DNA of 64,000 nucleotides from Candidatus Heimdallarchaeota archaeon (GCA_030603365.1 JAUVXV010000001.1:320001-384000); one strand, 5' to 3'. Positions 1-64,000 are shown, numbered from the stretch's first letter. Program-made: numbers and translations. The notes: generated from the sequence alone by a model not told the origin.

Positions 1-2
1 TA

Positions 3-713
3 GCTGTTCATTTTGCAACTTGGTTTATATCATTAGACTACGTTAATGTGGCTATTTCAACAACAATGGTTGATACAGTTCCTATTTTTCTTGCTATTTT
101 TGGTTTTATATTTTTCAAAGAGAAGATCAAAACTATAGGAATCATAGGTATAATGATAGCTTTTACTGGTGGAGTTTTACTGGCATTTTTCTCAGATGAC
201 TCTAGTACTGGTCAAACTAACTTACTGCTGGGGATAGCTTTTTCTCTTATTGGAGCTTTGACAGTAACTTTTTATTTTCTAATAGGTAAAAAAATTCTAC
301 AAGATTCACCCTTGTGGCCATATTTTGCCTTAGTTAATCTTTCTTCAGCAATTTTCCTCCTTTTTTATAATCTGATAAGGGGGTATGATCTTTTCAAATT
401 CCAGAATCCTGCTCTTGTATACGGACTATTTCTTGTTTCTGCATTAGGACCATCACTGATAGGTCATGCTACCTATAATTATTCGTTAAGAAAGCTACCA
501 GCTTATGTTGTAGGCGTTGTTATTCTAGGAGAACCAATAGGTGCAACAATATTGGGGGTTCTTATTTTTCCTTTAACCCAAACTCCAGAACCAATTACTA
601 TACTTTTTGCGACGATAATCATATTGGGGATAGTTCTTACATCAATATCCCAATACATAAGAGTAAAATTTTTCACGAAGAAAGAGGAAAAACAAGAAGA
701 AAAACCGAGTTAG
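3..713 (+). CDS. EamA/DMT family transporter (5' end lies outside the window)
   Basis: Frame is open from position 3 (AVHFATWFISLDYVNVAIST...). Multiple TM helices and the DMT-type motifs 'VAISTTMVDTVPIF' and 'GEPIGATILG'. Confidence 0.85.
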   Translation, partial: AVHFATWFISLDYVNVAISTTMVDTVPIFLAIFGFIFFKEKIKTIGIIGIMIAFTGGVLLAFFSDDSSTGQTNLLLGIAFSLIGALTVTFYFLIGKKILQDSPLWPYFALVNLSSAIFLLFYNLIRGYDLFKFQNPALVYGLFLVSALGPSLIGHATYNYSLRKLPAYVVGVVILGEPIGATILGVLIFPLTQTPEPITILFATIIILGIVLTSISQYIRVKFFTKKEEKQEEKPS

Positions 714-1924
714 ATTCGGTTTTCATTAAGTAAATCTTCTAACTTGTCCATAGCAGAATCAATTTCCTCAAGAGAGGGTAGATAAACCATTCTGAAACCA
801 TTCTTTCCAAATGGTCCAAAGCCTGATCCAAATACAGTAAGAACATGCTTCTGTCTTAGGTAATCAAAAACAAACTCCTTATCATCCTTCCACTTAAACT
901 GATCCATAGAAAGCATTGGAAAGATATAGAAAGCAGCTTCTGGTTTGTATACAGAAATCCCTTCCATTTCCACTAGCCTTATGTACATTAAATCTCTTCT
1001 GTCTTTTAGAGCTTTAATTGTTTGAGGAAGGTAAGTATTTAGATCTTGTTTAAGAGCTTCAGTTCCTGCCTTTTGAAGAGGAGTGGATGCACTTAGTCTT
1101 AATCTTGTTAATTTGTTAAACCCCTCCCAAGGTCCTTGAATTTTCTCTGCGGGATCATGAATATATGCATATCCTAGTCTCCAACCTGGGGCTAGAAAGA
1201 CCTTACTGAACCCATTATAAGCAATAACTGGAACATCCTTTGCCAAATTTGCTGTAGCTGTGTGCTTAAGTCCATCTTCCAACATAAGCAAGTCATAAGT
1301 TTCATCAGAAACAATACATGCATCATATTCTCCTGCAATGTCAACTATTTCTTTGAGTATTTTTTCTGGATAAACGGATCCTGTAGGATTATTTGGTGTA
1401 TTAAGAAACACCAGTTTAGTCTTTTCATTCATTAAGGATCTTATATGGTCTGGATCAGGATAGAAATTTCCATCAACAACGGTTTTGTAATATTGAATGT
1501 CATTTTCAAAAATGGTTGCATTTCCTGAATAACTTGGATAGTGGATTCCTGGAATCAAAACTCTATCTCCTGGATTTGTAAAAGCCATAAATGTCATCTG
1601 TATGCCTTCTGATACACCTGCTGTTACTACAACATCAGCTGCTGAGACATCAACATTGTGCTTTCGTTTTTCATATTCAGCAATTGCTTCTCTAAATTCG
1701 AGTATACCTTGTGAATTTGCATAAAAATTATAATTTTCCTTTTCAGCATAACTTAATGGATCAGTTAGTATCTTTGGTGTTTTAAACCCATATTTGATTG
1801 GGTCCCCAATATTTAATTTAATAATTTCATGTCCTTGAGCTTCAACTTCATTAGCGACAGCTAGTACATCTCTGATTGCATAACTGAAGCTTGCAGTACG
1901 ATTTGAGATTTCCATGATATTCAT
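710..1924 (-). CDS. PLP-dependent class I/II aminotransferase (AlaA/alanine aminotransferase-like)
   Basis: LNIGDP, NTPNNPTG, SDETY, and the PLP-Lys motif NGFSKVFLAPGWRLGY. Confidence 0.9.
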   Translation of the reverse strand: MNIMEISNRTASFSYAIRDVLAVANEVEAQGHEIIKLNIGDPIKYGFKTPKILTDPLSYAEKENYNFYANSQGILEFREAIAEYEKRKHNVDVSAADVVVTAGVSEGIQMTFMAFTNPGDRVLIPGIHYPSYSGNATIFENDIQYYKTVVDGNFYPDPDHIRSLMNEKTKLVFLNTPNNPTGSVYPEKILKEIVDIAGEYDACIVSDETYDLLMLEDGLKHTATANLAKDVPVIAYNGFSKVFLAPGWRLGYAYIHDPAEKIQGPWEGFNKLTRLRLSASTPLQKAGTEALKQDLNTYLPQTIKALKDRRDLMYIRLVEMEGISVYKPEAAFYIFPMLSMDQFKWKDDKEFVFDYLRQKHVLTVFGSGFGPFGKNGFRMVYLPSLEEIDSAMDKLEDLLNENRI

Positions 1925-2075
1925 CCCTAGTGGTCCTTAAGAAGAAAAAATTTTGAAAGAAATAAAATTATTGGTTTGACCTTAGTGATTGTAATCTCAT
2001 AGAAATAATAATTACTATTTCCCAGATATTACATTATTAAATATAACAATTTTTGATTATTATTTTAAAAACTGG

Positions 2076-3485
2076 GTGTTATGTTTGCCAGCAATATCTA
2101 GTTGTAGTTTTTGCAATGGACCAGCTCAATACTACTGTAAAGCATGTAAGAGAAGATTGTGTTCAGAACACATTCGGATTTCCAATACTATATACCACTG
2201 TTCTAATTGTGATTCAGAAGGTTCAGATTCAAAATGTCTCACTTGCGGTTTTTCAACAACACTACTAAGACATGAACCTACTCATACATGTGAATGGTGT
2301 AAGTCCACAGACGTTGAAGATGGACTATTGTATCATCAACAATTGCCACATTTAATTTTCTCGTCATTCAACGAACTCAATAAAAAACTCTCTGAAGTAT
2401 GGGATTTAACTCAACAATATCTTCAAGTTGTAAAATCAGTTTATGAGATGAGAAAAGCGCGTATTATGCTTTTTGGATCAGTAGAGGATGAAATCACACT
2501 TCTTAGAGGTAAAATTTCTACATTTATTGATCAATTGGTTAAGTTTGAAAATGACACATTCTCAATGGTTGATGATAAACTCAAAGTCGTAGGATACATG
2601 CGATTCACAAATCTCGATAATATTGAAAAAGCAGAGGAAATACTGAGTTTATTACAATCTCGTCTGGAGTTACTCGATACTACTTTAGGCGGGAAATTCA
2701 CTGATATTGAAAATGATTTTGGAGTAGTGAACAAGAAGGTAGATTTCTTAGGTTTTCAACACAGACTACTAAACCGAATTAATGATCTTCTCCCTGAAGA
2801 TAAGGAAGAACATTTGATCTCTATAATTCCCAGAATTTGGTTAAAGAAAAACAGTAGATTTTACAAAAAATATTTGCTTGTTCTAACTAATCGAAACATC
2901 TACTTCTTACGGGAAAAGGGATTGTTTGATGTTAAGTTAAAATCCAAAGAAACATTGAGTTTATCCTATATTACCAATAAGAAGCTTGTCTCCAGATTAT
3001 TATCAAGAAATATGTTTCATTTCAAAACTAGGCTAGATTCCTATACTCTTCTAGGAAGAAAGGAAAGCATTGACCAATTTATGATTTATTTCCACATAAT
3101 TGATAATTATATTGATTATTCAATACATAAATCTTCTATTATTGAGGATTTGAAGTATTATTCATTAACCATAAACGAACTAAAAACAAACATTCAGCGT
3201 AACGTTAGTCATCTCCGAGCTTATTTACTGAATAAGAGAGAATTGAAACGCGAACTGTATTGGCGAGAAGGACAAGACGCGAGATTCAAAAAACTCTTTG
3301 AACAATTACTTGCTGTAGAAAGAAAGATTCACAAATTGAGTGAATCTAGAAAGTATGATACAAGAGGGACTAGAGGAATTGATGGATTATTAAATAAATT
3401 AACAAGAGAACACACAAGATTGAAACAACAGCTCGGTGATATAAGAAGAAGAAGTGACGAATTCGATGAAATGTGGGAATTTTGA
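2076..3485 (+). CDS. Multi-Zn-finger (B-box-like) + coiled-coil + PH-like domain protein
   Basis: N-terminal C-x2-C-x7-C-x2-C-x4-C-x2-H plus three further CxxC. Long heptad region, then 'YLLVLTNRNIYFL', typical of PH/bPH folds. Confidence 0.55.
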   Translation: MLCLPAISSCSFCNGPAQYYCKACKRRLCSEHIRISNTIYHCSNCDSEGSDSKCLTCGFSTTLLRHEPTHTCEWCKSTDVEDGLLYHQQLPHLIFSSFNELNKKLSEVWDLTQQYLQVVKSVYEMRKARIMLFGSVEDEITLLRGKISTFIDQLVKFENDTFSMVDDKLKVVGYMRFTNLDNIEKAEEILSLLQSRLELLDTTLGGKFTDIENDFGVVNKKVDFLGFQHRLLNRINDLLPEDKEEHLISIIPRIWLKKNSRFYKKYLLVLTNRNIYFLREKGLFDVKLKSKETLSLSYITNKKLVSRLLSRNMFHFKTRLDSYTLLGRKESIDQFMIYFHIIDNYIDYSIHKSSIIEDLKYYSLTINELKTNIQRNVSHLRAYLLNKRELKRELYWREGQDARFKKLFEQLLAVERKIHKLSESRKYDTRGTRGIDGLLNKLTREHTRLKQQLGDIRRRSDEFDEMWEF

Positions 3486-3520
3486 GAAAATGCATATATA
3501 CTAGCTAAAATTCCTTTTTC

Positions 3521-3820
3521 TTGATACTAATGCCTAAGAAAAAAAGTAATTTTAATAGATTAACTTGGGTTATTACAGAACTAATCATTGGTTTAGCTGG
3601 TTTTGTCTATGGATTATATGGGACAATATCATCTCTACCTGAAATTCTAACAACTTACATTATTCTTCTCTCAATGGGGGGTATTCTATTAATTGTAGCT
3701 ATAGTACAATTGATTCCAATACTCAAAAAGAGAGAGAAAAAATACTGTGCTAAATGTGGTGAGAAAATAAAGAAGAATGATGAGTTTTGTTCAAAATGTG
3801 GAGAAAAAGTAGAGGAATAG
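3521..3820 (+). CDS. Small membrane protein with C-terminal zinc ribbon
   Basis: Two TM segments followed by CAKCG-x9-CSKCG. Confidence 0.75.
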   Translation: MILMPKKKSNFNRLTWVITELIIGLAGFVYGLYGTISSLPEILTTYIILLSMGGILLIVAIVQLIPILKKREKKYCAKCGEKIKKNDEFCSKCGEKVEE

Positions 3821-3838
3821 GAGAGCTAAATTAGACTT

Positions 3839-4249
3839 TTATTTCTCCCAAACCTTAAGAAAGTCAGGCATTTCTTCAAATGTAACAAGTGGAATGTTTA
3901 ACCATTTTGCGTCAGAAGCATCATTAGAGAAATCATATTCCTCCTTGGGAGATGTTCTATAACGAAGGAATGACTCTTGTGAATTAGTTTCATCTTCAAC
4001 CCATACAATAATGGGGAGAGCATTCAATTCATAATAACCTAAACTTGTGTTAAAAATGAAATATATGGTTTGTTCTTTATGTTTATAACGTCCTATATAA
4101 CCTGCGTTTCTATCTGGTCCTAAACCTGAAATTACAAGCTTAATTAAATCACCGAGAGATGCAAGTTTCATACCTGCGGGGGATTTTAGAATTATGGGTT
4201 CTTTAGTCAAAATAATCACCAAAAAAGAAAGTAAAGGATTAAAATACAA
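3839..4249 (-). CDS. Conserved archaeal hypothetical protein
   Basis: Soluble ORF directly downstream of the proteolipid gene. True start is probably internal. No function recognised. Confidence 0.55.
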   Translation of the reverse strand: MYFNPLLSFLVIILTKEPIILKSPAGMKLASLGDLIKLVISGLGPDRNAGYIGRYKHKEQTIYFIFNTSLGYYELNALPIIVWVEDETNSQESFLRYRTSPKEEYDFSNDASDAKWLNIPLVTFEEMPDFLKVWEK

Positions 4250-4541
4250 TTAGAATTGCGACAAGTAATCCATAAATAGCTACAGCTTCAATCAGAACAA
4301 TAAACAGAAAAGCTTTTCCGAATACTTCTGGTTTTTCGACGATAGCACCTATCGCTGCACTTCCTGCCATACCCATTCCTATAGCAGCTGCACCTCCAGC
4401 GATACCAACTGCCAATGCTGCACCAAGAGGTGTTAAATCAGCAGGGGTTTGAGCCAATACAGAATTTGCTGCTAAGAAAAACATGGTCACTATTACTGCT
4501 AATAATCCAAAGGTTCTAGTAGATTTCTTTTTTAAAAGCAT
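4239..4541 (-). CDS. atpK: A/V-type ATP synthase proteolipid (subunit c/K), single hairpin with signal-like N-terminus
   Basis: Gly/Ala-rich helix 'GAALAVGIAGGAAAIGMG', loop 'EKPE', and carboxylate helix 'LIEAVAIYGLLVAILI'. Confidence 0.9.
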   Translation of the reverse strand: MLLKKKSTRTFGLLAVIVTMFFLAANSVLAQTPADLTPLGAALAVGIAGGAAAIGMGMAGSAAIGAIVEKPEVFGKAFLFIVLIEAVAIYGLLVAILIVF

Positions 4542-4691
4542 TTAATCACATCTATTTACAAAGTAAATTTCGGTAAGGTAATTTAAAAATTTCGGAAAGA
4601 CATTAAAATTCTTTAAAATTAATGAAAACAATACATATAATAACTACGAAAGCTTAAATAGGTATAGAAAAAAAGTAAAGTTGTGATTTAG

Positions 4692-5306
4692 ATGTTCAGA
4701 GACTTTATGGGATGGCTTTTAGGTAGTAAGAAGAGCCCTCGCGACCATATCATAAACCTAAGGTTAACTGTAAGAAGATTAGAAAGAGCACAGAGAAAAT
4801 TATCTCGTGATGAATCTAAAATGCAGTTAAAGATGAAACAAACTATTCAACGAGGAGACCTAGAATCTGCTAGATTATTTGCTACCGATATAGTACGAAA
4901 TAGAAGATGGGAATTCGGTTATCAAAAACTGGTTTCAAGAATGAATGGTCTAATCTTCAAATTAGAACGAGCTGATACTGCTGCAAGTATGGCTGAAGAA
5001 ATGCATGGTATTGCTTCTGCACTAAGAACAGCAAATGCACAACTACAAATTCCTGATTTAGACAGAGTTATTCAAGATATGGAGAGCTCTATTGATGGTA
5101 TTGAAGAATCTACAGGAACCATCGAAGATGGAATAGATGATTTGTTGGTGGCTGACACAGATCCAGCTGAAGTAGATCGATTAATAGAACAAACAGCTGC
5201 TGAATTGGGCGTATCAACTCAAGCTGGTTTACCTTCTGTTGGAATTGTAGAAACTGATGATTTGGAAGACGAGATACAGAAATTAAGGAGAAGAGAGGAA
5301 GATTAG
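4692..5306 (+). CDS. ESCRT-III, Vps2/24/46 (CHMP1-3) class
   Basis: Snf7-type helical hairpin ('GDLESARLFATDIVRNRR'), amphipathic N-terminus 'FMGWLLG', and C-terminal MIM1-like 'DDLEDEIQKLRRR'. Adjacent to Vps4. Confidence 0.92.
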   Translation: MFRDFMGWLLGSKKSPRDHIINLRLTVRRLERAQRKLSRDESKMQLKMKQTIQRGDLESARLFATDIVRNRRWEFGYQKLVSRMNGLIFKLERADTAASMAEEMHGIASALRTANAQLQIPDLDRVIQDMESSIDGIEESTGTIEDGIDDLLVADTDPAEVDRLIEQTAAELGVSTQAGLPSVGIVETDDLEDEIQKLRRREED

Positions 5307-5314
5307 AAAGGTGA

Positions 5315-5977
5315 TTGATTATGGTTAAAAATTGGCTTTTTGGAAAAAAAAGGAAGGAAGATGCTGATGCTTTATCAACTCTTAAAGCTCAACAGAACAG
5401 ACTTCAAGCTGAAGCTAGAAATCTTGAAAGGCAATCTGATGAACAAAAAATACTAGCTTCTAAAATGCTTCAAGCAGGCAATAAAGCTGGTGCTCGTCAA
5501 GCTCTCAAGAGAAGAGCAGTATTCATGAAAAGACTAAATACAGTTCATAATACTGCAATGAATCTACAAGCTCAAATTGACAGTATTCAGACTGCTACAT
5601 CAACAGCTGAAACAGTTAAAGCTATGGAACTTGGTACAAAGGTTGTTGGTGAGAAAATAAAAACAGTATCACCTGAGAGAACTGAAAGAGTAATGGACTC
5701 AGTTATGGAACAAAGAGATCAAATCGAAATGATGACAGAAGCTCTTTCTGATCCAAGTTTATCTGAGGGTATTCTGGATTTTGAGGATGATGCTGCAATT
5801 GATGAACAAATGGCACAATTAGAAGCTGAAATGGATCTTGGTACAACTACAAGTCTTCCCGATGTTAGTGGATTGCCTTCAACACCCGTTGGAACACCAT
5901 CAGAAAAGGAAGAGGATGTATCAGATCTTGAAGAAGAGCTTGAAGGTTTGAAGAAGAAAATGAGTGAAGATAATTAG
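5315..5977 (+). CDS. ESCRT-III, Vps20/32/60 (Snf7/CHMP4-7) class
   Basis: 'NWLFGKK' N-terminus, 'GNKAGARQALKRR', Pro-rich MIM2-like 'LPDVSGLPSTP', and terminal helix 'DLEEELEGLKKK'. Confidence 0.93.
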   Translation: MIMVKNWLFGKKRKEDADALSTLKAQQNRLQAEARNLERQSDEQKILASKMLQAGNKAGARQALKRRAVFMKRLNTVHNTAMNLQAQIDSIQTATSTAETVKAMELGTKVVGEKIKTVSPERTERVMDSVMEQRDQIEMMTEALSDPSLSEGILDFEDDAAIDEQMAQLEAEMDLGTTTSLPDVSGLPSTPVGTPSEKEEDVSDLEEELEGLKKKMSEDN

Positions 5978-6067
5978 TTCTTCCTCTTTTTTATATTTTT
6001 AAACATAAAACCAAATAAAATATTTTATATTGGATAATTGGAATAATTAGATAGAGGTTGTAATCAC

Positions 6068-7213
6068 GTGTCTGCTCAAGGTTTAATAGATCATGCTAGA
6101 GAATTTGCAATAAAGGCGTATAATTTTGACAAGGAAAAGAATTACAGTGAGGCTATTCCTTATTATTTGGATGCTGCAGAGGCATTGATGAAAGCAATTA
6201 AATTTGAAAGAAATCCACAAGTTGCTCGTTCATTAAAAAAGAAAGCTGAAATGTACATAAGTAGATCAAAAGAATTACGGGATCTTCTTGTGAGAAAAAA
6301 AGAACGAAGGTCTAAAGCAGGCAGTGATGAGGAGGAAGATAAACTAGAAGGTGCTATATCTGATATAATAGTAACTGAAAAACCAAATGTTACATTAAAT
6401 GAAATTGCTGGACTAGAAATTGCTAAACAAACACTACGTGAAGCAATAGTCTTACCATTAATGAGACCAGATTTATTCTCAGGTGCAAGAAGACCATGGA
6501 AAGGAATTCTTCTTTTTGGTCCTCCAGGTTGTGGTAAAACTCTATTAGCTAGAGCAACAGCTGCAGAAGTTGAAGCCACTTTTTTTAATGTGAGTGCAGC
6601 TTCAATTATCTCAAAATGGCTTGGTGAATCTGAGAAACTAGTGAGAACTCTCTTTGAACTTTCACGTGAAAGACAACCGAGTATTATTTTTATTGATGAA
6701 GTTGATGCTTTAGCTGGAGCTAGAGGTGGAGAACATGATGCTATGAGAAGGGTGAAAACAGAACTATTAACATCAATGGATGGGCTTTCAAGCTCAGAAA
6801 CTGATCGTATAGTGACTATAGGGGCAACTAACATTCCAAATTCTATAGATGCTGCATTTCGTAGAAGATTTGAACGACGAATTTATATTCCGCTACCTGA
6901 TTTCCCAGCTCGTAACGCAATATTCGGCTTTAACACAGAAGGTGTAGACTTAGCCGATGATTGTGATTTTGAAGTTTTTGCTGAAATTACAGATGGTTAT
7001 TCGGGTTCTGATATTGCAATGGTTTGCAGAGAAGCAATTATGACTCCAATAAGAGAGTTGGATATGTCAGGGGCTATAAATGATACTTCGATAAAAGCAA
7101 GACCAGTAACACAAGATGACTTCCTTGAAGCTATAGAAGCAATTAACCCTTCTGTTAGCGATGATGAAGTGGAAAAATATGATACATGGAACGAAGAGTT
7201 TGGCAGTGCATAA
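6068..7213 (+). CDS. vps4: Vps4 AAA ATPase with N-terminal MIT domain
   Basis: MIT helices 'AIKAYNFDKEKNYSEAIPYY', Walker A GPPGCGKT, pore loop SKWLGESEK, Walker B IIFIDEVD, Arg finger 'AFRRRFERRIYIPLP'. Confidence 0.96.
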   Translation: MSAQGLIDHAREFAIKAYNFDKEKNYSEAIPYYLDAAEALMKAIKFERNPQVARSLKKKAEMYISRSKELRDLLVRKKERRSKAGSDEEEDKLEGAISDIIVTEKPNVTLNEIAGLEIAKQTLREAIVLPLMRPDLFSGARRPWKGILLFGPPGCGKTLLARATAAEVEATFFNVSAASIISKWLGESEKLVRTLFELSRERQPSIIFIDEVDALAGARGGEHDAMRRVKTELLTSMDGLSSSETDRIVTIGATNIPNSIDAAFRRRFERRIYIPLPDFPARNAIFGFNTEGVDLADDCDFEVFAEITDGYSGSDIAMVCREAIMTPIRELDMSGAINDTSIKARPVTQDDFLEAIEAINPSVSDDEVEKYDTWNEEFGSA

Positions 7214-7229
7214 TTGAGAGGTCGCATTA

Positions 7230-7988
7230 ATGTCAACAGCAGAGAAGAAAAAGCCTGAGAAAAAGAAAAAACCTAAGATTGATTTGAAGCAGCTCAAAGA
7301 TGAGAAACAAATATCTGAGGAAAAACTAAAACTAATTGAGGCAAGTATAAAAGGATTGGAAGTCACTGAAGAAGAATTAAAATCCACTCTTCCTGTTGAA
7401 ACAGTTATTATAAAAAAAGAAGATATATCAAAGGATCAGCGAGCAGTTCTTGAGCTGGAATTTGATGAAGCTCTCCCAAAATGGGTTAAAGCCCCTTGGA
7501 TGTATATAAAACCTCAAAAAAGCGATCAAGTTGAATCATGGTTGGAAAGTTGGTCAGCAATAGTTCTTGATTATTCTAGAATATTTGTGATTCATATTAT
7601 AAATATAAATGATCTTAGAACAGCCCTCCCATTCAACAATAAGAAAATCGGAAAAAGATTAACTATTGAACAAGTTAGAGAGATTATTGATCATTTAGTT
7701 CAACAAAATATAGCTAGATGGCTTGATGAGGATGTTAAAACGCGAGCTAGAATTTACTGGAAATCAAATGATGAATGGGCTGACAAACTTCTAGATTTCA
7801 TGATAGAAACAGGAAGAGTTGTTGAAATCCATTCTCTCTATGATATAACACAACTTGAAGAAAAATGGAGCAATCTACCTTCAGATGATTTGATAATTGT
7901 TTGTGAAATGCTAGTAGAACGTAAAGTAGCTCGATGGTTAAACAAAGAAAAAACAATCATTCAATTTGAAGCAGATAAGGTTTTTTAA
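7230..7988 (+). CDS. vps25: ESCRT-II Vps25-like protein with charged N-terminal extension
   Basis: 'PWMYIKPQ...QVESWLESWSAIVLDY', 'IYWKSNDEWADKL', tandem winged-helix pattern. Downstream of vps4. Confidence 0.82.
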   Translation: MSTAEKKKPEKKKKPKIDLKQLKDEKQISEEKLKLIEASIKGLEVTEEELKSTLPVETVIIKKEDISKDQRAVLELEFDEALPKWVKAPWMYIKPQKSDQVESWLESWSAIVLDYSRIFVIHIININDLRTALPFNNKKIGKRLTIEQVREIIDHLVQQNIARWLDEDVKTRARIYWKSNDEWADKLLDFMIETGRVVEIHSLYDITQLEEKWSNLPSDDLIIVCEMLVERKVARWLNKEKTIIQFEADKVF

Positions 7989-7999
7989 AGAAAAATGGA

Positions 8000-8725
8000 T
8001 TAATAACCCATCAAGCCTGGAAACCAATATTTAGTTCCTTCAGAATAACTTCTATCCACTCTTGCAATGCCATGTTCTTCAAAGAATTTCAAGCTTCTAT
8101 CTATTCTTTCTTCAGTCCAATCAGTTTTCATTAATAATGTCTCTTTAGTTACAAAACCTTCACGAGAAGCATAATTCAACAATATATCATGATCAGTACT
8201 AAATTCAACTGTAGTAAATTCTAGAATTTTCACTCCTGAATCTAAGACTCTGTGGGGTGGTAGTAATTTGGAGTTGATTAATTTATCAATAGAACGACGC
8301 ATGTCATCTATAGAAACTATCCTTCCAGGACGTACTTTATTCAACTGTGTAAAAAGCTCTCCAATTGAAATAATTCCACCATTTTCAGGAGTTAATTGCT
8401 GTCCTAACTCCAAGATTTCATTTGCTAAAACGTCATAGAAACCTTTGCCTGTAAGTTTATCTTTGAGTGTTGGTGCCTCTTTCCAATCATAACGTCCAAT
8501 CTCAGTGGGCAAACCTAACTCTTCTCTTAAAATAGCTAATTTGTCATAATAATCCTTATTATCAGAAATTTTATCTCCATATTTCTTTTCAAATTTCTTC
8601 AATTGTTTCTTAACTTCACTGATATTGTCAATCATTAGTTCAAGTTCTTTTATCATTAATTCTGCATCTTTTACTTGAAAAGCCGACTTAATCTTGATTT
8701 TTTTCTCAATATCTCTTAAACCCAC
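8000..8725 (-). CDS. ESCRT-II Vps22/Vps36 (EAP30 domain) protein
   Basis: 'MGLRDI', 'FYDVLANEILE...NGGIISIGEL', 'SIDDMRRSIDKL', 'WTEERIDRSL', C-terminal 'YWFPG'. Confidence 0.88.
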   Translation of the reverse strand: MGLRDIEKKIKIKSAFQVKDAELMIKELELMIDNISEVKKQLKKFEKKYGDKISDNKDYYDKLAILREELGLPTEIGRYDWKEAPTLKDKLTGKGFYDVLANEILELGQQLTPENGGIISIGELFTQLNKVRPGRIVSIDDMRRSIDKLINSKLLPPHRVLDSGVKILEFTTVEFSTDHDILLNYASREGFVTKETLLMKTDWTEERIDRSLKFFEEHGIARVDRSYSEGTKYWFPGLMGY

Positions 8726-8789
8726 TTCAATCTCCTACTGTTTTATTGTTTAGCGCTTATTTATATCTTCTCAAATTAGAATAATAAAA

Positions 8790-9095
8790 TTAAAACAAAT
8801 CCGGTAATTTGAATAACCACTTCTTTATTTTCTCTGTTAACAGATTTCTTTCTTTCGATGAAAGAAATGCAGCTAGTTTATTTTGATATTTCCTTAAAAG
8901 AGATTTGTAAATATCACTCATTTCTTCATAAATTCGCTCTCCTTCTCCCCCTAATTTCTTTAATCCCAAGGAAAGTTCTTCTAATTCTTCTAAAATGTAC
9001 CCTACATCTATTCTTATCTCTACCATATCCGCTAATTCGAATAACTCTTTGCGAATAGAGATAAATACGTTATTCATAGGGCTAGTTCTTTCCAT
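8790..9095 (-). CDS. Small helical hypothetical protein inside the Ub-ESCRT gene run
   Basis: 101-aa amphipathic-helical ORF, co-oriented between the ESCRT-I and Vps22/36 genes. Confidence 0.65.
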   Translation of the reverse strand: MERTSPMNNVFISIRKELFELADMVEIRIDVGYILEELEELSLGLKKLGGEGERIYEEMSDIYKSLLRKYQNKLAAFLSSKERNLLTEKIKKWLFKLPDLF

Positions 9096-9162
9096 ATCTG
9101 TTACCTTGTTTGTTGAATTAATAGAAAAGGAAAGGAGAAATGATTTGAGAAACCTAGATTAA

Positions 9163-10566
9163 CTAAAGTTCTTTTAGTAATCTTCTGAAATCATTTAACC
9201 ATCGGGCTGCTTGGAATTCAAGTTTCTCACAATCTTCTTCTTTGATTACTTCCTGGGGATTGTATTTTGAAATAATTGCTTTCCAACTATTCATATCATC
9301 GATGGCCCAATGATCTTTTGGAATAGATGGAAACGTTTTCAATATGTGAAGCATCTCATCAATATCTGCTAGTAATAAATCAGCTCTAGCAACTGATTTT
9401 AACCTAGTCAGATCAATCAGCTCAATTGCTGAAGCAACAAAATCTGCAGTTTTTGTAGGCATCTTCTTTAATGTGTCAAATGGTATAGACACTGTATCTT
9501 CAGTTTCGATTCCTTCTGCGATTTTTAACTGTTTAATACCTTTAGGATATTTATTTTCTAAACCTTCTCGATTTAGGAATGCTTCTAAGCTGAATCCTAT
9601 CTTTTCTAATCGCATACGGGTTTTGAAAATGTCTCTGATTAGAGATTTTAACTGCTTTCTATATGCAATCTGCTCTATTTCATTATCTTCATAACCTTGT
9701 ATTAAGGTGTTCAGAGTAGCTATAGATGCAAATAAATCTGCTTCTAAATCCATTATTAGTTCATCTTCTTTAGTCATATCACCACTTGATCTGGTTTTAA
9801 CTTGATTTAGCTGTTTCTCAGCTTTAAAACCTTTTTTCGTATATCTTTTATGCAACTTAAGATATTCAATGTTTGTCATATCTCCATCTTCAAATTTCTC
9901 TTGAACTACTTCTAATGTATCTTGAATTGCTACAAATTCAGCTTGCAAGTCTTCTTCTCTTGAAATAGCAAGTTCTTTTGTTTTTGTTTCAATTCCTCCT
10001 TTCTTCAAGAGAGATTCTCTCTCCTTTTCGATTTCTCTGGAGATTTTTTCTATTTCACTTTGATGCTCTACTATAGAATCATCCAAAGTTTGTTTTTCTG
10101 CAACCATATGTCTACTTGTTGTTGCCAATGAAACCTGAGGTAGTTCTTTTATAGGAATTTTAGCAATAGTCAAACCTGAAATTCTTTCTTCCCTTTTGTG
10201 TTTCTTAACTTTTGTTTTATAAGGTTTAGCAGGAACATTTGTGAATAAATTCTTAATATCCTCAATTACCTGAAAAATGTGAATATCAGATCGCCATTCA
10301 GCAAGAATACGTAAGCTTAATGTTCCATCATCCTCCACATTGGGATGATTTACTTTAGGAGTGATATCAGCAAAGGGAGGTACTTCAGGGAAACCATCTT
10401 GAATATAAATATTGGCGAATATTGGGATTTCGGTACCCTCTATTGTACCTACATATCCTTTCCATTGTTTTAAATTCCCTCTAACGGGTTCAAAATTTAA
10501 TTGTTTATCAAATATTAATTGCATTTCATTTGCGAGTAGGTAATCGTCTGGGGAAATTTTGTTCAC
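9163..10566 (-). CDS. ESCRT-I fusion: UEV domain + coiled coil/steadiness-box-like helices + Vps28-like C-terminus
   Basis: UBC fold 'FPEVPP...HPNVEDDGTLSLRILAEW' with Ser at the E2 catalytic Cys position. Helical repeats 'FEDGDMTNIEYLK' and 'YEDNEIEQIAYRK'. C-terminal Vps28-like bundle ('ADLFASIATL', 'FVASAIELIDL'). Confidence 0.85.
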   Translation of the reverse strand: MNKISPDDYLLANEMQLIFDKQLNFEPVRGNLKQWKGYVGTIEGTEIPIFANIYIQDGFPEVPPFADITPKVNHPNVEDDGTLSLRILAEWRSDIHIFQVIEDIKNLFTNVPAKPYKTKVKKHKREERISGLTIAKIPIKELPQVSLATTSRHMVAEKQTLDDSIVEHQSEIEKISREIEKERESLLKKGGIETKTKELAISREEDLQAEFVAIQDTLEVVQEKFEDGDMTNIEYLKLHKRYTKKGFKAEKQLNQVKTRSSGDMTKEDELIMDLEADLFASIATLNTLIQGYEDNEIEQIAYRKQLKSLIRDIFKTRMRLEKIGFSLEAFLNREGLENKYPKGIKQLKIAEGIETEDTVSIPFDTLKKMPTKTADFVASAIELIDLTRLKSVARADLLLADIDEMLHILKTFPSIPKDHWAIDDMNSWKAIISKYNPQEVIKEEDCEKLEFQAARWLNDFRRLLKEL

Positions 10567-10644
10567 CTAACTTTTTATTTCTAATAAATGAATACACTCA
10601 AACTTTAAAAAATATTGCATTTAAAATGGTATTTTTCACACATA

Positions 10645-11652
10645 TTAATTAGTTATTTGAAGTACTACCTTTATTGGTTTAGCAAGATTTTTGTCAATTA
10701 TAAACGCTATAGCTTTAGATTTGGTAATTACATCCTTGATCTCTTTTTCTGGACTAAGCATTTTTCCTTGAATCATTATATCGGGCTTTGCCAAACCATA
10801 AGTTAAAACTAACCTCAAAATTAGATCCTTTACCGTCTCTTCAGGATTTACCACAAATTCAATTTGCTCTAGTTTGTATAGTTCTCCACAAGTTGGACAT
10901 TCTTCTGATTTTACAAGTTCTAAAATAGTTGTAGCATTACTCAAACCATCATAGAACATATAATTGTCTAAAGTATTTCCTATTCCTAATATTAACTTTA
11001 ATGCTTCTTGGGACATAAATCCTGCAATTATAGATGATAAAGTTGCTACTGCAGGTAACGGAGGTTCTTTTTCTAATTCATCTTGCCTTTCCTTCTTTCT
11101 TTCTTCTCCAAAAGGAGTACATGCTTGAGCAAGCTCTTCATCAGGAACTAGCGGTTGGCACTCAAAACATGCTGTTTCATAAGGTTTTATGACTTGAACA
11201 TTACCTAAGAATGCAAACATACCTCCCATAACAAGAGGGGCTTTTACTCTAACTGCCATCGAGTTTATCCATCTTCTTCCTATGAATGTGTCTAGACACG
11301 CGATTATAACATCAGCTTCTTCATAGATAGCAGAAGATACATCCTCCATTTTTTCATGAATGAATTCAATCTCACATTTAGGATTGAGTGGTTTCAGGTT
11401 TTCAGCAGCTATTTGGGATTTTGATTTTCCAACATCTTTATCTCTAAAAAGTAACTGTCTGTTTAAATTAGAGATTTCAATGGTGTCAAAATCAATAATG
11501 ATCAGTTTTCCTATACCAGAAGAAACAAGAATTGTTGCAACATAGCTTCCAATTGCTCCTATTCCAACAAGAACAATAGTACTTTTAGTTAGTTTATCCT
11601 GATCCCAACCAGGTATCAGTGTCTGTCTGGAATAGCGTTCATCATCACTCAT
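10645..11652 (-). CDS. Ubiquitin-activating E1-like enzyme (ThiF/Uba family) with C-terminal ubiquitin-fold-like domain
   Basis: 'RYSRQ', GIGAIG, DFDTIEISNLNRQ, Zn pairs CFEC/CPTC, candidate catalytic Cys in 'AQACTP'. Confidence 0.92.
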   Translation of the reverse strand: MSDDERYSRQTLIPGWDQDKLTKSTIVLVGIGAIGSYVATILVSSGIGKLIIIDFDTIEISNLNRQLLFRDKDVGKSKSQIAAENLKPLNPKCEIEFIHEKMEDVSSAIYEEADVIIACLDTFIGRRWINSMAVRVKAPLVMGGMFAFLGNVQVIKPYETACFECQPLVPDEELAQACTPFGEERKKERQDELEKEPPLPAVATLSSIIAGFMSQEALKLILGIGNTLDNYMFYDGLSNATTILELVKSEECPTCGELYKLEQIEFVVNPEETVKDLILRLVLTYGLAKPDIMIQGKMLSPEKEIKDVITKSKAIAFIIDKNLAKPIKVVLQITN

Positions 11653-11772
11653 GAAGTGTACAACCCTTGATATTTCTTTTAGAATTATCCGATATAAGTT
11701 TTTTTTTACTTAGTTATTGAACTAAAACACATTCAGAAAAGAGAATTATTATGAAAAAAAGCATAAAGAAAA

Positions 11773-12009
11773 TTAAGAACCACCTTTGGTTCTAGCAATA
11801 AGATAGCATTTGTCGCCATCCATCATACCTGTCTGTTTTAGGATTTCACTGTCATCTAGTTGTTTTCCATGAAAAACAATAATAACTGTGTTTGCAGGAA
11901 TCTTCTTCTTCTTTGCTACTTCTCTTTTTAATTGTGCTACTGTTGAATGTGGATCAACATCCAATTCAATTGATCCCCCACCAATTGCTGTAACTACTGA
12001 AATACGCAC
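11773..12009 (-). CDS. Ubiquitin-like protein, precursor ending GG-S
   Basis: Beta-grasp pattern 'IELDVDPHSTVAQLKREV...IVFHGKQLDDSEILKQTGM', C-terminus 'ARTKGGS'. Upstream of E1. Confidence 0.93.
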   Translation of the reverse strand: MRISVVTAIGGGSIELDVDPHSTVAQLKREVAKKKKIPANTVIIVFHGKQLDDSEILKQTGMMDGDKCYLIARTKGGS

Positions 12010-12111
12010 TTTTTTTACACCTAACCTATTCTACTCTTTTCTAGAACATATTCATTATTAAAGCTTACCAAATTGTACGAGCTAAAATCTTGATGAACAA
12101 ATCTAGAAATA

Positions 12112-12522
12112 TCAAGATCTAACTATTTTCTTCTTCTCTCCTTTTCTTTTTATTGTAATAGAAGAAGGTATACCTTCAATTTCCCTCTCCAGTTTTTTAA
12201 TCCCTAATCTTGATATTTGTTTTCCCTCTAAAAATCCAATTTTGATCATATAGAGAACATTTTTAAAAATAATTTCTGCTGTTTGTTTTTTATTTGGACT
12301 ATTATATAGATCTGACCAATAATCATAAGCTTCTGGAACCAAAAAGAATTGCATTAGAGATATTTTATCCTTTTCTTCAATACTTTGAGGTGCTTCTTCA
12401 GCGTTTTTCAGCTCTTCCATTCGCTCTTTTCTCTGTTCAGCGATACGCATGAGTTCTTGCGCTTTTTTCTTTCTTATTGCATCCAATTCATCATCGGTGG
12501 TCATAACATCTCTTATTTTCAA
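12112..12522 (-). CDS. PDCD5/TFAR19-like protein (probable start ATG 12504)
   Basis: 'DDELDAIRKKKAQEL', 'FLVPEAY', C-terminal 'ITIKRK'. Confidence 0.7.
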   Translation of the reverse strand: MKIRDVMTTDDELDAIRKKKAQELMRIAEQRKERMEELKNAEEAPQSIEEKDKISLMQFFLVPEAYDYWSDLYNSPNKKQTAEIIFKNVLYMIKIGFLEGKQISRLGIKKLEREIEGIPSSITIKRKGEKKKIVRS

Positions 12523-12794
12523 AACATTAAGTCAAGTTATAAATCTATTTTTCAATAACATTGAACAATTATTTACAAATAAAAGTGTGAAATTTGGTGA
12601 TAATACTTTTATCTCGTTTAAAAAACTACAAGGTACTGGAGATAGGTGATTGGATTGAATAATACAATTCATGATGAGTTGTTTAGTTTTTAAATTTCAT
12701 CGTAGATTAATTTTAAAGATTTTAACTTTGAAAGAAGTGTCCTGCCAAAAATACTTTAAATAATCAAAACAAAGCATAATTAACAGAAGTTACC

Positions 12795-13448
12795 ATGAAC
12801 CAGAGGATTATCCAGATGTTTGAAGAGAAGAAAAATCAAAGAATCGCTAGAATCATCGAATTACCGATTCCAACAGATTTCTTTGATATGCTTCAAGATC
12901 TGATATCTTACTATGGTAACACTGACAAAGCAATTCTTGAATCTATTAAATCGCATCATAAAGAGCAGTTTGGGACTCTTGATGACTTTAAAATATCTAT
13001 TTCACCCATAGCTACAAGGTCAGTACGTCAAGCATCATCTATCAATGCTTCAGTAACTGATGCAAGACTAGCTAAGATAGTTGAAAATGGAAAGAGGATG
13101 GAAAAAAGAACTCAGAAAGAAATTAAGAAAGTGGATAATTTACTTAATAAACTGGAAGACTTAACAGCTCTCAAAGAACTGAAAGACGAAATTAGTTCTA
13201 TGAAATCAATGATTGAAAGGATTCAATCTACTGGAGGAATAACAAGTAGAACAAGAGGTTCAAGAGCAGATTTATCTTCGCTAGATGTGTCTGTTGTTGA
13301 CCAAATTGATACACCATTATCTCCACCTGAACGTCCTCTCCTGGATACAGTTTTAGACAGTATGCTTTTCTTTGATGATGAAGACCTATTAGACGATAAT
13401 AGCGATGATGAAAAAGAAGAAGAAAAAGAAACTGAAGATAAAAACTAA
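12795..13448 (+). CDS. Hypothetical protein: RHH-like N-terminus, coiled coil, acidic tail
   Basis: Strand-helix-G-helix pattern at residues ~20-55, heptads at ~95-145, Asp/Glu-rich C-terminus. Confidence 0.5.
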   Translation: MNQRIIQMFEEKKNQRIARIIELPIPTDFFDMLQDLISYYGNTDKAILESIKSHHKEQFGTLDDFKISISPIATRSVRQASSINASVTDARLAKIVENGKRMEKRTQKEIKKVDNLLNKLEDLTALKELKDEISSMKSMIERIQSTGGITSRTRGSRADLSSLDVSVVDQIDTPLSPPERPLLDTVLDSMLFFDDEDLLDDNSDDEKEEEKETEDKN

Positions 13449-13451
13449 AAC

Positions 13452-13997
13452 TTAGGGATCTAATTTCTTTGCTTGTTCTACTAGAAGTTCAGCTATTTCT
13501 GAAAAAGCCTCCTCTACATGGGCTCCTGTTAATGCACTTGTTTGGAAACTGCTATGACTTTTAAGTTTAGTATGGGTTTCATCACATTCCTTTTTAGAAA
13601 CAGCAATTTGATTTTTCAAATCTTCTTTATTTCCTACCAAAATTTTGACCACATCTTTTCCACAATTTTCAGAGAACTCCTTGCTCCATTTCTGAACGTT
13701 CTTTAGAGTGGCTGCTCTAGTTAAATCATAAACTAATAAAGCTGCTTTAGCACCAATATAGAAAGTATGACGAATAAATCTAAATCTTTCCTGACCTGCC
13801 AAATCCCAAATTGAAAGCGCTACTCTTGTTCCGTCTTTCAGATCTACATGTTTTTCAGAAGGTTCCATTCCAATCGTCATCAAGTAAGAACTGTCAAATC
13901 TACCATGAACAAATCTTTGAACCAAACTGGTTTTCCCTACAGCAGCATCTCCTAATAATAGAATTTTAAAATTATAATCTGGTTGAAGTTTACTCAT
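13452..13997 (-). CDS. Rab-like small GTPase (Ras superfamily)
   Basis: G1 GDAAVGKT, G2 TIG, G3 WDLAGQERF, G4 NKED, G5 TSA. No C-terminal Cys. Confidence 0.95.
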   Translation of the reverse strand: MSKLQPDYNFKILLLGDAAVGKTSLVQRFVHGRFDSSYLMTIGMEPSEKHVDLKDGTRVALSIWDLAGQERFRFIRHTFYIGAKAALLVYDLTRAATLKNVQKWSKEFSENCGKDVVKILVGNKEDLKNQIAVSKKECDETHTKLKSHSSFQTSALTGAHVEEAFSEIAELLVEQAKKLDP

Positions 13998-14001
13998 TTT
14001 C

Positions 14002-14310
14002 TTAATCTCCTAGTGTTTTAGATAGTTCTTCGAGCTCGTTATTAAGGCTAGATAAATAGAATGATTCGAAATTTCCTTGAGCTCTCTCAATAGTAGTAAG
14101 AGATACACATAAGTCCAGAGCAGTCTCCTTGAGCTCTTTTTCATGATCCTTTGGGATGTAAGACTCTATCTTACTTTGTGCTCTTTTAGCAAGTGTTGAA
14201 ATTTCTTTACTATCAGCTAATCCATCCTCATATGCAGTAAGGGTTTTTTGCATCCAAATAACTGCTTTCTTGAGTTCACTTATATTATCAAGTGGTGAAA
14301 CAGCATTCAT
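14002..14310 (-). CDS. Small helical-bundle hypothetical protein, probably co-transcribed with the GTPase
   Basis: All-helical amphipathic pattern. Ends 4 bp before the GTPase start. Confidence 0.65.
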   Translation of the reverse strand: MNAVSPLDNISELKKAVIWMQKTLTAYEDGLADSKEISTLAKRAQSKIESYIPKDHEKELKETALDLCVSLTTIERAQGNFESFYLSSLNNELEELSKTLGD

Positions 14311-14372
14311 TACAAATAAGAAAAAGAAACAGCGTTAATATAATTTGCGTTTGCTAGTAAAGAAAATAAAAC

Positions 14373-14403
14373 AAAAAAAAGAGGGAAAATCCCTCTCCAC
14401 TCC
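14373..14403 (-). terminator. Hairpin + T-tract preceded by GGAGTGGAG (left border of the island)
   Basis: Minus strand reads GGAGTGG-AGAGGGA-TTT-TCCCTCT followed by a T run. Confidence 0.6.
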
Positions 14404-14428
14404 CATAATAAATGAGGAGATTGAAATT

Positions 14429-15082
14429 TTAGTAATCAGATTTTTTCTTCTTACATTTACAAATCATTAATAGGGCAACAATAATGGAAGTAAGAGGAAG
14501 GACAATTGAAAGCGGTTTGTATTCAGGGATTATATAGTCAAATGGAATATAAGTGATGTTCATCACTCCCGAACTCATCTGAAGTATAGCTTCATAAGCA
14601 TCACCAAGAGTAGTATTATAAAATAGAGTTTCTATATAGATAGGTCTCCAGAAGGTATAATTACCATCAGGAAGATAAGGAAGGTCTGTTTGGTTGACGT
14701 AGAAAATCATAGGGTGAACTTCAACAGTGATACCAGGAGGGTAGGAACAAGTCTCTACAGAACCAGAACCAATCGATCTAACTGTTAGCTCTAAAGATTG
14801 ATTGACAAAAGACACATTGAGAAATACATAAGGTGATGTACTTGATTCAATAAGCGTTTGGTTTTGGTCATCTCTATTTAATATTTCCACAGTTGCGTTA
14901 AGACTGAATTGAGTAGTATTTGGTTTAAGGAGGTTAGGATATGAATTGATGGAAATATCACTGATCAATGATACTCTTGAACTAACGATAGTATATTCAC
15001 CTTCAACAGATGCAATATTAGACAGGATTAAAAGTTGTAATAATGCTAATGATATAGTGATTTTTTTCACTGAATGTTTCAC
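14429..15082 (-). CDS. Secreted/membrane-anchored beta-rich protein, copy 1
   Basis: Signal peptide, many N-x-S/T sequons, C-terminal TM + Lys tail. Close paralog of 16051-16695. Confidence 0.75.
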   Translation of the reverse strand: MKHSVKKITISLALLQLLILSNIASVEGEYTIVSSRVSLISDISINSYPNLLKPNTTQFSLNATVEILNRDDQNQTLIESSTSPYVFLNVSFVNQSLELTVRSIGSGSVETCSYPPGITVEVHPMIFYVNQTDLPYLPDGNYTFWRPIYIETLFYNTTLGDAYEAILQMSSGVMNITYIPFDYIIPEYKPLSIVLPLTSIIVALLMICKCKKKKSDY

Positions 15083-15219
15083 ATTATTCTACCTCCTTAA
15101 AGCAATCAATTTTCGATATGTGTTCATTTATACTTATGCATAATATATTATAAACATTCATGCTAACCTTCCCTCTGTATATGCCTTACCGCATGCAAGA
15201 TATAAATCAACATACCCAT
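14500..15219. repeat. Copy 1 of a duplicated unit (subtilase 3' end + intergenic + secreted protein); copy 2 at ~16120-16832
   Basis: Long near-identical stretches in both copies, e.g. 'ggtctccagaaggtataattaccatcaggaagataaggaaggtctgttt'. Left boundary approximate. Confidence 0.9.
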
Positions 15220-15892
15220 AACCCATCTGGTCAAATGTACTTCTGGAACTAGCATATTGCAAGATATCAATAACTTTTTGAACAGTGGGATCAGTCGAAG
15301 AACCGATTCCATTATGATATCCTGTAATTATTAAAGCTATTATGCCTGCGAGATAAGGTGTGCTATAACTTGTTCCACAATGATATCTCCAGATACTTAT
15401 AGGTTGACCGTATCCGTCAAATCCCCATGTTAAAGCTGGTATCCCATTTCCAGGATCAAGCCAGTTAACAATGTGATTCCCCGTTTCATATGATTCATAC
15501 CAAGAAGAGAAAATTGATTTTCCATTTTTCGTAGACACTGGAGCTCCTACAGGTCGAGTTTCATGGTCTATTGAACCAATAGAATACCACTGAGAATAGT
15601 AACTAGGATACAGTCTATAATCACTACCATCGAAGTTTCGATAATTACCAACATTAAAATATCCATTTCCAGATGCACATATCATTATAACCCCCTTATT
15701 GATCAGGCTATCCCACTTGGTTGCAATATTAGGGGTAGAATATAATATGTCATCAACAAAATCTTGAGACCATGTAATGATATCTATGTCATATGTTGCT
15801 TGATTATCATCTAACCACGTCCATAAATCAAGATCACCTTCATAAAATTCGTAAGGGTCTTGTCCAAAGAAATCAACAAGTTGCATATCCAC
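15158..15892 (-). pseudogene. 5'-truncated subtilisin-like (S8) serine protease
   Basis: Oxyanion motif 'CASGNG' and catalytic-Ser motif 'GTSYSTPYLAG' are present. Catalytic Asp/His region and signal peptide are absent (in-frame stop at 15941-15943 upstream). Confidence 0.8.
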
Positions 15893-16050
15893 AAAGTTAT
15901 CAGAATTTCGTAGGATTTGAAACAGTTGAAGTAATTCAAATTAGGATTATAGTGAGTAATGTTATCTATGATTAATTCTTTCAAAGTTTCATTATTATTA
16001 ATTTTATAGAAAAAGAAAATGAGATTTTATTACAAGTTAATGAATAAAAA

Positions 16051-16695
16051 TCATCGTTTTCTCTTCTTAATATAGAGTATAAATATGATTATAGTTACCA
16101 TTGTAAGTGGAAAGGCAAGCGAAAGGGCAGTATACTCAGGGATTGTATAGTCAAATGGAATATAAGTGATATTCATTTCCCCTGAACTCATCCGAAGTAT
16201 AGCTTCATAAGCATCACCAGGAGTAGTATTATAAAATGGAGTTTCTATATTGATTGGTCTCCAGAAGGTATAATTACCATCAGGAAGATAAGGAAGGTCT
16301 GTTTGATTGACGTAGAAAATCATAGGGTGAACTTCAACAGTGATACCAGGAATGAAGGAACGAGACTCTACAGAACCAGAATCAAACGCATAAACTTCAA
16401 GTTCTAAGGATTGATTAACTAAAGACACATTGAGGAATACGTAAGGTATTGTATTTGGTTCAATAACTGTTCGATTTTGGTCATCTCTATTTAATACTTC
16501 TACAGTTGCGTTAAGACTGAATTGAGTAGTATTTGGTCTAATGATACTGGGAAATGAATTGATAGATATGTCACTGATCAAAGAAACTCTCGAACTAACA
16601 ATAGTATATTCACCTTCAACAGATGCAATGTTAGATAGGATTAATAGTTGGAATAATACCAATGTTATAGTAATCTTTTTCACTGAAAGTTTCAT
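16051..16695 (-). CDS. Secreted/membrane-anchored beta-rich protein, copy 2
   Basis: Paralog of 14429-15082 (shared 'VEVHPMIFYVNQTDLPYLPDGNYTFWRPI'). Confidence 0.75.
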   Translation of the reverse strand: MKLSVKKITITLVLFQLLILSNIASVEGEYTIVSSRVSLISDISINSFPSIIRPNTTQFSLNATVEVLNRDDQNRTVIEPNTIPYVFLNVSLVNQSLELEVYAFDSGSVESRSFIPGITVEVHPMIFYVNQTDLPYLPDGNYTFWRPINIETPFYNTTPGDAYEAILRMSSGEMNITYIPFDYTIPEYTALSLAFPLTMVTIIIFILYIKKRKR

Positions 16696-16770
16696 ATTAT
16701 TCTACCTCCTTGAAATAATCAATTTTCAATATATTTTTATTTATACATATACTTAATATGTTATAAACAT

Positions 16771-16832
16771 TCATGCTAATCCCCCCTCAGTATAAGTTCT
16801 ACCATATGCAATATAAATATCCACATAGCCAT
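16771..16832 (-). pseudogene. Remnant (last ~20 codons) of a second subtilase gene
   Basis: Encodes GYVDIYIAYGRTYTEGGLA*, versus GYVDLYLACGKAYTEGRLA* at 15158. Confidence 0.85.
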
Positions 16833-17128
16833 GGGAAAATGAATTGAAGAAAGTAGATTTAGAACCATTAGGTAGATGTAAAAAATTGAAAGGGATATAT
16901 TTGATAAGAAATAAGATAGAAGAGATAGATCTAACACCATTAGGGAAGTGTAAGGAATTGAGGGAAGTGAGTTTATCATCAAATAGGATAAGGAAAATAG
17001 ATTTGAGACCATTAAAGAAATGTGAAAAATTGGAGAGTCTGACACTGTTTTGGAATCCAATAGAAGAGATGGAGAGAGAAAGTAGAGACATACTAAAGAA
17101 ATACTATGAAATAATAAAAAAAGAATGA
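16831..17128 (+). pseudogene. 5'-truncated leucine-rich-repeat protein
   Basis: 22-aa LRRs (LxxIxLxxNKIxxIDLxPLxxC). Lacks the first ~50 codons present in the paralog at 26359-26808. Confidence 0.85.
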
Positions 17129-17191
17129 AAAAGGGCAGAGAGCCCGACTCCACTCCAAGAATAATGGGCCGAAAGACCCAGAAGAAAGAGA
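17128..17191 (-). terminator. Double hairpin with GGAGTGGAG spacer and T-tract (copy of 26808-26871)
   Basis: Minus strand: GGGTC-TTTC-GGCCC ... GGAGTGGAG-TC-GGGC-TCTCT-GCCC-TTTTT. Confidence 0.6.
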
Positions 17192-17305
17192 TTAAACAGA
17201 TTGTGAAACTTCAACAGGTTGTTCTACTAAAAACTCGTGAATAAGTATTTTCCTTCTTTAAATATCAATTGGAGAATAAGTAAGAAAAAGAGAAGAGAAA
17301 TACCA

Positions 17306-17620
17306 ATGAACTGGCAAATGATCTTCAAGATTTATGTAGAAGGAAAAGAAGGAAAGATAGAACTAACGAGATACAATATAACAACAGTAGACGGACTGAA
17401 ATTCTTCTTGAAGAACCTCTATGAAGAACAGAAAGGATGGTTAGTAGAGAAGAGGGAGAAGAGGGCATGGAATTACGAGATAGTATTTACAGACGAACTA
17501 GGAAGAGAAGTAGAGCTGAAGAAACTAAATGAACTGATACATGAGAGTGAGGAGATAATAAGTTTCTTCGAGATGACAGAGCTAACAATAGGAGAATTAT
17601 TAGTGGAGGGAATAGGATGA
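17306..17620 (+). CDS. Hypothetical protein, mobile-element/virus-like
   Basis: Purine-rich ORF with ATG at 17306. Stop overlaps the next start (ATGA). Confidence 0.6.
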   Translation: MNWQMIFKIYVEGKEGKIELTRYNITTVDGLKFFLKNLYEEQKGWLVEKREKRAWNYEIVFTDELGREVELKKLNELIHESEEIISFFEMTELTIGELLVEGIG

Positions 17621-17811
17621 TAGAGATAATCAGTTACATTGTAGCATTATTCCTCATCTGGAGTCTGATCATTCTAGAGGAAGGAGGAAGGTTTCCAATA
17701 AACGAAAGAATAGTAGTAAAGTATTGGGGTTTGAATAACGATGATTACAGAAAAATCAAGTATAAAATTAAGAAAGAGAAAAGAACTAAGAGTGAAGAGA
17801 AGGGAATTTAG
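17617..17811 (+). CDS. Small hypothetical membrane protein
   Basis: N-terminal TM and basic tail. ATGA-coupled to the upstream ORF. Confidence 0.45.
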   Translation: MIEIISYIVALFLIWSLIILEEGGRFPINERIVVKYWGLNNDDYRKIKYKIKKEKRTKSEEKGI

Positions 17812-17971
17812 GGAGATATGTGAATTAACAGTAAAAGAGATCTCAGGTTTCATTTCAATAGGATTATTTATCTTAGGAGTAGGGATATTGACCAAACTCT
17901 TCATTAAGGAAGTAGGAGGAGTAGGAGTTTTCTTTATAGTAATGGGATGCATATGACTAAGTTTTTGTCTA

Positions 17972-18544
17972 TTGTATTTTCTTCCTACTCCAGAGAGAGT
18001 AATGGATGAAGCAATAGCAGATGAAAGAAGGATGAATGGTTTCTCCAACATACTTAGAAGGATAGAAGATATGGAGGAGTTGAAAGAGATAGAAAGCAAG
18101 ATGTGGGATGTAAAAGAGATAAGAGTGAAGATAAGGAATTACGAGGAAGAGGAAAAAGAGGAAATAGAGTTCAAAATAACAGATTATCTAGAAAGAAAAG
18201 AACGACCAGAATTAAGAGGTATGTACTACTTAGAAAAGAAACCATTAGAAAAAATGTATCTTAAGGTAAGTACAGAATTGTGGAGAAGAGTGGAAGAGAG
18301 AAGACAGGAAAAAAGAAAGAAGATGGGAAAAATAAGGTTGAAATCTCTCCGGAAAACTGGGGAGGGACATGTGATAATACTTGGAAAGAGATTGAATGGA
18401 CAGAAGTTCTGGAAAAGAAAAGAGAAAGTAGAATTCTTTGTTGCGAAGGAGAAGTTAGAAGAACAAAAGGTTAGACCAACGATCATGAAAGAGCTTGGAT
18501 TTGAGCAGAAAGAAAGATTCAGATTACTAATAGAACAAGAATAA
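17972..18544 (+). CDS. Highly charged hypothetical protein, mobile-element-like (C-terminal part weakly AbrB-like)
   Basis: Purine-skewed, E/K/R-rich ORF. 'LRKTGEGHVIILGK' resembles a swapped-hairpin start. Confidence 0.5.
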   Translation: MYFLPTPERVMDEAIADERRMNGFSNILRRIEDMEELKEIESKMWDVKEIRVKIRNYEEEEKEEIEFKITDYLERKERPELRGMYYLEKKPLEKMYLKVSTELWRRVEERRQEKRKKMGKIRLKSLRKTGEGHVIILGKRLNGQKFWKRKEKVEFFVAKEKLEEQKVRPTIMKELGFEQKERFRLLIEQE

Positions 18545-18624
18545 GGATAAGATATTAATCTTTTCAGTTACTTGTTTTGGATGTCCTGAAAAATCTTTTA
18601 AGTTATCTTTCATATGTTAAAAAG

Positions 18625-19230
18625 ATGTCTTCAAAAGAAACTAAATTGAGCAAAGAAAAACGAAGAGAACTTCTCAGATTCAATCTGGAAAATATTAGAG
18701 AATATATTGCAATTGCTGATTCAAAAGCAAATATTACCTTATCTTTGTTAAGTTTTATAGTAGGAATAGGGTTGGGGGTTTCATTGATTGCTGATACATT
18801 TGAAAATGGAATATTGTTAACATATACGAATTATTGGTATTTATTCCTAATAATCCCCTTTTACATATTATTGATGGCGTATCTTATTTTATCCATCCTT
18901 GGAATAAATTCTGTAATTGGAGTTTATAGAGCCAGATTAGAATTAAAAGAAGAACAAGAAAAGGAGCAAGAATTAACTGGAGATATCTACTTCAAGCACA
19001 TATCAGATTATCAGTCATCTGATGAATATCATAAAGGAATCATGAACAAAACAGAAGAAAGTTATGAGAAAGATTTAGCAGAACAAGTATATTCTGTTTC
19101 AAATGTGTTAAGTAAAAAAATGGCAAAGGTAAATGAATCTATAAAATATCTAAAAATTTCCTTAATTTTGTTCATTCTTTTACTGCTTTTGAGTGCAGTG
19201 ATTGGAATTTTAATCCAAAATGGAGGATAA
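18625..19230 (+). CDS. Pycsar-type transmembrane effector (PycTM-like)
   Basis: 'NIREYIAIADSKANITL' (ADxKA), two TMs, 'IYFKHIS', 'DLAEQVYSVSNVLSKKMAKVNESI' and a final TM. Overlaps a cyclase gene. Confidence 0.85.
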   Translation: MSSKETKLSKEKRRELLRFNLENIREYIAIADSKANITLSLLSFIVGIGLGVSLIADTFENGILLTYTNYWYLFLIIPFYILLMAYLILSILGINSVIGVYRARLELKEEQEKEQELTGDIYFKHISDYQSSDEYHKGIMNKTEESYEKDLAEQVYSVSNVLSKKMAKVNESIKYLKISLILFILLLLLSAVIGILIQNGG

Positions 19231-19978
19231 TAAAATGGTCAGTAAATATGAATTAGAAAACCTCACTAGAAAGATAAAAACCTATATTGAGGAAGAATAT
19301 AGAATTAGAGAGTTTTCAGGAATACCAACAGTGAGTAATATTCCATATGGAATTAAAGGACAGAAAGGACAATTATGCGTATTTAGCATAGATCTTCGAC
19401 ATTCTACTAAGATGTTAAAGGAAATCGGAAAAGAAAAATCAGGAAGAATACATAAAGCATTCTTAACCATTGTAGCAAAAGTTGTCAAAAGCTATGGTGG
19501 AAAGATTCGAAGTTATACAGGAGATGGATTATTAGCTTTCTGGAAGGGAGATAGTTCTGATGAAGTTTCTAAATCTGTCAAAGCTGCAATGATTATACGA
19601 TGGTTATTTTCAATAAGTAATAATTCGAATCCTTCGCCAATAAAAAGCTTGATGGATAAAATATATGAAATAGATTTTGGGATAGGAATTGACTGTGGAG
19701 AGGTTTATGTATTTAGATCAGGTATACCTGATTCCCATCATGATTCTGATTTAATCTTTATGGGAGAGTGTGTTAATTTTGCAGTGTTTCTATCTCAAAA
19801 AGCTAAATCAAATAATTATATACAAATCTCTGAAAAAACATATTCCTTATTGAATGATGGATGGAAGTTTAGTACAAAGAATAATACGAAAGAAGATATG
19901 TGGACAGATGGTGAAGTAAAAGGAAAAGATAATATCACTAGAAATATCAAAAAGACTAATTGGTATTCACACATATAA
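19220..19978 (+). CDS. Class III nucleotidyl cyclase, Pycsar PycC-like
   Basis: Metal-binding 'FSIDLRHST' and 'YTGDGLLAFW', 'FGIGIDCGEV', 'DLIFMGECVNFA'. Stand-alone cyclase with no sensor domain. Confidence 0.87.
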   Translation: MEDNKMVSKYELENLTRKIKTYIEEEYRIREFSGIPTVSNIPYGIKGQKGQLCVFSIDLRHSTKMLKEIGKEKSGRIHKAFLTIVAKVVKSYGGKIRSYTGDGLLAFWKGDSSDEVSKSVKAAMIIRWLFSISNNSNPSPIKSLMDKIYEIDFGIGIDCGEVYVFRSGIPDSHHDSDLIFMGECVNFAVFLSQKAKSNNYIQISEKTYSLLNDGWKFSTKNNTKEDMWTDGEVKGKDNITRNIKKTNWYSHI

Positions 19979-20057
19979 TGAATTAGAAGAATTGGTCTAA
20001 TGCTGATTGCTTTTTGAGAAGTATTGGAGCCAGATTTCTCCTTAAATCTCATCTTTT

Positions 20058-20099
20058 GGTGAAAGACTGCAAATAAAAGGATAATTACTAGCTCCAATT
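20058..20099 (+). repeat. Direct repeat copy 1 (copy 2 at 22770-22813; 12-bp partial copy at 20248-20259)
   Basis: GGTGAAAGACTGCAAATAAAAGGAT (25 bp) is identical in both copies, followed by ACTAG..CTCCAATT. Confidence 0.9.
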
Positions 20100-20339
20100 T
20101 ACTTGCTTGTTAAACATATTTAAGTTTTGCACAATTTCCAAATCGAAAGTGAAATAGTTAATCTAAAAATATCTTCTCATTTTACTTTTTGGGTTTTTAT
20201 ATCGAAACCATATAATAGTAAATGCTACTAACAGTAGCAGAGAAATTGGTGAAAGACTGTTTGTTTAGAGGGAATTAATCTCAAAACATAATTGCTATCG
20301 TTGATGCAAGTTTTTTACCAGTTTATATCAGGTGATATC

Positions 20340-20462
20340 ATGAAAATAAAGAAAGTAGGTAAAATTGAGAACGGAAACAAACTAGATAAGATTTCAATAG
20401 TTCCATGTTGCGGAATGGCTGACTATGAACTAGCAATATGTGCATATCCACGTTTAAACTAG
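20340..20462 (+). CDS. Candidate RiPP precursor peptide, 40 aa (not in the ORF track): MKIKKVGKIENGNKLDKISIVPCCGMADYELAICAYPRLN
   Basis: AGGTGA Shine-Dalgarno at 20330-20335, ATG 20340, TAG 20460-20462. Lys-rich leader plus Cys/Tyr-containing core. Ends 32 bp before a radical SAM/SPASM gene. Confidence 0.75.
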   Translation: MKIKKVGKIENGNKLDKISIVPCCGMADYELAICAYPRLN

Positions 20463-20494
20463 TTCTCTTTTCTCTTTTTTTTGAGGTTTTAGAG

Positions 20495-21916
20495 ATGAAA
20501 AAAGAAAATAAAAGAAACAAATTGAATAAGTATGTGTATGAAGTCCAGCTATTAGATGAAGAGTGGTTTATATTTAATTTGCTAAATTTCAACTATGTAA
20601 TCTCAGATAAAAGTCTTAAACAAACTGAAATCGCGGAACTTGATTCTGATACAAGGGAGGTTTTGTATGACCTTGGTTTTATATCGGATATTGATGAACA
20701 AACCCTTTGTCAATCAAGAATAAAGGAATGGAAGAATAAAATTAAAAGTGATTACAATCCTTCATTCGAGACATTGGTTTTTAAGATTATGCCTACTCTT
20801 TTGTGTAACTTCAGATGTTCATACTGTTATCAACCAGAACTATATCTTGAGGAAACAAGAAGAAAAACAGAATATATGAGGACAGAGGTACTAGATGCAT
20901 TTTTCGAATATATTGAGAACAATATTATTCAAAAAGAAAAAAGGAAAATTAGATTAGAAATTGTGGGAGGAGAAGTTTTCTTAAAAAATAGAAATGCAAT
21001 CAGATTTGTTGAACATCTTATTGAAAAGACAATCAACTACAATATGGAGCTAATTTTTGTTACAAATGGCTAACATCTTGACCACTTTCTGGAAATTTTA
21101 AAACGAAAAGAAAACATAATGTATAATATTACAATTGATGGAGAGAAAAAAAAACATGACTCTAGAAGATTTTTAGCTGGAGGAAAAGGGAGTTTTGACA
21201 AAATTATTCAAAATATAGACAAAATTCTATCAGAGACAAATCATAAGGTTCGAATAAGATGTAATATTGATGATGATAATATAGAATCAATTCCTTCTCT
21301 TCTGCTATTTTTACAAAACAAAGGATGGTTATCACTTGAGAGAATAGAGATGATTTTTAGAGCAACAACAGAATATTCAACAAATAACGATTACGATTTT
21401 CCTATTGCAAGGAACATTATTTCACCAGAAAATATCGTTAGATTTATAGAAATTCTACGAAAACAAGGAATGAGAGAAGCAAATATTGACGGTACATTAA
21501 TTCCTCCTGTTTTAATAGGATTATTTTGGTCTCGATTATTTGAAGAAGAGATGATAGATGAGAACCGAAGAACTAAAACAATAGATATTCTTTGTAGTGC
21601 AACTCAAGGTTTTTTTGGTTCATTAGAGCTTGATGGAACAATTCGCTCATGTGGATTTGAATTAGCTCAATCTCAAGGAAAAATATTTCCAAGAGAGGAA
21701 GTTATATATGAAAATGTCAAATATTGGAATTCTGTTGAGTTTATTCTTGAGAAATTCCTACACCAACCTTGTCTTGAGTGCAAATTCTTCTTTGTTTGTA
21801 ATAAAAGGCAATGTCCTTACAATCAACTTGATCAATATGATGAGAAGTTAGGATACTGCATTGATGTTGAACAAAGTCTAGATACATTCTTCAGATACTT
21901 TGGAAAATTCCTATGA
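20495..21916 (+). pseudogene. RRE-radical SAM-SPASM peptide maturase interrupted by one in-frame TAA (21071-21073)
   Basis: GAGGT SD and ATG 20495. N-terminal PqqD/RRE-like segment ending 'LYDLGFI', then CNFRCSYC, GGE, and 'VTNG*HLDH...ITIDG' continuing in the same frame. SPASM cysteines in CSA, SCG, CLECKFFFVC, CP. Confidence 0.88.
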
Positions 21917-21975
21917 AAAGTTGTTAATTAACTCGTAATATTTAAATTACTGCAGTTCTTTGTTATTTTGATATT

Positions 21976-22575
21976 ATGAAAGAAATTGCTGTTTCCTTGA
22001 ATCTTATAGATTTAGTAAACGATCCCATTAAAATCTCTATCTGGCAAGAAATCTTTAACAACGAAGGAATAACTGCCAAAGAACTGAAAAAAAGGTTGGT
22101 TCTTGAAGGTACAAGCATCTATTACCATTTAAACTATTTAGAAGAGAATAAATTAATTTTATCAGAAACTCATATGATTCCAAACTCAAACTTATCGCAA
22201 AAAACATACAGAATCAATAAAGAATTGTATAGCTTGAATGAAAAAACAAAAAGAAAGGAAATTGCGGATTCCTTTGATAGAGCAAAGGACATTCTTCTTC
22301 TCAAGACACATATGATAATAAGCCATTTTCAGCAACAAGTTCGAATATTATCTAAAACTACTAACGAAGAAATCAAGAAATTAATCGAAAAGGATTCCAT
22401 TTTCATCAATGATATAATCTATGTTCAAGATAAAGATTTACTTGAAATCGTGGATAAGGTTAATGAAGTTAAAAGCATTATGAACAGAATTCGAAAAAGT
22501 ATTCATCCAGAAGAATATTCTAAAAATGCTACTAATATAATAGTGTTTAGTACCCTTCCTCTAAAAGATATTTAA
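21976..22575 (+). CDS. ArsR-like winged-helix transcriptional regulator
   Basis: 'DPIKISIWQEI...ITAKELKKRL...TSIYYHLNYLEENKLI...KTYRI'. Confidence 0.85.
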   Translation: MKEIAVSLNLIDLVNDPIKISIWQEIFNNEGITAKELKKRLVLEGTSIYYHLNYLEENKLILSETHMIPNSNLSQKTYRINKELYSLNEKTKRKEIADSFDRAKDILLLKTHMIISHFQQQVRILSKTTNEEIKKLIEKDSIFINDIIYVQDKDLLEIVDKVNEVKSIMNRIRKSIHPEEYSKNATNIIVFSTLPLKDI

Positions 22576-22769
22576 CTCTGAATTCAGCTTTATCCTAACC
22601 CTCTTTTAAACAAATATTTAATATTCCTTTAAGTCAATAGATTTGAAGTATTTTGATTGTTTTTCTAACTCTTTGCACAAAAAATAAGTTATGTTTATAT
22701 ACCAAAAACATGTCTACAAAGTGAACGTTCCGTTGTTAGACTGAGTAAATGAAACTTTGCTAAACAAAA

Positions 22770-22813
22770 GGTGAAAGACTGCAAATAAAAGGATGACAAC
22801 TAGTACTCCAATT
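22770..22813 (+). repeat. Direct repeat copy 2 of 20058-20099
   Basis: 25-bp exact match plus a similar tail. Confidence 0.9.
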
Positions 22814-22919
22814 AGAATGAATTGCAAAACTAACAGAAATTAATCTGTATGACAAAAACTTTCGAAGACACACAGAAAATCAACAAGGAACGTTACAAAA
22901 CTAAAAAAAGGTAAAAATA

Positions 22920-23222
22920 ATGAAAAAAAGTATAAAGATATTATTACCAATATTGGTATTATCACTTATTCTACCAGTTTTGGTGAATGATGTACAACAA
23001 GTATCTGCTGCACCCTACTACGGTTCAGTTGATTTTAGTGGAACTGTTTATTTGAATTGGTCTAATGAAGAAGTAGGTAGCGTGAAAGTATCGTTGAATG
23101 AAGATGGATCGCCAAAAAGGACAGACTATACGGATTCAAATGGTTACTATGAGTTCACTTGGACTGTAGTTCAATACAAATTTTACTCGATCAGCATAGA
23201 AAAAGATGGTTATAAAGGATAA
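22920..23222 (+). CDS. Secreted protein with prealbumin-like/carboxypeptidase-regulatory-like domain, probably truncated
   Basis: Signal peptide, then 'SGTVY...VKVSL...TDSNGYYEF...ISIEKDGY'. Stops immediately after KDGY. Confidence 0.65.
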   Translation: MKKSIKILLPILVLSLILPVLVNDVQQVSAAPYYGSVDFSGTVYLNWSNEEVGSVKVSLNEDGSPKRTDYTDSNGYYEFTWTVVQYKFYSISIEKDGYKG

Positions 23223-23258
23223 AGCATAAAAATCAAGAATATATGGAATAGAATAGAG

Positions 23259-24857
23259 ATGAAAAAAAGATTACAACTTATAAGGAATTTTGGTTATTTT
23301 TGCAGTTTAATATTACTGATTGTTTTTTTTGCAAATTATATGTTTCTATTAAACAGCGAACAAATTTTGGAAAAAGAAACTATATTCCAAACTGATTCAT
23401 TGTATGAAGTTAAACTAACACTGAGTGATCCAATAATCATAATCAATGATCAAGATCTTGAGAGCTTTGGTTTTCAAGGTTCAGGAACTGAAGCAGAACC
23501 TTACCTTATAGAAAATTATCTTATAGATACAGACGATGAATTTGGGATTTTTATTACAAATGTTTCAAAGCATTTCAAAATTCAATATTGTGAGGTTTAT
23601 GCAGGGATATCAGCTATTAGCATAAGTAATTTAACACTAGAAAACATTGAAATTACTAACAATGTTTGTCAAGGTGAGGAATGGTATGGGATTTATATTT
23701 ATTCAACAAATTATGTGGTAATAACCGATAATTGGTGCAGTGGAGGAGCAGCAGGAATTGTTTGTTGGTACTCGAACAGTGAGTTTATTGAGAACAATGA
23801 ATGTTATGACACTGATTTTGGCATAGCTCTTTATGAAACTCATAAGTCCATTATTGGAGATAACTTCTGCTACAATAATAATATTGCAGGAATTCGTATA
23901 ATGTATTCTAGTTATAATAATATCTCAAGAAATACAATTAACATTGCAGGAAAAGGGATTAGTCTTGTAAGTGCTAGTTTTGGGTCAATTCATGAAAATT
24001 TCTGTAATAATACATTTTGGGGGATTTCAGCAGAATATACAAACAGAATATCAATACATGATAATCTATGTATCAGAAGTACTACAGGAATACAATTATG
24101 GCATACAGGAAAAATAAACATTACCCACAATGAATGTTATTCTTGTCACCGAGGAATTTCAGTTGATGATGATTCTGAATCACAGGTTCGAAATAATATC
24201 TGCTATAATAATTCCGAACATGGTATTTATATCAGAACTGGTGAATCAACTCAAGTATCTAATAATTCTCTTTATCTGAACAAATTAACAGGAATTAAGA
24301 ATCTTAGAGGTTCTCCAATTATTGGACTAAACAATTGCAGTATGAACAACATTGGAATACTTATGAGAGATGTTCAATCACTTACACTTTCAAATAATAC
24401 CTGTACATTGAACGTGGATGGAATTGTATTAGAGGAAACAGATTACTCTACTATTTCTTATAATATTCTCCAAGAAAATATAGAATATGGTGTAAAAATC
24501 TGGGATTGGTCAACTTGGAACAAAATACATCACAATTACTTCATCTGCAACAATAGAAATGGTACTGAACATGGTTTTTCTCAAGCTTATGATGAAGGGT
24601 ATAATAACAGATGGTATGAAAGCTCTACAGATGAAGGGAACTATTGGAACGATTATGAAGGGATTGGAGAGTATCAGATTGACGGAAAAGATAACAATAC
24701 CGATCCTTATCCCTTTGAATACTATTTTGAGTGTATAAAAACAGAAACAATAACTGAACCAACAGAAGAATCTTCTTTAAGTCTTCTTACTGTTTTATTA
24801 TCATTCATTGGGACTGCGTCGATTGCTAAAATTCGATATAAAAAAGAAAAGAAATAG
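23259..24857 (+). CDS. NosD/CASH right-handed beta-helix surface protein with C-terminal TM anchor
   Basis: 'GSGTEAEPYLIEN', many 'GI.L......I..N.C..N' repeats, 'GNYWNDY', 'DPYP', TM + Lys tail. Confidence 0.88.
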   Translation: MKKRLQLIRNFGYFCSLILLIVFFANYMFLLNSEQILEKETIFQTDSLYEVKLTLSDPIIIINDQDLESFGFQGSGTEAEPYLIENYLIDTDDEFGIFITNVSKHFKIQYCEVYAGISAISISNLTLENIEITNNVCQGEEWYGIYIYSTNYVVITDNWCSGGAAGIVCWYSNSEFIENNECYDTDFGIALYETHKSIIGDNFCYNNNIAGIRIMYSSYNNISRNTINIAGKGISLVSASFGSIHENFCNNTFWGISAEYTNRISIHDNLCIRSTTGIQLWHTGKINITHNECYSCHRGISVDDDSESQVRNNICYNNSEHGIYIRTGESTQVSNNSLYLNKLTGIKNLRGSPIIGLNNCSMNNIGILMRDVQSLTLSNNTCTLNVDGIVLEETDYSTISYNILQENIEYGVKIWDWSTWNKIHHNYFICNNRNGTEHGFSQAYDEGYNNRWYESSTDEGNYWNDYEGIGEYQIDGKDNNTDPYPFEYYFECIKTETITEPTEESSLSLLTVLLSFIGTASIAKIRYKKEKK

Positions 24858-24999
24858 AATAATAGATTCCCTGTCCTAATTCATTTTTTTTCTTAAAACT
24901 CTAGAGATTTTATTATTGAGTATAAATCGAACTATTAATGAATTACCAAGCTTTAAATAGGAATTTATCAATCTAATATTTGAGCGTTTAATTCACCGA

Positions 25000-26301
25000 A
25001 TGGACATGCTTGGAATGAATATGATAAACAAATCTGAAATGAACAAAACACTTCTCTTCTACAGTATAGGCATTGTTATGTGCAAGAATCTGGTAAAAAC
25101 ATCATTTGCTGAAGATATATTAACGAAATTTTGGATTTGGGTGAATGCCAAGATAATAAGAAGAGTAATGGAAGAGAAGATGAACGAACTTCCACTATTA
25201 AGAAAACTTTACCAAGAGAAAATGATAAAATTCATACAGCAAAGTGATAAACTGTTACTTATATACGCACCCTATTCTTCCTCTAGTTCTATAAGTTATA
25301 TTAAAGCATTTAATGATGATAATTCAATCTCGTTCTTAGATTTATTCAGAACAACCGATGGTAGAGTACTTGATCTAAATGTGCTTCTAGCAAATCACTA
25401 TGTTAAGATACTAACAGATCCTAATCACAAAATAACGAAAGAATTAAGTAGACTTGAACTAGAAGATGGAGGGACAAATGTCGCACAATTGGCTTTATCA
25501 GCAATAAATTTTTTGAAAGAAAAAACGGGGTATACTTCGCTTTACAAGAAAGAAATGTCAATTGAAGGAATAATCAAAGATATGGGTTTAGATCTGAATA
25601 TTAACGAAGCAGTTGAACAAGGATTAATCAAACGAGATTCAGCAATAGCGCAATATAAGACACTCCATTTATCTTCTGAAGGTGATTTATATAAAGTAAC
25701 TGAAGCAATCAAGAATATCTTCTATTTAGACAGTATCTATAAAGGACTATATACAATTGGAGAAATTGCAAAGGATATGATGAAAAGTGGTTCTAATGGT
25801 GGGTTAAGAGAATCAGATTTGATTGAATTATTTAAAAAAGAAATAAATGGACGAATGACATATGCAATGGGAACTTCAACAATAACTGCTTTTGAGATTA
25901 AGGCACCTGCAATAAAAGTGCTAAGCACAACTACACATTATGATGTGGATATAAAAGAAAAAGATCTAAAGAGTCAACAATTAGCGTTACTTACTAGAGA
26001 TGCGGTCGAACAATATCTGGATACAAAAATACTGATGCCAACATGTTACATAGGAGAGGGGAACATAATAGTAGAGAACATAATGGAATCAATAGTAGCA
26101 TTGCAACTAAAGGAAGCAGCAGTAAGTTGGAAGAGAATAAATGATTTCGAGCAAATAGCACAACTAGTAGGAACAGAAAAGGCATATGAACTAGTGTTTG
26201 GAAAGGGATATAATTATAATCCAACAAAACTGAATAAGAAAAACTGGTTCATGAGGTGGATACATCTGATGGCAGGATATAGTTTCGTAGATCCAAAATA
26301 A
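25000..26301 (+). CDS. Hypothetical protein with a possible C-terminal PD-(D/E)xK nuclease motif
   Basis: 'RESDLI...AFEIKA...QQL' spacing. Otherwise unrecognised. Confidence 0.4.
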   Translation: MDMLGMNMINKSEMNKTLLFYSIGIVMCKNLVKTSFAEDILTKFWIWVNAKIIRRVMEEKMNELPLLRKLYQEKMIKFIQQSDKLLLIYAPYSSSSSISYIKAFNDDNSISFLDLFRTTDGRVLDLNVLLANHYVKILTDPNHKITKELSRLELEDGGTNVAQLALSAINFLKEKTGYTSLYKKEMSIEGIIKDMGLDLNINEAVEQGLIKRDSAIAQYKTLHLSSEGDLYKVTEAIKNIFYLDSIYKGLYTIGEIAKDMMKSGSNGGLRESDLIELFKKEINGRMTYAMGTSTITAFEIKAPAIKVLSTTTHYDVDIKEKDLKSQQLALLTRDAVEQYLDTKILMPTCYIGEGNIIVENIMESIVALQLKEAAVSWKRINDFEQIAQLVGTEKAYELVFGKGYNYNPTKLNKKNWFMRWIHLMAGYSFVDPK

Positions 26302-26358
26302 AGAAAAAAGGTAGATTAAAATACCTCTTTTCACATTTATTATTTTAAGGGGATAAGA

Positions 26359-26808
26359 GTGAGAAAAGTAAGAGGGAAAAGAAGTACAGGAGAAGAATAC
26401 ATACAAGAAATTAAAGATACAACAACGCTTGTGAACATGAGTAAATTAGGATTAGTGGAAGTAGATTTAAGAGAACTTGAGGGATTGAAAGAATTATTAT
26501 ATGTTTATCTATGGGAAAATGAATTGGAGGAAGTAGATTTAGAACCATTAAGAAAATGCAAGAAATTGAAAGGGATATATTTACATGGAAATAAAATAAG
26601 AGAGATAGATTTAACTCCGCTGGAGGAGTGTAAAGAGCTGAGGGAAATTGGACTGTCATCAAATAAAATAAGAAAAATAGATTTGAGACCATTAAAGAAA
26701 TGTGAGAAATTGGAGAGCTTGACGCTGTTTTGGAATCCAATAGAAGAGCTGGAGAGAGAAAGTAGGGATATAATGAAAAAATACTACGAAATAATAAAAA
26801 AAGAATGA
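26359..26808 (+). CDS. Small leucine-rich-repeat protein
   Basis: Four to five 22-aa LRRs (e.g. LKGIYLHGNKIREIDLTPLEEC). Confidence 0.9.
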   Translation: MRKVRGKRSTGEEYIQEIKDTTTLVNMSKLGLVEVDLRELEGLKELLYVYLWENELEEVDLEPLRKCKKLKGIYLHGNKIREIDLTPLEECKELREIGLSSNKIRKIDLRPLKKCEKLESLTLFWNPIEELERESRDIMKKYYEIIKKE

Positions 26809-26917
26809 AAAAGGGCACAGAGCCCGGCTCCACTCCAAGAATAATGGGCCGAAGGACCCAGAAGAAAGAAATTAAACAGATTGTGAAACTTCAACAGGTT
26901 GCTCTACTAAGAACTCG
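26511..26917. repeat. 407-bp direct repeat, copy 2
   Basis: See 16831-17237. Confidence 0.95.
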
Positions 26918-27144
26918 AAATTTTCCCTAATACTTGGGTCGAGATAGTAGAAGACCGAACGCATATCTGACAAATTGGACATTTTTTTGAGGATGCCTTT
27001 CTCTAATAATCTTCTTATACCATACCTTACTGTTCTTTCAGGTTGTTCTACTGAACCGAGGATTTGCTTCTGAGTCATAGGACCATTTATGTCTAAGACC
27101 TTAATTATGTCTTCTCCACCACGTGGCAATTTTCGTCTTTTCAT
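26872..27144 (-). CDS. MarR/ArsR-like winged-helix protein; apparent integration target
   Basis: 'IIKVLDINGPMTQKQI...PERTVRYGIRRLLEKGIL...DMRSVFYYL'. AAGGTG SD before ATG 27144. Confidence 0.85.
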   Translation of the reverse strand: MKRRKLPRGGEDIIKVLDINGPMTQKQILGSVEQPERTVRYGIRRLLEKGILKKMSNLSDMRSVFYYLDPSIRENFEFLVEQPVEVSQSV

Positions 27145-27582
27145 TTTTTTACACCTTGATTTTTTAAATCCCTTCAATCAATTTTCATTGACTGTCATGC
27201 TCTTTTGAGCCTTTTTTTGTTGGTGATATCCTCTCCTACCATCTGTCCTTATAAACTTTTGGGAGGTTCAAATACCGCTACTCTACCGTAATTCGGATGA
27301 TTCTATATGTATTATTCATACATATCTCATTATTTCATTTCTTTATGAAATGTTCCGACTCAAAGGTTCTAGTACTAATACTTGTCCTTTTTCACTTATA
27401 TACATTTCTCAAAACAAGGCAAAAAATGAAAATCTTCAACCTATTATTTGTTTTTTTTGCATTTTCAAGTCAATTTGCGAGTTACTACTACTCAATTTTC
27501 ACGTGTAACTCATTCTTTTTTCTTGAGGAAACTAATTCGGTTAATTAGTTAAATTTAAAACCGTTTCATTCTTCTTTATTTT

Positions 27583-27990
27583 GTGACTACCTTTAGAAAG
27601 CGAGAACTGCTTCTATATTACGGCGTAGCTTATCTTATTACTGCTGTACTTGAAACCATTTTATTTACCGCAATTATTGGTGATTGGACTTTTATAGATA
27701 TTCTGCTCAATTTCAGTATGTGGGGAATTATTTGGTTGGTGTCATTATTTGCTTATCCTATGTTCTTCTTAGATGTTAATAGATCAAATTTAGCTCTTAG
27801 TCCATATTTATCACTTTTAGGTTACGTTATTATCATCTTAGTTTATTATCTAACTTATAAATTTCATAAAAAGAAAATAGAAGCAAAAACAGAAAAGAAA
27901 TTGACTTTCAATAAACTAATAGATCTTTATTTCCCTGTTGGCAAGAGTACAAAAACCAAATCTAAAGAAACTGAACAATCTTCGAAATAA
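27583..27990 (+). CDS. Hypothetical membrane protein
   Basis: Three hydrophobic segments and a basic tail. Confidence 0.6.
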   Translation: MTTFRKRELLLYYGVAYLITAVLETILFTAIIGDWTFIDILLNFSMWGIIWLVSLFAYPMFFLDVNRSNLALSPYLSLLGYVIIILVYYLTYKFHKKKIEAKTEKKLTFNKLIDLYFPVGKSTKTKSKETEQSSK

Positions 27991-28045
27991 TACTCTCACT
28001 TAGTTACATAGAAATCTTAAATTATACTCTAATTCTCTTAAACTT

Positions 28046-29167
28046 GTGACTCTCAAAATAGGTTTTATTGTAAATCCCATTGCGGGTTTAGGTGGAAAAA
28101 AAGCTTGGAAAGGGACCGACGATATAGATGATGCTTGGAGTTTTTTTGAAGAGGGAGAAAAATATTCTTTTGAAAGAGTAAAAACAGCTATTGAATCTAT
28201 TCCTACTTCTATACCAATAGTTTTTCATTACTGTGGAAATCCAATGGGAGAAGAATTACTAAATCTATTTTCATTTGAAGGAAAAGAAGTTTATCAACCT
28301 AATACAGAAAGGACAACAGCTGAAGATACAAGAAATGCATCCAAAGTTTTTCTAGATTTAAAAGTAGATCTTATTCTATTTGTTGGTGGGGATGGTACTG
28401 CTAGAGATGTTGCTTCTGTAATCGGGGACAAAATACCTGTTCTTGGAATTCCATCTGGAGTCAAGATGTATAGTGGCTGTTTTCTTTATAGACCTCAAGA
28501 TCTTGGTGATATACTTGAAGAGATGTACTTTGGTGATATAACATTTGCACCAGAAGACATAATGGATATAAATGAAGAACTTTTTAGGAAAAATCAGGTT
28601 CAATCCTCATTGTATGGTCACTTATTAGTTCCACAGAAAACTGGATTAATACAAGGTGGAAAAATATCTTCTTCTGTTACAACAATAGAAACATATGAGT
28701 CTATGTCATTAGAGTTAGTTGAAGTATTCGATATTTTAAAAGGAATTGCTATTTTGGGAACTGGAAGTACTGTCTATCATGTTCTAAAATCAATAGGAAT
28801 TGAAAAAACACTGCTTGGTATTGATGTGGCAGAAGATGGTAAAATTATCAAAAAAGATGTGGATGAAGAAACTCTCTTCCAAACTATACTGAACAAAGAT
28901 GTTAGAATGGTTCTTACTCCAATTGGAGGACAGGGTTTCATTTTAGGACGGGGAAATCAACAGATTAGTGCTAGGGTCTTAAATGCTGTAAAAAGTTTAA
29001 AACTGATAATTGTTTCAACTTCAGAAAAGCTTCAAACAATTGATCAACTAGAATTGGATCTTGGTGATCACGTTGAGATTGAGGACATCAAGAATGGTTA
29101 TATTAAGGTATTGACCGAATATCATCAATACAAATTAACTAAGATTACTGCAAATAGTTTGGACTAG
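28046..29167 (+). CDS. ATP-NAD kinase-like family protein
   Basis: 'GFIVNPIAGLGG', 'GGDGTARD', 'GIPSGVKMYSG', 'GGQGFILGRGNQQIS'. Confidence 0.88.
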   Translation: MTLKIGFIVNPIAGLGGKKAWKGTDDIDDAWSFFEEGEKYSFERVKTAIESIPTSIPIVFHYCGNPMGEELLNLFSFEGKEVYQPNTERTTAEDTRNASKVFLDLKVDLILFVGGDGTARDVASVIGDKIPVLGIPSGVKMYSGCFLYRPQDLGDILEEMYFGDITFAPEDIMDINEELFRKNQVQSSLYGHLLVPQKTGLIQGGKISSSVTTIETYESMSLELVEVFDILKGIAILGTGSTVYHVLKSIGIEKTLLGIDVAEDGKIIKKDVDEETLFQTILNKDVRMVLTPIGGQGFILGRGNQQISARVLNAVKSLKLIIVSTSEKLQTIDQLELDLGDHVEIEDIKNGYIKVLTEYHQYKLTKITANSLD

Positions 29168-30084
29168 ATTTCATCAAAGAACCGCATTTTGAATTCATGA
29201 ATGTCATCATCATATTCCTTTTTGATTAAATCTGTTGTTACCCGAAATTCTGCAGTTTGAATTGTTTTTCTTAAGTCAGGTATTTTATCGACAACCTCTC
29301 TTTTGTATTTCTCTTTTGCTTCATCGCTTTGAACTTGATTATGAATCATCCCGCTGAAAATTAATGCTTTTTCAATAAGAACAATAGGTGTGAAACAGAC
29401 ATCTAATACTGAAGCACGACTTTCTTCTGAAATACAAACTTTTAGGGCTCGAGCTATATCTGGTAAAATAACTGTGTCAAAAACTAGTGACTGACTCTTA
29501 GGGTTGACCAGGTAATCTAATAATTGTAATATCTGGTTTTTCATTTCAGGACTGAAACTACGAAAGTCCCTTGGTTTGAGTGATAGCATATTAAAATCAT
29601 CATAAGCTAGTGCAACAGTCGTCTCAATACTTGCTTGTTCTAGTGCAGGTTCTTCCGGAACAACATCTTTCTTACCTTTCTTTTCCTTCTTTGATGTTTT
29701 AGGTGGTGTAATATCTTTAGATAAATGGTAAATCTTACGTAAGTCTAGAAAAACACCTCTACCTCTAAATACAAGATTATGGGCTTCACCTGGTTCATAG
29801 ATGTATTTACCTTGTTTCTCAACTACTGCTTGAAAAGAACCATCTTCCCATAGTGGAAAGGTAATCTCATAAGATGCTCTACTAACCTTGTCCCCCTTCT
29901 CACAAACTAAAGCATTTGTTATGTCGTTTGGTAAACCATTTTTCTGACCAATTAATAGCACATTATCTATTCCTTCTCCATATCCTTCATAAACAACAAT
30001 CAATTCCACTTGTTTACCTTCATTAACTGTAACTGAAGACATGTATAAAGGAAAATCATCACTACTATCACTCATGATACTCAC
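29164..30084 (-). CDS. Hypothetical protein
   Basis: 306-aa ORF with a beta-rich N-half, Lys-rich linker and helical C-half. Not recognised. Confidence 0.6.
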   Translation of the reverse strand: MSIMSDSSDDFPLYMSSVTVNEGKQVELIVVYEGYGEGIDNVLLIGQKNGLPNDITNALVCEKGDKVSRASYEITFPLWEDGSFQAVVEKQGKYIYEPGEAHNLVFRGRGVFLDLRKIYHLSKDITPPKTSKKEKKGKKDVVPEEPALEQASIETTVALAYDDFNMLSLKPRDFRSFSPEMKNQILQLLDYLVNPKSQSLVFDTVILPDIARALKVCISEESRASVLDVCFTPIVLIEKALIFSGMIHNQVQSDEAKEKYKREVVDKIPDLRKTIQTAEFRVTTDLIKKEYDDDIHEFKMRFFDEI

Positions 30085-30175
30085 ACAACATTCTCTATTT
30101 GCTCAAAAAAGCTTTTCGAAAGTATCGTATATTATTTTATAAACAAAACAAGGAAAAAAAAGGAGTTCTAATATT

Positions 30176-31330
30176 TTAGTGATTATCAAAGAATTCTCTT
30201 AATGTTGAAACGACATAATCAAGAGATTCATCAGTAAGTGATGTAACCATTGGAAGTTCAAAGTGGTTTTGAGCGATGAATTCTGCATTGGGACAGGTAG
30301 TTTTAGAATAGTCTGGATAATCAATAACTCTTGATAAATGCCAGTTACTCAAATCTTTATAACAGGGTTGTTGGTAAGATAAGATACTGTAAATTGTTCT
30401 AGACCCCACATTCTTAGATTTAAGATATTCTATTATCTGCTGTTGAGTCACACCTTCTTTCTGTATTATGGGTGCCATAATATAATCAGAATGTTGATGA
30501 CCAGGAAAAATTTTCTGTAACACAAGTTCATCAAATTCTTTTAGCATCTTTCGATATCTATTTCCATTGTGGTGTCGCTTGGAAAGAATCTCATCTGCTC
30601 TTTCCATTTGGACATTCATTATTGCTCCTGTCATATCTGTAGATCTATAATTATATCCGATTCTGTAGTGCGCATATCCTCCTGCAGGACTTCTCCCATG
30701 ATTCTTGAGACTTTTTACTTTTTCAAATAACTCTTCATTATTGGTAATTACTGCCCCTCCCTCTCCTCCGACTAGATTTTTGGTGCCATAAAATGAAAAG
30801 CAGCCAATTTGACCAAAGTTGCCGACGTGAGTATTGTCTATTAAAGCACCGTGCCCTTGAGCACAGTCCTCTAATACAATTAAGTTGTTATCTTCAGCTA
30901 TATCCATTATAGCCTTCATATCACATGGGTTCCCAAAGATGTGAACAGGCATGATAGCCTCAGTTTTGTCAGTAATCTTATCTTCTATTTTTTCAGGATC
31001 AATGTTGTATGTCTCTTTATCTATATCTGCAAATATGGGTATTGCCCCTGAAAACAAAATAGCATTTGATGAAGCAATAAATGTAAAAGGTGTAGTTATT
31101 ACTTCGTCTTTTGGTCCAATATCTAAGGCTATCATAGCCAAGTGCAATGCACATGTGCCATTTACAGTAACTGTTGAAAATTTTGCTCCGGTGAAATTAG
31201 AGAACTTTTCTTCAAACATCTTTGTATTTTTCCCTTCTATTAGGAATTTGCTTTTTACAACATCTTTAACTGCTTCAATCTCACGTTCTTTGATATCTAC
31301 ATCAACAACTGGTATCATTATTTTTCCCAC
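30176..31330 (-). CDS. DegT/DnrJ/EryC1/StrS family sugar aminotransferase
   Basis: 'NGTCALHLA', 'PFTFIAS', 'EDCAQGHG', 'FSFYGTKNLVGGEGG', 'GYNYR'. Confidence 0.93.
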   Translation of the reverse strand: MGKIMIPVVDVDIKEREIEAVKDVVKSKFLIEGKNTKMFEEKFSNFTGAKFSTVTVNGTCALHLAMIALDIGPKDEVITTPFTFIASSNAILFSGAIPIFADIDKETYNIDPEKIEDKITDKTEAIMPVHIFGNPCDMKAIMDIAEDNNLIVLEDCAQGHGALIDNTHVGNFGQIGCFSFYGTKNLVGGEGGAVITNNEELFEKVKSLKNHGRSPAGGYAHYRIGYNYRSTDMTGAIMNVQMERADEILSKRHHNGNRYRKMLKEFDELVLQKIFPGHQHSDYIMAPIIQKEGVTQQQIIEYLKSKNVGSRTIYSILSYQQPCYKDLSNWHLSRVIDYPDYSKTTCPNAEFIAQNHFELPMVTSLTDESLDYVVSTLREFFDNH

Positions 31331-31403
31331 AATTTAAATTAACTGTTTTTGAGTAAATTACAGTAAATTTAAATCCTTATAAAAGTTTTGGTTGTCTCTA
31401 TGT

Positions 31404-32261
31404 TCATTTAAAAACAATTCTTGTACGATAAACCAAACCTTTCACAGAAAGTGGAATACGAATTTTCTTAAAAGAAACCTTTGAATTTTCGAGATTTATT
31501 ATAGCGAAGTTCCTATTAACAAGAGCACCTGGATTAATTGAAATAGCAGAATTTAGATGATCAACATTTTGAGATTCATGTATATGTCCAGTAAAAATGA
31601 ATTTGTATGGGATTTTCATTATATGTTTTCTAATCAGCACACTTCCTTCATGAGTCGATGTTTCTGGTATATAATCAAGATTAGTATCTCGAGGAGGTTC
31701 ATGAAATAGACCAATTACTAGTTTCTTCTTTTTATCTTGTAAATTATTAAACTGTTTTTCCAATCTAGCAAGATCCGTTTCTATATTATCTAGCTCTTTC
31801 TCTCCTGGAGTTTGTAAGGGGGTTCGATAATCTGCTGGAGAGCAAAATCCATATCCCACGATAGTCAAATCATCAAAAACTTCAATAGAATTGCCAACAT
31901 AGAAAAGATTAGTTTTTTTTGATGCATAATTATTAAAGAACTTCCTAACTTCTTCTGTTTCACTATTACCGTGAGTGAAGAAAATTGGTTTGTCTAATCT
32001 CTCAAGAATTCTGAAAATCCTCTTAGCGGTTTTAATCTGGAATTTAGTAAACTTGTTAAGATATCTAGTATAAACGAGTTCTGTATATCTATCCCTGGAA
32101 ATTCTTCTGCTTCTAAGGATAGACTTGACAACCAAAGGATATGAAATTGTTCCAGTAATATCTCCAGTGATGAAAATAACTTGACATTCCTTTAGTTTTC
32201 TTTGAATTCTCCTCAAATTACTAATACAACCGTGTAAATCACCTAATATAGCAAATTTCAC
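31404..32261 (-). CDS. Calcineurin-like metallophosphoesterase
   Basis: GDLHG, TGD, HGNSE, HEPP, GHIHE, NPG. Confidence 0.9.
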   Translation of the reverse strand: MKFAILGDLHGCISNLRRIQRKLKECQVIFITGDITGTISYPLVVKSILRSRRISRDRYTELVYTRYLNKFTKFQIKTAKRIFRILERLDKPIFFTHGNSETEEVRKFFNNYASKKTNLFYVGNSIEVFDDLTIVGYGFCSPADYRTPLQTPGEKELDNIETDLARLEKQFNNLQDKKKKLVIGLFHEPPRDTNLDYIPETSTHEGSVLIRKHIMKIPYKFIFTGHIHESQNVDHLNSAISINPGALVNRNFAIINLENSKVSFKKIRIPLSVKGLVYRTRIVFK

Positions 32262-33799
32262 TCAAGATCACCAAGAAGCTTACCTGTTTCTTGTTCAATC
32301 ATTTGGATGAGTTTTCTGTTGTATATCTGTTCCCCAATCCAATTAACTTCAGTATCAAAAAATCTGTCTTCCTTCAAAGGTGGGATTGTTTCTCTTATGA
32401 ATGAGTAGACTTTGTTTAATCCATTTGATATGGTCCTAGTTTCATTGAATCCTAATGCTTGACACGCTGTATAAATTTCTACAGCTATCATCTTAGACAC
32501 ATTATTTACTATCTTGTAAGTTTTCTTACTTGCAGTTAATCCCATAGAAACATGATCTTCTTGATTTGCGGATACAGAAGTATTGTCAATAGAAGCTGGG
32601 GAGGCGAGTACCTTGTTTTCTGCGGAAATAGCAGTATCAGCATATTGTAAAATCATTAATCCTGAGTTCAAACCAGGTTGTTCTGATAAGAAAGGAGGAA
32701 GATCAGAAATTGAAGAATCTAATAGTAAGTTGACTCTTCTTTCGGAAATATTCCCCAACTCAGTCATAGCTATTCCAAGATAGTCCATTGAAAGTCCTAT
32801 GGGTTCTCCATGAAAATTACCCCCCGAGGCAACTTCCGAGTTTTCCAGATCTATAAGTGGATTATCTGTTGTTGAATTAATCTCAATTTCTACAAGATTC
32901 TTACAATATATAATTGCATCTAAAATCGCACCATGAACTTGAGGAGAACATCTGATAGAGTAAGGATCTTGAATCCTTTTTGGTTGTTTGCTAAGTAAAT
33001 CGCTTCCTTCTAGAATATCAAGTAAAGCTTTTGCAAACTCTTTTTGACCTTTGTGTGGGCGCAAATTCATAATGAAAGATGAGAAAGCTTGAACATTTCC
33101 ATCAAAAGCTTCCAAAGTTAGTCCGACTGATAACACAGAATTCTTCAAAACATTTATTCCATCATAGACGGTATGAACAGCAAATGAAGTAAGTACATGA
33201 GTTCCATTAATTAGTGATAATCCTTCCTTAGCACTAAGTTCAATCGGAGATAAACCTATTTTTGCAAGAATTTCAGAACCTTTGAATATTTTATCTTCAA
33301 ATTTAGCTTCTCCTTCACCTATGAGGATTCTTGCAATATATGCAAGCGGTGATAAATCTCCACTAGCTCCTAAAGAACCAATACTAGGTACAAGAGGTAT
33401 GATTCGGTTATTGATTAACTTCTCAAGCATTTCAGCTAGTTCTATTCTAATACCACTACCCCCCCTACAAAAGGAATTAAGTTCAATAACCAATGCACCT
33501 AAAACAACTTCATCAGGGAGATAAGGACCAAAACCAATACTGTGTGATTTTATGAGATTTGTTTGTAGTTTCTCTCTTTCAGATGGAGAGATGATTTTGT
33601 TTTCAAGTTTTCCAAAACCTGTAGAAACACCATAGATAATTTCATTTTTCGCAAGCTTCTCTTCGATAATACTTCTTGCCTTTTTGATTCTTTCTCTCCC
33701 CTCTTTACCTATTTTAACTGCATTTCTAAAGCGTGTAACTTCAATTATGTCATTTAAAGTTAGTGAATCTCCATCTAAAATAATGAATTCATTACTCAT
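32258..33799 (-). CDS. hutH: Histidine ammonia-lyase
   Basis: YGVSTGFG, 'NLIKSHS', MIO-forming 'GASGDL', 'QDPYSIRCSPQVHG', 'SGGNFHGEP', 'NQEDHVSMG'. Confidence 0.9.
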   Translation of the reverse strand: MSNEFIILDGDSLTLNDIIEVTRFRNAVKIGKEGRERIKKARSIIEEKLAKNEIIYGVSTGFGKLENKIISPSEREKLQTNLIKSHSIGFGPYLPDEVVLGALVIELNSFCRGGSGIRIELAEMLEKLINNRIIPLVPSIGSLGASGDLSPLAYIARILIGEGEAKFEDKIFKGSEILAKIGLSPIELSAKEGLSLINGTHVLTSFAVHTVYDGINVLKNSVLSVGLTLEAFDGNVQAFSSFIMNLRPHKGQKEFAKALLDILEGSDLLSKQPKRIQDPYSIRCSPQVHGAILDAIIYCKNLVEIEINSTTDNPLIDLENSEVASGGNFHGEPIGLSMDYLGIAMTELGNISERRVNLLLDSSISDLPPFLSEQPGLNSGLMILQYADTAISAENKVLASPASIDNTSVSANQEDHVSMGLTASKKTYKIVNNVSKMIAVEIYTACQALGFNETRTISNGLNKVYSFIRETIPPLKEDRFFDTEVNWIGEQIYNRKLIQMIEQETGKLLGDLE

Positions 33800-33960
33800 G
33801 TTACTCTAGTATTTTATGATTCCTTCTTATTTATTATGCTTTCTCCAAATTAGAGATTAATGCAAAACTGTAATGTTAATCAAATAACTAACGTATATTG
33901 GGGAAAAATTTTAAACAGAAAGAAGAACGATTGCTAAATATCAAATTAGGAGATAAGAAT

Positions 33961-35484
33961 ATGACCTATGTAATTACAGGTAAAGGACTAACGATTGAAG
34001 ATGTTGTAAATGTCGCACGACATAATGAAAAAGTGGAAATCCATCCTGATGCAATGGAACGAATGAAAAAATGCAGGGAAATGATAGAGGAGAAAATTGC
34101 AGCAAAAGAAATTATGTATGGAATTACCACTGGAATAGGAGAATTTTCTGAAGTTGTCTTAACAGATGAAGAAGTTTTGTTATTTCAGAAATATTTGATC
34201 TATAATCATGCTGCGGGAATTGGTAAAGCTGCGCCAATAGAACATATTCGTGGAGCAATGTTAGGTAGAATAAATGTTTTAGCAAATGGTTATTCAGGCA
34301 ATAGACCTATTATTGCAGAAACATATGTAGAGATGTTAAATAAAGGAGTTACTCCTGAAGTTTGTGAAAAAGGATCTGTAGGTGCTTCTGGTGATCTAGC
34401 TCCTATGTCACAACTTGCTCTCTTATTAATGGGTGAAGGTCGAGCTTTTTACAAAGGAGAATTGCTACCAGGAAAGGAAGCTTTAGATAGAGCAGGCATT
34501 GAAGTACCTGGTTTACAAGCAAGAGATGGTTTGGCTGCAATCAATGGATCCAACCTTCTTACGGCAATGAGTGCTATTTTTCTATATGATGCTGAACGGT
34601 TTATGAAACATGCAGAAATTGCCTGTGCTATGTCCATTGAAGCATTAATGGGTAACATGAAACCTTACACACCTAAACTTCATGAAATTCGAGGTTTTCC
34701 TGGAGCAGTTAGATGTGCAAAAGCTCTCTCCAAACTTTTCAAAGGTGGAGATCTTTATGAAGGAAAACTAAAAGTTAAGGTACAAGATGCATATTCAATG
34801 CGTTCTGCACCACAGGTTTTAGGTGCTACACATGATACTCTAGCTTGGGCTCGATCTCAAGTAGAAATTGAACTGAATGGTGTTGGGGATAATCCTGTTT
34901 TCTTTACAGAAGAAAAACTTACACTAACTGGTGCTAACTTTCAAGGTACTCCTGTTTGTTTACCTATGGATTTAGCAGGAGCTGCAATTACAATGGTTTG
35001 TGTAATGTCTGAACGCAGAATGAATAGGTTAAATCATCCAGCTTTGAGTATAGGATTACCACCTTTCCTATCAAAACATGCAGGACTAATGTCTGGTTTG
35101 ATGTTAAGTCAATATACTGCAGGTATGCAAATAGTAGAAATGAGAATTTTATCTGCGCCTGCTAGTATACAGTCTATTCCAGCAGCAGCAGATCAAGAGG
35201 ATTTTGTATCAATGGGGATGAACACTGCACTTAAGAATTTCCAAATTATGGATAATGCATATGGTGTTCTTGGTATTGAGTTCATGGCTGCTGCTCAAGC
35301 TTTAGACTTTAGAGAATATAATTTCGGTGACGGTGTAACTAAAGCTAAGGAAGTTATACGAAGACATGTTGAATTCTTAGATATAGATAGACCTTTATTT
35401 GATGACCATAATGCAATGAAAGCGTTAGTCAAATCCTGTGAAATTCTTAAAGAAGTAGAAAAGGAAATTGGAAGTTTAGGTTAA
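33961..35484 (+). CDS. Second MIO-dependent aromatic amino acid ammonia-lyase/mutase (HAL/PAL/TAL family)
   Basis: YGITTGIG, 'YLIYNHAAG', GASGDL, 'QDAYSMR', 'GANFQG', 'DQEDFVSMG'. AGGAG SD before ATG 33961. Confidence 0.88.
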   Translation: MTYVITGKGLTIEDVVNVARHNEKVEIHPDAMERMKKCREMIEEKIAAKEIMYGITTGIGEFSEVVLTDEEVLLFQKYLIYNHAAGIGKAAPIEHIRGAMLGRINVLANGYSGNRPIIAETYVEMLNKGVTPEVCEKGSVGASGDLAPMSQLALLLMGEGRAFYKGELLPGKEALDRAGIEVPGLQARDGLAAINGSNLLTAMSAIFLYDAERFMKHAEIACAMSIEALMGNMKPYTPKLHEIRGFPGAVRCAKALSKLFKGGDLYEGKLKVKVQDAYSMRSAPQVLGATHDTLAWARSQVEIELNGVGDNPVFFTEEKLTLTGANFQGTPVCLPMDLAGAAITMVCVMSERRMNRLNHPALSIGLPPFLSKHAGLMSGLMLSQYTAGMQIVEMRILSAPASIQSIPAAADQEDFVSMGMNTALKNFQIMDNAYGVLGIEFMAAAQALDFREYNFGDGVTKAKEVIRRHVEFLDIDRPLFDDHNAMKALVKSCEILKEVEKEIGSLG

Positions 35485-35510
35485 ATACAATCTGAATTAT
35501 AGCAATTATT

Positions 35511-35541
35511 GGGATGTGGTTAACACCTTCATTCCCTTTTA
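35511..35541 (+). terminator. Hairpin + T-tract after the second lyase gene
   Basis: GGGATG...CATTCCC followed by TTTT. Confidence 0.45.
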
Positions 35542-35589
35542 TATATTTTTACTAACATAACTTTAAAAACGATGTTTTATCCTTGAAAA

Positions 35590-36861
35590 TTGAGAATGAT
35601 GCAAGATACTGAAAAAGAAGGTATTATCATTTCCAACGCTTCGGAACTATTTCTAGGCCCAGTAACAAAACATGAACCTGTATATTCTAATGAAATTGCA
35701 GATGCAGTTGTTATTAAGAAAGGTATAATTGAAGCAATTGGAGAAACATCAATTATATTGTCCAATTACTCGAAGTTTGATTATGAAATAATTGATTGCA
35801 AAAAAAGGAATGCAGTATGTTCAAGTTTTGTCGATTCGCACACTCATCTTGTTTTTGCAGGCGATAGATCTCATGAATTGCGAATGAAGTTACAGGGAAA
35901 ATCATATCTAGAAATAGCTCAAGGTGGCGGAGGAATTATGTTTTCCGTTAATAAAACACGCGAAGCTTCAGAATCAGAACTTGAAAACCTTGCTCTTCAA
36001 CGCTTAGATGAAATGCTTCTACATGGAACTACCACAATTGAAGCAAAATCTGGTTATGGTTTGGATGCAGAGAACGAAATTAAAATCTTGGAAGTTATAC
36101 AAAGTGTAAATGAAAAACATCCAATTGAAATTATTTCTACTTTTTTAGGGTGTCATATAACACCTACAGATTTTCTAGGAAATCAATGGGAATATATTGA
36201 AAGCATGATGCAACTTCTACCTCAAATTAAGTCTCGAAATCTTGCTGAGTTTGTAGATATTTGGACCGATCAAGGAGCTTTTTCAGTTGAAGAATCAACA
36301 TTATTTCTAGAACAGTCCAAAGAGATGGGATTCAAGAGCAGAGTGCATGCTGATGAACTGGAAAACGTGGGAGCTGCAATAATGGCTGCTAATCTTAGGG
36401 CCGTATCTGCAGACCATCTTCTATTATCAGAAGCAGTTTCAGCAGATGCAATGGCTGAAGCAAATGTTGTAGCTAACCTACTTCCCGCTACTCCGTTTGT
36501 ATTAATGTCAAAGAAATATGCAAATTATCAAATGTTTAAAGATGCAGGAGTTACAGTTGCATTGTCATCAGATTTTAACCCAAATTGCTATGTTTTAGAT
36601 ATGCAAACAGTAATCGCATTAGGCTGTTATATGATGAAAATGTTACCTGAAGAAGCATTACAAGCATCTACTTATGGAGGAGCAGTATCTCTCAATAGAG
36701 AAAATGAAATTGGGTCTATTGACATAGGAAAAAGTGCAGATATTCAGATATTAGATGTCCAAAACATTGCTTCAATACCATACAAATTCGGTGTAAACCA
36801 TGTTAATACTGTGATTAAGAACGGTAAAATAGTGGTTGAAAATGGAATAAAAGTAGAATAA
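35590..36861 (+). CDS. hutI: Imidazolonepropionase
   Basis: DSHTHLVFAGDR, 'GTTTIEAKSGYGL', HADEL, SADHL, 'SSDFNPN'. Confidence 0.94.
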   Translation: MRMMQDTEKEGIIISNASELFLGPVTKHEPVYSNEIADAVVIKKGIIEAIGETSIILSNYSKFDYEIIDCKKRNAVCSSFVDSHTHLVFAGDRSHELRMKLQGKSYLEIAQGGGGIMFSVNKTREASESELENLALQRLDEMLLHGTTTIEAKSGYGLDAENEIKILEVIQSVNEKHPIEIISTFLGCHITPTDFLGNQWEYIESMMQLLPQIKSRNLAEFVDIWTDQGAFSVEESTLFLEQSKEMGFKSRVHADELENVGAAIMAANLRAVSADHLLLSEAVSADAMAEANVVANLLPATPFVLMSKKYANYQMFKDAGVTVALSSDFNPNCYVLDMQTVIALGCYMMKMLPEEALQASTYGGAVSLNRENEIGSIDIGKSADIQILDVQNIASIPYKFGVNHVNTVIKNGKIVVENGIKVE

Positions 36862-36884
36862 TTTTATAGTTTATTTTCTAATTT

Positions 36885-38237
36885 CTATATAAATGGTGCA
36901 ATGAATAGAGAAATACTTAGTAGTAAAGAATAAGCTAAGCAAGTTAGTATGGTCATAGCTGATGCTGGTATCATCGCTAGATAGTTATCATAGTTTTTTA
37001 TTGCAGTAATAGCTGCTTTTATCGGTAATGGAAGAGAAATCAGCACAATCAAACTCAAAACAGGTAAAATCTGTAAAACAACATAAAGTACTAGTAAAAG
37101 GTAAGTCAATAAAGAAACGCATACAAATAGAATAATACTTCTCTTTTTTCCTAAAATTACCACCCAATTCTTTTTCCCTTTAGCTTTATCAGATTCATAA
37201 TCTGGAAACTGATTAATGAATAATATAAGGGATATCAACAATCCAACTAAAATTGAAACAAACAGTGGAGTCCATGAAAAGATTTCATTTTGCACATAGT
37301 ATGATCCATAGATTATAGCAGGTCCAAGACTCAGAAAAATAGCAAATTCACCTAATCCATAATATACTAATTTGAATGGAACACCTACATAGAATATTCC
37401 AAGAAAAACTCCAGCTATACCAATATATAAAATAATATTTCCCTCTACTGTGAAATTAAGAAAGAATCCAATAATAATACAAAAAATAAGATTGATGAAG
37501 GCTGAAATTAAAACACGACTGGGAGCTAGTAATTTGTTCTGTATCATTCTTGAACCTCCTGAAAAAGGTGTCTGTTGAACATTAATCTCATCTAATCCAG
37601 AACGATGATCAAAGTAGTCATTACTCAAATCTGCACTAATATGGAAAAATAATATGCCCAAAAGCGTTAAAATAAAATTAAGCCACGAATTTAAAGTACC
37701 AGTCTCAAAGAAAGCAACTGCGGTTCCCACAAGTACACCTATCAAACTTACAGAAATAAAGGGTAATCTTACAGCTCTTGTCCAAAACTTCAATGTAGAA
37801 GTAATTCTATTTAGAAATCGACTTATGTTAGAGGATTCGTTTTCTGTGAAATGGTATTCAAAATTCCATTTTTCTACTTCCATTTCTAAAGGAATTACCT
37901 CAATAAGTTCCAAACCAAAAATACCTTGTGGGAGTAAAAAGTCATTTTTAGATAAGTCCTCTAAAATCTCTTCTTTTAGATGATGATTCTTCAAAATTCT
38001 AGCTCTGCCTTTTATGTTTAGACTCTTTTCTTCATCTTTGACTACCATTATAACATTGGAATTATATTTTATATGCTCAATATGAATGCTATTAGCTAGT
38101 CCAACCAGATATATCTTATTTCTAGACTGTTTAAACGAAACTTGAACATTGTGTTTATTTCTATAACTTTGCGTAAAAAGCTGTAATTTAGAATGCTTAC
38201 TAAGAAATTTTTGAGCTTGTTCAAGCATTAAGTTCAA
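36885..38237 (-). CDS. MenA/UBIAD1-like UbiA prenyltransferase fused to an N-terminal split-barrel (PNPOx-like) domain
   Basis: 'NDYFDHRSGLD', 'GGSRMIQ', 'YYGLGE', 'NQFPDYESD...GK'. N-terminal ~130 aa with 'HIKYNSNV...IKGRARI...IEVIP'. Confidence 0.82.
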   Translation of the reverse strand: MNLMLEQAQKFLSKHSKLQLFTQSYRNKHNVQVSFKQSRNKIYLVGLANSIHIEHIKYNSNVIMVVKDEEKSLNIKGRARILKNHHLKEEILEDLSKNDFLLPQGIFGLELIEVIPLEMEVEKWNFEYHFTENESSNISRFLNRITSTLKFWTRAVRLPFISVSLIGVLVGTAVAFFETGTLNSWLNFILTLLGILFFHISADLSNDYFDHRSGLDEINVQQTPFSGGSRMIQNKLLAPSRVLISAFINLIFCIIIGFFLNFTVEGNIILYIGIAGVFLGIFYVGVPFKLVYYGLGEFAIFLSLGPAIIYGSYYVQNEIFSWTPLFVSILVGLLISLILFINQFPDYESDKAKGKKNWVVILGKKRSIILFVCVSLLTYLLLVLYVVLQILPVLSLIVLISLPLPIKAAITAIKNYDNYLAMIPASAMTILTCLAYSLLLSISLFIAPFI

Positions 38238-38309
38238 GGTATTATTTTTGTATTTAAAAGTTATTAAAAATAATTAAAGAAAAGGAAATAAGAAAAAGAG
38301 GGGGGATAT

Positions 38310-39965
38310 TTACATCATACCAGGCATTCCGCCCATTCCACCCATACCACCCATTCCACCTGGGGGCATTGCTGGTTTCTCTGATTTTGAAACGATGACG
38401 TCATCAATTCGCATAATCATGATGGAAGATTCACTTGCAGATTTGATTGCTTGAGATACAACTCTATGTGGTTCAATTATTCCTGCTTTAAACATATCAA
38501 CAATTTTACCATTCTTGAACAAGTTCAATCCCTGTGCAACATTTTCTTCAGCATGAGCAGAACGAAGTTCATTAAGAATATCAAGAGGGTCAATACCTGC
38601 ATTTTCTGCTAAAGTTGTTGGAATTGCAAGTAAAGCTTCTGCAAAAGCTTTGACAGCTAATTGTCTTTTATCTTTGAATTCATCTGCAAACTCTTCGAGT
38701 CTTAGGGATAATTCTGTATAGATTGCTCCTCCACCTGGTAAGTATGTTTTATCTTCAACAACATTTCTTACAACACAAAGTGCATCATGAGTTGCTCTTT
38801 CTGCTTCATCAGTTACATATTTGGTAGCTCCGTAGAGAACAATTGAAACAGATTTTGGACTCTTACACTCACGAACAAAAACGTGGTCATCATCACCAAT
38901 CTTAACTTCTTCTACCATACCAGCATAACCAAGATCCTCAGCTTTAGCATCTTTGAGGTGTGTAACGATTTTTCCTCCAGTAGCACGGGCAAGTTTTTCC
39001 ATATCGCTTTTCTTAACCCTTCTCAAGGCAAGAATGTCGTTCTTAGCCATGAAATATTGAGCCATATCGTCAATGCCTTTTTGGGCAACTACAACAGTTG
39101 CCCCAGTAGCTACTATCTGATCAACCATATCTCTAATAATTTGTTCCTCATTATCTAGAAAAGATTTCATTTCTAATGGATCGTTAATCCTAATTTCTCT
39201 ATCCCATTCACCTTTCTGAACTTCAACATTATAGTTGAGTAAAAGGATTTTAGCATCTTTAACTCTCTTGGGCATAGCAGTATGTACAACTTCCTTATCA
39301 ACAATGACACCTTCAACAAGTTCTGACTGAACAAGATTCTTACCAGTCTTTTGGAGTATTTTGATATTGTCGAGATCAACTTTGAAATTACCATTGTCTT
39401 CGTCGGCAACTTTCTTAATACTGTCAACGGCTATTTTTTCAATGAGTTCTTTTGCTCCATGAACAGCTTTACTGTTCAAAGCAGTTCCTGCAATTTGAAG
39501 AAGAAGTTTCTCATCTTCAATAGGATTCAACTTCTTGGCATATTTGTCAATAAGCTCTTGAGCTTTCTGAGAAGCTGCTTTGTAACCTTCAACAATTAAA
39601 GAAGCATGAATTTTCTTATCTAGAAGCTCACCTCCTAGCCTAAGAAGCTCACCAGCAACAACAACAGCACTGGTAGTTCCATCTCCTGTTTCAACATCCT
39701 GAGCTTTTGCAATTTGAACTATCATTTTGGCTGCTGGGTGTTGAACATCAATTTCATCAAGCAAAGTAGCACCATCGTTAGAGATTAAAATATCTCCTAG
39801 AGAGTCTACCAACATTTTGTCCATACCTTTAGGACCAAGAGTGCTCTTAATAGTATCAGCAACAATAGTTGCTGCCATAATATTATTTCGTTGAGCATCT
39901 CGACCTTTGGACCTTTCAGTTCCTTCTTTGAGAATTATGACTGGAATTTGACCTTGACCCATCAT
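38310..39965 (-). CDS. Thermosome (group II chaperonin) subunit
   Basis: TLGPKGMDKML, NDGATLL, GDGTTS, GGM-repeat tail. Confidence 0.97.
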   Translation of the reverse strand: MMGQGQIPVIILKEGTERSKGRDAQRNNIMAATIVADTIKSTLGPKGMDKMLVDSLGDILISNDGATLLDEIDVQHPAAKMIVQIAKAQDVETGDGTTSAVVVAGELLRLGGELLDKKIHASLIVEGYKAASQKAQELIDKYAKKLNPIEDEKLLLQIAGTALNSKAVHGAKELIEKIAVDSIKKVADEDNGNFKVDLDNIKILQKTGKNLVQSELVEGVIVDKEVVHTAMPKRVKDAKILLLNYNVEVQKGEWDREIRINDPLEMKSFLDNEEQIIRDMVDQIVATGATVVVAQKGIDDMAQYFMAKNDILALRRVKKSDMEKLARATGGKIVTHLKDAKAEDLGYAGMVEEVKIGDDDHVFVRECKSPKSVSIVLYGATKYVTDEAERATHDALCVVRNVVEDKTYLPGGGAIYTELSLRLEEFADEFKDKRQLAVKAFAEALLAIPTTLAENAGIDPLDILNELRSAHAEENVAQGLNLFKNGKIVDMFKAGIIEPHRVVSQAIKSASESSIMIMRIDDVIVSKSEKPAMPPGGMGGMGGMGGMPGMM

Positions 39966-40113
39966 TTTTTACACCTTTGTTTAGTATATTGGCATGTTTT
40001 AGCATGACATTATATACATTTTTCAAGTTGATGTGTCTAATCACTGATATATAATTCTTACTATCTTGAAAAAAATATAAAAACTGCTTGAAAATATTTA
40101 TTTAGTTAACAAA

Positions 40114-40382
40114 ATGTCTAATATATTTGGTGCTCTTGTGATGGCACCTTGGGAATTTATTTTATATTTAGCTATTGCTTTGATTTTAGGGTTATTAGTT
40201 TGTGCTACTTGTGGATTATCTCAACGTTCTTCTTCTTCACCTTCACAATTTTACCAACAACTTGTACAATCCTTCGTTGAAACCCAACTTTCTACCCTGA
40301 CCTGTATTCATGTGGGATTGTTATGGATAGTGATTCAATTTTCTGTAGAAGATGTGGTAGAAAGTCGTCAGAATCACAGTAA
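40114..40382 (+). pseudogene. TM + zinc-ribbon protein with a 1-nt frameshift near 40311
   Basis: Frame 0 gives ...TLTCIH; the -1 frame from 40311 gives CGIVMDSDSIFCRRCGRKSSESQ*. Together they form a CxxC-x10-CxxC ribbon. Confidence 0.75.
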
Positions 40383-40514
40383 TTGAAGTAACACTATAAT
40401 TACGTTGTATGAAAACTTTAATTCCAAATGCATAAAGCTGTTTTATTTCATTCAGATATTAAGAAAATCTTTTTATCGTTCTATTCTAAATGTTTCCTAC
40501 TGGGGTTATTCCAT

Positions 40515-42086
40515 ATGGCTGAAGACGAAACTCTTCAAGATACTGAGAGAATGAGAGTATTATTCTTTACAAGTCCTGATTGTTTTGCATGTCCAGAGGT
40601 AGAAAGAGTGATAGAGAACATCGCTGGTACTTCCATGAAGGGAATTCTTCATGTGAGTACAATTGATATCTCTGAAGACCAAGAAATAGCCGCTCAATAT
40701 GGAATCATGAGTGTTCCTGTTATCATGATAAATGATGAAAGGATTGCTGAAGGTCTTATTACAGAAGATGTTATCAGAGAAAAACTCTGGTCCCATATTC
40801 TACCAAACATAATTGAAAAAGAAAGAGATACTCGACGTACAGAGAGTATGATGATTTTAACAAAAAACACAATTAGTAGTATTATTTCACAAGAGCTCGT
40901 TCGTAAGAATCTTGGAGATTATGTTCATATTAGCGTTTATCAACAAGTGATGATGTCTCTCTTACAATTAGATCCTTTAATTCCTCAGCTTCTATATCAA
41001 AATGGTAGAGAACTAGGAATTTTCGGTGCTGCACCATATTATCTTACTGTTCTTAACCCCAAAGTAGGTGCTGTTAAGCCTGAAGAAAGATTTCAAGAAA
41101 CTCTAATCGCTTTAGCTCTGCTATATAGTCATAATAATACTGTACCGTTGTATTATGCAACTCAATGTGATGTAGCTAAGATGGAAGGCTATACCGCAAC
41201 ACTTCGTATTTATGAACTTGCTAATAGTGCTGGAGCAATTAACATTGGTGAAACACTTTGTCATTTTACTGCAGGAGAAATTGCTGGTACTGTTGAGGCA
41301 ATGATTGGATCTGCCACTAGTGTAAAAGAATCAAGATGTAAAGGATTAGGAGATCCATTTTGCGAATTCGAAATAGAAGTATATCTTGGAAAGGAACCTG
41401 GAAAAGCTCCTTATCGTGTTCATGAAACTAAACTAGAGGATAGGCAAGTACAATTTCTAGGAGATTTCCCTGAAGAGGATCATAGAAGACAATTATACTA
41501 CGAGTTTATACATGGGACAACTTTACATGGTTATAATTCCCTAAAAATGACAGAAGCGCTTAGACCAAATGATGTAGATTATGTTCACATTAGCGCACTA
41601 CAACAACAAATTATCTCTCTTAAGTTCAAAGACAAATTCTGTGGTGCTTTACTTTATTCTGCTGGTAGAGAATTAGGTGTCATCGGACCAGGTAAGTCAT
41701 TAATCTATGATTTACTTGCAAAAGAAAAAGCAGAACTACCAATCAAATCACTTGCACAAGCTACTAGGATTATGAAAGAATATTTCACTCATCCAACAAA
41801 TTACTTACCGAGAGCTCATTCATTTGTTGAAGTTTTTGAAGGTGAAGATGAAGATGAAATGTTCTTGAGAATTTATGAATGTGCGTATGCATCTGGTGCG
41901 AATTTTTCTGAAACTGATATGAAAGAAACTCTTTGTGATTTTCAATCCGGGTATATAGCAGGTCGTTTAGCACTAATTCTGGATGCTCCTCCAATCGTTA
42001 CAGAAACAAAATGTCATGGAACAGGACATAATTATTGTGAATTTAGGATAGAAAAAGGATATACTTTCGAAGAAGAAGGACAATAA
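40515..42086 (+). CDS. Thioredoxin-like domain + two tandem V4R domains
   Basis: 'FTSPDCFACP...YGIMSVP'. Two repeats of 'LC.F..G.IAG...E..C.G.G...CEF' and of 'DYVHIS..QQ...LLY..GRELG'. Confidence 0.85.
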   Translation: MAEDETLQDTERMRVLFFTSPDCFACPEVERVIENIAGTSMKGILHVSTIDISEDQEIAAQYGIMSVPVIMINDERIAEGLITEDVIREKLWSHILPNIIEKERDTRRTESMMILTKNTISSIISQELVRKNLGDYVHISVYQQVMMSLLQLDPLIPQLLYQNGRELGIFGAAPYYLTVLNPKVGAVKPEERFQETLIALALLYSHNNTVPLYYATQCDVAKMEGYTATLRIYELANSAGAINIGETLCHFTAGEIAGTVEAMIGSATSVKESRCKGLGDPFCEFEIEVYLGKEPGKAPYRVHETKLEDRQVQFLGDFPEEDHRRQLYYEFIHGTTLHGYNSLKMTEALRPNDVDYVHISALQQQIISLKFKDKFCGALLYSAGRELGVIGPGKSLIYDLLAKEKAELPIKSLAQATRIMKEYFTHPTNYLPRAHSFVEVFEGEDEDEMFLRIYECAYASGANFSETDMKETLCDFQSGYIAGRLALILDAPPIVTETKCHGTGHNYCEFRIEKGYTFEEEGQ

Positions 42087-42172
42087 GAATCTTCTTCTGT
42101 TCGGAAGGATAATATTTATAACTTAACTTTTTTGTAGATTTCAAGAACATCTTTATTGAAAGGAAGATTACT

Positions 42173-42658
42173 ATGAGTTCAAAAATGAGAATACTGGACA
42201 AACAATCTATGTGGCCAAGCGTTGTTGCAGTTTTTGCAATTTCATTCTTAGCTCAAATACCACATTTTTATTACTTGCATAATATTGTTGAATTTAACAC
42301 CTGGGATTATCTTCCATTGTTGATTGCTTTTCCAATTTTTGGAACATTAGTCTTAACAGCTGTTTCCCTCTTGGTATCTGAAACTCTTATGAATAGAGTC
42401 AGGGATGTAAGAGAAAGAAAATTATACAGATATCTCTTAAGAGGGGCTCTTTACACAGTATTACTTTATTTCTTTATACAGATTTTTATAGTATTCTTTG
42501 GTTTTGAAGCAGTAAAAGTATTTAGTGATCTCATGCCTCCAGATCTAGTTGATAGAGTTGCATTCAAAGAAATATTTGGAATGTCTATAATGTTAATAGT
42601 TGGTTTATTCATCAATCCACCCATTCAGATATCAAGAAGACGAGGTAAAAAGAAATAA
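42173..42658 (+). CDS. Hypothetical 4-TM membrane protein
   Basis: Four hydrophobic segments and a basic C-terminus. Confidence 0.65.
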   Translation: MSSKMRILDKQSMWPSVVAVFAISFLAQIPHFYYLHNIVEFNTWDYLPLLIAFPIFGTLVLTAVSLLVSETLMNRVRDVRERKLYRYLLRGALYTVLLYFFIQIFIVFFGFEAVKVFSDLMPPDLVDRVAFKEIFGMSIMLIVGLFINPPIQISRRRGKKK

Positions 42659-42881
42659 TCTTTGAAAGAAATACATCTCTCTTTTTAATTTCTTTTTAGG
42701 TTTATATATTATAATGTTAATTTCTCATTGAAGCTAGCTTACTTTCTCTGCTGATTGGTTTCAAGTATTTGTCTCTACTCAAAACTTTCGTTTCACCAGC
42801 TTTAGGAAGCTAGCTTCTTTTTCCATCTTTAATTGAATAATAATTAATTAAAAAACAAGAAAAATAAAAATAAAAGAGAAA

Positions 42882-44399
42882 TTAAGGTATATATTCACCT
42901 TTTTCTCGTTTTTCTTTCAAAAGTTTATAGGATAAAACTAGATTTCTTACTGACCAACCAGAATCAATTCTTCCAACAGAAGTCCATTTTGGTGCATGAT
43001 GAGCATAGTCAGGATCAACCTTAGCTTTCTCCATTTCTTCTGCTACAGTTGCAACATATTTATCAATTCTGTCCTTATTCTCATTTTCTGTTGGCTCAAC
43101 CATCCAAGCTTCATGAGCAATAAGTGGGAAGTAAACTGTTGGTGCATGCAAACCTCTACTGAGTAGCATCTTAGCAATGTCCATTCCTGAAACATCATAA
43201 TTTCTTAAGAATGGAGTTGCTTCTAGAACACCTTCATGTTTTCTAGGAATATCTGGACCATGACTTAGTCTAAAACCATCAAGTTTCTCAAGTTTTCTAA
43301 CTGCATAATTTGCAGTTAAAACAGCATGGTTGGCAGTGTTTACAAGTCCCTTATATCCTAATGCAGCGATGTATGCATAAGCTCTAAGTGCAATGGCTAC
43401 ATTACCATAATATCCATGTAATTTTCCAACAGATTTTGGTCTATCGTAATTGAAATAATAATAGTCTTTGTCTTTATCATAATCTATTGTTGGAACTGGA
43501 AGGTATGGCTCTAATATCTCATTACAACATACTGCTGCAGATCCTGGACCTCCACCACCATGTGGTGTTGCGAATGTTTTATGCAAGTTAAAGTGTAAAA
43601 CGTCGTAACCCATATCTCCTGGTCGTACTTTTCCTATAATTGCATTGAAGTTAGCACCATCATAGTAAAGTAATCCACCTGAGTCTCTTACGATGTTAGA
43701 CATTTCAATAATGTCTTTTTCGAAAATTCCAAGCGTATTAGGATTAGTTAACATCAAACCTGCTGTTTTATCAGACACAGCTGATTTTAGTGCATCCATA
43801 TTTACTCTCCCATCATCATTGGATTTGATTTCAATGAGTTTCATTCCGTTCATGACGGTACTAGCTGGGTTTGTTCCATGACTTGAGTCTGGAGCAATGA
43901 TTTCATCTCTTTGGGTATCTCCTTGATCCTCATGATATGCTTTGATTAATGCTAAACCACAATATTCTCCACTTGCACCAGCTGGTGTTTGCAAAGTTGT
44001 ATACTTAAGCCCTGCTAAATCAGCAAGTGCAACTTGTAGTTCATACATGATTTCAAGCAAACCTTGAGCTGTTTCTTCAGGTTGGTTAGGATGCATATAC
44101 ATCATTTTCTCAGAACGAGCAACAGTTTCGTTGATCTTAGGATTATACTTCATTGTGCATGATCCCAATGGATATGTGTTTATGTCAATACAATAGTTCA
44201 TGTGAGATAAACGTACATAGTGACGCATAACTTCTCCTTCATGAAGCTCAGGCAAATCTGGAGGAGCTGTTCTAATCATGTTTTCAGGAATCTTTATTTT
44301 ATCTCTTGAGAAGTCACATCTTGGTGGAATATGAGCTTTTCTACCTTTCTTACCTAACTCAAAAATAAGTGGTTCGTCATATTTTGCTTGTCGGTACAT
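42882..44399 (-). CDS. gcvPB: Glycine dehydrogenase (decarboxylating) subunit 2
   Basis: 'YPLGSCTMKYNPK', 'SHGTNPAS', 'LNLHKTF'-type 'FNLHKTFATPHGGGGPG', 'EPTE'. Confidence 0.96.
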   Translation of the reverse strand: MYRQAKYDEPLIFELGKKGRKAHIPPRCDFSRDKIKIPENMIRTAPPDLPELHEGEVMRHYVRLSHMNYCIDINTYPLGSCTMKYNPKINETVARSEKMMYMHPNQPEETAQGLLEIMYELQVALADLAGLKYTTLQTPAGASGEYCGLALIKAYHEDQGDTQRDEIIAPDSSHGTNPASTVMNGMKLIEIKSNDDGRVNMDALKSAVSDKTAGLMLTNPNTLGIFEKDIIEMSNIVRDSGGLLYYDGANFNAIIGKVRPGDMGYDVLHFNLHKTFATPHGGGGPGSAAVCCNEILEPYLPVPTIDYDKDKDYYYFNYDRPKSVGKLHGYYGNVAIALRAYAYIAALGYKGLVNTANHAVLTANYAVRKLEKLDGFRLSHGPDIPRKHEGVLEATPFLRNYDVSGMDIAKMLLSRGLHAPTVYFPLIAHEAWMVEPTENENKDRIDKYVATVAEEMEKAKVDPDYAHHAPKWTSVGRIDSGWSVRNLVLSYKLLKEKREKGEYIP

Positions 44400-44400
44400 T

Positions 44401-45786
44401 TTAATTCCTCCATTCTCCTATGGCCTTAACATAATCGTTAAGATCCTCTTCACATAGCAGATATGATGTTGTGACTAGATAGTCGTAGTTATTTCCATCA
44501 AACGAGTGAGGAATTCCAGGAAAGATTTTTCTTTCAAGCATGAAATCTGTAAATTCCTTCTTTTTCTCTTTTGGAATCTTCAAATCAAGAACAAAAGTAT
44601 TGAAGAACTCACTATCAAAAATCCTTTTGATTCCATTCTTTTCTAATTCTTCTGCTACATAATGAGCACTAAGATACATAGTTTCTGCACTATCTTTATA
44701 CCCTTCTGGACCAAGAAGTGACAGATGAATAGCACAACTTAAGGCAATTAGGCCTTCATTTGTACAAATATTACTTGTAGCTCTTTCTCTTTTGATGTGT
44801 TGTTCTCTTGTTTCAAGAGTATTAGCATAAGCTCTTTCTCCTTCATTGGATGTAGTTGTTATTCCCACTATACGTCCAGGCATCTGTCTAGTTTCTCTTC
44901 TATCGAATTTCATTGCTAAAATTCCTAAAAGAGGACCTCCAAAGTTGAGCGGACCACCACCTATTGTTTGACCTTCTCCTATACAGATGTCAGCTCCATA
45001 TTCAGCAGGTGGTTTCATAAGTGCTAAAGAGTTCATATCTGCTCCAACAACAACTTTAACGCCGTGTTCGTGAGCTTTAGTAATAATTTCATCCAATTTA
45101 TCTTCAATAACTCCAAAGAAATTTGGGTTTTCTATGTAAATACCGGCAACGGTATCATCCAACATTTCTTTAGCTTTAGTAATATCTATCTTACCGGTTG
45201 CAGGGTCATATGGAATTGATGCTAGCTCTAGATTAGCTCCAACTACATAACTCTTCAGAACAGCTTCTCTGTTTGGTGCAGTAGCAGCTGTATAGATGAA
45301 TTTGTTTCTTTTAGTGATTCTAGCTGACATAAGTGCAGCTTCGCCCACTCCAGTAGCCCAATCATATAAAGAGCAGTTGGCAACATTCATACCTGTTAAT
45401 TCACAAATCATACTTTGATACTCAAATAAACTCTGGAGAGTTCCTTGGGATATCTCAGGTTGATAAGGAGTATAAGCACTGTAAAATTCAGTTCTTCTGA
45501 GCAGTTCATCTTGGATAGCTGGCATATAAATGTCCAAAACTCCTCCACCGATGAATGATCTAACCTCTCTTGTGGTGATATTTTTACTTAGTTTAGTTTT
45601 AATAGCTTCTAATAGCTCATATTCACTCTTGTAGAAAGGAAGATCTAACTCACCTTTGAAACGAATTTCATCAGGTATATCGGAATATAACTCTTCAATA
45701 TCTTTGATACCGAGATATTCCATCATTTCATCCAGATCTTGCTGACTGTTTGCAAGGTATGGGTGTCCTTTAAAATCATTTTTCAT
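44401..45786 (-). CDS. gcvPA: Glycine dehydrogenase (decarboxylating) subunit 1
   Basis: 'YTPYQPEISQGTLQSLFEYQ', 'REQHIKRERATSNICTN'. Confidence 0.96.
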   Translation of the reverse strand: MKNDFKGHPYLANSQQDLDEMMEYLGIKDIEELYSDIPDEIRFKGELDLPFYKSEYELLEAIKTKLSKNITTREVRSFIGGGVLDIYMPAIQDELLRRTEFYSAYTPYQPEISQGTLQSLFEYQSMICELTGMNVANCSLYDWATGVGEAALMSARITKRNKFIYTAATAPNREAVLKSYVVGANLELASIPYDPATGKIDITKAKEMLDDTVAGIYIENPNFFGVIEDKLDEIITKAHEHGVKVVVGADMNSLALMKPPAEYGADICIGEGQTIGGGPLNFGGPLLGILAMKFDRRETRQMPGRIVGITTTSNEGERAYANTLETREQHIKRERATSNICTNEGLIALSCAIHLSLLGPEGYKDSAETMYLSAHYVAEELEKNGIKRIFDSEFFNTFVLDLKIPKEKKKEFTDFMLERKIFPGIPHSFDGNNYDYLVTTSYLLCEEDLNDYVKAIGEWRN

Positions 45787-45845
45787 TTTTGTACCTCTTT
45801 ATTATATATAAAAATAGAGGGGGAAAAAATTCACCTCTAAAAAAT

Positions 45846-46274
45846 CTAATGAGTTCCTTCTTCTATTTCTTTTTCGACTTGTTTTGCATACTCTTCAGCA
45901 CTGATCAAAACATCTGTACCAGCTGTTGGCTTGACCTTTAACATCCAACCTTCAGCGTAACAGTCTTCTGTGATTACTGCTGCATCATCCTCTAAGTCTG
46001 AATGAACCTCAACAACTTCACAATCGAAAGGAGCATAAAAATCAGAAACTGTCTTCAAAGCTTCAATGATACCCATTGATTCACCAGTAGAAAAGGTATC
46101 ACCTACTGCTGGAAGCTCTACATATGCTAATTCACCAAGCTCTACAGCTGCATAGTTTGTGACGCCGTATAACCAGACGCCATTTTCTTCTAGTACCCAT
46201 TCATGTGTTGTTGTATATTTGTAGGGTTCTTTCAAGAATTTGTATTTATCTTTAAGTACAATTTCGTCTACCAT
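45846..46274 (-). CDS. gcvH: Glycine cleavage system H protein
   Basis: 'YTTTHEWV', 'GVTNYA..ELGEL.YVELP', lipoyl-Lys 'IEALKTVSD', 'GWM'. Confidence 0.95.
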   Translation of the reverse strand: MVDEIVLKDKYKFLKEPYKYTTTHEWVLEENGVWLYGVTNYAAVELGELAYVELPAVGDTFSTGESMGIIEALKTVSDFYAPFDCEVVEVHSDLEDDAAVITEDCYAEGWMLKVKPTAGTDVLISAEEYAKQVEKEIEEGTH

Positions 46275-46390
46275 TTTGAATCATCTTCTTTTGTAGAATT
46301 GATTTAACGAAAAGAAGTTCAGTTTATAAATATTATTAATAAGATACGATTTGATTTTCTTCATTAGTTTATTAAGTATAGAACCTTTTT

Positions 46391-46819
46391 CTATAAGTCT
46401 ACAATAACATGACAATACCATTCTTTCTCTTGTTTTTCTAGTACAAATTTATGCATAGTAACAGCTTTCACATCTGTTAAGATTTCATTTTTTGTATAAT
46501 CAATTGTTGCCCCATGAGCTGTACATTTGAGAAAATAGTCGTTGTTTTCAGTTATATCAATATTATAATCCTTAAATAGAATTGATTCAACATCTTTAAG
46601 GAAAACTAGTTCTCCCAGGAAATCATAAAGCAACAAATTAAGATTCTCAGATTTAATTTCAAAATCCCAAGTTTTATCAGATTCTAATTCTTCAACGTTT
46701 ACCATAGCTAACATCATTGCTATTCCTGCTCCTCTAAACAGTTCTGAAAGAGTATCTGAATGAACTTCAAAAGCAAAATCGGATTTTACTTCCTCTGTTA
46801 GTATTTTGTATCTGAACAT
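46391..46819 (-). CDS. Archease (RtcB activator)
   Basis: 'SDFAFEV', 'LLYDFLGELVF', C-terminal 'VKAVTMH...IVDL'. Probable start ATG 46819. Confidence 0.88.
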   Translation of the reverse strand: MFRYKILTEEVKSDFAFEVHSDTLSELFRGAGIAMMLAMVNVEELESDKTWDFEIKSENLNLLLYDFLGELVFLKDVESILFKDYNIDITENNDYFLKCTAHGATIDYTKNEILTDVKAVTMHKFVLEKQEKEWYCHVIVDL

Positions 46820-46919
46820 TGAAATCACTTGAATTATAACTAAACGAAATAAAAATAATCCCTTGTTTGTTTTTTTCTGATAAAACACGAGATTTATTAA
46901 AACCTAGCTTTTCTTTTAG

Positions 46920-48404
46920 ATGAGTATAATGTCAAGTAATGATATTCCTATGAAACAAATAGATCAATCTACTTGGGAAATTCCCACTTCTTACAAAAAA
47001 GGGATGAGAGTACCTGTAAGATTGATAGTTACTCCAGAACTTAAGAAAGGAATTGAGTACAGAGTAATAGATCAGATTACAAATGTCGCAACTCTACCTG
47101 GGATTCAGAAATATGCAATAGCTCTTCCTGATGCACATGCAGGTTATGGTTTTCCAATTGGGGGAGTTGCTGCTATGGATATGGAAGAAGGTGTTATAAG
47201 TCCTGGAGGAGTGGGTTTTGATATAAATTGTGGAGTGAGAATGCTTACAACAACTCTTGAAGAAAGAGATGTTCGTCCTAAAATTCGAGAACTAGTAGAT
47301 AAATTATTCAAGTATGTACCTGCAGGAGTTGGAGTACAGCTTAAACATGATCCAAAATTGGCTAGTATCTCACGATCAGAATTTGATTCTGTTCTAGAAA
47401 ATGGTGCACAATGGTGTCTAGAGAATGGTTATGCCCGTGAAGAAGATGTGCGCAGGATAGAAAGTCAAGGAAAAATGCCAGAAGCTAACCCTTCTAAAGT
47501 AAGTGATAAAGCAAAAAGTAGGGGATTGAGACAATTAGGTACTCTTGGTTCTGGTAATCATTATCTAGAAATTCAAGTTATCAAACCAGGTGATTTATTC
47601 GATCCTGAGATGGGAGCTAAATTTGGTTTGAACAAACCTTATCAAGTAACAACAATGATACATTGTGGTTCTAGAGGATTTGGGCATCAAGTTGCTACTG
47701 ATTATCTTAGAACTTGTTTAACAGCTATGAACAAATATAATCTCCAAGTGCTTGATCAAGAATTAGCTAGTGTACCAATCAATTCGAAAGAAGGAGAAGA
47801 CTACTTCCAAGCAATGAGCTGCGCCTCCAATATGGCATTTGCAAACAGACAGATAATTACACATAATGTTCGACAAGTTTTCACTGAAGTGTTTCAGCAA
47901 GATGAAGATGAATTAGGTCTTGATTTAATTTATGATGTGGCTCATAATATTGCTAAGATTGAGGACCATGTAATAGACGGGGAAAAGAGGAAATTAATGG
48001 TTCATCGTAAAGGTGCAACAAGGTGCTTTCCACCAAATCATCCAGAAATTCCTAAGGAGTATAAAGATTTAGGTCAGCCTGTTATTCTAGGTGGGTCAAT
48101 GGAAACAGGATCCTATTTGCTTACAGGAACTCAAAGAGCGATGGATGTAAGTTTTGGTTCTACAGCTCATGGAGCAGGAAGAACAATGAGTAGAAGTAAA
48201 GCTAAAAGGCAAATCAGAGGAGACTTCCTTCAACAGAAAATGAGGGAAAAAGGCATTTATGTTAGAGGTGCATCAATGCCTGGATTAGCAGAAGAAGCTG
48301 GATTTGCTTACAAAGATGTTGATGAAGTTGTAAATGCTCTGAAGATTGCAGGTATTGGTCATCCTGTTGTTAGAGTAAGACCACTTGGAAATGTAAAAGG
48401 ATAA
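46920..48404 (+). CDS. rtcB: RtcB RNA/tRNA-splicing ligase
   Basis: PDAHAGYGFPIGG, DINCG, GSGNHYLE, HCGSRG, HRKGAT, HGAGR. Confidence 0.97.
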   Translation: MSIMSSNDIPMKQIDQSTWEIPTSYKKGMRVPVRLIVTPELKKGIEYRVIDQITNVATLPGIQKYAIALPDAHAGYGFPIGGVAAMDMEEGVISPGGVGFDINCGVRMLTTTLEERDVRPKIRELVDKLFKYVPAGVGVQLKHDPKLASISRSEFDSVLENGAQWCLENGYAREEDVRRIESQGKMPEANPSKVSDKAKSRGLRQLGTLGSGNHYLEIQVIKPGDLFDPEMGAKFGLNKPYQVTTMIHCGSRGFGHQVATDYLRTCLTAMNKYNLQVLDQELASVPINSKEGEDYFQAMSCASNMAFANRQIITHNVRQVFTEVFQQDEDELGLDLIYDVAHNIAKIEDHVIDGEKRKLMVHRKGATRCFPPNHPEIPKEYKDLGQPVILGGSMETGSYLLTGTQRAMDVSFGSTAHGAGRTMSRSKAKRQIRGDFLQQKMREKGIYVRGASMPGLAEEAGFAYKDVDEVVNALKIAGIGHPVVRVRPLGNVKG

Positions 48405-48417
48405 ACAATCCTTTTCT

Positions 48418-49449
48418 CTATTTTTGTCTCAAATCAACTATTTCAGTTTCTAGTCCTTTTTCTTTGGTCCATTCTATTATTTCTTCCAAGGATAGCTCAA
48501 GATTTTCCATTTCTGCTCCTGATGCACCTTTATGACCTCCACCAGCCATCTGTTTTGCTAGTAGATCAACTCGATACTTCTCGACAGCTTCAGGTTTTAG
48601 AGCTCTACTTAATCTAAGACTTATTTTTACTTCAGCAGGATAAACTGTAATATATGCAACTCCTATAGCACCTTTTTTCATTACTTCTCTTGCAATAAAG
48701 GCAGTATTGTAGTGAAAAGGAGAGTCAATAATTATAATGAAATCTTTGAGATCAATTTCTTCAGTTCTTTCAAAAGCATCTTTTCTTGATTGTCTTAGAA
48801 CTTTTACTCGGTCCAATATTTCTTCTTTCCATAGTCCAGACAAACCGCTGATAGAAAGAATTTCAATGAGTTGATCATGCTCTTCTACAGTGTAAGTTGA
48901 TTTACAGACATCTTGTAAGAACCACACTTTATCATCCCAATCATTTTCTTCAAAATTCTCTTTGAGTGTTAAGGGAGCTGGAGTTTTATAACTTGCAGTA
49001 TCTGTTATTTCAGTCATATCTGCTAATTCTTTCATGAAGTTCGATACCTTATCAGAAAAATAAATTGCAATAAGAGCTGCTGCACTTGGAGCTTTGGGAT
49101 CAAAAACATGTTCTTTTGCATTAATTTTATGACCTACATTAGAAATATGGTGATCGAAGAAGTAATCAATTTCTTTAGAATTAAAAGGACTTAAGTCAAC
49201 AATTGCGAACCAATTTGTTAGAACAAAACTCTCCATAACTTCTTTATCTTTTAACATAGGATAATCAATAGGTATGAATAGTAGTTCAATAGAAGGAAAA
49301 ACATGTTTTACAAGTGCTGCAGATACAATTCCGTCTGGACAATTGAAATGATATCCAACTTTTTTATTAGTTTCTTTTGAAATTTCTAGAATCTTTGAAC
49401 GATATTGTTCCTTTTGCTCTATTAGCTCTTTCATTGATTTTGTTGTCAT
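48418..49449 (-). CDS. DHH/DHHA1 phosphoesterase
   Basis: 'PDGIVSA', 'IVDL', 'FDHH', 'GGGHKGASG'. Confidence 0.88.
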   Translation of the reverse strand: MTTKSMKELIEQKEQYRSKILEISKETNKKVGYHFNCPDGIVSAALVKHVFPSIELLFIPIDYPMLKDKEVMESFVLTNWFAIVDLSPFNSKEIDYFFDHHISNVGHKINAKEHVFDPKAPSAAALIAIYFSDKVSNFMKELADMTEITDTASYKTPAPLTLKENFEENDWDDKVWFLQDVCKSTYTVEEHDQLIEILSISGLSGLWKEEILDRVKVLRQSRKDAFERTEEIDLKDFIIIIDSPFHYNTAFIAREVMKKGAIGVAYITVYPAEVKISLRLSRALKPEAVEKYRVDLLAKQMAGGGHKGASGAEMENLELSLEEIIEWTKEKGLETEIVDLRQK

Positions 49450-49454
49450 TTTAG

Positions 49455-50255
49455 TTACTCCCCTATATTTGTGTAGTTTCTCAAATTATCTTGGAGAATA
49501 TTAGAAATTTCTTCCATGTCATGATGAGTAATTTCTATTATTTTCTGCATAACTTTAGGAATAATTCCTGGTGACCCAATAACTCTTTCATTATTTATTG
49601 TATATTTAACATTTCCATCTGATTCTGTAAGAATTCGATTTATTGAAACTTTTTTGAGGACATCAATGTGAGGAGAACCAGTTAGAATTGAAGGATTGAC
49701 TGTAAAGAAATAATCTCTTTCGATAAATTGGTTCAATATATGAGAGGGACCAGAGTACCAGTGAATTAATACATTATTAGACGGGATTTTATAGGATGAA
49801 AGTATACTTGCGATTTCTACTTCTGCTCCCTTAAGATGGATATTTACTGGAAGACTGTTCTTCTCTGCAATTTGTAGGAAGAAACGAAAATATTGTTCTT
49901 GATACGGATATCGTTCTTCCTTTTTAATAAAATGATGATCTAATCCTATCTCACCAATAATTACTTTTTTGTGTTCTGAAAACAATTTAAGGAAGTTTTC
50001 CTTCGTTTCGTTAGTTAATGTTTTTTTAGCATTCCATGGATGAACGCCAATACCAGGTATTATTCTATCAAATTCCCTACTTAAATCCAAGATTTTTTTT
50101 GATTCTGAATACTTGGTTGAAACTCCGATGACATATTCTAATCCTTGTTCACTCCATTGTTCCATTGAAGACTCTAGATTAAAGTCTTTTTGAAAACTCT
50201 TACTTGCAAGATGGCAATGGGCATCATGAAATTTCATCAATTGAACTTCAATCAC
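49455..50255 (-). CDS. tatD: TatD family nuclease
   Basis: DAHCH, GVHPW, GEIGLD, HWYSG, TESD. Confidence 0.92.
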   Translation of the reverse strand: MIEVQLMKFHDAHCHLASKSFQKDFNLESSMEQWSEQGLEYVIGVSTKYSESKKILDLSREFDRIIPGIGVHPWNAKKTLTNETKENFLKLFSEHKKVIIGEIGLDHHFIKKEERYPYQEQYFRFFLQIAEKNSLPVNIHLKGAEVEIASILSSYKIPSNNVLIHWYSGPSHILNQFIERDYFFTVNPSILTGSPHIDVLKKVSINRILTESDGNVKYTINNERVIGSPGIIPKVMQKIIEITHHDMEEISNILQDNLRNYTNIGE

Positions 50256-50288
50256 ATCTTTTATATCTTTTCACTTATTTGTACATCT

Positions 50289-50477
50289 ATGGACAAAGAA
50301 TTACTACCTCTAGAAGAAAGAGTAAAAAAACTTGAACAAGAGGTTGAAAGATTAAGTAGACTACTTGAATCTCATGTAAGGGCTCATGGTGTTACTCCAA
50401 CTGTTCATCCACCCGTTCATCCAGATCGTCCATTTAATTCAAAACATCCTGATGTTGGACCCCCTAAAGAGTATTAG
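50289..50477 (+). CDS. Small coiled-coil protein with His/Pro-rich tail
   Basis: 'LEERVKKLEQEVERLSRLLE' then 'HVRAHGVTPTVHPPVHP'. ATG 50289. Confidence 0.55.
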   Translation: MDKELLPLEERVKKLEQEVERLSRLLESHVRAHGVTPTVHPPVHPDRPFNSKHPDVGPPKEY

Positions 50478-50495
50478 TTCTATTGAATGTAAACA

Positions 50496-51338
50496 GTGAA
50501 AAAAATGCCAAGAAAAGACGATTATGATACTATGGTATATAAGATGATCAGAGATAGTGATGTGATCATTGAGGTTGTTGATGCTAGATTTCCTAGTTTA
50601 TCTCGTACTAAGAAATTTGAAAATATGGTTCTGAGAAATCCTTCAAAAACACTTCTGATTGCAATGAATAAAGTTGATCTTGTACCAAATCATATAGTTA
50701 CAAAATGGAAGAAAATACTTGAAAAAGAGCGAATTTCTATTATTCCTACATCAGCCAGAGAAAGATTAAGTACATCAATACTAAGAAACCGGATTATTTC
50801 CTCTGCAGATAAGGAATTCTTCTACATTACCTCTTGTTTTATAGGTTTACCAAATACAGGAAAAAGTTCTCTTATCAATATTCTAAAGGGAAGATCAAGT
50901 GCTCCTGTTGCCCCCATACCTGGGTTTACCAAAGCATTGCAAGTACTTCGAATCACAACTAGATTAAGAATTTTTGATACTCCGGGAGTAATACCAGTTA
51001 AATTGTCAATGGCAGATCAGATACTTATAGGTATAATTAGACCAGAAAAGCTTTCGGATCCAGTTAAGGCAGCTTGGTCACTCATACATCGTATAGATGA
51101 AATTAATCCTAATATTATTTCTAAAACTTATGAAATAGAATATGAGTCTCCTCCTGAATTTCTAGAGAAATTCGCTGAAAAAAGACACAAGAAAAAGAAA
51201 GGTGGAGAACTTGATTTAGAAACTGCAGCTCGAGTTTTACTAGCAGAACACACTAACAAAGCTAAAATCCCTATCTGGGAAGATCCAGATAAATATTTGA
51301 TAGAAAAAAGGGAAAAAGAAAAGGAAAGAAGTGTTTAA
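50496..51338 (+). CDS. Circularly permuted ribosome-biogenesis GTPase (YlqF/RbgA/Nug2-like)
   Basis: EVVDARFP, G4 NKVD placed before G1 GLPNTGKSS, PGFT, DTPG, 'KGGELD'. Confidence 0.92.
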   Translation: MKKMPRKDDYDTMVYKMIRDSDVIIEVVDARFPSLSRTKKFENMVLRNPSKTLLIAMNKVDLVPNHIVTKWKKILEKERISIIPTSARERLSTSILRNRIISSADKEFFYITSCFIGLPNTGKSSLINILKGRSSAPVAPIPGFTKALQVLRITTRLRIFDTPGVIPVKLSMADQILIGIIRPEKLSDPVKAAWSLIHRIDEINPNIISKTYEIEYESPPEFLEKFAEKRHKKKKGGELDLETAARVLLAEHTNKAKIPIWEDPDKYLIEKREKEKERSV

Positions 51339-52504
51339 GCTTCTCGCTTCCAACCAAACTTAGTAGTATCATAAAATGGCATTTTTACTACTTTTGCTTT
51401 GACTTGGTTTTTACGGATTTGGACTAGTACTTCAGTTTCTGGTTCTGCGTATTTAATATCTACAAAACCCATACCGACACCAATATTACCAATTACTGGA
51501 GAACGGACACCATTTACCATAGATCCTATTTTCTCTCCTGCTGTGTTGAGTATATCATAGTCAGCTCTTGGAATTCCTTTATCAAGAAGCTTAATTCCAA
51601 CATGTTTGATTTTTACACCTTCGTTCTTAGCTTTCAAAAGAGCTTCTTTGCCAAAGTAAAATGGCTCTTTATCATGTTTGCAGAAGATTTTGAAATCATA
51701 CCCAGTTTCAACTGGAGTAACTTCTTCATGAATATCCTCACCATAAAGCGGTAATCCTGCTTCTATTCTTAACGCATCACGAGCACCAAGACCACAAAGA
51801 GCAATACCTACTTCCTTACCAGCTTCAAGAATAGCGTTCCATACTTTGATTCCTTTTTCAGGATTTGCTAAATCAGAATCAAATATAACTACTTCAAAAC
51901 CCATTTCACCAGTATAACCTGTACCAGTGAATAGACATTTACATCCCTCAATTTCAGCTTCAATCATCTTCCATCTGCCAGTATCAGATACACCTAAGTT
52001 ATCCAATATTACTTTAGTATTTGGTCCCTGAACTGCGAACATAGTTGTCTCTAATGTCCAATCTTTAAATTCAAGAGGTTCTCCTGTCATTTCTTCAAAA
52101 ATTTTAACAAATTGACCAATCCAAGCTAAAACCTTTACTGTTTGGCTTCCAGCATTACAGACATTGAAATAATCTGTTTCGCTTTTCTTACCAATAATTG
52201 TATCATCTCGGTATCCAGCATTCTCATTAAGATAATAGGTGTATCCACACTTCATATCATCCATTGCAGCGATGTCTCTTGGTGTGAGTAGTTCCATCAA
52301 CTTAGTAGCATATTTTCCTTTTAGAGAATAACGACCCATATCTGTTACTTCAACAATAGAAACATTTTCTCTTGTTGCCATTATCTCATCATCAATTCCT
52401 GTGTAAGATACAGGAAGATAGTAGCCAGCAAAATCAATCATTCTTGCTCCAGCATCTTCATGAACTTTCCACATAGGAGTTTTTACTAATTTACCCATAA
52501 TCAT
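51335..52504 (-). CDS. gcvT: Glycine cleavage system aminomethyltransferase T
   Basis: 'GARMIDFAGY', 'AVQGP', 'TGYTGEMGFE', 'GLGARDALRIEAGLPLYG'. Confidence 0.95.
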   Translation of the reverse strand: MIMGKLVKTPMWKVHEDAGARMIDFAGYYLPVSYTGIDDEIMATRENVSIVEVTDMGRYSLKGKYATKLMELLTPRDIAAMDDMKCGYTYYLNENAGYRDDTIIGKKSETDYFNVCNAGSQTVKVLAWIGQFVKIFEEMTGEPLEFKDWTLETTMFAVQGPNTKVILDNLGVSDTGRWKMIEAEIEGCKCLFTGTGYTGEMGFEVVIFDSDLANPEKGIKVWNAILEAGKEVGIALCGLGARDALRIEAGLPLYGEDIHEEVTPVETGYDFKIFCKHDKEPFYFGKEALLKAKNEGVKIKHVGIKLLDKGIPRADYDILNTAGEKIGSMVNGVRSPVIGNIGVGMGFVDIKYAEPETEVLVQIRKNQVKAKVVKMPFYDTTKFGWKREA

Positions 52505-52641
52505 AACCTACTAATTTGTAGTTTTATCTGGTTTCGATTTTTACTTTACAGATAAAAATGTTATCCATTGTAGATATATTATCAACAAAAATAGAATTTT
52601 ATCCAAAAAAGATTTTATTAGGTTCATCACAATAATTAGTT

Positions 52642-53688
52642 ATGGCTTCAACTGAAGCGACTTCTTCAGAAAAACCAATAGAAGAGAAAGAGAAAAAACG
52701 TTATGTTAGCATAGATGTTTTTCGGGGGTTAACTATAGTAGGAATGATAATTGTCAATATCATGCTTGAGTTTGATAACACCCCTAGCTGGTTAAAACAT
52801 GAAATTGATTTTGGATTAGAATTTGCAGATCTAATTGCCCCCTTCTTTATTTTTGCAATAACCTTAACCTATACTATGTCATTTAAACATCATGTCAGAA
52901 AAGAAGGGTATTTCAAAACATATATCCGTTTTCTAAGGCGCTATGGTGCCTTCCTTGGGTTTGGTTTCTTAGGAAGTTATTATGCTGTTTCATTAGAAGG
53001 ATTTGGGTTTACTTGGGGAGTTTTACAAGCAATTGGATTAGCAGGAATATTCACTCTTTTTTTTATTCGATTCCCTAGATATATCAGATTGGTTGTCTCT
53101 CTCTGTCTCATGATAGCTTATCAAGCAATTCTAGGCGTTTCTGTGAATGTTGAAGGAACCCCCATTACTTTAAGCGATTTAAACTATAACGATGTCCATG
53201 GTGGAATAATAGGGGGGATTGGATATAGCATTATGACTTTATTAGGAACAGCAATTGTAGATGACTTTAAAGAAGTTGATAAGAAACAGATTCTGATAGC
53301 AGGTGTCGTACTCACCATTCTAGGTTTAGGAATTCATTTCATATGGAAAGGTTATGGTTTCCCTCCAGATGGAGGCATCTCAAAGGAAAGGGTAACATCA
53401 GCATTTGTTTTATTAAGTTTAGGACTAGGTGCTATTCTTTTTTGGCTAATTTGGTTCTTCATGGATGAGAAAAAGATTATAAGAATTAAAAGTCGAATTT
53501 TCCAACCATTAGGAAAAAATGCATTTTTAATATATATTCTCCATCCATTATTCATCTTATTTACAGTTTTAATTTTACCAATTAATGCTCATTTTGCGTT
53601 AATTCTACTTTGTACTTTGATAAGTTGTGTAACATTGTGGTTACTAGCTTTCTTCCTAGATAAAAAACAACTATATATAATAATATAA
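52642..53688 (+). CDS. HGSNAT-like (heparan-alpha-glucosaminide N-acetyltransferase family) membrane protein
   Basis: 'RYVSIDVFRGLTIVGMIIVN', 'LKH', 'ADLIAPFFIF', 'GVLQAIG', 'ISK', 'LGKNAFLIY'. Confidence 0.82.
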   Translation: MASTEATSSEKPIEEKEKKRYVSIDVFRGLTIVGMIIVNIMLEFDNTPSWLKHEIDFGLEFADLIAPFFIFAITLTYTMSFKHHVRKEGYFKTYIRFLRRYGAFLGFGFLGSYYAVSLEGFGFTWGVLQAIGLAGIFTLFFIRFPRYIRLVVSLCLMIAYQAILGVSVNVEGTPITLSDLNYNDVHGGIIGGIGYSIMTLLGTAIVDDFKEVDKKQILIAGVVLTILGLGIHFIWKGYGFPPDGGISKERVTSAFVLLSLGLGAILFWLIWFFMDEKKIIRIKSRIFQPLGKNAFLIYILHPLFILFTVLILPINAHFALILLCTLISCVTLWLLAFFLDKKQLYIII

Positions 53689-53735
53689 GAAAATATGAGA
53701 AATCTTTTTTAATGTAAGTTTTAATTCTGCTTATT

Positions 53736-55112
53736 ATGCAACCCCCAGTTGAACCTTTTAAGATTAAAGTTGTTGAACCTGTTAATATGCCCTCAGAAGA
53801 GAGAAGAAAGGAAGCAATAAAGGAAGCAGGATATAATACATTTTTACTACTATCTGAAGATGTTTTTATTGATTTGCTAACAGATTCAGGAACAGCTGCA
53901 ATGTCAGACAATCAGTGGGCTGGTATGATGATGGGAGACGAAGCATATGCTGGAAGTAAGAACTTCTATCATTTAGAACAAGCAATACAAGATGTACTTG
54001 GGTTCAAATATATAGTGCCAACACATCAAGGAAGAGGTGCTGAACATTTAATGTTTCAACATCTTGTGAAAGCTGGACAAATAGTTCCAAGGAACATGTA
54101 TTTTACAACTTCTAAACTACACGTAGAAATTCCTGGCGGGAAGATGGTTGATGCTATTATTGATGAGGGTCATGATCCAGAAAACCTACATCCTTTCAAG
54201 GGAAATATGGATCTTAAAAAATTACAAGAATATGTTGATGATTATGGCCCTGAAAAAATTGCTTGTGTCAGTGTAGAAATGAATGTTAACATGGCTGGTG
54301 GACAACCAGTATCAATGGAAAATTTACGAGAATTAAGAAAATTCTGTAATGAATACAATCTAAAGATTATCTATGATGCTACACGCTCAAGTGAAAATGC
54401 TTTTTTCATAAGAGAAAGAGAAAAAGGTTACGAGAATACACCTATTATTGAAATACTAAGAGAAATGATGAGTTATGCTGATGGTTGTATTCATAGTTCT
54501 AAGAAAGATTGTTTAGTAAACATAGGTGGTTTTCTAGCAACTCATGATAAAGAAATATTCGAAGGTACTCGTAACATGGTTGTAGTTTATGAAGGACTCC
54601 ATACTTACGGTGGAATGGCAGGACGTGATATGGAAGCAGTTGCAAGAGGTTTGCGTGAAGGAGCACAGTATGAATATCTAAAATATAGGATTAACCAAGT
54701 ACGTTATTTAGGTGAATTATTGATGAAAGCTAATGTTCCAGTTGTAAAACCCATTGGTGGTCATGCTGTATTTCTAGATGCATTAAAATTCCTTCCTCAT
54801 TTAGAAAGAGAGCAATGGCCAGCACAAACACTAGCTGGAGCTATCTATGAAGATTCAGCAGTAAGAAGCATGGAAAGAGGTGCTGTTTCAAAAGGAAGAA
54901 ATAAAGAGACTGGTGACAACATTTTTCCACCTCTGGAATTAGTTCGACTTACAATTCCAAGAAGGGTTTATACTAATACACATATGGAATATACCGCAAA
55001 TTCTATAATTAATCTTTATGAAAAAAGAGATACGATACTTGGATTAAAGATGGTTTATGAACCCAAATACCTGAGATTCTTTCAAGCTAAATTTGAACAA
55101 ATGACACTATAG
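53736..55112 (+). CDS. tpl: Tyrosine phenol-lyase
   Basis: EPFKIK, IDLLTDSGT, GDEAYAG, SKKD. TPL-type rather than tryptophanase residues: 'NMYFTT', 'RSMERG', 'LRFF'. Confidence 0.88.
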   Translation: MQPPVEPFKIKVVEPVNMPSEERRKEAIKEAGYNTFLLLSEDVFIDLLTDSGTAAMSDNQWAGMMMGDEAYAGSKNFYHLEQAIQDVLGFKYIVPTHQGRGAEHLMFQHLVKAGQIVPRNMYFTTSKLHVEIPGGKMVDAIIDEGHDPENLHPFKGNMDLKKLQEYVDDYGPEKIACVSVEMNVNMAGGQPVSMENLRELRKFCNEYNLKIIYDATRSSENAFFIREREKGYENTPIIEILREMMSYADGCIHSSKKDCLVNIGGFLATHDKEIFEGTRNMVVVYEGLHTYGGMAGRDMEAVARGLREGAQYEYLKYRINQVRYLGELLMKANVPVVKPIGGHAVFLDALKFLPHLEREQWPAQTLAGAIYEDSAVRSMERGAVSKGRNKETGDNIFPPLELVRLTIPRRVYTNTHMEYTANSIINLYEKRDTILGLKMVYEPKYLRFFQAKFEQMTL

Positions 55113-55137
55113 TCATTTGCACCTATTTTATATTAAG

Positions 55138-56499
55138 TTAGTAGTCAAACTTGAATTTTTTTGATTTACCTTTGTGGCTATCCACAAAAATTTTTTCTCC
55201 ATCTGGTCCATCAATAAACTCAATTGGTTGTCCCGGAGAGGCAAATGGTAGATTCTTTGGAGCAATGAATCTGAAATCTTTATCGTGTTTGTAGATCTGA
55301 ATAAATTCAGCTGGATTATCATCTCCAGGACCAATTACAACAAGTTTTGGTCCAATTTGACTAAACAATGACGTACCCCAATCTGAGATATAGAATCCTA
55401 TTATATCATTGAAATCTTGAATAGTTTCCTCAGGCTTTAGTTTGAACTTTTCTTTTTCTTTTGCTATATGAGCAATTAATTTGAGTATTCCAAGAGATAG
55501 AGTTAAAGCTGGTCCATTTACAGCATTTGTAAGAACAACAATAACTAATTTCTTATCTTGAATAAGTCCTGAGCGTGTAATAAATCCAGGATATCCACCA
55601 CCATGGCCTACTATCTTCATCTCTGGTAAGGTCGTAATACTGAAACCCAATCCCCAATCTGCTTTTTCTGCTTTAAACTGGATACGCTGCATTTCGCGTT
55701 TGATATAATCAGGGAATAGAGTATTGTTGCCAAAAATGTGAGCTTTATAGAATTTAATTAAATCCTCAACTGTACTGCTCAAACCAGTTGCTGAATGCAT
55801 AATATTAGCAGGAACATGTTCTAATTTTTCTCTTTCTTGTTTAGGATATTTGATCTTATATCCTGTCGCATGTCTTGAAAGATTGGTCTCATCAACATCG
55901 ATTATTGTGTTGTTCATATTCAATGGAGTAAGAATCTCTTTTTGAATATATTCTGGATAGTTTTGTCCAGATACTGTTTCAATTATTTGACCTAGCAAAG
56001 TGTATCCAAAATTAGAATATTTCAATATTTCACTTGTTTTGAAGAAACTTATTCCTTTTTCTACTTGAGCTTTTATTTCTTCAATTGATGGAAACTCGTG
56101 GTTAGACCAGTGCCCTGTAACTCCATCACGAGTCATTCCACTAGAATGAGTGAGTAGATGTCGTATCCGAATTTGTTTGATATTATCATCTTTTTCTGAA
56201 GTAAACCAAGGTAAGAATTTTGAAACTTTATCATCTAGTGATAGCTTATCTTCATGATAAAGTTTCATTATGGCTGTAGCTGTGAACAATTTAGAGTGAG
56301 ATGCAATACGGAATAAGTGTTGATTCGTTAATTTTTCTTTTTTCTCTAGATTCGCATATCCATATTCCTTTTTGAAAACAATTTCATCTTCCACAAAAAT
56401 TCCAACTGCTACTCCGGGAATTTCATTGATATAGGTTTGAAAATCAAGCCAGTTATCAATCAAATGAAGGGTTTGTTTTATCATTTGTTTCTTGACCAT
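55138..56499 (-). CDS. Serine hydrolase, beta-lactamase class C/AmpC-like family
   Basis: 'FRIASHSK' (SxxK), LLTHSSG, YSN, GHGG. Confidence 0.92.
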   Translation of the reverse strand: MVKKQMIKQTLHLIDNWLDFQTYINEIPGVAVGIFVEDEIVFKKEYGYANLEKKEKLTNQHLFRIASHSKLFTATAIMKLYHEDKLSLDDKVSKFLPWFTSEKDDNIKQIRIRHLLTHSSGMTRDGVTGHWSNHEFPSIEEIKAQVEKGISFFKTSEILKYSNFGYTLLGQIIETVSGQNYPEYIQKEILTPLNMNNTIIDVDETNLSRHATGYKIKYPKQEREKLEHVPANIMHSATGLSSTVEDLIKFYKAHIFGNNTLFPDYIKREMQRIQFKAEKADWGLGFSITTLPEMKIVGHGGGYPGFITRSGLIQDKKLVIVVLTNAVNGPALTLSLGILKLIAHIAKEKEKFKLKPEETIQDFNDIIGFYISDWGTSLFSQIGPKLVVIGPGDDNPAEFIQIYKHDKDFRFIAPKNLPFASPGQPIEFIDGPDGEKIFVDSHKGKSKKFKFDY

Positions 56500-56573
56500 A
56501 ATTTAAAGATTAAAAACACATTGAAAACTATTATTGTCTCTCAAGTTTGGTTCTGTACCATTATTTTATTCAG

Positions 56574-57272
56574 TTAGATGAAGAACAAATAAAGTGAAAA
56601 AGCAACTGATAATGGAACTGTAGTGTTATCTAATCCCTTGTAATTTAAAGCTTCAAAAATAGTTCCAATTAAAGATGTTAGTACTAGTTTCCATATAATT
56701 TCATAAGAAAGTAAATCATTTATCGCAAAGGAGATGACAATACATATGAAAATTCCAATAAAAACTGCCAAAGATCCTTCCAAACTTTTTTCATGAAATA
56801 GTTTGTATTTAATTTTCCCAAAAGGTTTACCTATAATCTCTCCCAAGGCATCGCCTACAGACATAGCAAGTACTGCAGATGTATAAATATGCAAATCATT
56901 AGGGAAAATGAAGAGTATTAGAAAAACTGAACCTATTGAAAAAGCATTATTTAATGCAAGAGTAATAGTCTTCTCTTCTTTCCGCAAACCACTCTCAAAA
57001 ATGTGTTGGATCAGTTTTATTTGAGGAATAAGAGCTGAAATAATAATTAATAGAAGAAGTCCAATAGAGGCAAGTACGAAGTTGAATAGATTTTCTGTAA
57101 AGTAAGGAAGAAATGCAACAATAATGGTTGTAGGAGTATGCAAGCTTTTTCTTACTACCCAATGAGGTGCATTCAGTTTTTTTGGGATGAAATGTATCCA
57201 ATAAGTTAGATATAGAATAACAGCTCCAACCGTTACATAAATCCAGTCTACAGAAGTGGGATCAAAAATCAT
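56574..57272 (-). CDS. Polyprenol (dolichol/phytol) kinase family membrane protein
   Basis: 'RKSLH', 'GDALGEIIGKPFG', 'KSLEGS', 'DNTTVP'. Confidence 0.85.
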   Translation of the reverse strand: MIFDPTSVDWIYVTVGAVILYLTYWIHFIPKKLNAPHWVVRKSLHTPTTIIVAFLPYFTENLFNFVLASIGLLLLIIISALIPQIKLIQHIFESGLRKEEKTITLALNNAFSIGSVFLILFIFPNDLHIYTSAVLAMSVGDALGEIIGKPFGKIKYKLFHEKSLEGSLAVFIGIFICIVISFAINDLLSYEIIWKLVLTSLIGTIFEALNYKGLDNTTVPLSVAFSLYLFFI

Positions 57273-57365
57273 CCTAATAGCATTGAAGAGAATAGTTACT
57301 TAAAATAATTGTGCAAAAGAATGTGAAAAATAGTTAATTAAATTCTAAAAACATTTAATAGGGTA

Positions 57366-59051
57366 ATGAGAGTTGATACTAGCTTGTTAAGTATGAAAAC
57401 AAGCAAAAAAATAATATTGGCTTTAATGATTTTGTCTGGTATTTTTCTTTCCATGTTACAATTACAATTACAATTCACTAATGTAGTTGCATATTCAGAA
57501 TTCGTGTCTTCTGATACACCACAAATTTCAGTTTCTGATGAAACTCAGAGTGCTTGGATTCTTCTTGCTGGTGATACTTGGGATCATAGAGATATGGCAG
57601 CTCTTCAAAATGCAGCAAATATAACTTACGAAATTCTGAGAGGTAATGGGTTTTCTTCAGAGCAGATATACTATATGGGTCCTGAAGTTGGACCAAGTCA
57701 ACCTTATGTAAATACTTCTTCAACAAAAATTAATCTTAAATGGGCAATTGAAGAATGGGCTCCACAGCATGTTAATTCAACCCAAAGTTTAGGAATAGCC
57801 CTCTTTTCTCATGGTGATTATGATGCTCTTGCAGTAATGGTTGGTGATGCTTTATGGGATACTGATCTGAATTCATATCTGCGTAATTTTGAAATTACTA
57901 CAGGATGTAAAAGAATCATTCTTATAATTGAGGGATGCCATTCTGGTTCATTTATTTACCCAAACAGTAAAGATAATAGAATAATAGTAACATCAGCCCA
58001 TACACTAGCTGGTGCAGCTTTCAATGCTGATAGAACAAATGGAGCTTTTTCAGAATCCTTTTGGTCATCGGTAGCTTCTTGCTTAACAATCGGGACTGCA
58101 TTTGAAGAAGCTGTTATTCACGTAAGAAATCTTGGCAGTCACCAAGCACCACAGATAGATGACAATCATGATGGTCAAGGGCACACTGTAGCTCCAAGTG
58201 GCTATTTACCTGTGGGTGGAGATGGAAATGATGCATTAGACGTGAAGATATGGGCTAAACCAATAGTATGTTTTCCTAAAATACAAATCGAAATGGTTCC
58301 TTTACCTATTTATGAAATCTGGGATCTTTTTACAAGTGTAGCAAATATTGAAGTAGAAGTTGGAAGTTCTACAGGAATAAGTAAAGTTTATGCAAGATTT
58401 GTACCTTCAGGTTGGGAACCCAATGATCCACTGGATGGATATATATACCCAATTAATGATGCTGCAATAAAAATGATTGAATTAGAAGATCCTTTAATGA
58501 ATGGAATTTATTCAAGTGATATAGCTTTCGATGGTCTTGCTCTTGGCGATTCATTTATAGTTAATATCTTAGCATATGATGCTAGTGGAATAGCTGCAGA
58601 TATAGTGTCAACTTCTCTTTCCTTTAATGCAGATGGAGAGGCTCCACCTGATACAGAACCACCATCGATATATATAACCAAACCACACTCAGAGGATGCT
58701 CTTTCAGATGTAGTAGAAATATTCGTAAGGGGTGACGATAATCAAGAATTGGAAACCATTGAACTTTATATTGATGGTTTGCTAGTAGATAATTTAGCTA
58801 TGCCTGATCATTATCCATACCCTGAACTTCAATTCTCATGCAACACGAGTCTTTATACAGAAGGAAAACATAACATAACCGCTGTTGCAATTGATAAAGC
58901 TGGTTTAACTAACCAGACATCAATGATAGTTAAATTTGATAACTTGAATAATGAAATAATCTATTATGCAGCTGGTATTGGCGGAGGAGTTGTTATTATC
59001 TCCTCTTCTGCAATTATTATAAGATTTAGAAAGAAAAGAAAATTAAGATGA
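57366..59051 (+). CDS. Surface-anchored clan CD (C13/legumain-like) cysteine peptidase with Ig-like domain
   Basis: Signal/TM, His-Gly 'FSHG', Cys motif 'IEGCHSGSF', Big-type Ig domain 'DTEPPSIYI...AIDKAG', C-terminal TM + KKRK. Confidence 0.8.
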   Translation: MRVDTSLLSMKTSKKIILALMILSGIFLSMLQLQLQFTNVVAYSEFVSSDTPQISVSDETQSAWILLAGDTWDHRDMAALQNAANITYEILRGNGFSSEQIYYMGPEVGPSQPYVNTSSTKINLKWAIEEWAPQHVNSTQSLGIALFSHGDYDALAVMVGDALWDTDLNSYLRNFEITTGCKRIILIIEGCHSGSFIYPNSKDNRIIVTSAHTLAGAAFNADRTNGAFSESFWSSVASCLTIGTAFEEAVIHVRNLGSHQAPQIDDNHDGQGHTVAPSGYLPVGGDGNDALDVKIWAKPIVCFPKIQIEMVPLPIYEIWDLFTSVANIEVEVGSSTGISKVYARFVPSGWEPNDPLDGYIYPINDAAIKMIELEDPLMNGIYSSDIAFDGLALGDSFIVNILAYDASGIAADIVSTSLSFNADGEAPPDTEPPSIYITKPHSEDALSDVVEIFVRGDDNQELETIELYIDGLLVDNLAMPDHYPYPELQFSCNTSLYTEGKHNITAVAIDKAGLTNQTSMIVKFDNLNNEIIYYAAGIGGGVVIISSSAIIIRFRKKRKLR

Positions 59052-59062
59052 GTTTTTCTTTC

Positions 59063-60013
59063 TTACTTCTTGTTTTTCTTCATATGAGCAATTATTGAAA
59101 TAAATTCGTAAATGATATTTGCTGCTAAAAGAGCAGTGATTTCAGAATGATCATATGCAGGTAAAACCTCCACAACATCAAAACCTATGTAATTCAAATC
59201 CTTTAATCCCCTAATTAATTTCAACGTTTCTCCACTTGTAAACCCTCCAACTTCAGGAGTTCCCGTTCCAGGTGCATACGCTGGATCAACGAAGTCGATG
59301 TCAAAGGATAGAAAAACATTAGTCTTTCCTACTCTATTTTTAATTCGTTCTATTAAAGAATCCAAACCCATTTCTCTAATCTCTTCTGTTGTGACAACAT
59401 CAAATCCTAAAGATTTTGGAATTTCTAGATGTTCTGAGGAATAAATTGATCCTCTTAATCCTACCTGTATAGAATTATCAGCAAGTAAAAGATTTTCTTC
59501 AATTGCTCTTTTAAATGGTGTTCCATGATTATATGGCTTACCAAAATATTCGTCGACTGTATCACTATGAGAATCAAAATGTAATAAACTCACAGGACCA
59601 TGAATCTTAGTTATAGCTCTCAATTCTGGCAAAGATATTGCATGGTCACCACCAAGAAGAATGGGTATAATTCCTGCTTCTATAATTGGAACTAAACCTT
59701 CTTCGATTCTTTTATAACCTTCTTCGATATATCCTGGGACAACAGGTAAATCTCCATAATCAATCCCTGAAAGATATTCAAATGGACTAATGTTCAAAAT
59801 TGGATTGTGTAGTCTGAGCAGAGCTGATACTTTCCTTATTGATGCAGGACCTTCTCTTTGTCCTGTCCTAAAAGATGCTCCTGCGTCAGAAGGTACACCT
59901 ATTATTGCAAAATCTACTCCATCAAATTCCTTAACAAAAGGTAATCGCATAAATGTTTTAATCCCTGAGAATCTAGGCGATTTTATAGGATCAACTGGCT
60001 TATATTTGTTCAT
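59063..60013 (-). CDS. speB: Agmatinase/ureohydrolase
   Basis: GGDH, DSHSD, HGTPF, 'SFDIDFVDPAYAPGTGTPEVGG'. Confidence 0.85.
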   Translation of the reverse strand: MNKYKPVDPIKSPRFSGIKTFMRLPFVKEFDGVDFAIIGVPSDAGASFRTGQREGPASIRKVSALLRLHNPILNISPFEYLSGIDYGDLPVVPGYIEEGYKRIEEGLVPIIEAGIIPILLGGDHAISLPELRAITKIHGPVSLLHFDSHSDTVDEYFGKPYNHGTPFKRAIEENLLLADNSIQVGLRGSIYSSEHLEIPKSLGFDVVTTEEIREMGLDSLIERIKNRVGKTNVFLSFDIDFVDPAYAPGTGTPEVGGFTSGETLKLIRGLKDLNYIGFDVVEVLPAYDHSEITALLAANIIYEFISIIAHMKKNKK

Positions 60014-60137
60014 ATTAAATCACAAACATATAACGTAATTATTTATCTAATTTAAATAATGTTCTAAATATAATTCTCACAACGATTTAAAAAGAGAAAA
60101 ATTAAGATGAGTTTCAATCACTCATCACTATTCATTT

Positions 60138-61496
60138 CTATTTTTGTCTTCTCAACATTTTTCTTGAGATTATTTCTAAAGCTTGGGTAACAGGATAAAT
60201 AGTCTCATTCACGGCTGGAGCGTAACATAAATCAGATTGGAGTAGCTCTAGAAATGTCATCTCGTTTTGCATTCCCAAAGAAATTACGTTCAAATTATCT
60301 GTTATAGAATCTGATCCAATTGCTTGAGCACCAAGTATTTTTCCTGTATTCTTATCAGCAAGTATTTTGAAATACAATTCCTCAGCATCTGGCATATATA
60401 GAGGTTTGTTATGTGTCTTAATTTTAGCCATAACTACCTCAAAACCTGCATCCTCTGCTGCTTTCTTAATTAGTCCAACAGACCCAACTCTAATATCAAT
60501 GAATGGTACTATGAAATTGTTCATTGTTCCTGGAAACTTCAAAGTTCCCGGTTTTGCAATTGTCATAGCTGCTACTCTTGCCATTCTAACACAGCAAGTT
60601 GCTATTGCTGAGTTGATGGGTTGTTTTGAAACTAAATGAATTGTTTCAGCACAATCACCTACTGCAAGGATATTAGGGTCAGAGGTTTTCAATTCTTCAT
60701 CAGTTACAATTGCACCAGATTCACCTATTTTTAATCCTGCTTCTTGTGCTAAGGTTACTTCAGGTCTAATACCTGTTGCTGCGACAACAAAATCACAATC
60801 AAAATCTCCTTGATCAGTTGTAACTTTCGTTGCCATACCATTATCATCTAAAACAATTTCATTTATTCCTACTCCAATAACGAATTTTAACTTAGGGAGC
60901 TTCTCTTCTAGTAGTTTTACAGTTTCATCTGCATAATCCGGATCTATAAGCAAACGCATAAGTCTGGATCTAGCAAGAACAACAGTTTCAATACCTCTAT
61001 GAGCGAGTTCTGTGGCAACTTCAAGTCCTATTGCAGAAGCACCTAAAACAACAGCTTTTGAGGCTTTTGCTGCAGCTTCTCGAATTTTTGCTGAATCTTC
61101 TATCCATTTCAGAGCATGAACATTTTTTCCATCAGCTCCTGGTATTGGGGGATATTTAGCTTTAGAACCAATACAAAGAACAAGGTAATCATATTCAACC
61201 TCAAAAACTTCCCCATCTTCTAGATTTTTAACACTGACTTTCTTGTTTTGACGATCAATTTTGAGAGCTTCATGACGACGTAAAAAGTTTATTTTCATAA
61301 TCTTATAGTTCAAAGTTTCAATTAGAAGACTCTCATCTTCCCACAACCCACCTATGGCATATGGCATAGCACAAGGATGATATGCATCATAATTTTTCTT
61401 GTCAATTATAGTGATTTCTGCATTTCTATCCCATGCACGGAGGGTGGAAGCTGATGTCCAACCAGAGGACCCATGTCCGATATACACAACTTTCAT
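60138..61496 (-). CDS. FAD-dependent CoA-disulfide reductase/NADH oxidase family protein
   Basis: GxGxxG, single redox Cys in 'YHPCAMPY', 'GASAIGLE', 'AVGDCAE', 'LCYAPAV'. Confidence 0.88.
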   Translation of the reverse strand: MKVVYIGHGSSGWTSASTLRAWDRNAEITIIDKKNYDAYHPCAMPYAIGGLWEDESLLIETLNYKIMKINFLRRHEALKIDRQNKKVSVKNLEDGEVFEVEYDYLVLCIGSKAKYPPIPGADGKNVHALKWIEDSAKIREAAAKASKAVVLGASAIGLEVATELAHRGIETVVLARSRLMRLLIDPDYADETVKLLEEKLPKLKFVIGVGINEIVLDDNGMATKVTTDQGDFDCDFVVAATGIRPEVTLAQEAGLKIGESGAIVTDEELKTSDPNILAVGDCAETIHLVSKQPINSAIATCCVRMARVAAMTIAKPGTLKFPGTMNNFIVPFIDIRVGSVGLIKKAAEDAGFEVVMAKIKTHNKPLYMPDAEELYFKILADKNTGKILGAQAIGSDSITDNLNVISLGMQNEMTFLELLQSDLCYAPAVNETIYPVTQALEIISRKMLRRQK

Positions 61497-61694
61497 AGCC
61501 GAGAAAAAGGCTATTTGTTTATTAAAGTTACTAATAAGTCACAAAAAGTTAATCTACCTTGAATTTTTAATTTTATACTGATTCAGCGACTTATTTGTTA
61601 TATTATTAGCTTATACTTATAGTGAATTGATTATAAAACTAAACATACACTAGCAGTAATTTTTTTAAGAAAACATGTGTTTGTTTAATTTGGG

Positions 61695-63098
61695 ATGAAA
61701 AAAAACATAATTATTATAATGTCTAGTATTTTTACAATCGCTTTAATAGTCACTCTAGTTTTGACACTTTCACCACAAACCCCTACAGATGAAGAAGAAG
61801 GTGATATTATTCCTCCAAAAATTACAATTTTTACTCCCTATTGGAGGGCTGTAGTTTCTGGAAATGTATCTATTTATGTTGAAGCGGTAGATGAAGGAGA
61901 AAATGCTTCTGGTGTTGAGTCTTATGAAATTTATATTGATAATGAGCTAAAGGTATCAAACAACTCTTACTGGTGGAATGTTTCTTCATATGAAGATGGT
62001 TCTAAACATGTACTACACGCTAGAGCTTATGATAAGAGTGGTAATGTAGGCTATTGGAATAATACAGTTGTTGTAGATAATACTCTTGATCTCCCTCCTT
62101 CTGATGCTTTCAAAGTTATGGTATGGAACATTCATGAGAGTGGTACTTTAGAACCTTGGTTAAAAGTTATGAGGGAAGAAAATGCTGATATTGTTATTCT
62201 GGATGAGACAGGGTTTCTTGACAATTCACGAAATCTTGAATATGAAATGAACCATCTCAATGGGTATTTTTATTATGAAGCCCCTTATGATGGAAGAGCT
62301 ATTGACTGTTTAGCATGCACAGATGGAAAAGTTGTTTTAAGCAGGTATCCTATACTTGAATTTCATCAGATAATTGATTATAGATTAGATGATGGAAGTA
62401 TACATCATTATCATCGAGCTTGGTGTGATTGTGTAATAGATATAGCGGGGACTGTTACTCATATGATAGGATATCATGGGAAGTGTTGTTCTCCTGATCC
62501 ACATACTAATACAACTTTAATGAGAGAAAATGAAACACAAGGTATCATCAATTATATGGATGATATAGGAGATGTCCCTATCATGTTTGGAGGGGATTTT
62601 AATTCTAATTCTCCCTTTGATGTCGGTGATGTCGCTGGAGTAGCCAATAATCTCGGAACCGGACCAATAAAAATGCTTTTGATGCCTGAAGATCCAGTTT
62701 ATGGAAAATATTGCTCACATGTACACAATTTTACTGATACATGGAGAACGATGTATCCTCACGAGAAAGGATGGACTTTTGGTTTAACTATGCCCCAATA
62801 TTGGGGTCGTATCGATTTTCTCTTTGTAAACCAACATTGGGCGGATAAAATGATAAATGGAACAACTGGGGATACTCCTTCTGCAAATATAAGCTCTGAC
62901 CATTATTCAGTTGATGCCTTTTTTTCGCTTGATGCAAATTATTCATATTTTAATACAACCAGTTTTAAATCAGAGAAAAACCACTTTCTTTACTTATCAA
63001 CCCCTAGCAGCATTAAGGTTCAATCATTATCTCACTTGGAAGCAGTTTTTGTAAATATAATAGACACATCTTTGGGAATAAAGCGATATAAAATATAA
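61695..63098 (+). CDS. Membrane-anchored EEP (endonuclease/exonuclease/phosphatase) protein with Ig-like domain
   Basis: N-terminal TM, Big-type domain ('ARAYDKSGN'), 'VMVWNI', 'DIVILDE', 'GGDFNS', 'RIDFLFV', 'SDH'. Confidence 0.88.
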   Translation: MKKNIIIIMSSIFTIALIVTLVLTLSPQTPTDEEEGDIIPPKITIFTPYWRAVVSGNVSIYVEAVDEGENASGVESYEIYIDNELKVSNNSYWWNVSSYEDGSKHVLHARAYDKSGNVGYWNNTVVVDNTLDLPPSDAFKVMVWNIHESGTLEPWLKVMREENADIVILDETGFLDNSRNLEYEMNHLNGYFYYEAPYDGRAIDCLACTDGKVVLSRYPILEFHQIIDYRLDDGSIHHYHRAWCDCVIDIAGTVTHMIGYHGKCCSPDPHTNTTLMRENETQGIINYMDDIGDVPIMFGGDFNSNSPFDVGDVAGVANNLGTGPIKMLLMPEDPVYGKYCSHVHNFTDTWRTMYPHEKGWTFGLTMPQYWGRIDFLFVNQHWADKMINGTTGDTPSANISSDHYSVDAFFSLDANYSYFNTTSFKSEKNHFLYLSTPSSIKVQSLSHLEAVFVNIIDTSLGIKRYKI

Positions 63099-63204
63099 TC
63101 CTCTTTTTTTTTATATTATTTATTGATTTTTATTTCATTTCCAAAGAGTAAGATTTTTGATATCTATATTTTATTAGCAACTAAACAGATGAAAAGGCGA
63201 TAAT

Positions 63205-64000
63205 ATGAACTATCGAAATAGAATGGAAGAGATAATGAGTGGAAAACATCGTTTATCTGAAGAGGACAGATTGAAAATGGATTATTTGCCAGATGATATT
63301 CCTCCTCTTCCAAAGGGTGAAGATGCTTTAAAACCTTCAACAAAAGCTGGATGGGAAACTGAAGCTATTATTCGTGCTATGATTTCTAATCTTCATAATG
63401 GTAGAGATTGGGAAAAATTGTATATTTATGGTGGATCAGGTAAAGTTGCAAGAGATTGGAAATCTTTTAATGAAACTGTTGAATTATTGAAAACACTTGA
63501 ACCTAATGAAACCCTTTTCTTGCAATCTGGAGTTCCTTATGGAAAAATGCAAACAACAAGGTGGGCACCAAGATGTGTCATTACAAATAGTGTAATTGTT
63601 CCTCACTGGACACCTTATTTTGAAGAATTTGTAGCCTCTGGTTTATCTGTATATGGTCAAATGACAGCAGGTTCTTTCATCTTCATTGGATTACAAGGTA
63701 TTATTCAAGGTACATATGAAACAATTGCTGCATCTATTAAAGCAGCTGAGAAAAAGCAAATTTATCAAGAGTTTTCCAATTTTGAGAAAAAACTTGTTGT
63801 AAGTGCAGGACTAGGTTTGATGAGTGGAGCTCAACCTTTAGCTATTAAAATGTGTGAAAAAATTGGAATAATAGCAGAAGTTAACCCACATCTAATAGAT
63901 AGAATGTATAATACTGGTAGAGATCAAGGCGCTCCGTATTTGGACTATAAGACCGAATCAATAGAGGAAGCTATTAAAATTGCACAAGAATCTGCTGAAA
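63205..64000 (+). CDS. hutU: Urocanate hydratase, runs off the window end (not in the ORF track)
   Basis: My translation from ATG 63205: 'LYIYGGSGKVARDW', 'ETLFLQSG', 'YGQMTAGSFIFIGLQGIIQGTYET', 'SAGLGLMSGAQPLA'. Confidence 0.92.
   Translation, partial: MNYRNRMEEIMSGKHRLSEEDRLKMDYLPDDIPPLPKGEDALKPSTKAGWETEAIIRAMISNLHNGRDWEKLYIYGGSGKVARDWKSFNETVELLKTLEPNETLFLQSGVPYGKMQTTRWAPRCVITNSVIVPHWTPYFEEFVASGLSVYGQMTAGSFIFIGLQGIIQGTYETIAASIKAAEKKQIYQEFSNFEKKLVVSAGLGLMSGAQPLAIKMCEKIGIIAEVNPHLIDRMYNTGRDQGAPYLDYKTESIEEAIKIAQESAE

Follow-up and report, generated by a model that had tools for sequence, protein, structure and literature searches.

Apparent stepwise gene gain behind a conserved wHTH regulator gene in a Heimdallarchaeota genome

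In a 64,000-nt stretch of the genome of a Candidatus Heimdallarchaeota archaeon (GCA_030603365.1 JAUVXV010000001.1:320001-384000; hereafter the window), 12.5 kb of defence and surface-protein genes are best read as having been added stepwise behind a small conserved wHTH regulator gene, with spare copies of the gene end left behind. We give somewhat better than an even chance to the view that these genes arrived by recombination between this anchor gene and DNA of relatives, through successive tandem rounds of "insertion with long target duplication" and without a dedicated integrase. The host appears to belong to the same family as Heimdallarchaeum.

The anchor gene lies on the minus strand (26872-27177, probable start near 27144) and is highly conserved within the genus. 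In 17 same-genus genomes the site behind it is empty, and the wHTH gene is followed after 127-167 nt by a conserved host gene of 102 aa and a small GTPase gene; in the window, the 102-aa gene (14002-14310, minus strand) forms the distal flank of the hotspot. The site is filled in four more same-genus genomes (G007, G011, G014 and G020) and in two metagenome contigs (L075 and L077), which carry 0.7-8.3 kb of differing genes between the same two flanks, and tandem filling is seen in two lineages. The order in G007 is wHTH gene, UTR, LRR gene, a fragment of a gene for a 433-aa protein, cargo, an orphan wHTH end accompanied by UTR and LRR stub, and older cargo. Since the site is empty in 17 genomes, holds different cargo in the filled ones and is filled in tandem in two lineages, it is a true insertion hotspot. 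An original prediction, made from the window sequence alone, had anticipated an empty site joining the two flanking genes, which these relatives possess, and successive insertions at the wHTH 3′ end, which the empty and filled alleles support.

The duplicated gene end lies within a direct repeat. Blastn aligned positions 16831-17237 with 26511-26917 over 407 bp at 87.5% identity with no gaps (E 7e-142, offset 9680), confirming the predicted coordinates and sequence, and each copy runs from the 3′ portion of an LRR gene through a segment with two hairpins to the final 46 bp of the wHTH gene. Next to the anchor, these correspond to an LRR gene of 149 aa (26359-26808, plus strand; 217 aa in G007), which is convergent with the wHTH gene and ends at the hairpins, and to the current wHTH 3′ UTR, with two hairpins and a U-tract and of apparently imported type (26809-26871, minus strand). 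Their counterparts further out are the 3′ fragment of an older LRR gene (16831-17128, plus strand), a UTR copy with two hairpins (17129-17191, minus strand; z -5.0) that matches the current UTR at 95% identity and an orphan 46-bp wHTH 3′ end (17192-17237, minus strand). The two 46-bp ends are identical at 44 of 46 positions and both differences are synonymous. Of the 99 LRR codons compared, 64 are unchanged, 21 have synonymous differences and 14 encode another residue, and the differences show a third-position bias (16/5/24 by codon position); the many synonymous changes noted originally are thus borne out. No further copy of the 3′ part of this repeat was found in the rest of the 3.65-Mb genome.

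A second direct repeat (14490-15219 vs 16103-16832; 730 bp, 85.8% identity) abuts the first at 16831/16832 and spans a membrane-protein gene and the end of an S8 peptidase gene, all on the minus strand. The first copy of the predicted surface/membrane protein (14429-15082; 217 aa, no Pfam match) belongs to a family also present at the site in G020 and two metagenome contigs, and is accompanied by a 5′-truncated S8 peptidase gene (15158-15892) that matches approximately residues 152-386 of a 387-aa version at the site in G020. The second copy (16051-16695) is accompanied by what is left of another S8 peptidase copy, its final 20 codons (16771-16832), and these join the older LRR fragment at 16831/16832, where no more than 2-3 bases are shared. 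The original proposal of an earlier LRR-ended block, truncated at 16831, is supported. Outermost lies a partial third copy of the hairpin region (14365-14414, minus strand), which retains the second hairpin and U-tract as a remnant of the native wHTH 3′ UTR. The insert has no terminal inverted repeats; no tRNA or Rfam RNA was detected as an insertion target and the window contains no tRNA, so a target of this kind was rejected.

The hairpins had been taken for an element end. The same two hairpins and U-tract follow the wHTH stop codon in empty-site relatives, where stem variants keep pairing in single-sequence folds; they are therefore the 3′ UTR or terminator of the host wHTH gene, and the element-end reading was rejected. 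The gene itself is mosaic, as looked for under homology-facilitated illegitimate recombination (HFIR) or a single crossover. Over codons 12-72 it shares 89-92% identity with the closest relatives, but in the tail only 69-76%, while those relatives are 80-90% identical to one another in the tail. In a breakpoint scan, private differences numbered 6 in 149 nt vs 21 in the 100 nt before the stop (P 4e-5; 0/200 permutations), placing the change from host-type 5′ part to foreign-looking tail at about 26971-26992, some 100-121 nt before the stop, in a stretch that hardly varies at the protein level. The current tail, roughly the last 100 nt, is thus probably imported, a signal weakened by the somewhat greater variability that all relatives show in the tail compared with the gene body. 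Among the UTR copies, the outermost remnant is 82-89% like close relatives; the inner pair reaches 64-69% against those relatives and 93-96% between its two members. The orphan at 17192 would then be the tail of an earlier import rather than the ancestral one, implying at least two imports from similar donors.

Across genomes, the orphan wHTH coding sequence at the site measures 46 nt (window), 87, 94, 97 and 21 nt; L075 lacks an orphan. Because the duplicated lengths differ in this way, three of them clustering and two not, the fixed 46-bp att core of the original prediction is not supported, though erosion may have shortened some orphans. A site-specific integrative element or satellite would require an attP of about 90 nt of wHTH sequence plus UTR, an integrase acting in trans or since lost, and erosion of the shorter orphans, a combination that we regard as unlikely. 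The orphan starts in G007, G020 and G022 do cluster at 87-97 nt (within about 6 nt, around codons 72-74), LRR-ended tandem blocks recur in two lineages, and insertion restores the reading frame, as it does for islands directed to the ends of genes; the imported tail of the window, however, begins no less than 100 nt ahead of the stop, on the upstream side of the supposed core. An enzyme in trans could be sought in the single XerA-like recombinase gene of the host, on another contig, or in its short serine recombinases, yet no recombinase gene was recognised in the seven filled alleles, several of which are only 0.7-3.5 kb long (family-library scans covered the window ORFs), and G007, which is 92% complete and tandem-filled, has no match to PF00589, that is, no tyrosine integrase. 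XerA/dif-type integration was rejected, the sole tyrosine recombinase being patchy among relatives and not found in G007. In keeping with the original report of no integrase or transposase, Pfam, PADLOC and NCBIfam scans of the insert ORFs found no recombinase, transposase or integrase domain, with three ORF families left without assignment. Three probes of viral contigs, including one with the att sequence, gave no match, which also counts against an integrative element, and a viral origin was rejected.

The 9.7-kb block next to the anchor is a patchwork in which nothing indicates replication, packaging or conjugation functions; its longest ORF encodes 532 aa, and no ATPase family was matched. 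It opens with a 104-aa protein (17306-17620, plus strand) whose family has one core member near Elp3 as well as additional variable copies, of which a single genome can have up to 10. The low-confidence model of this protein gave no fold match, and a ubiquitin-like identity was rejected. Two ORFs of 71 and 190 aa follow (17741-18544, plus strand), probably a split gene given the single 272-aa ORF in G016. Beyond them, a PycTM-like transmembrane effector (18577-19230, plus strand; Pfam PF18967 above cut-off, PADLOC E 1e-25) adjoins a PycC-like cyclase (19220-19978, plus strand; PADLOC E 2e-48), the pairing that characterises Pycsar, and the two are predicted to form a Pycsar anti-phage system. 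PycC was not found in 24 same-genus genomes; the closest copies (44-55%) are in two sister-genus genomes, also paired with PycTM. No restriction-modification family gene was matched in the insert, leaving Pycsar as the defence cargo. A sub-block bracketed by a 44-bp direct repeat (20058-22813; 88.6%) holds a radical SAM/SPASM gene (20438-21916), interrupted by one in-frame stop (TAA, 21071-21073), together with a gene for an HTH regulator (21976-22575). It is followed by the 5′ fragment of a surface-protein gene (33% to a 413-aa gene of the G007 insert) together with a NosD beta-helix surface protein (22920-24857, plus strand), by the gene for the 433-aa protein and by the LRR gene.

The 433-aa protein (25000-26301, plus strand) is 21-23% identical to the C-terminal domain of giant proteins of 2213-2374 aa, and its family forms 7 clusters among 1.84 billion proteins. 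It has no Pfam, NCBIfam or PADLOC assignment and no Atlas match, two word-index searches returned no homologues, and the domain has no match in two complete genomes of the same family. Foldseek returned no match for its model (pLDDT 66), and the best Z was 5.7; with neither a family assignment nor a recombinase-like fold match, a hidden recombinase was tentatively rejected. A fragment of the gene precedes the LRR gene at the site in G007, so that an LRR-plus-433-aa module stands at the site in two lineages. A giant-protein relic also lies upstream of the anchor.

We then surveyed the whole genome for orphan 3′ gene ends within 40 kb of their gene. Orphans lie downstream of their own gene in 22 cases and upstream in 4, a bias absent from intact paralogues (33 vs 40). 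The duplicated lengths range from 33 to 474 nt, and the differences are dominated by third positions (131/81/291 by codon position). Relatives have confirmed empty sites at two other such loci, in a kbl-like and a fumarase-like gene. Since some of the 22 are decayed paralogues in gene arrays, about 20 scarred genes is an upper estimate. The junctions share no common motif. With about 20 unrelated genes scarred, no common motif and no matching viral contig, the undescribed, dedicated Asgard element family proposed originally is unsupported; the number of unrelated targets without a shared motif also argues against an integrative element. The locus is a clear worked example, and the scars point instead to general recombination with the DNA of relatives.

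A dedicated pathway, for instance a DDE-type enzyme with CA ends or guided insertion, might also place cargo at gene ends and supply the replacement tail. It is kept as a rival because the orphan starts of three relatives lie near one another and each of the four inserts has CA immediately ahead of the orphan (genomic CA frequency 0.06; two of the four boundaries were set by eye), but CA is found at only 2 of the 22 genome-wide junctions and there is no matching inverted end. The polarity of the scars towards gene ends would suit such a pathway, as would a 900-bp transposase-free module that is 91-95% identical at several sister-genus loci. No reverse transcriptase was found in the 89%-complete host genome, and the candidate 433-aa protein, modelled at pLDDT 66, gave no recombinase-like fold match. 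We consider this explanation decidedly unlikely, and say the same of its fuller form, in which a Heimdallarchaeaceae pathway would supply recoded tails to numerous protein genes and to a single non-coding RNA gene, and move cargo lacking integrase and transposase; the LRR-plus-giant-protein-domain module would then be a passenger or part of the pathway.

Tandem duplication arising locally in a single lineage, with subsequent divergence and deletion and eventual capture of cargo, would fit the 95-96% likeness of the two inner tails, the doubling of the S8/membrane unit at similar divergence and the abundance of paralogue arrays in this genome. It leaves unexplained why the current tail and UTR differ from those of close relatives while the outermost remnant matches them, and how Pycsar cargo of sister-genus affinity came to lie between the copies, and we hold it to be highly improbable. 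A chimera of two strains, conceivable in a metagenome-type assembly with 3.4% contamination, has a next to negligible chance given a 701-kb contig, synteny of both flanks with relatives and the same architecture in the independent assemblies G007, G020 and L077.

Anchor-gene recombination with the DNA of relatives is favoured by the empty and filled alleles, the mosaic tail, the host-type outer UTR, the variable orphan lengths and the genome-wide polarity of the scars, and further by the lack of a PF00589 match in G007 and the presence of RadA-family genes in the host. Incoming DNA of a related lineage would bring its own wHTH end, 3′ UTR and the genes behind the donor's wHTH gene. One crossover, presumably RadA-dependent, would fall in the conserved wHTH body, and the far end would rejoin the recipient's wHTH 3′ region, either directly at microhomology or by circularisation and a single crossover. 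The wHTH gene would stay whole with a donor tail, and the former tail would be displaced outward as an orphan. Repetition would stack blocks, the newest adjoining the wHTH gene and the older ones eroding. The likely order is native UTR (remnant at 14365-14414), the S8-plus-membrane cassette in two copies, the LRR-ended block, which would survive only as 16831-17237, and the 9.7-kb block. The inner junction at 17237 lies inside a short AACTCG match to a motif that at four unrelated loci stands ahead of homologues of the next gene, and with this overlap and the 2-3 nt at 16831 both joints show microhomology, a signature that later deletions would also give. Counting against anchor-gene recombination are the clustered orphan starts in three relatives, the CA before four orphans, the LRR-plus-433-aa module in two lineages and the failure to find DprA in the 89%-complete genome, as well as the fact that HFIR classically deletes rather than duplicates recipient DNA (PMC3240628).

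These observations suggest that much accessory gene gain in this Heimdall lineage, including Pycsar and many surface proteins, has come about through recombination anchored in ordinary genes. Such a route adds genes without breaking the anchor, and searches based on integrases would miss these gains; the scars it leaves record the polarity and order of insertions.

Long, variable target duplications without mobile elements have comparative precedent (Nobusato 2000; Furuta 2010, PMC2853133). As in the insertions with long target duplication described there, the insert is below 20 kb, the duplication is variable and exceeds 30 bp, relatives have an empty site, no mobility gene is present, the repeat overlaps a gene end and the cargo includes defence; the corresponding values here are a 9.7-kb insert, a 407-bp repeat and, in relatives, 21-97 nt of coding sequence plus UTR. 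Restriction-modification genes were the original search criterion in that work, whereas our locus carries Pycsar and surface proteins. It differs also in that its copies are 87-96% alike with synonymous bias, the gene tail appears imported, successive inserts lie in tandem and a single genome has the scar at about 20 of its genes. HFIR and the single crossover of recircularised DNA (PMC3240628) share with our locus one homologous anchor and, apparently, a far junction with little or no homology, and in E. coli the recircularised route produced variable anchor-gene duplications of 109-950 bp; HFIR, however, typically deletes recipient DNA and was shown in competent bacteria and E. coli conjugation, while no DprA was found here.

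Hotspots of horizontal transfer, 27% of which lack mobility proteins (Oliveira 2017, PMC5635113), resemble the site in their high turnover between two core genes and in recombination through flanking genes, but they are modelled as double crossovers, in which content is replaced and no gene end is left duplicated. In additive tRNA-anchored islands, or tycheposons (10.1101/2020.12.28.424599), the newest insert likewise adjoins the anchor, older ones are displaced outward and partial anchor copies lie between them; here, in contrast, a protein gene serves as anchor, its partial copies differ in length and no integrase was recognised in any allele. Among the Asgard mobile elements described in PMC8813620 and PMC11529989, which are linked to integrases or tRNA sites, the Heimdallarchaeum aloposons and HeimM2 (PMC8813620) recall the locus in their host family, as we place it, in the LRR cargo of HeimM2 and in the giant-protein relic upstream of the anchor. 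Unlike the aloposons and the Atabeyarchaeia elements (PMC11529989), the locus has no tRNA site, tandem genes for 3000-6000 aa, ParA/MinD or integrase. Set beside these systems, the locus represents a known type of scar in a variant form, which stands out by its tandem stacking and by how often it occurs in an Asgard genome.

An orphan copy of the wHTH gene 3′ end lies on a separate short contig of the related genome G022 (C371; L080:2726-2941), the genome's own wHTH site being empty. This orphan end has the same flank as the one in the related genome G007; it either comes from a second strain or is a copy that has been displaced. In both genomes the orphan is flanked by short motifs resembling the inverted repeat found upstream of the 104-aa gene. 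That repeat, imperfect and conserved, sits 5′ of the promoter of the 104-aa gene (loci L113, L114, L115, L088 and L120), with arms around GAAGCTAGC and GCCAGCTTC spaced ~50 nt apart. One contig from another species (G016:C164; L180 and L182) carries two matches to the 3′ end of the fumarase-like gene, one of them decayed with stops, which is a scar of the same type at that locus.

The 104-aa family has up to 10 matches in the genome G025, where a member forms a two-gene, 900-bp module with a 155-aa protein. Copies of the module, 91-95% identical, occupy several unrelated loci (L116:11086-12006, L117:9581-10477 and L118:10628-11556), and no transposase was seen with them.

The domain making up the 433-aa cargo protein has a second stand-alone copy in the same genome, G000 (C1:693735-695021; L050:12699-13985; 23% identity), which is convergent with an LRR gene and has S8 peptidases around it. 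The giant proteins of 2213-2374 aa (L045:4464-11105, L046:3538-10179 and L047:2678-9802) appear to carry a signal peptide and lack a Pfam match; their genes lie in variable regions, beside type I restriction genes and either RPL10e or Elp3. Two genomes, G007 and G022, also have pieces of the giants' C-terminal domain beside the actin gene.

Elsewhere in G000, between surface-protein genes, approximately the last 60 nt of a conserved non-coding element recur in seven copies, 86-98% identical (C1:620747-636979; L052 and L053). The element is single-copy in most relatives and has no Rfam match.

Within the window, positions 16831-18544 and 26359-26917 are strongly purine-biased on the + strand (68% A+G, versus 45-48% in the flanks). 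Beside the hotspot, at 9163-13997, is a conserved cluster that, from the look of its sequence, contains putative E2-like, E1-like and ubiquitin-like genes and a putative Rab-like GTPase.
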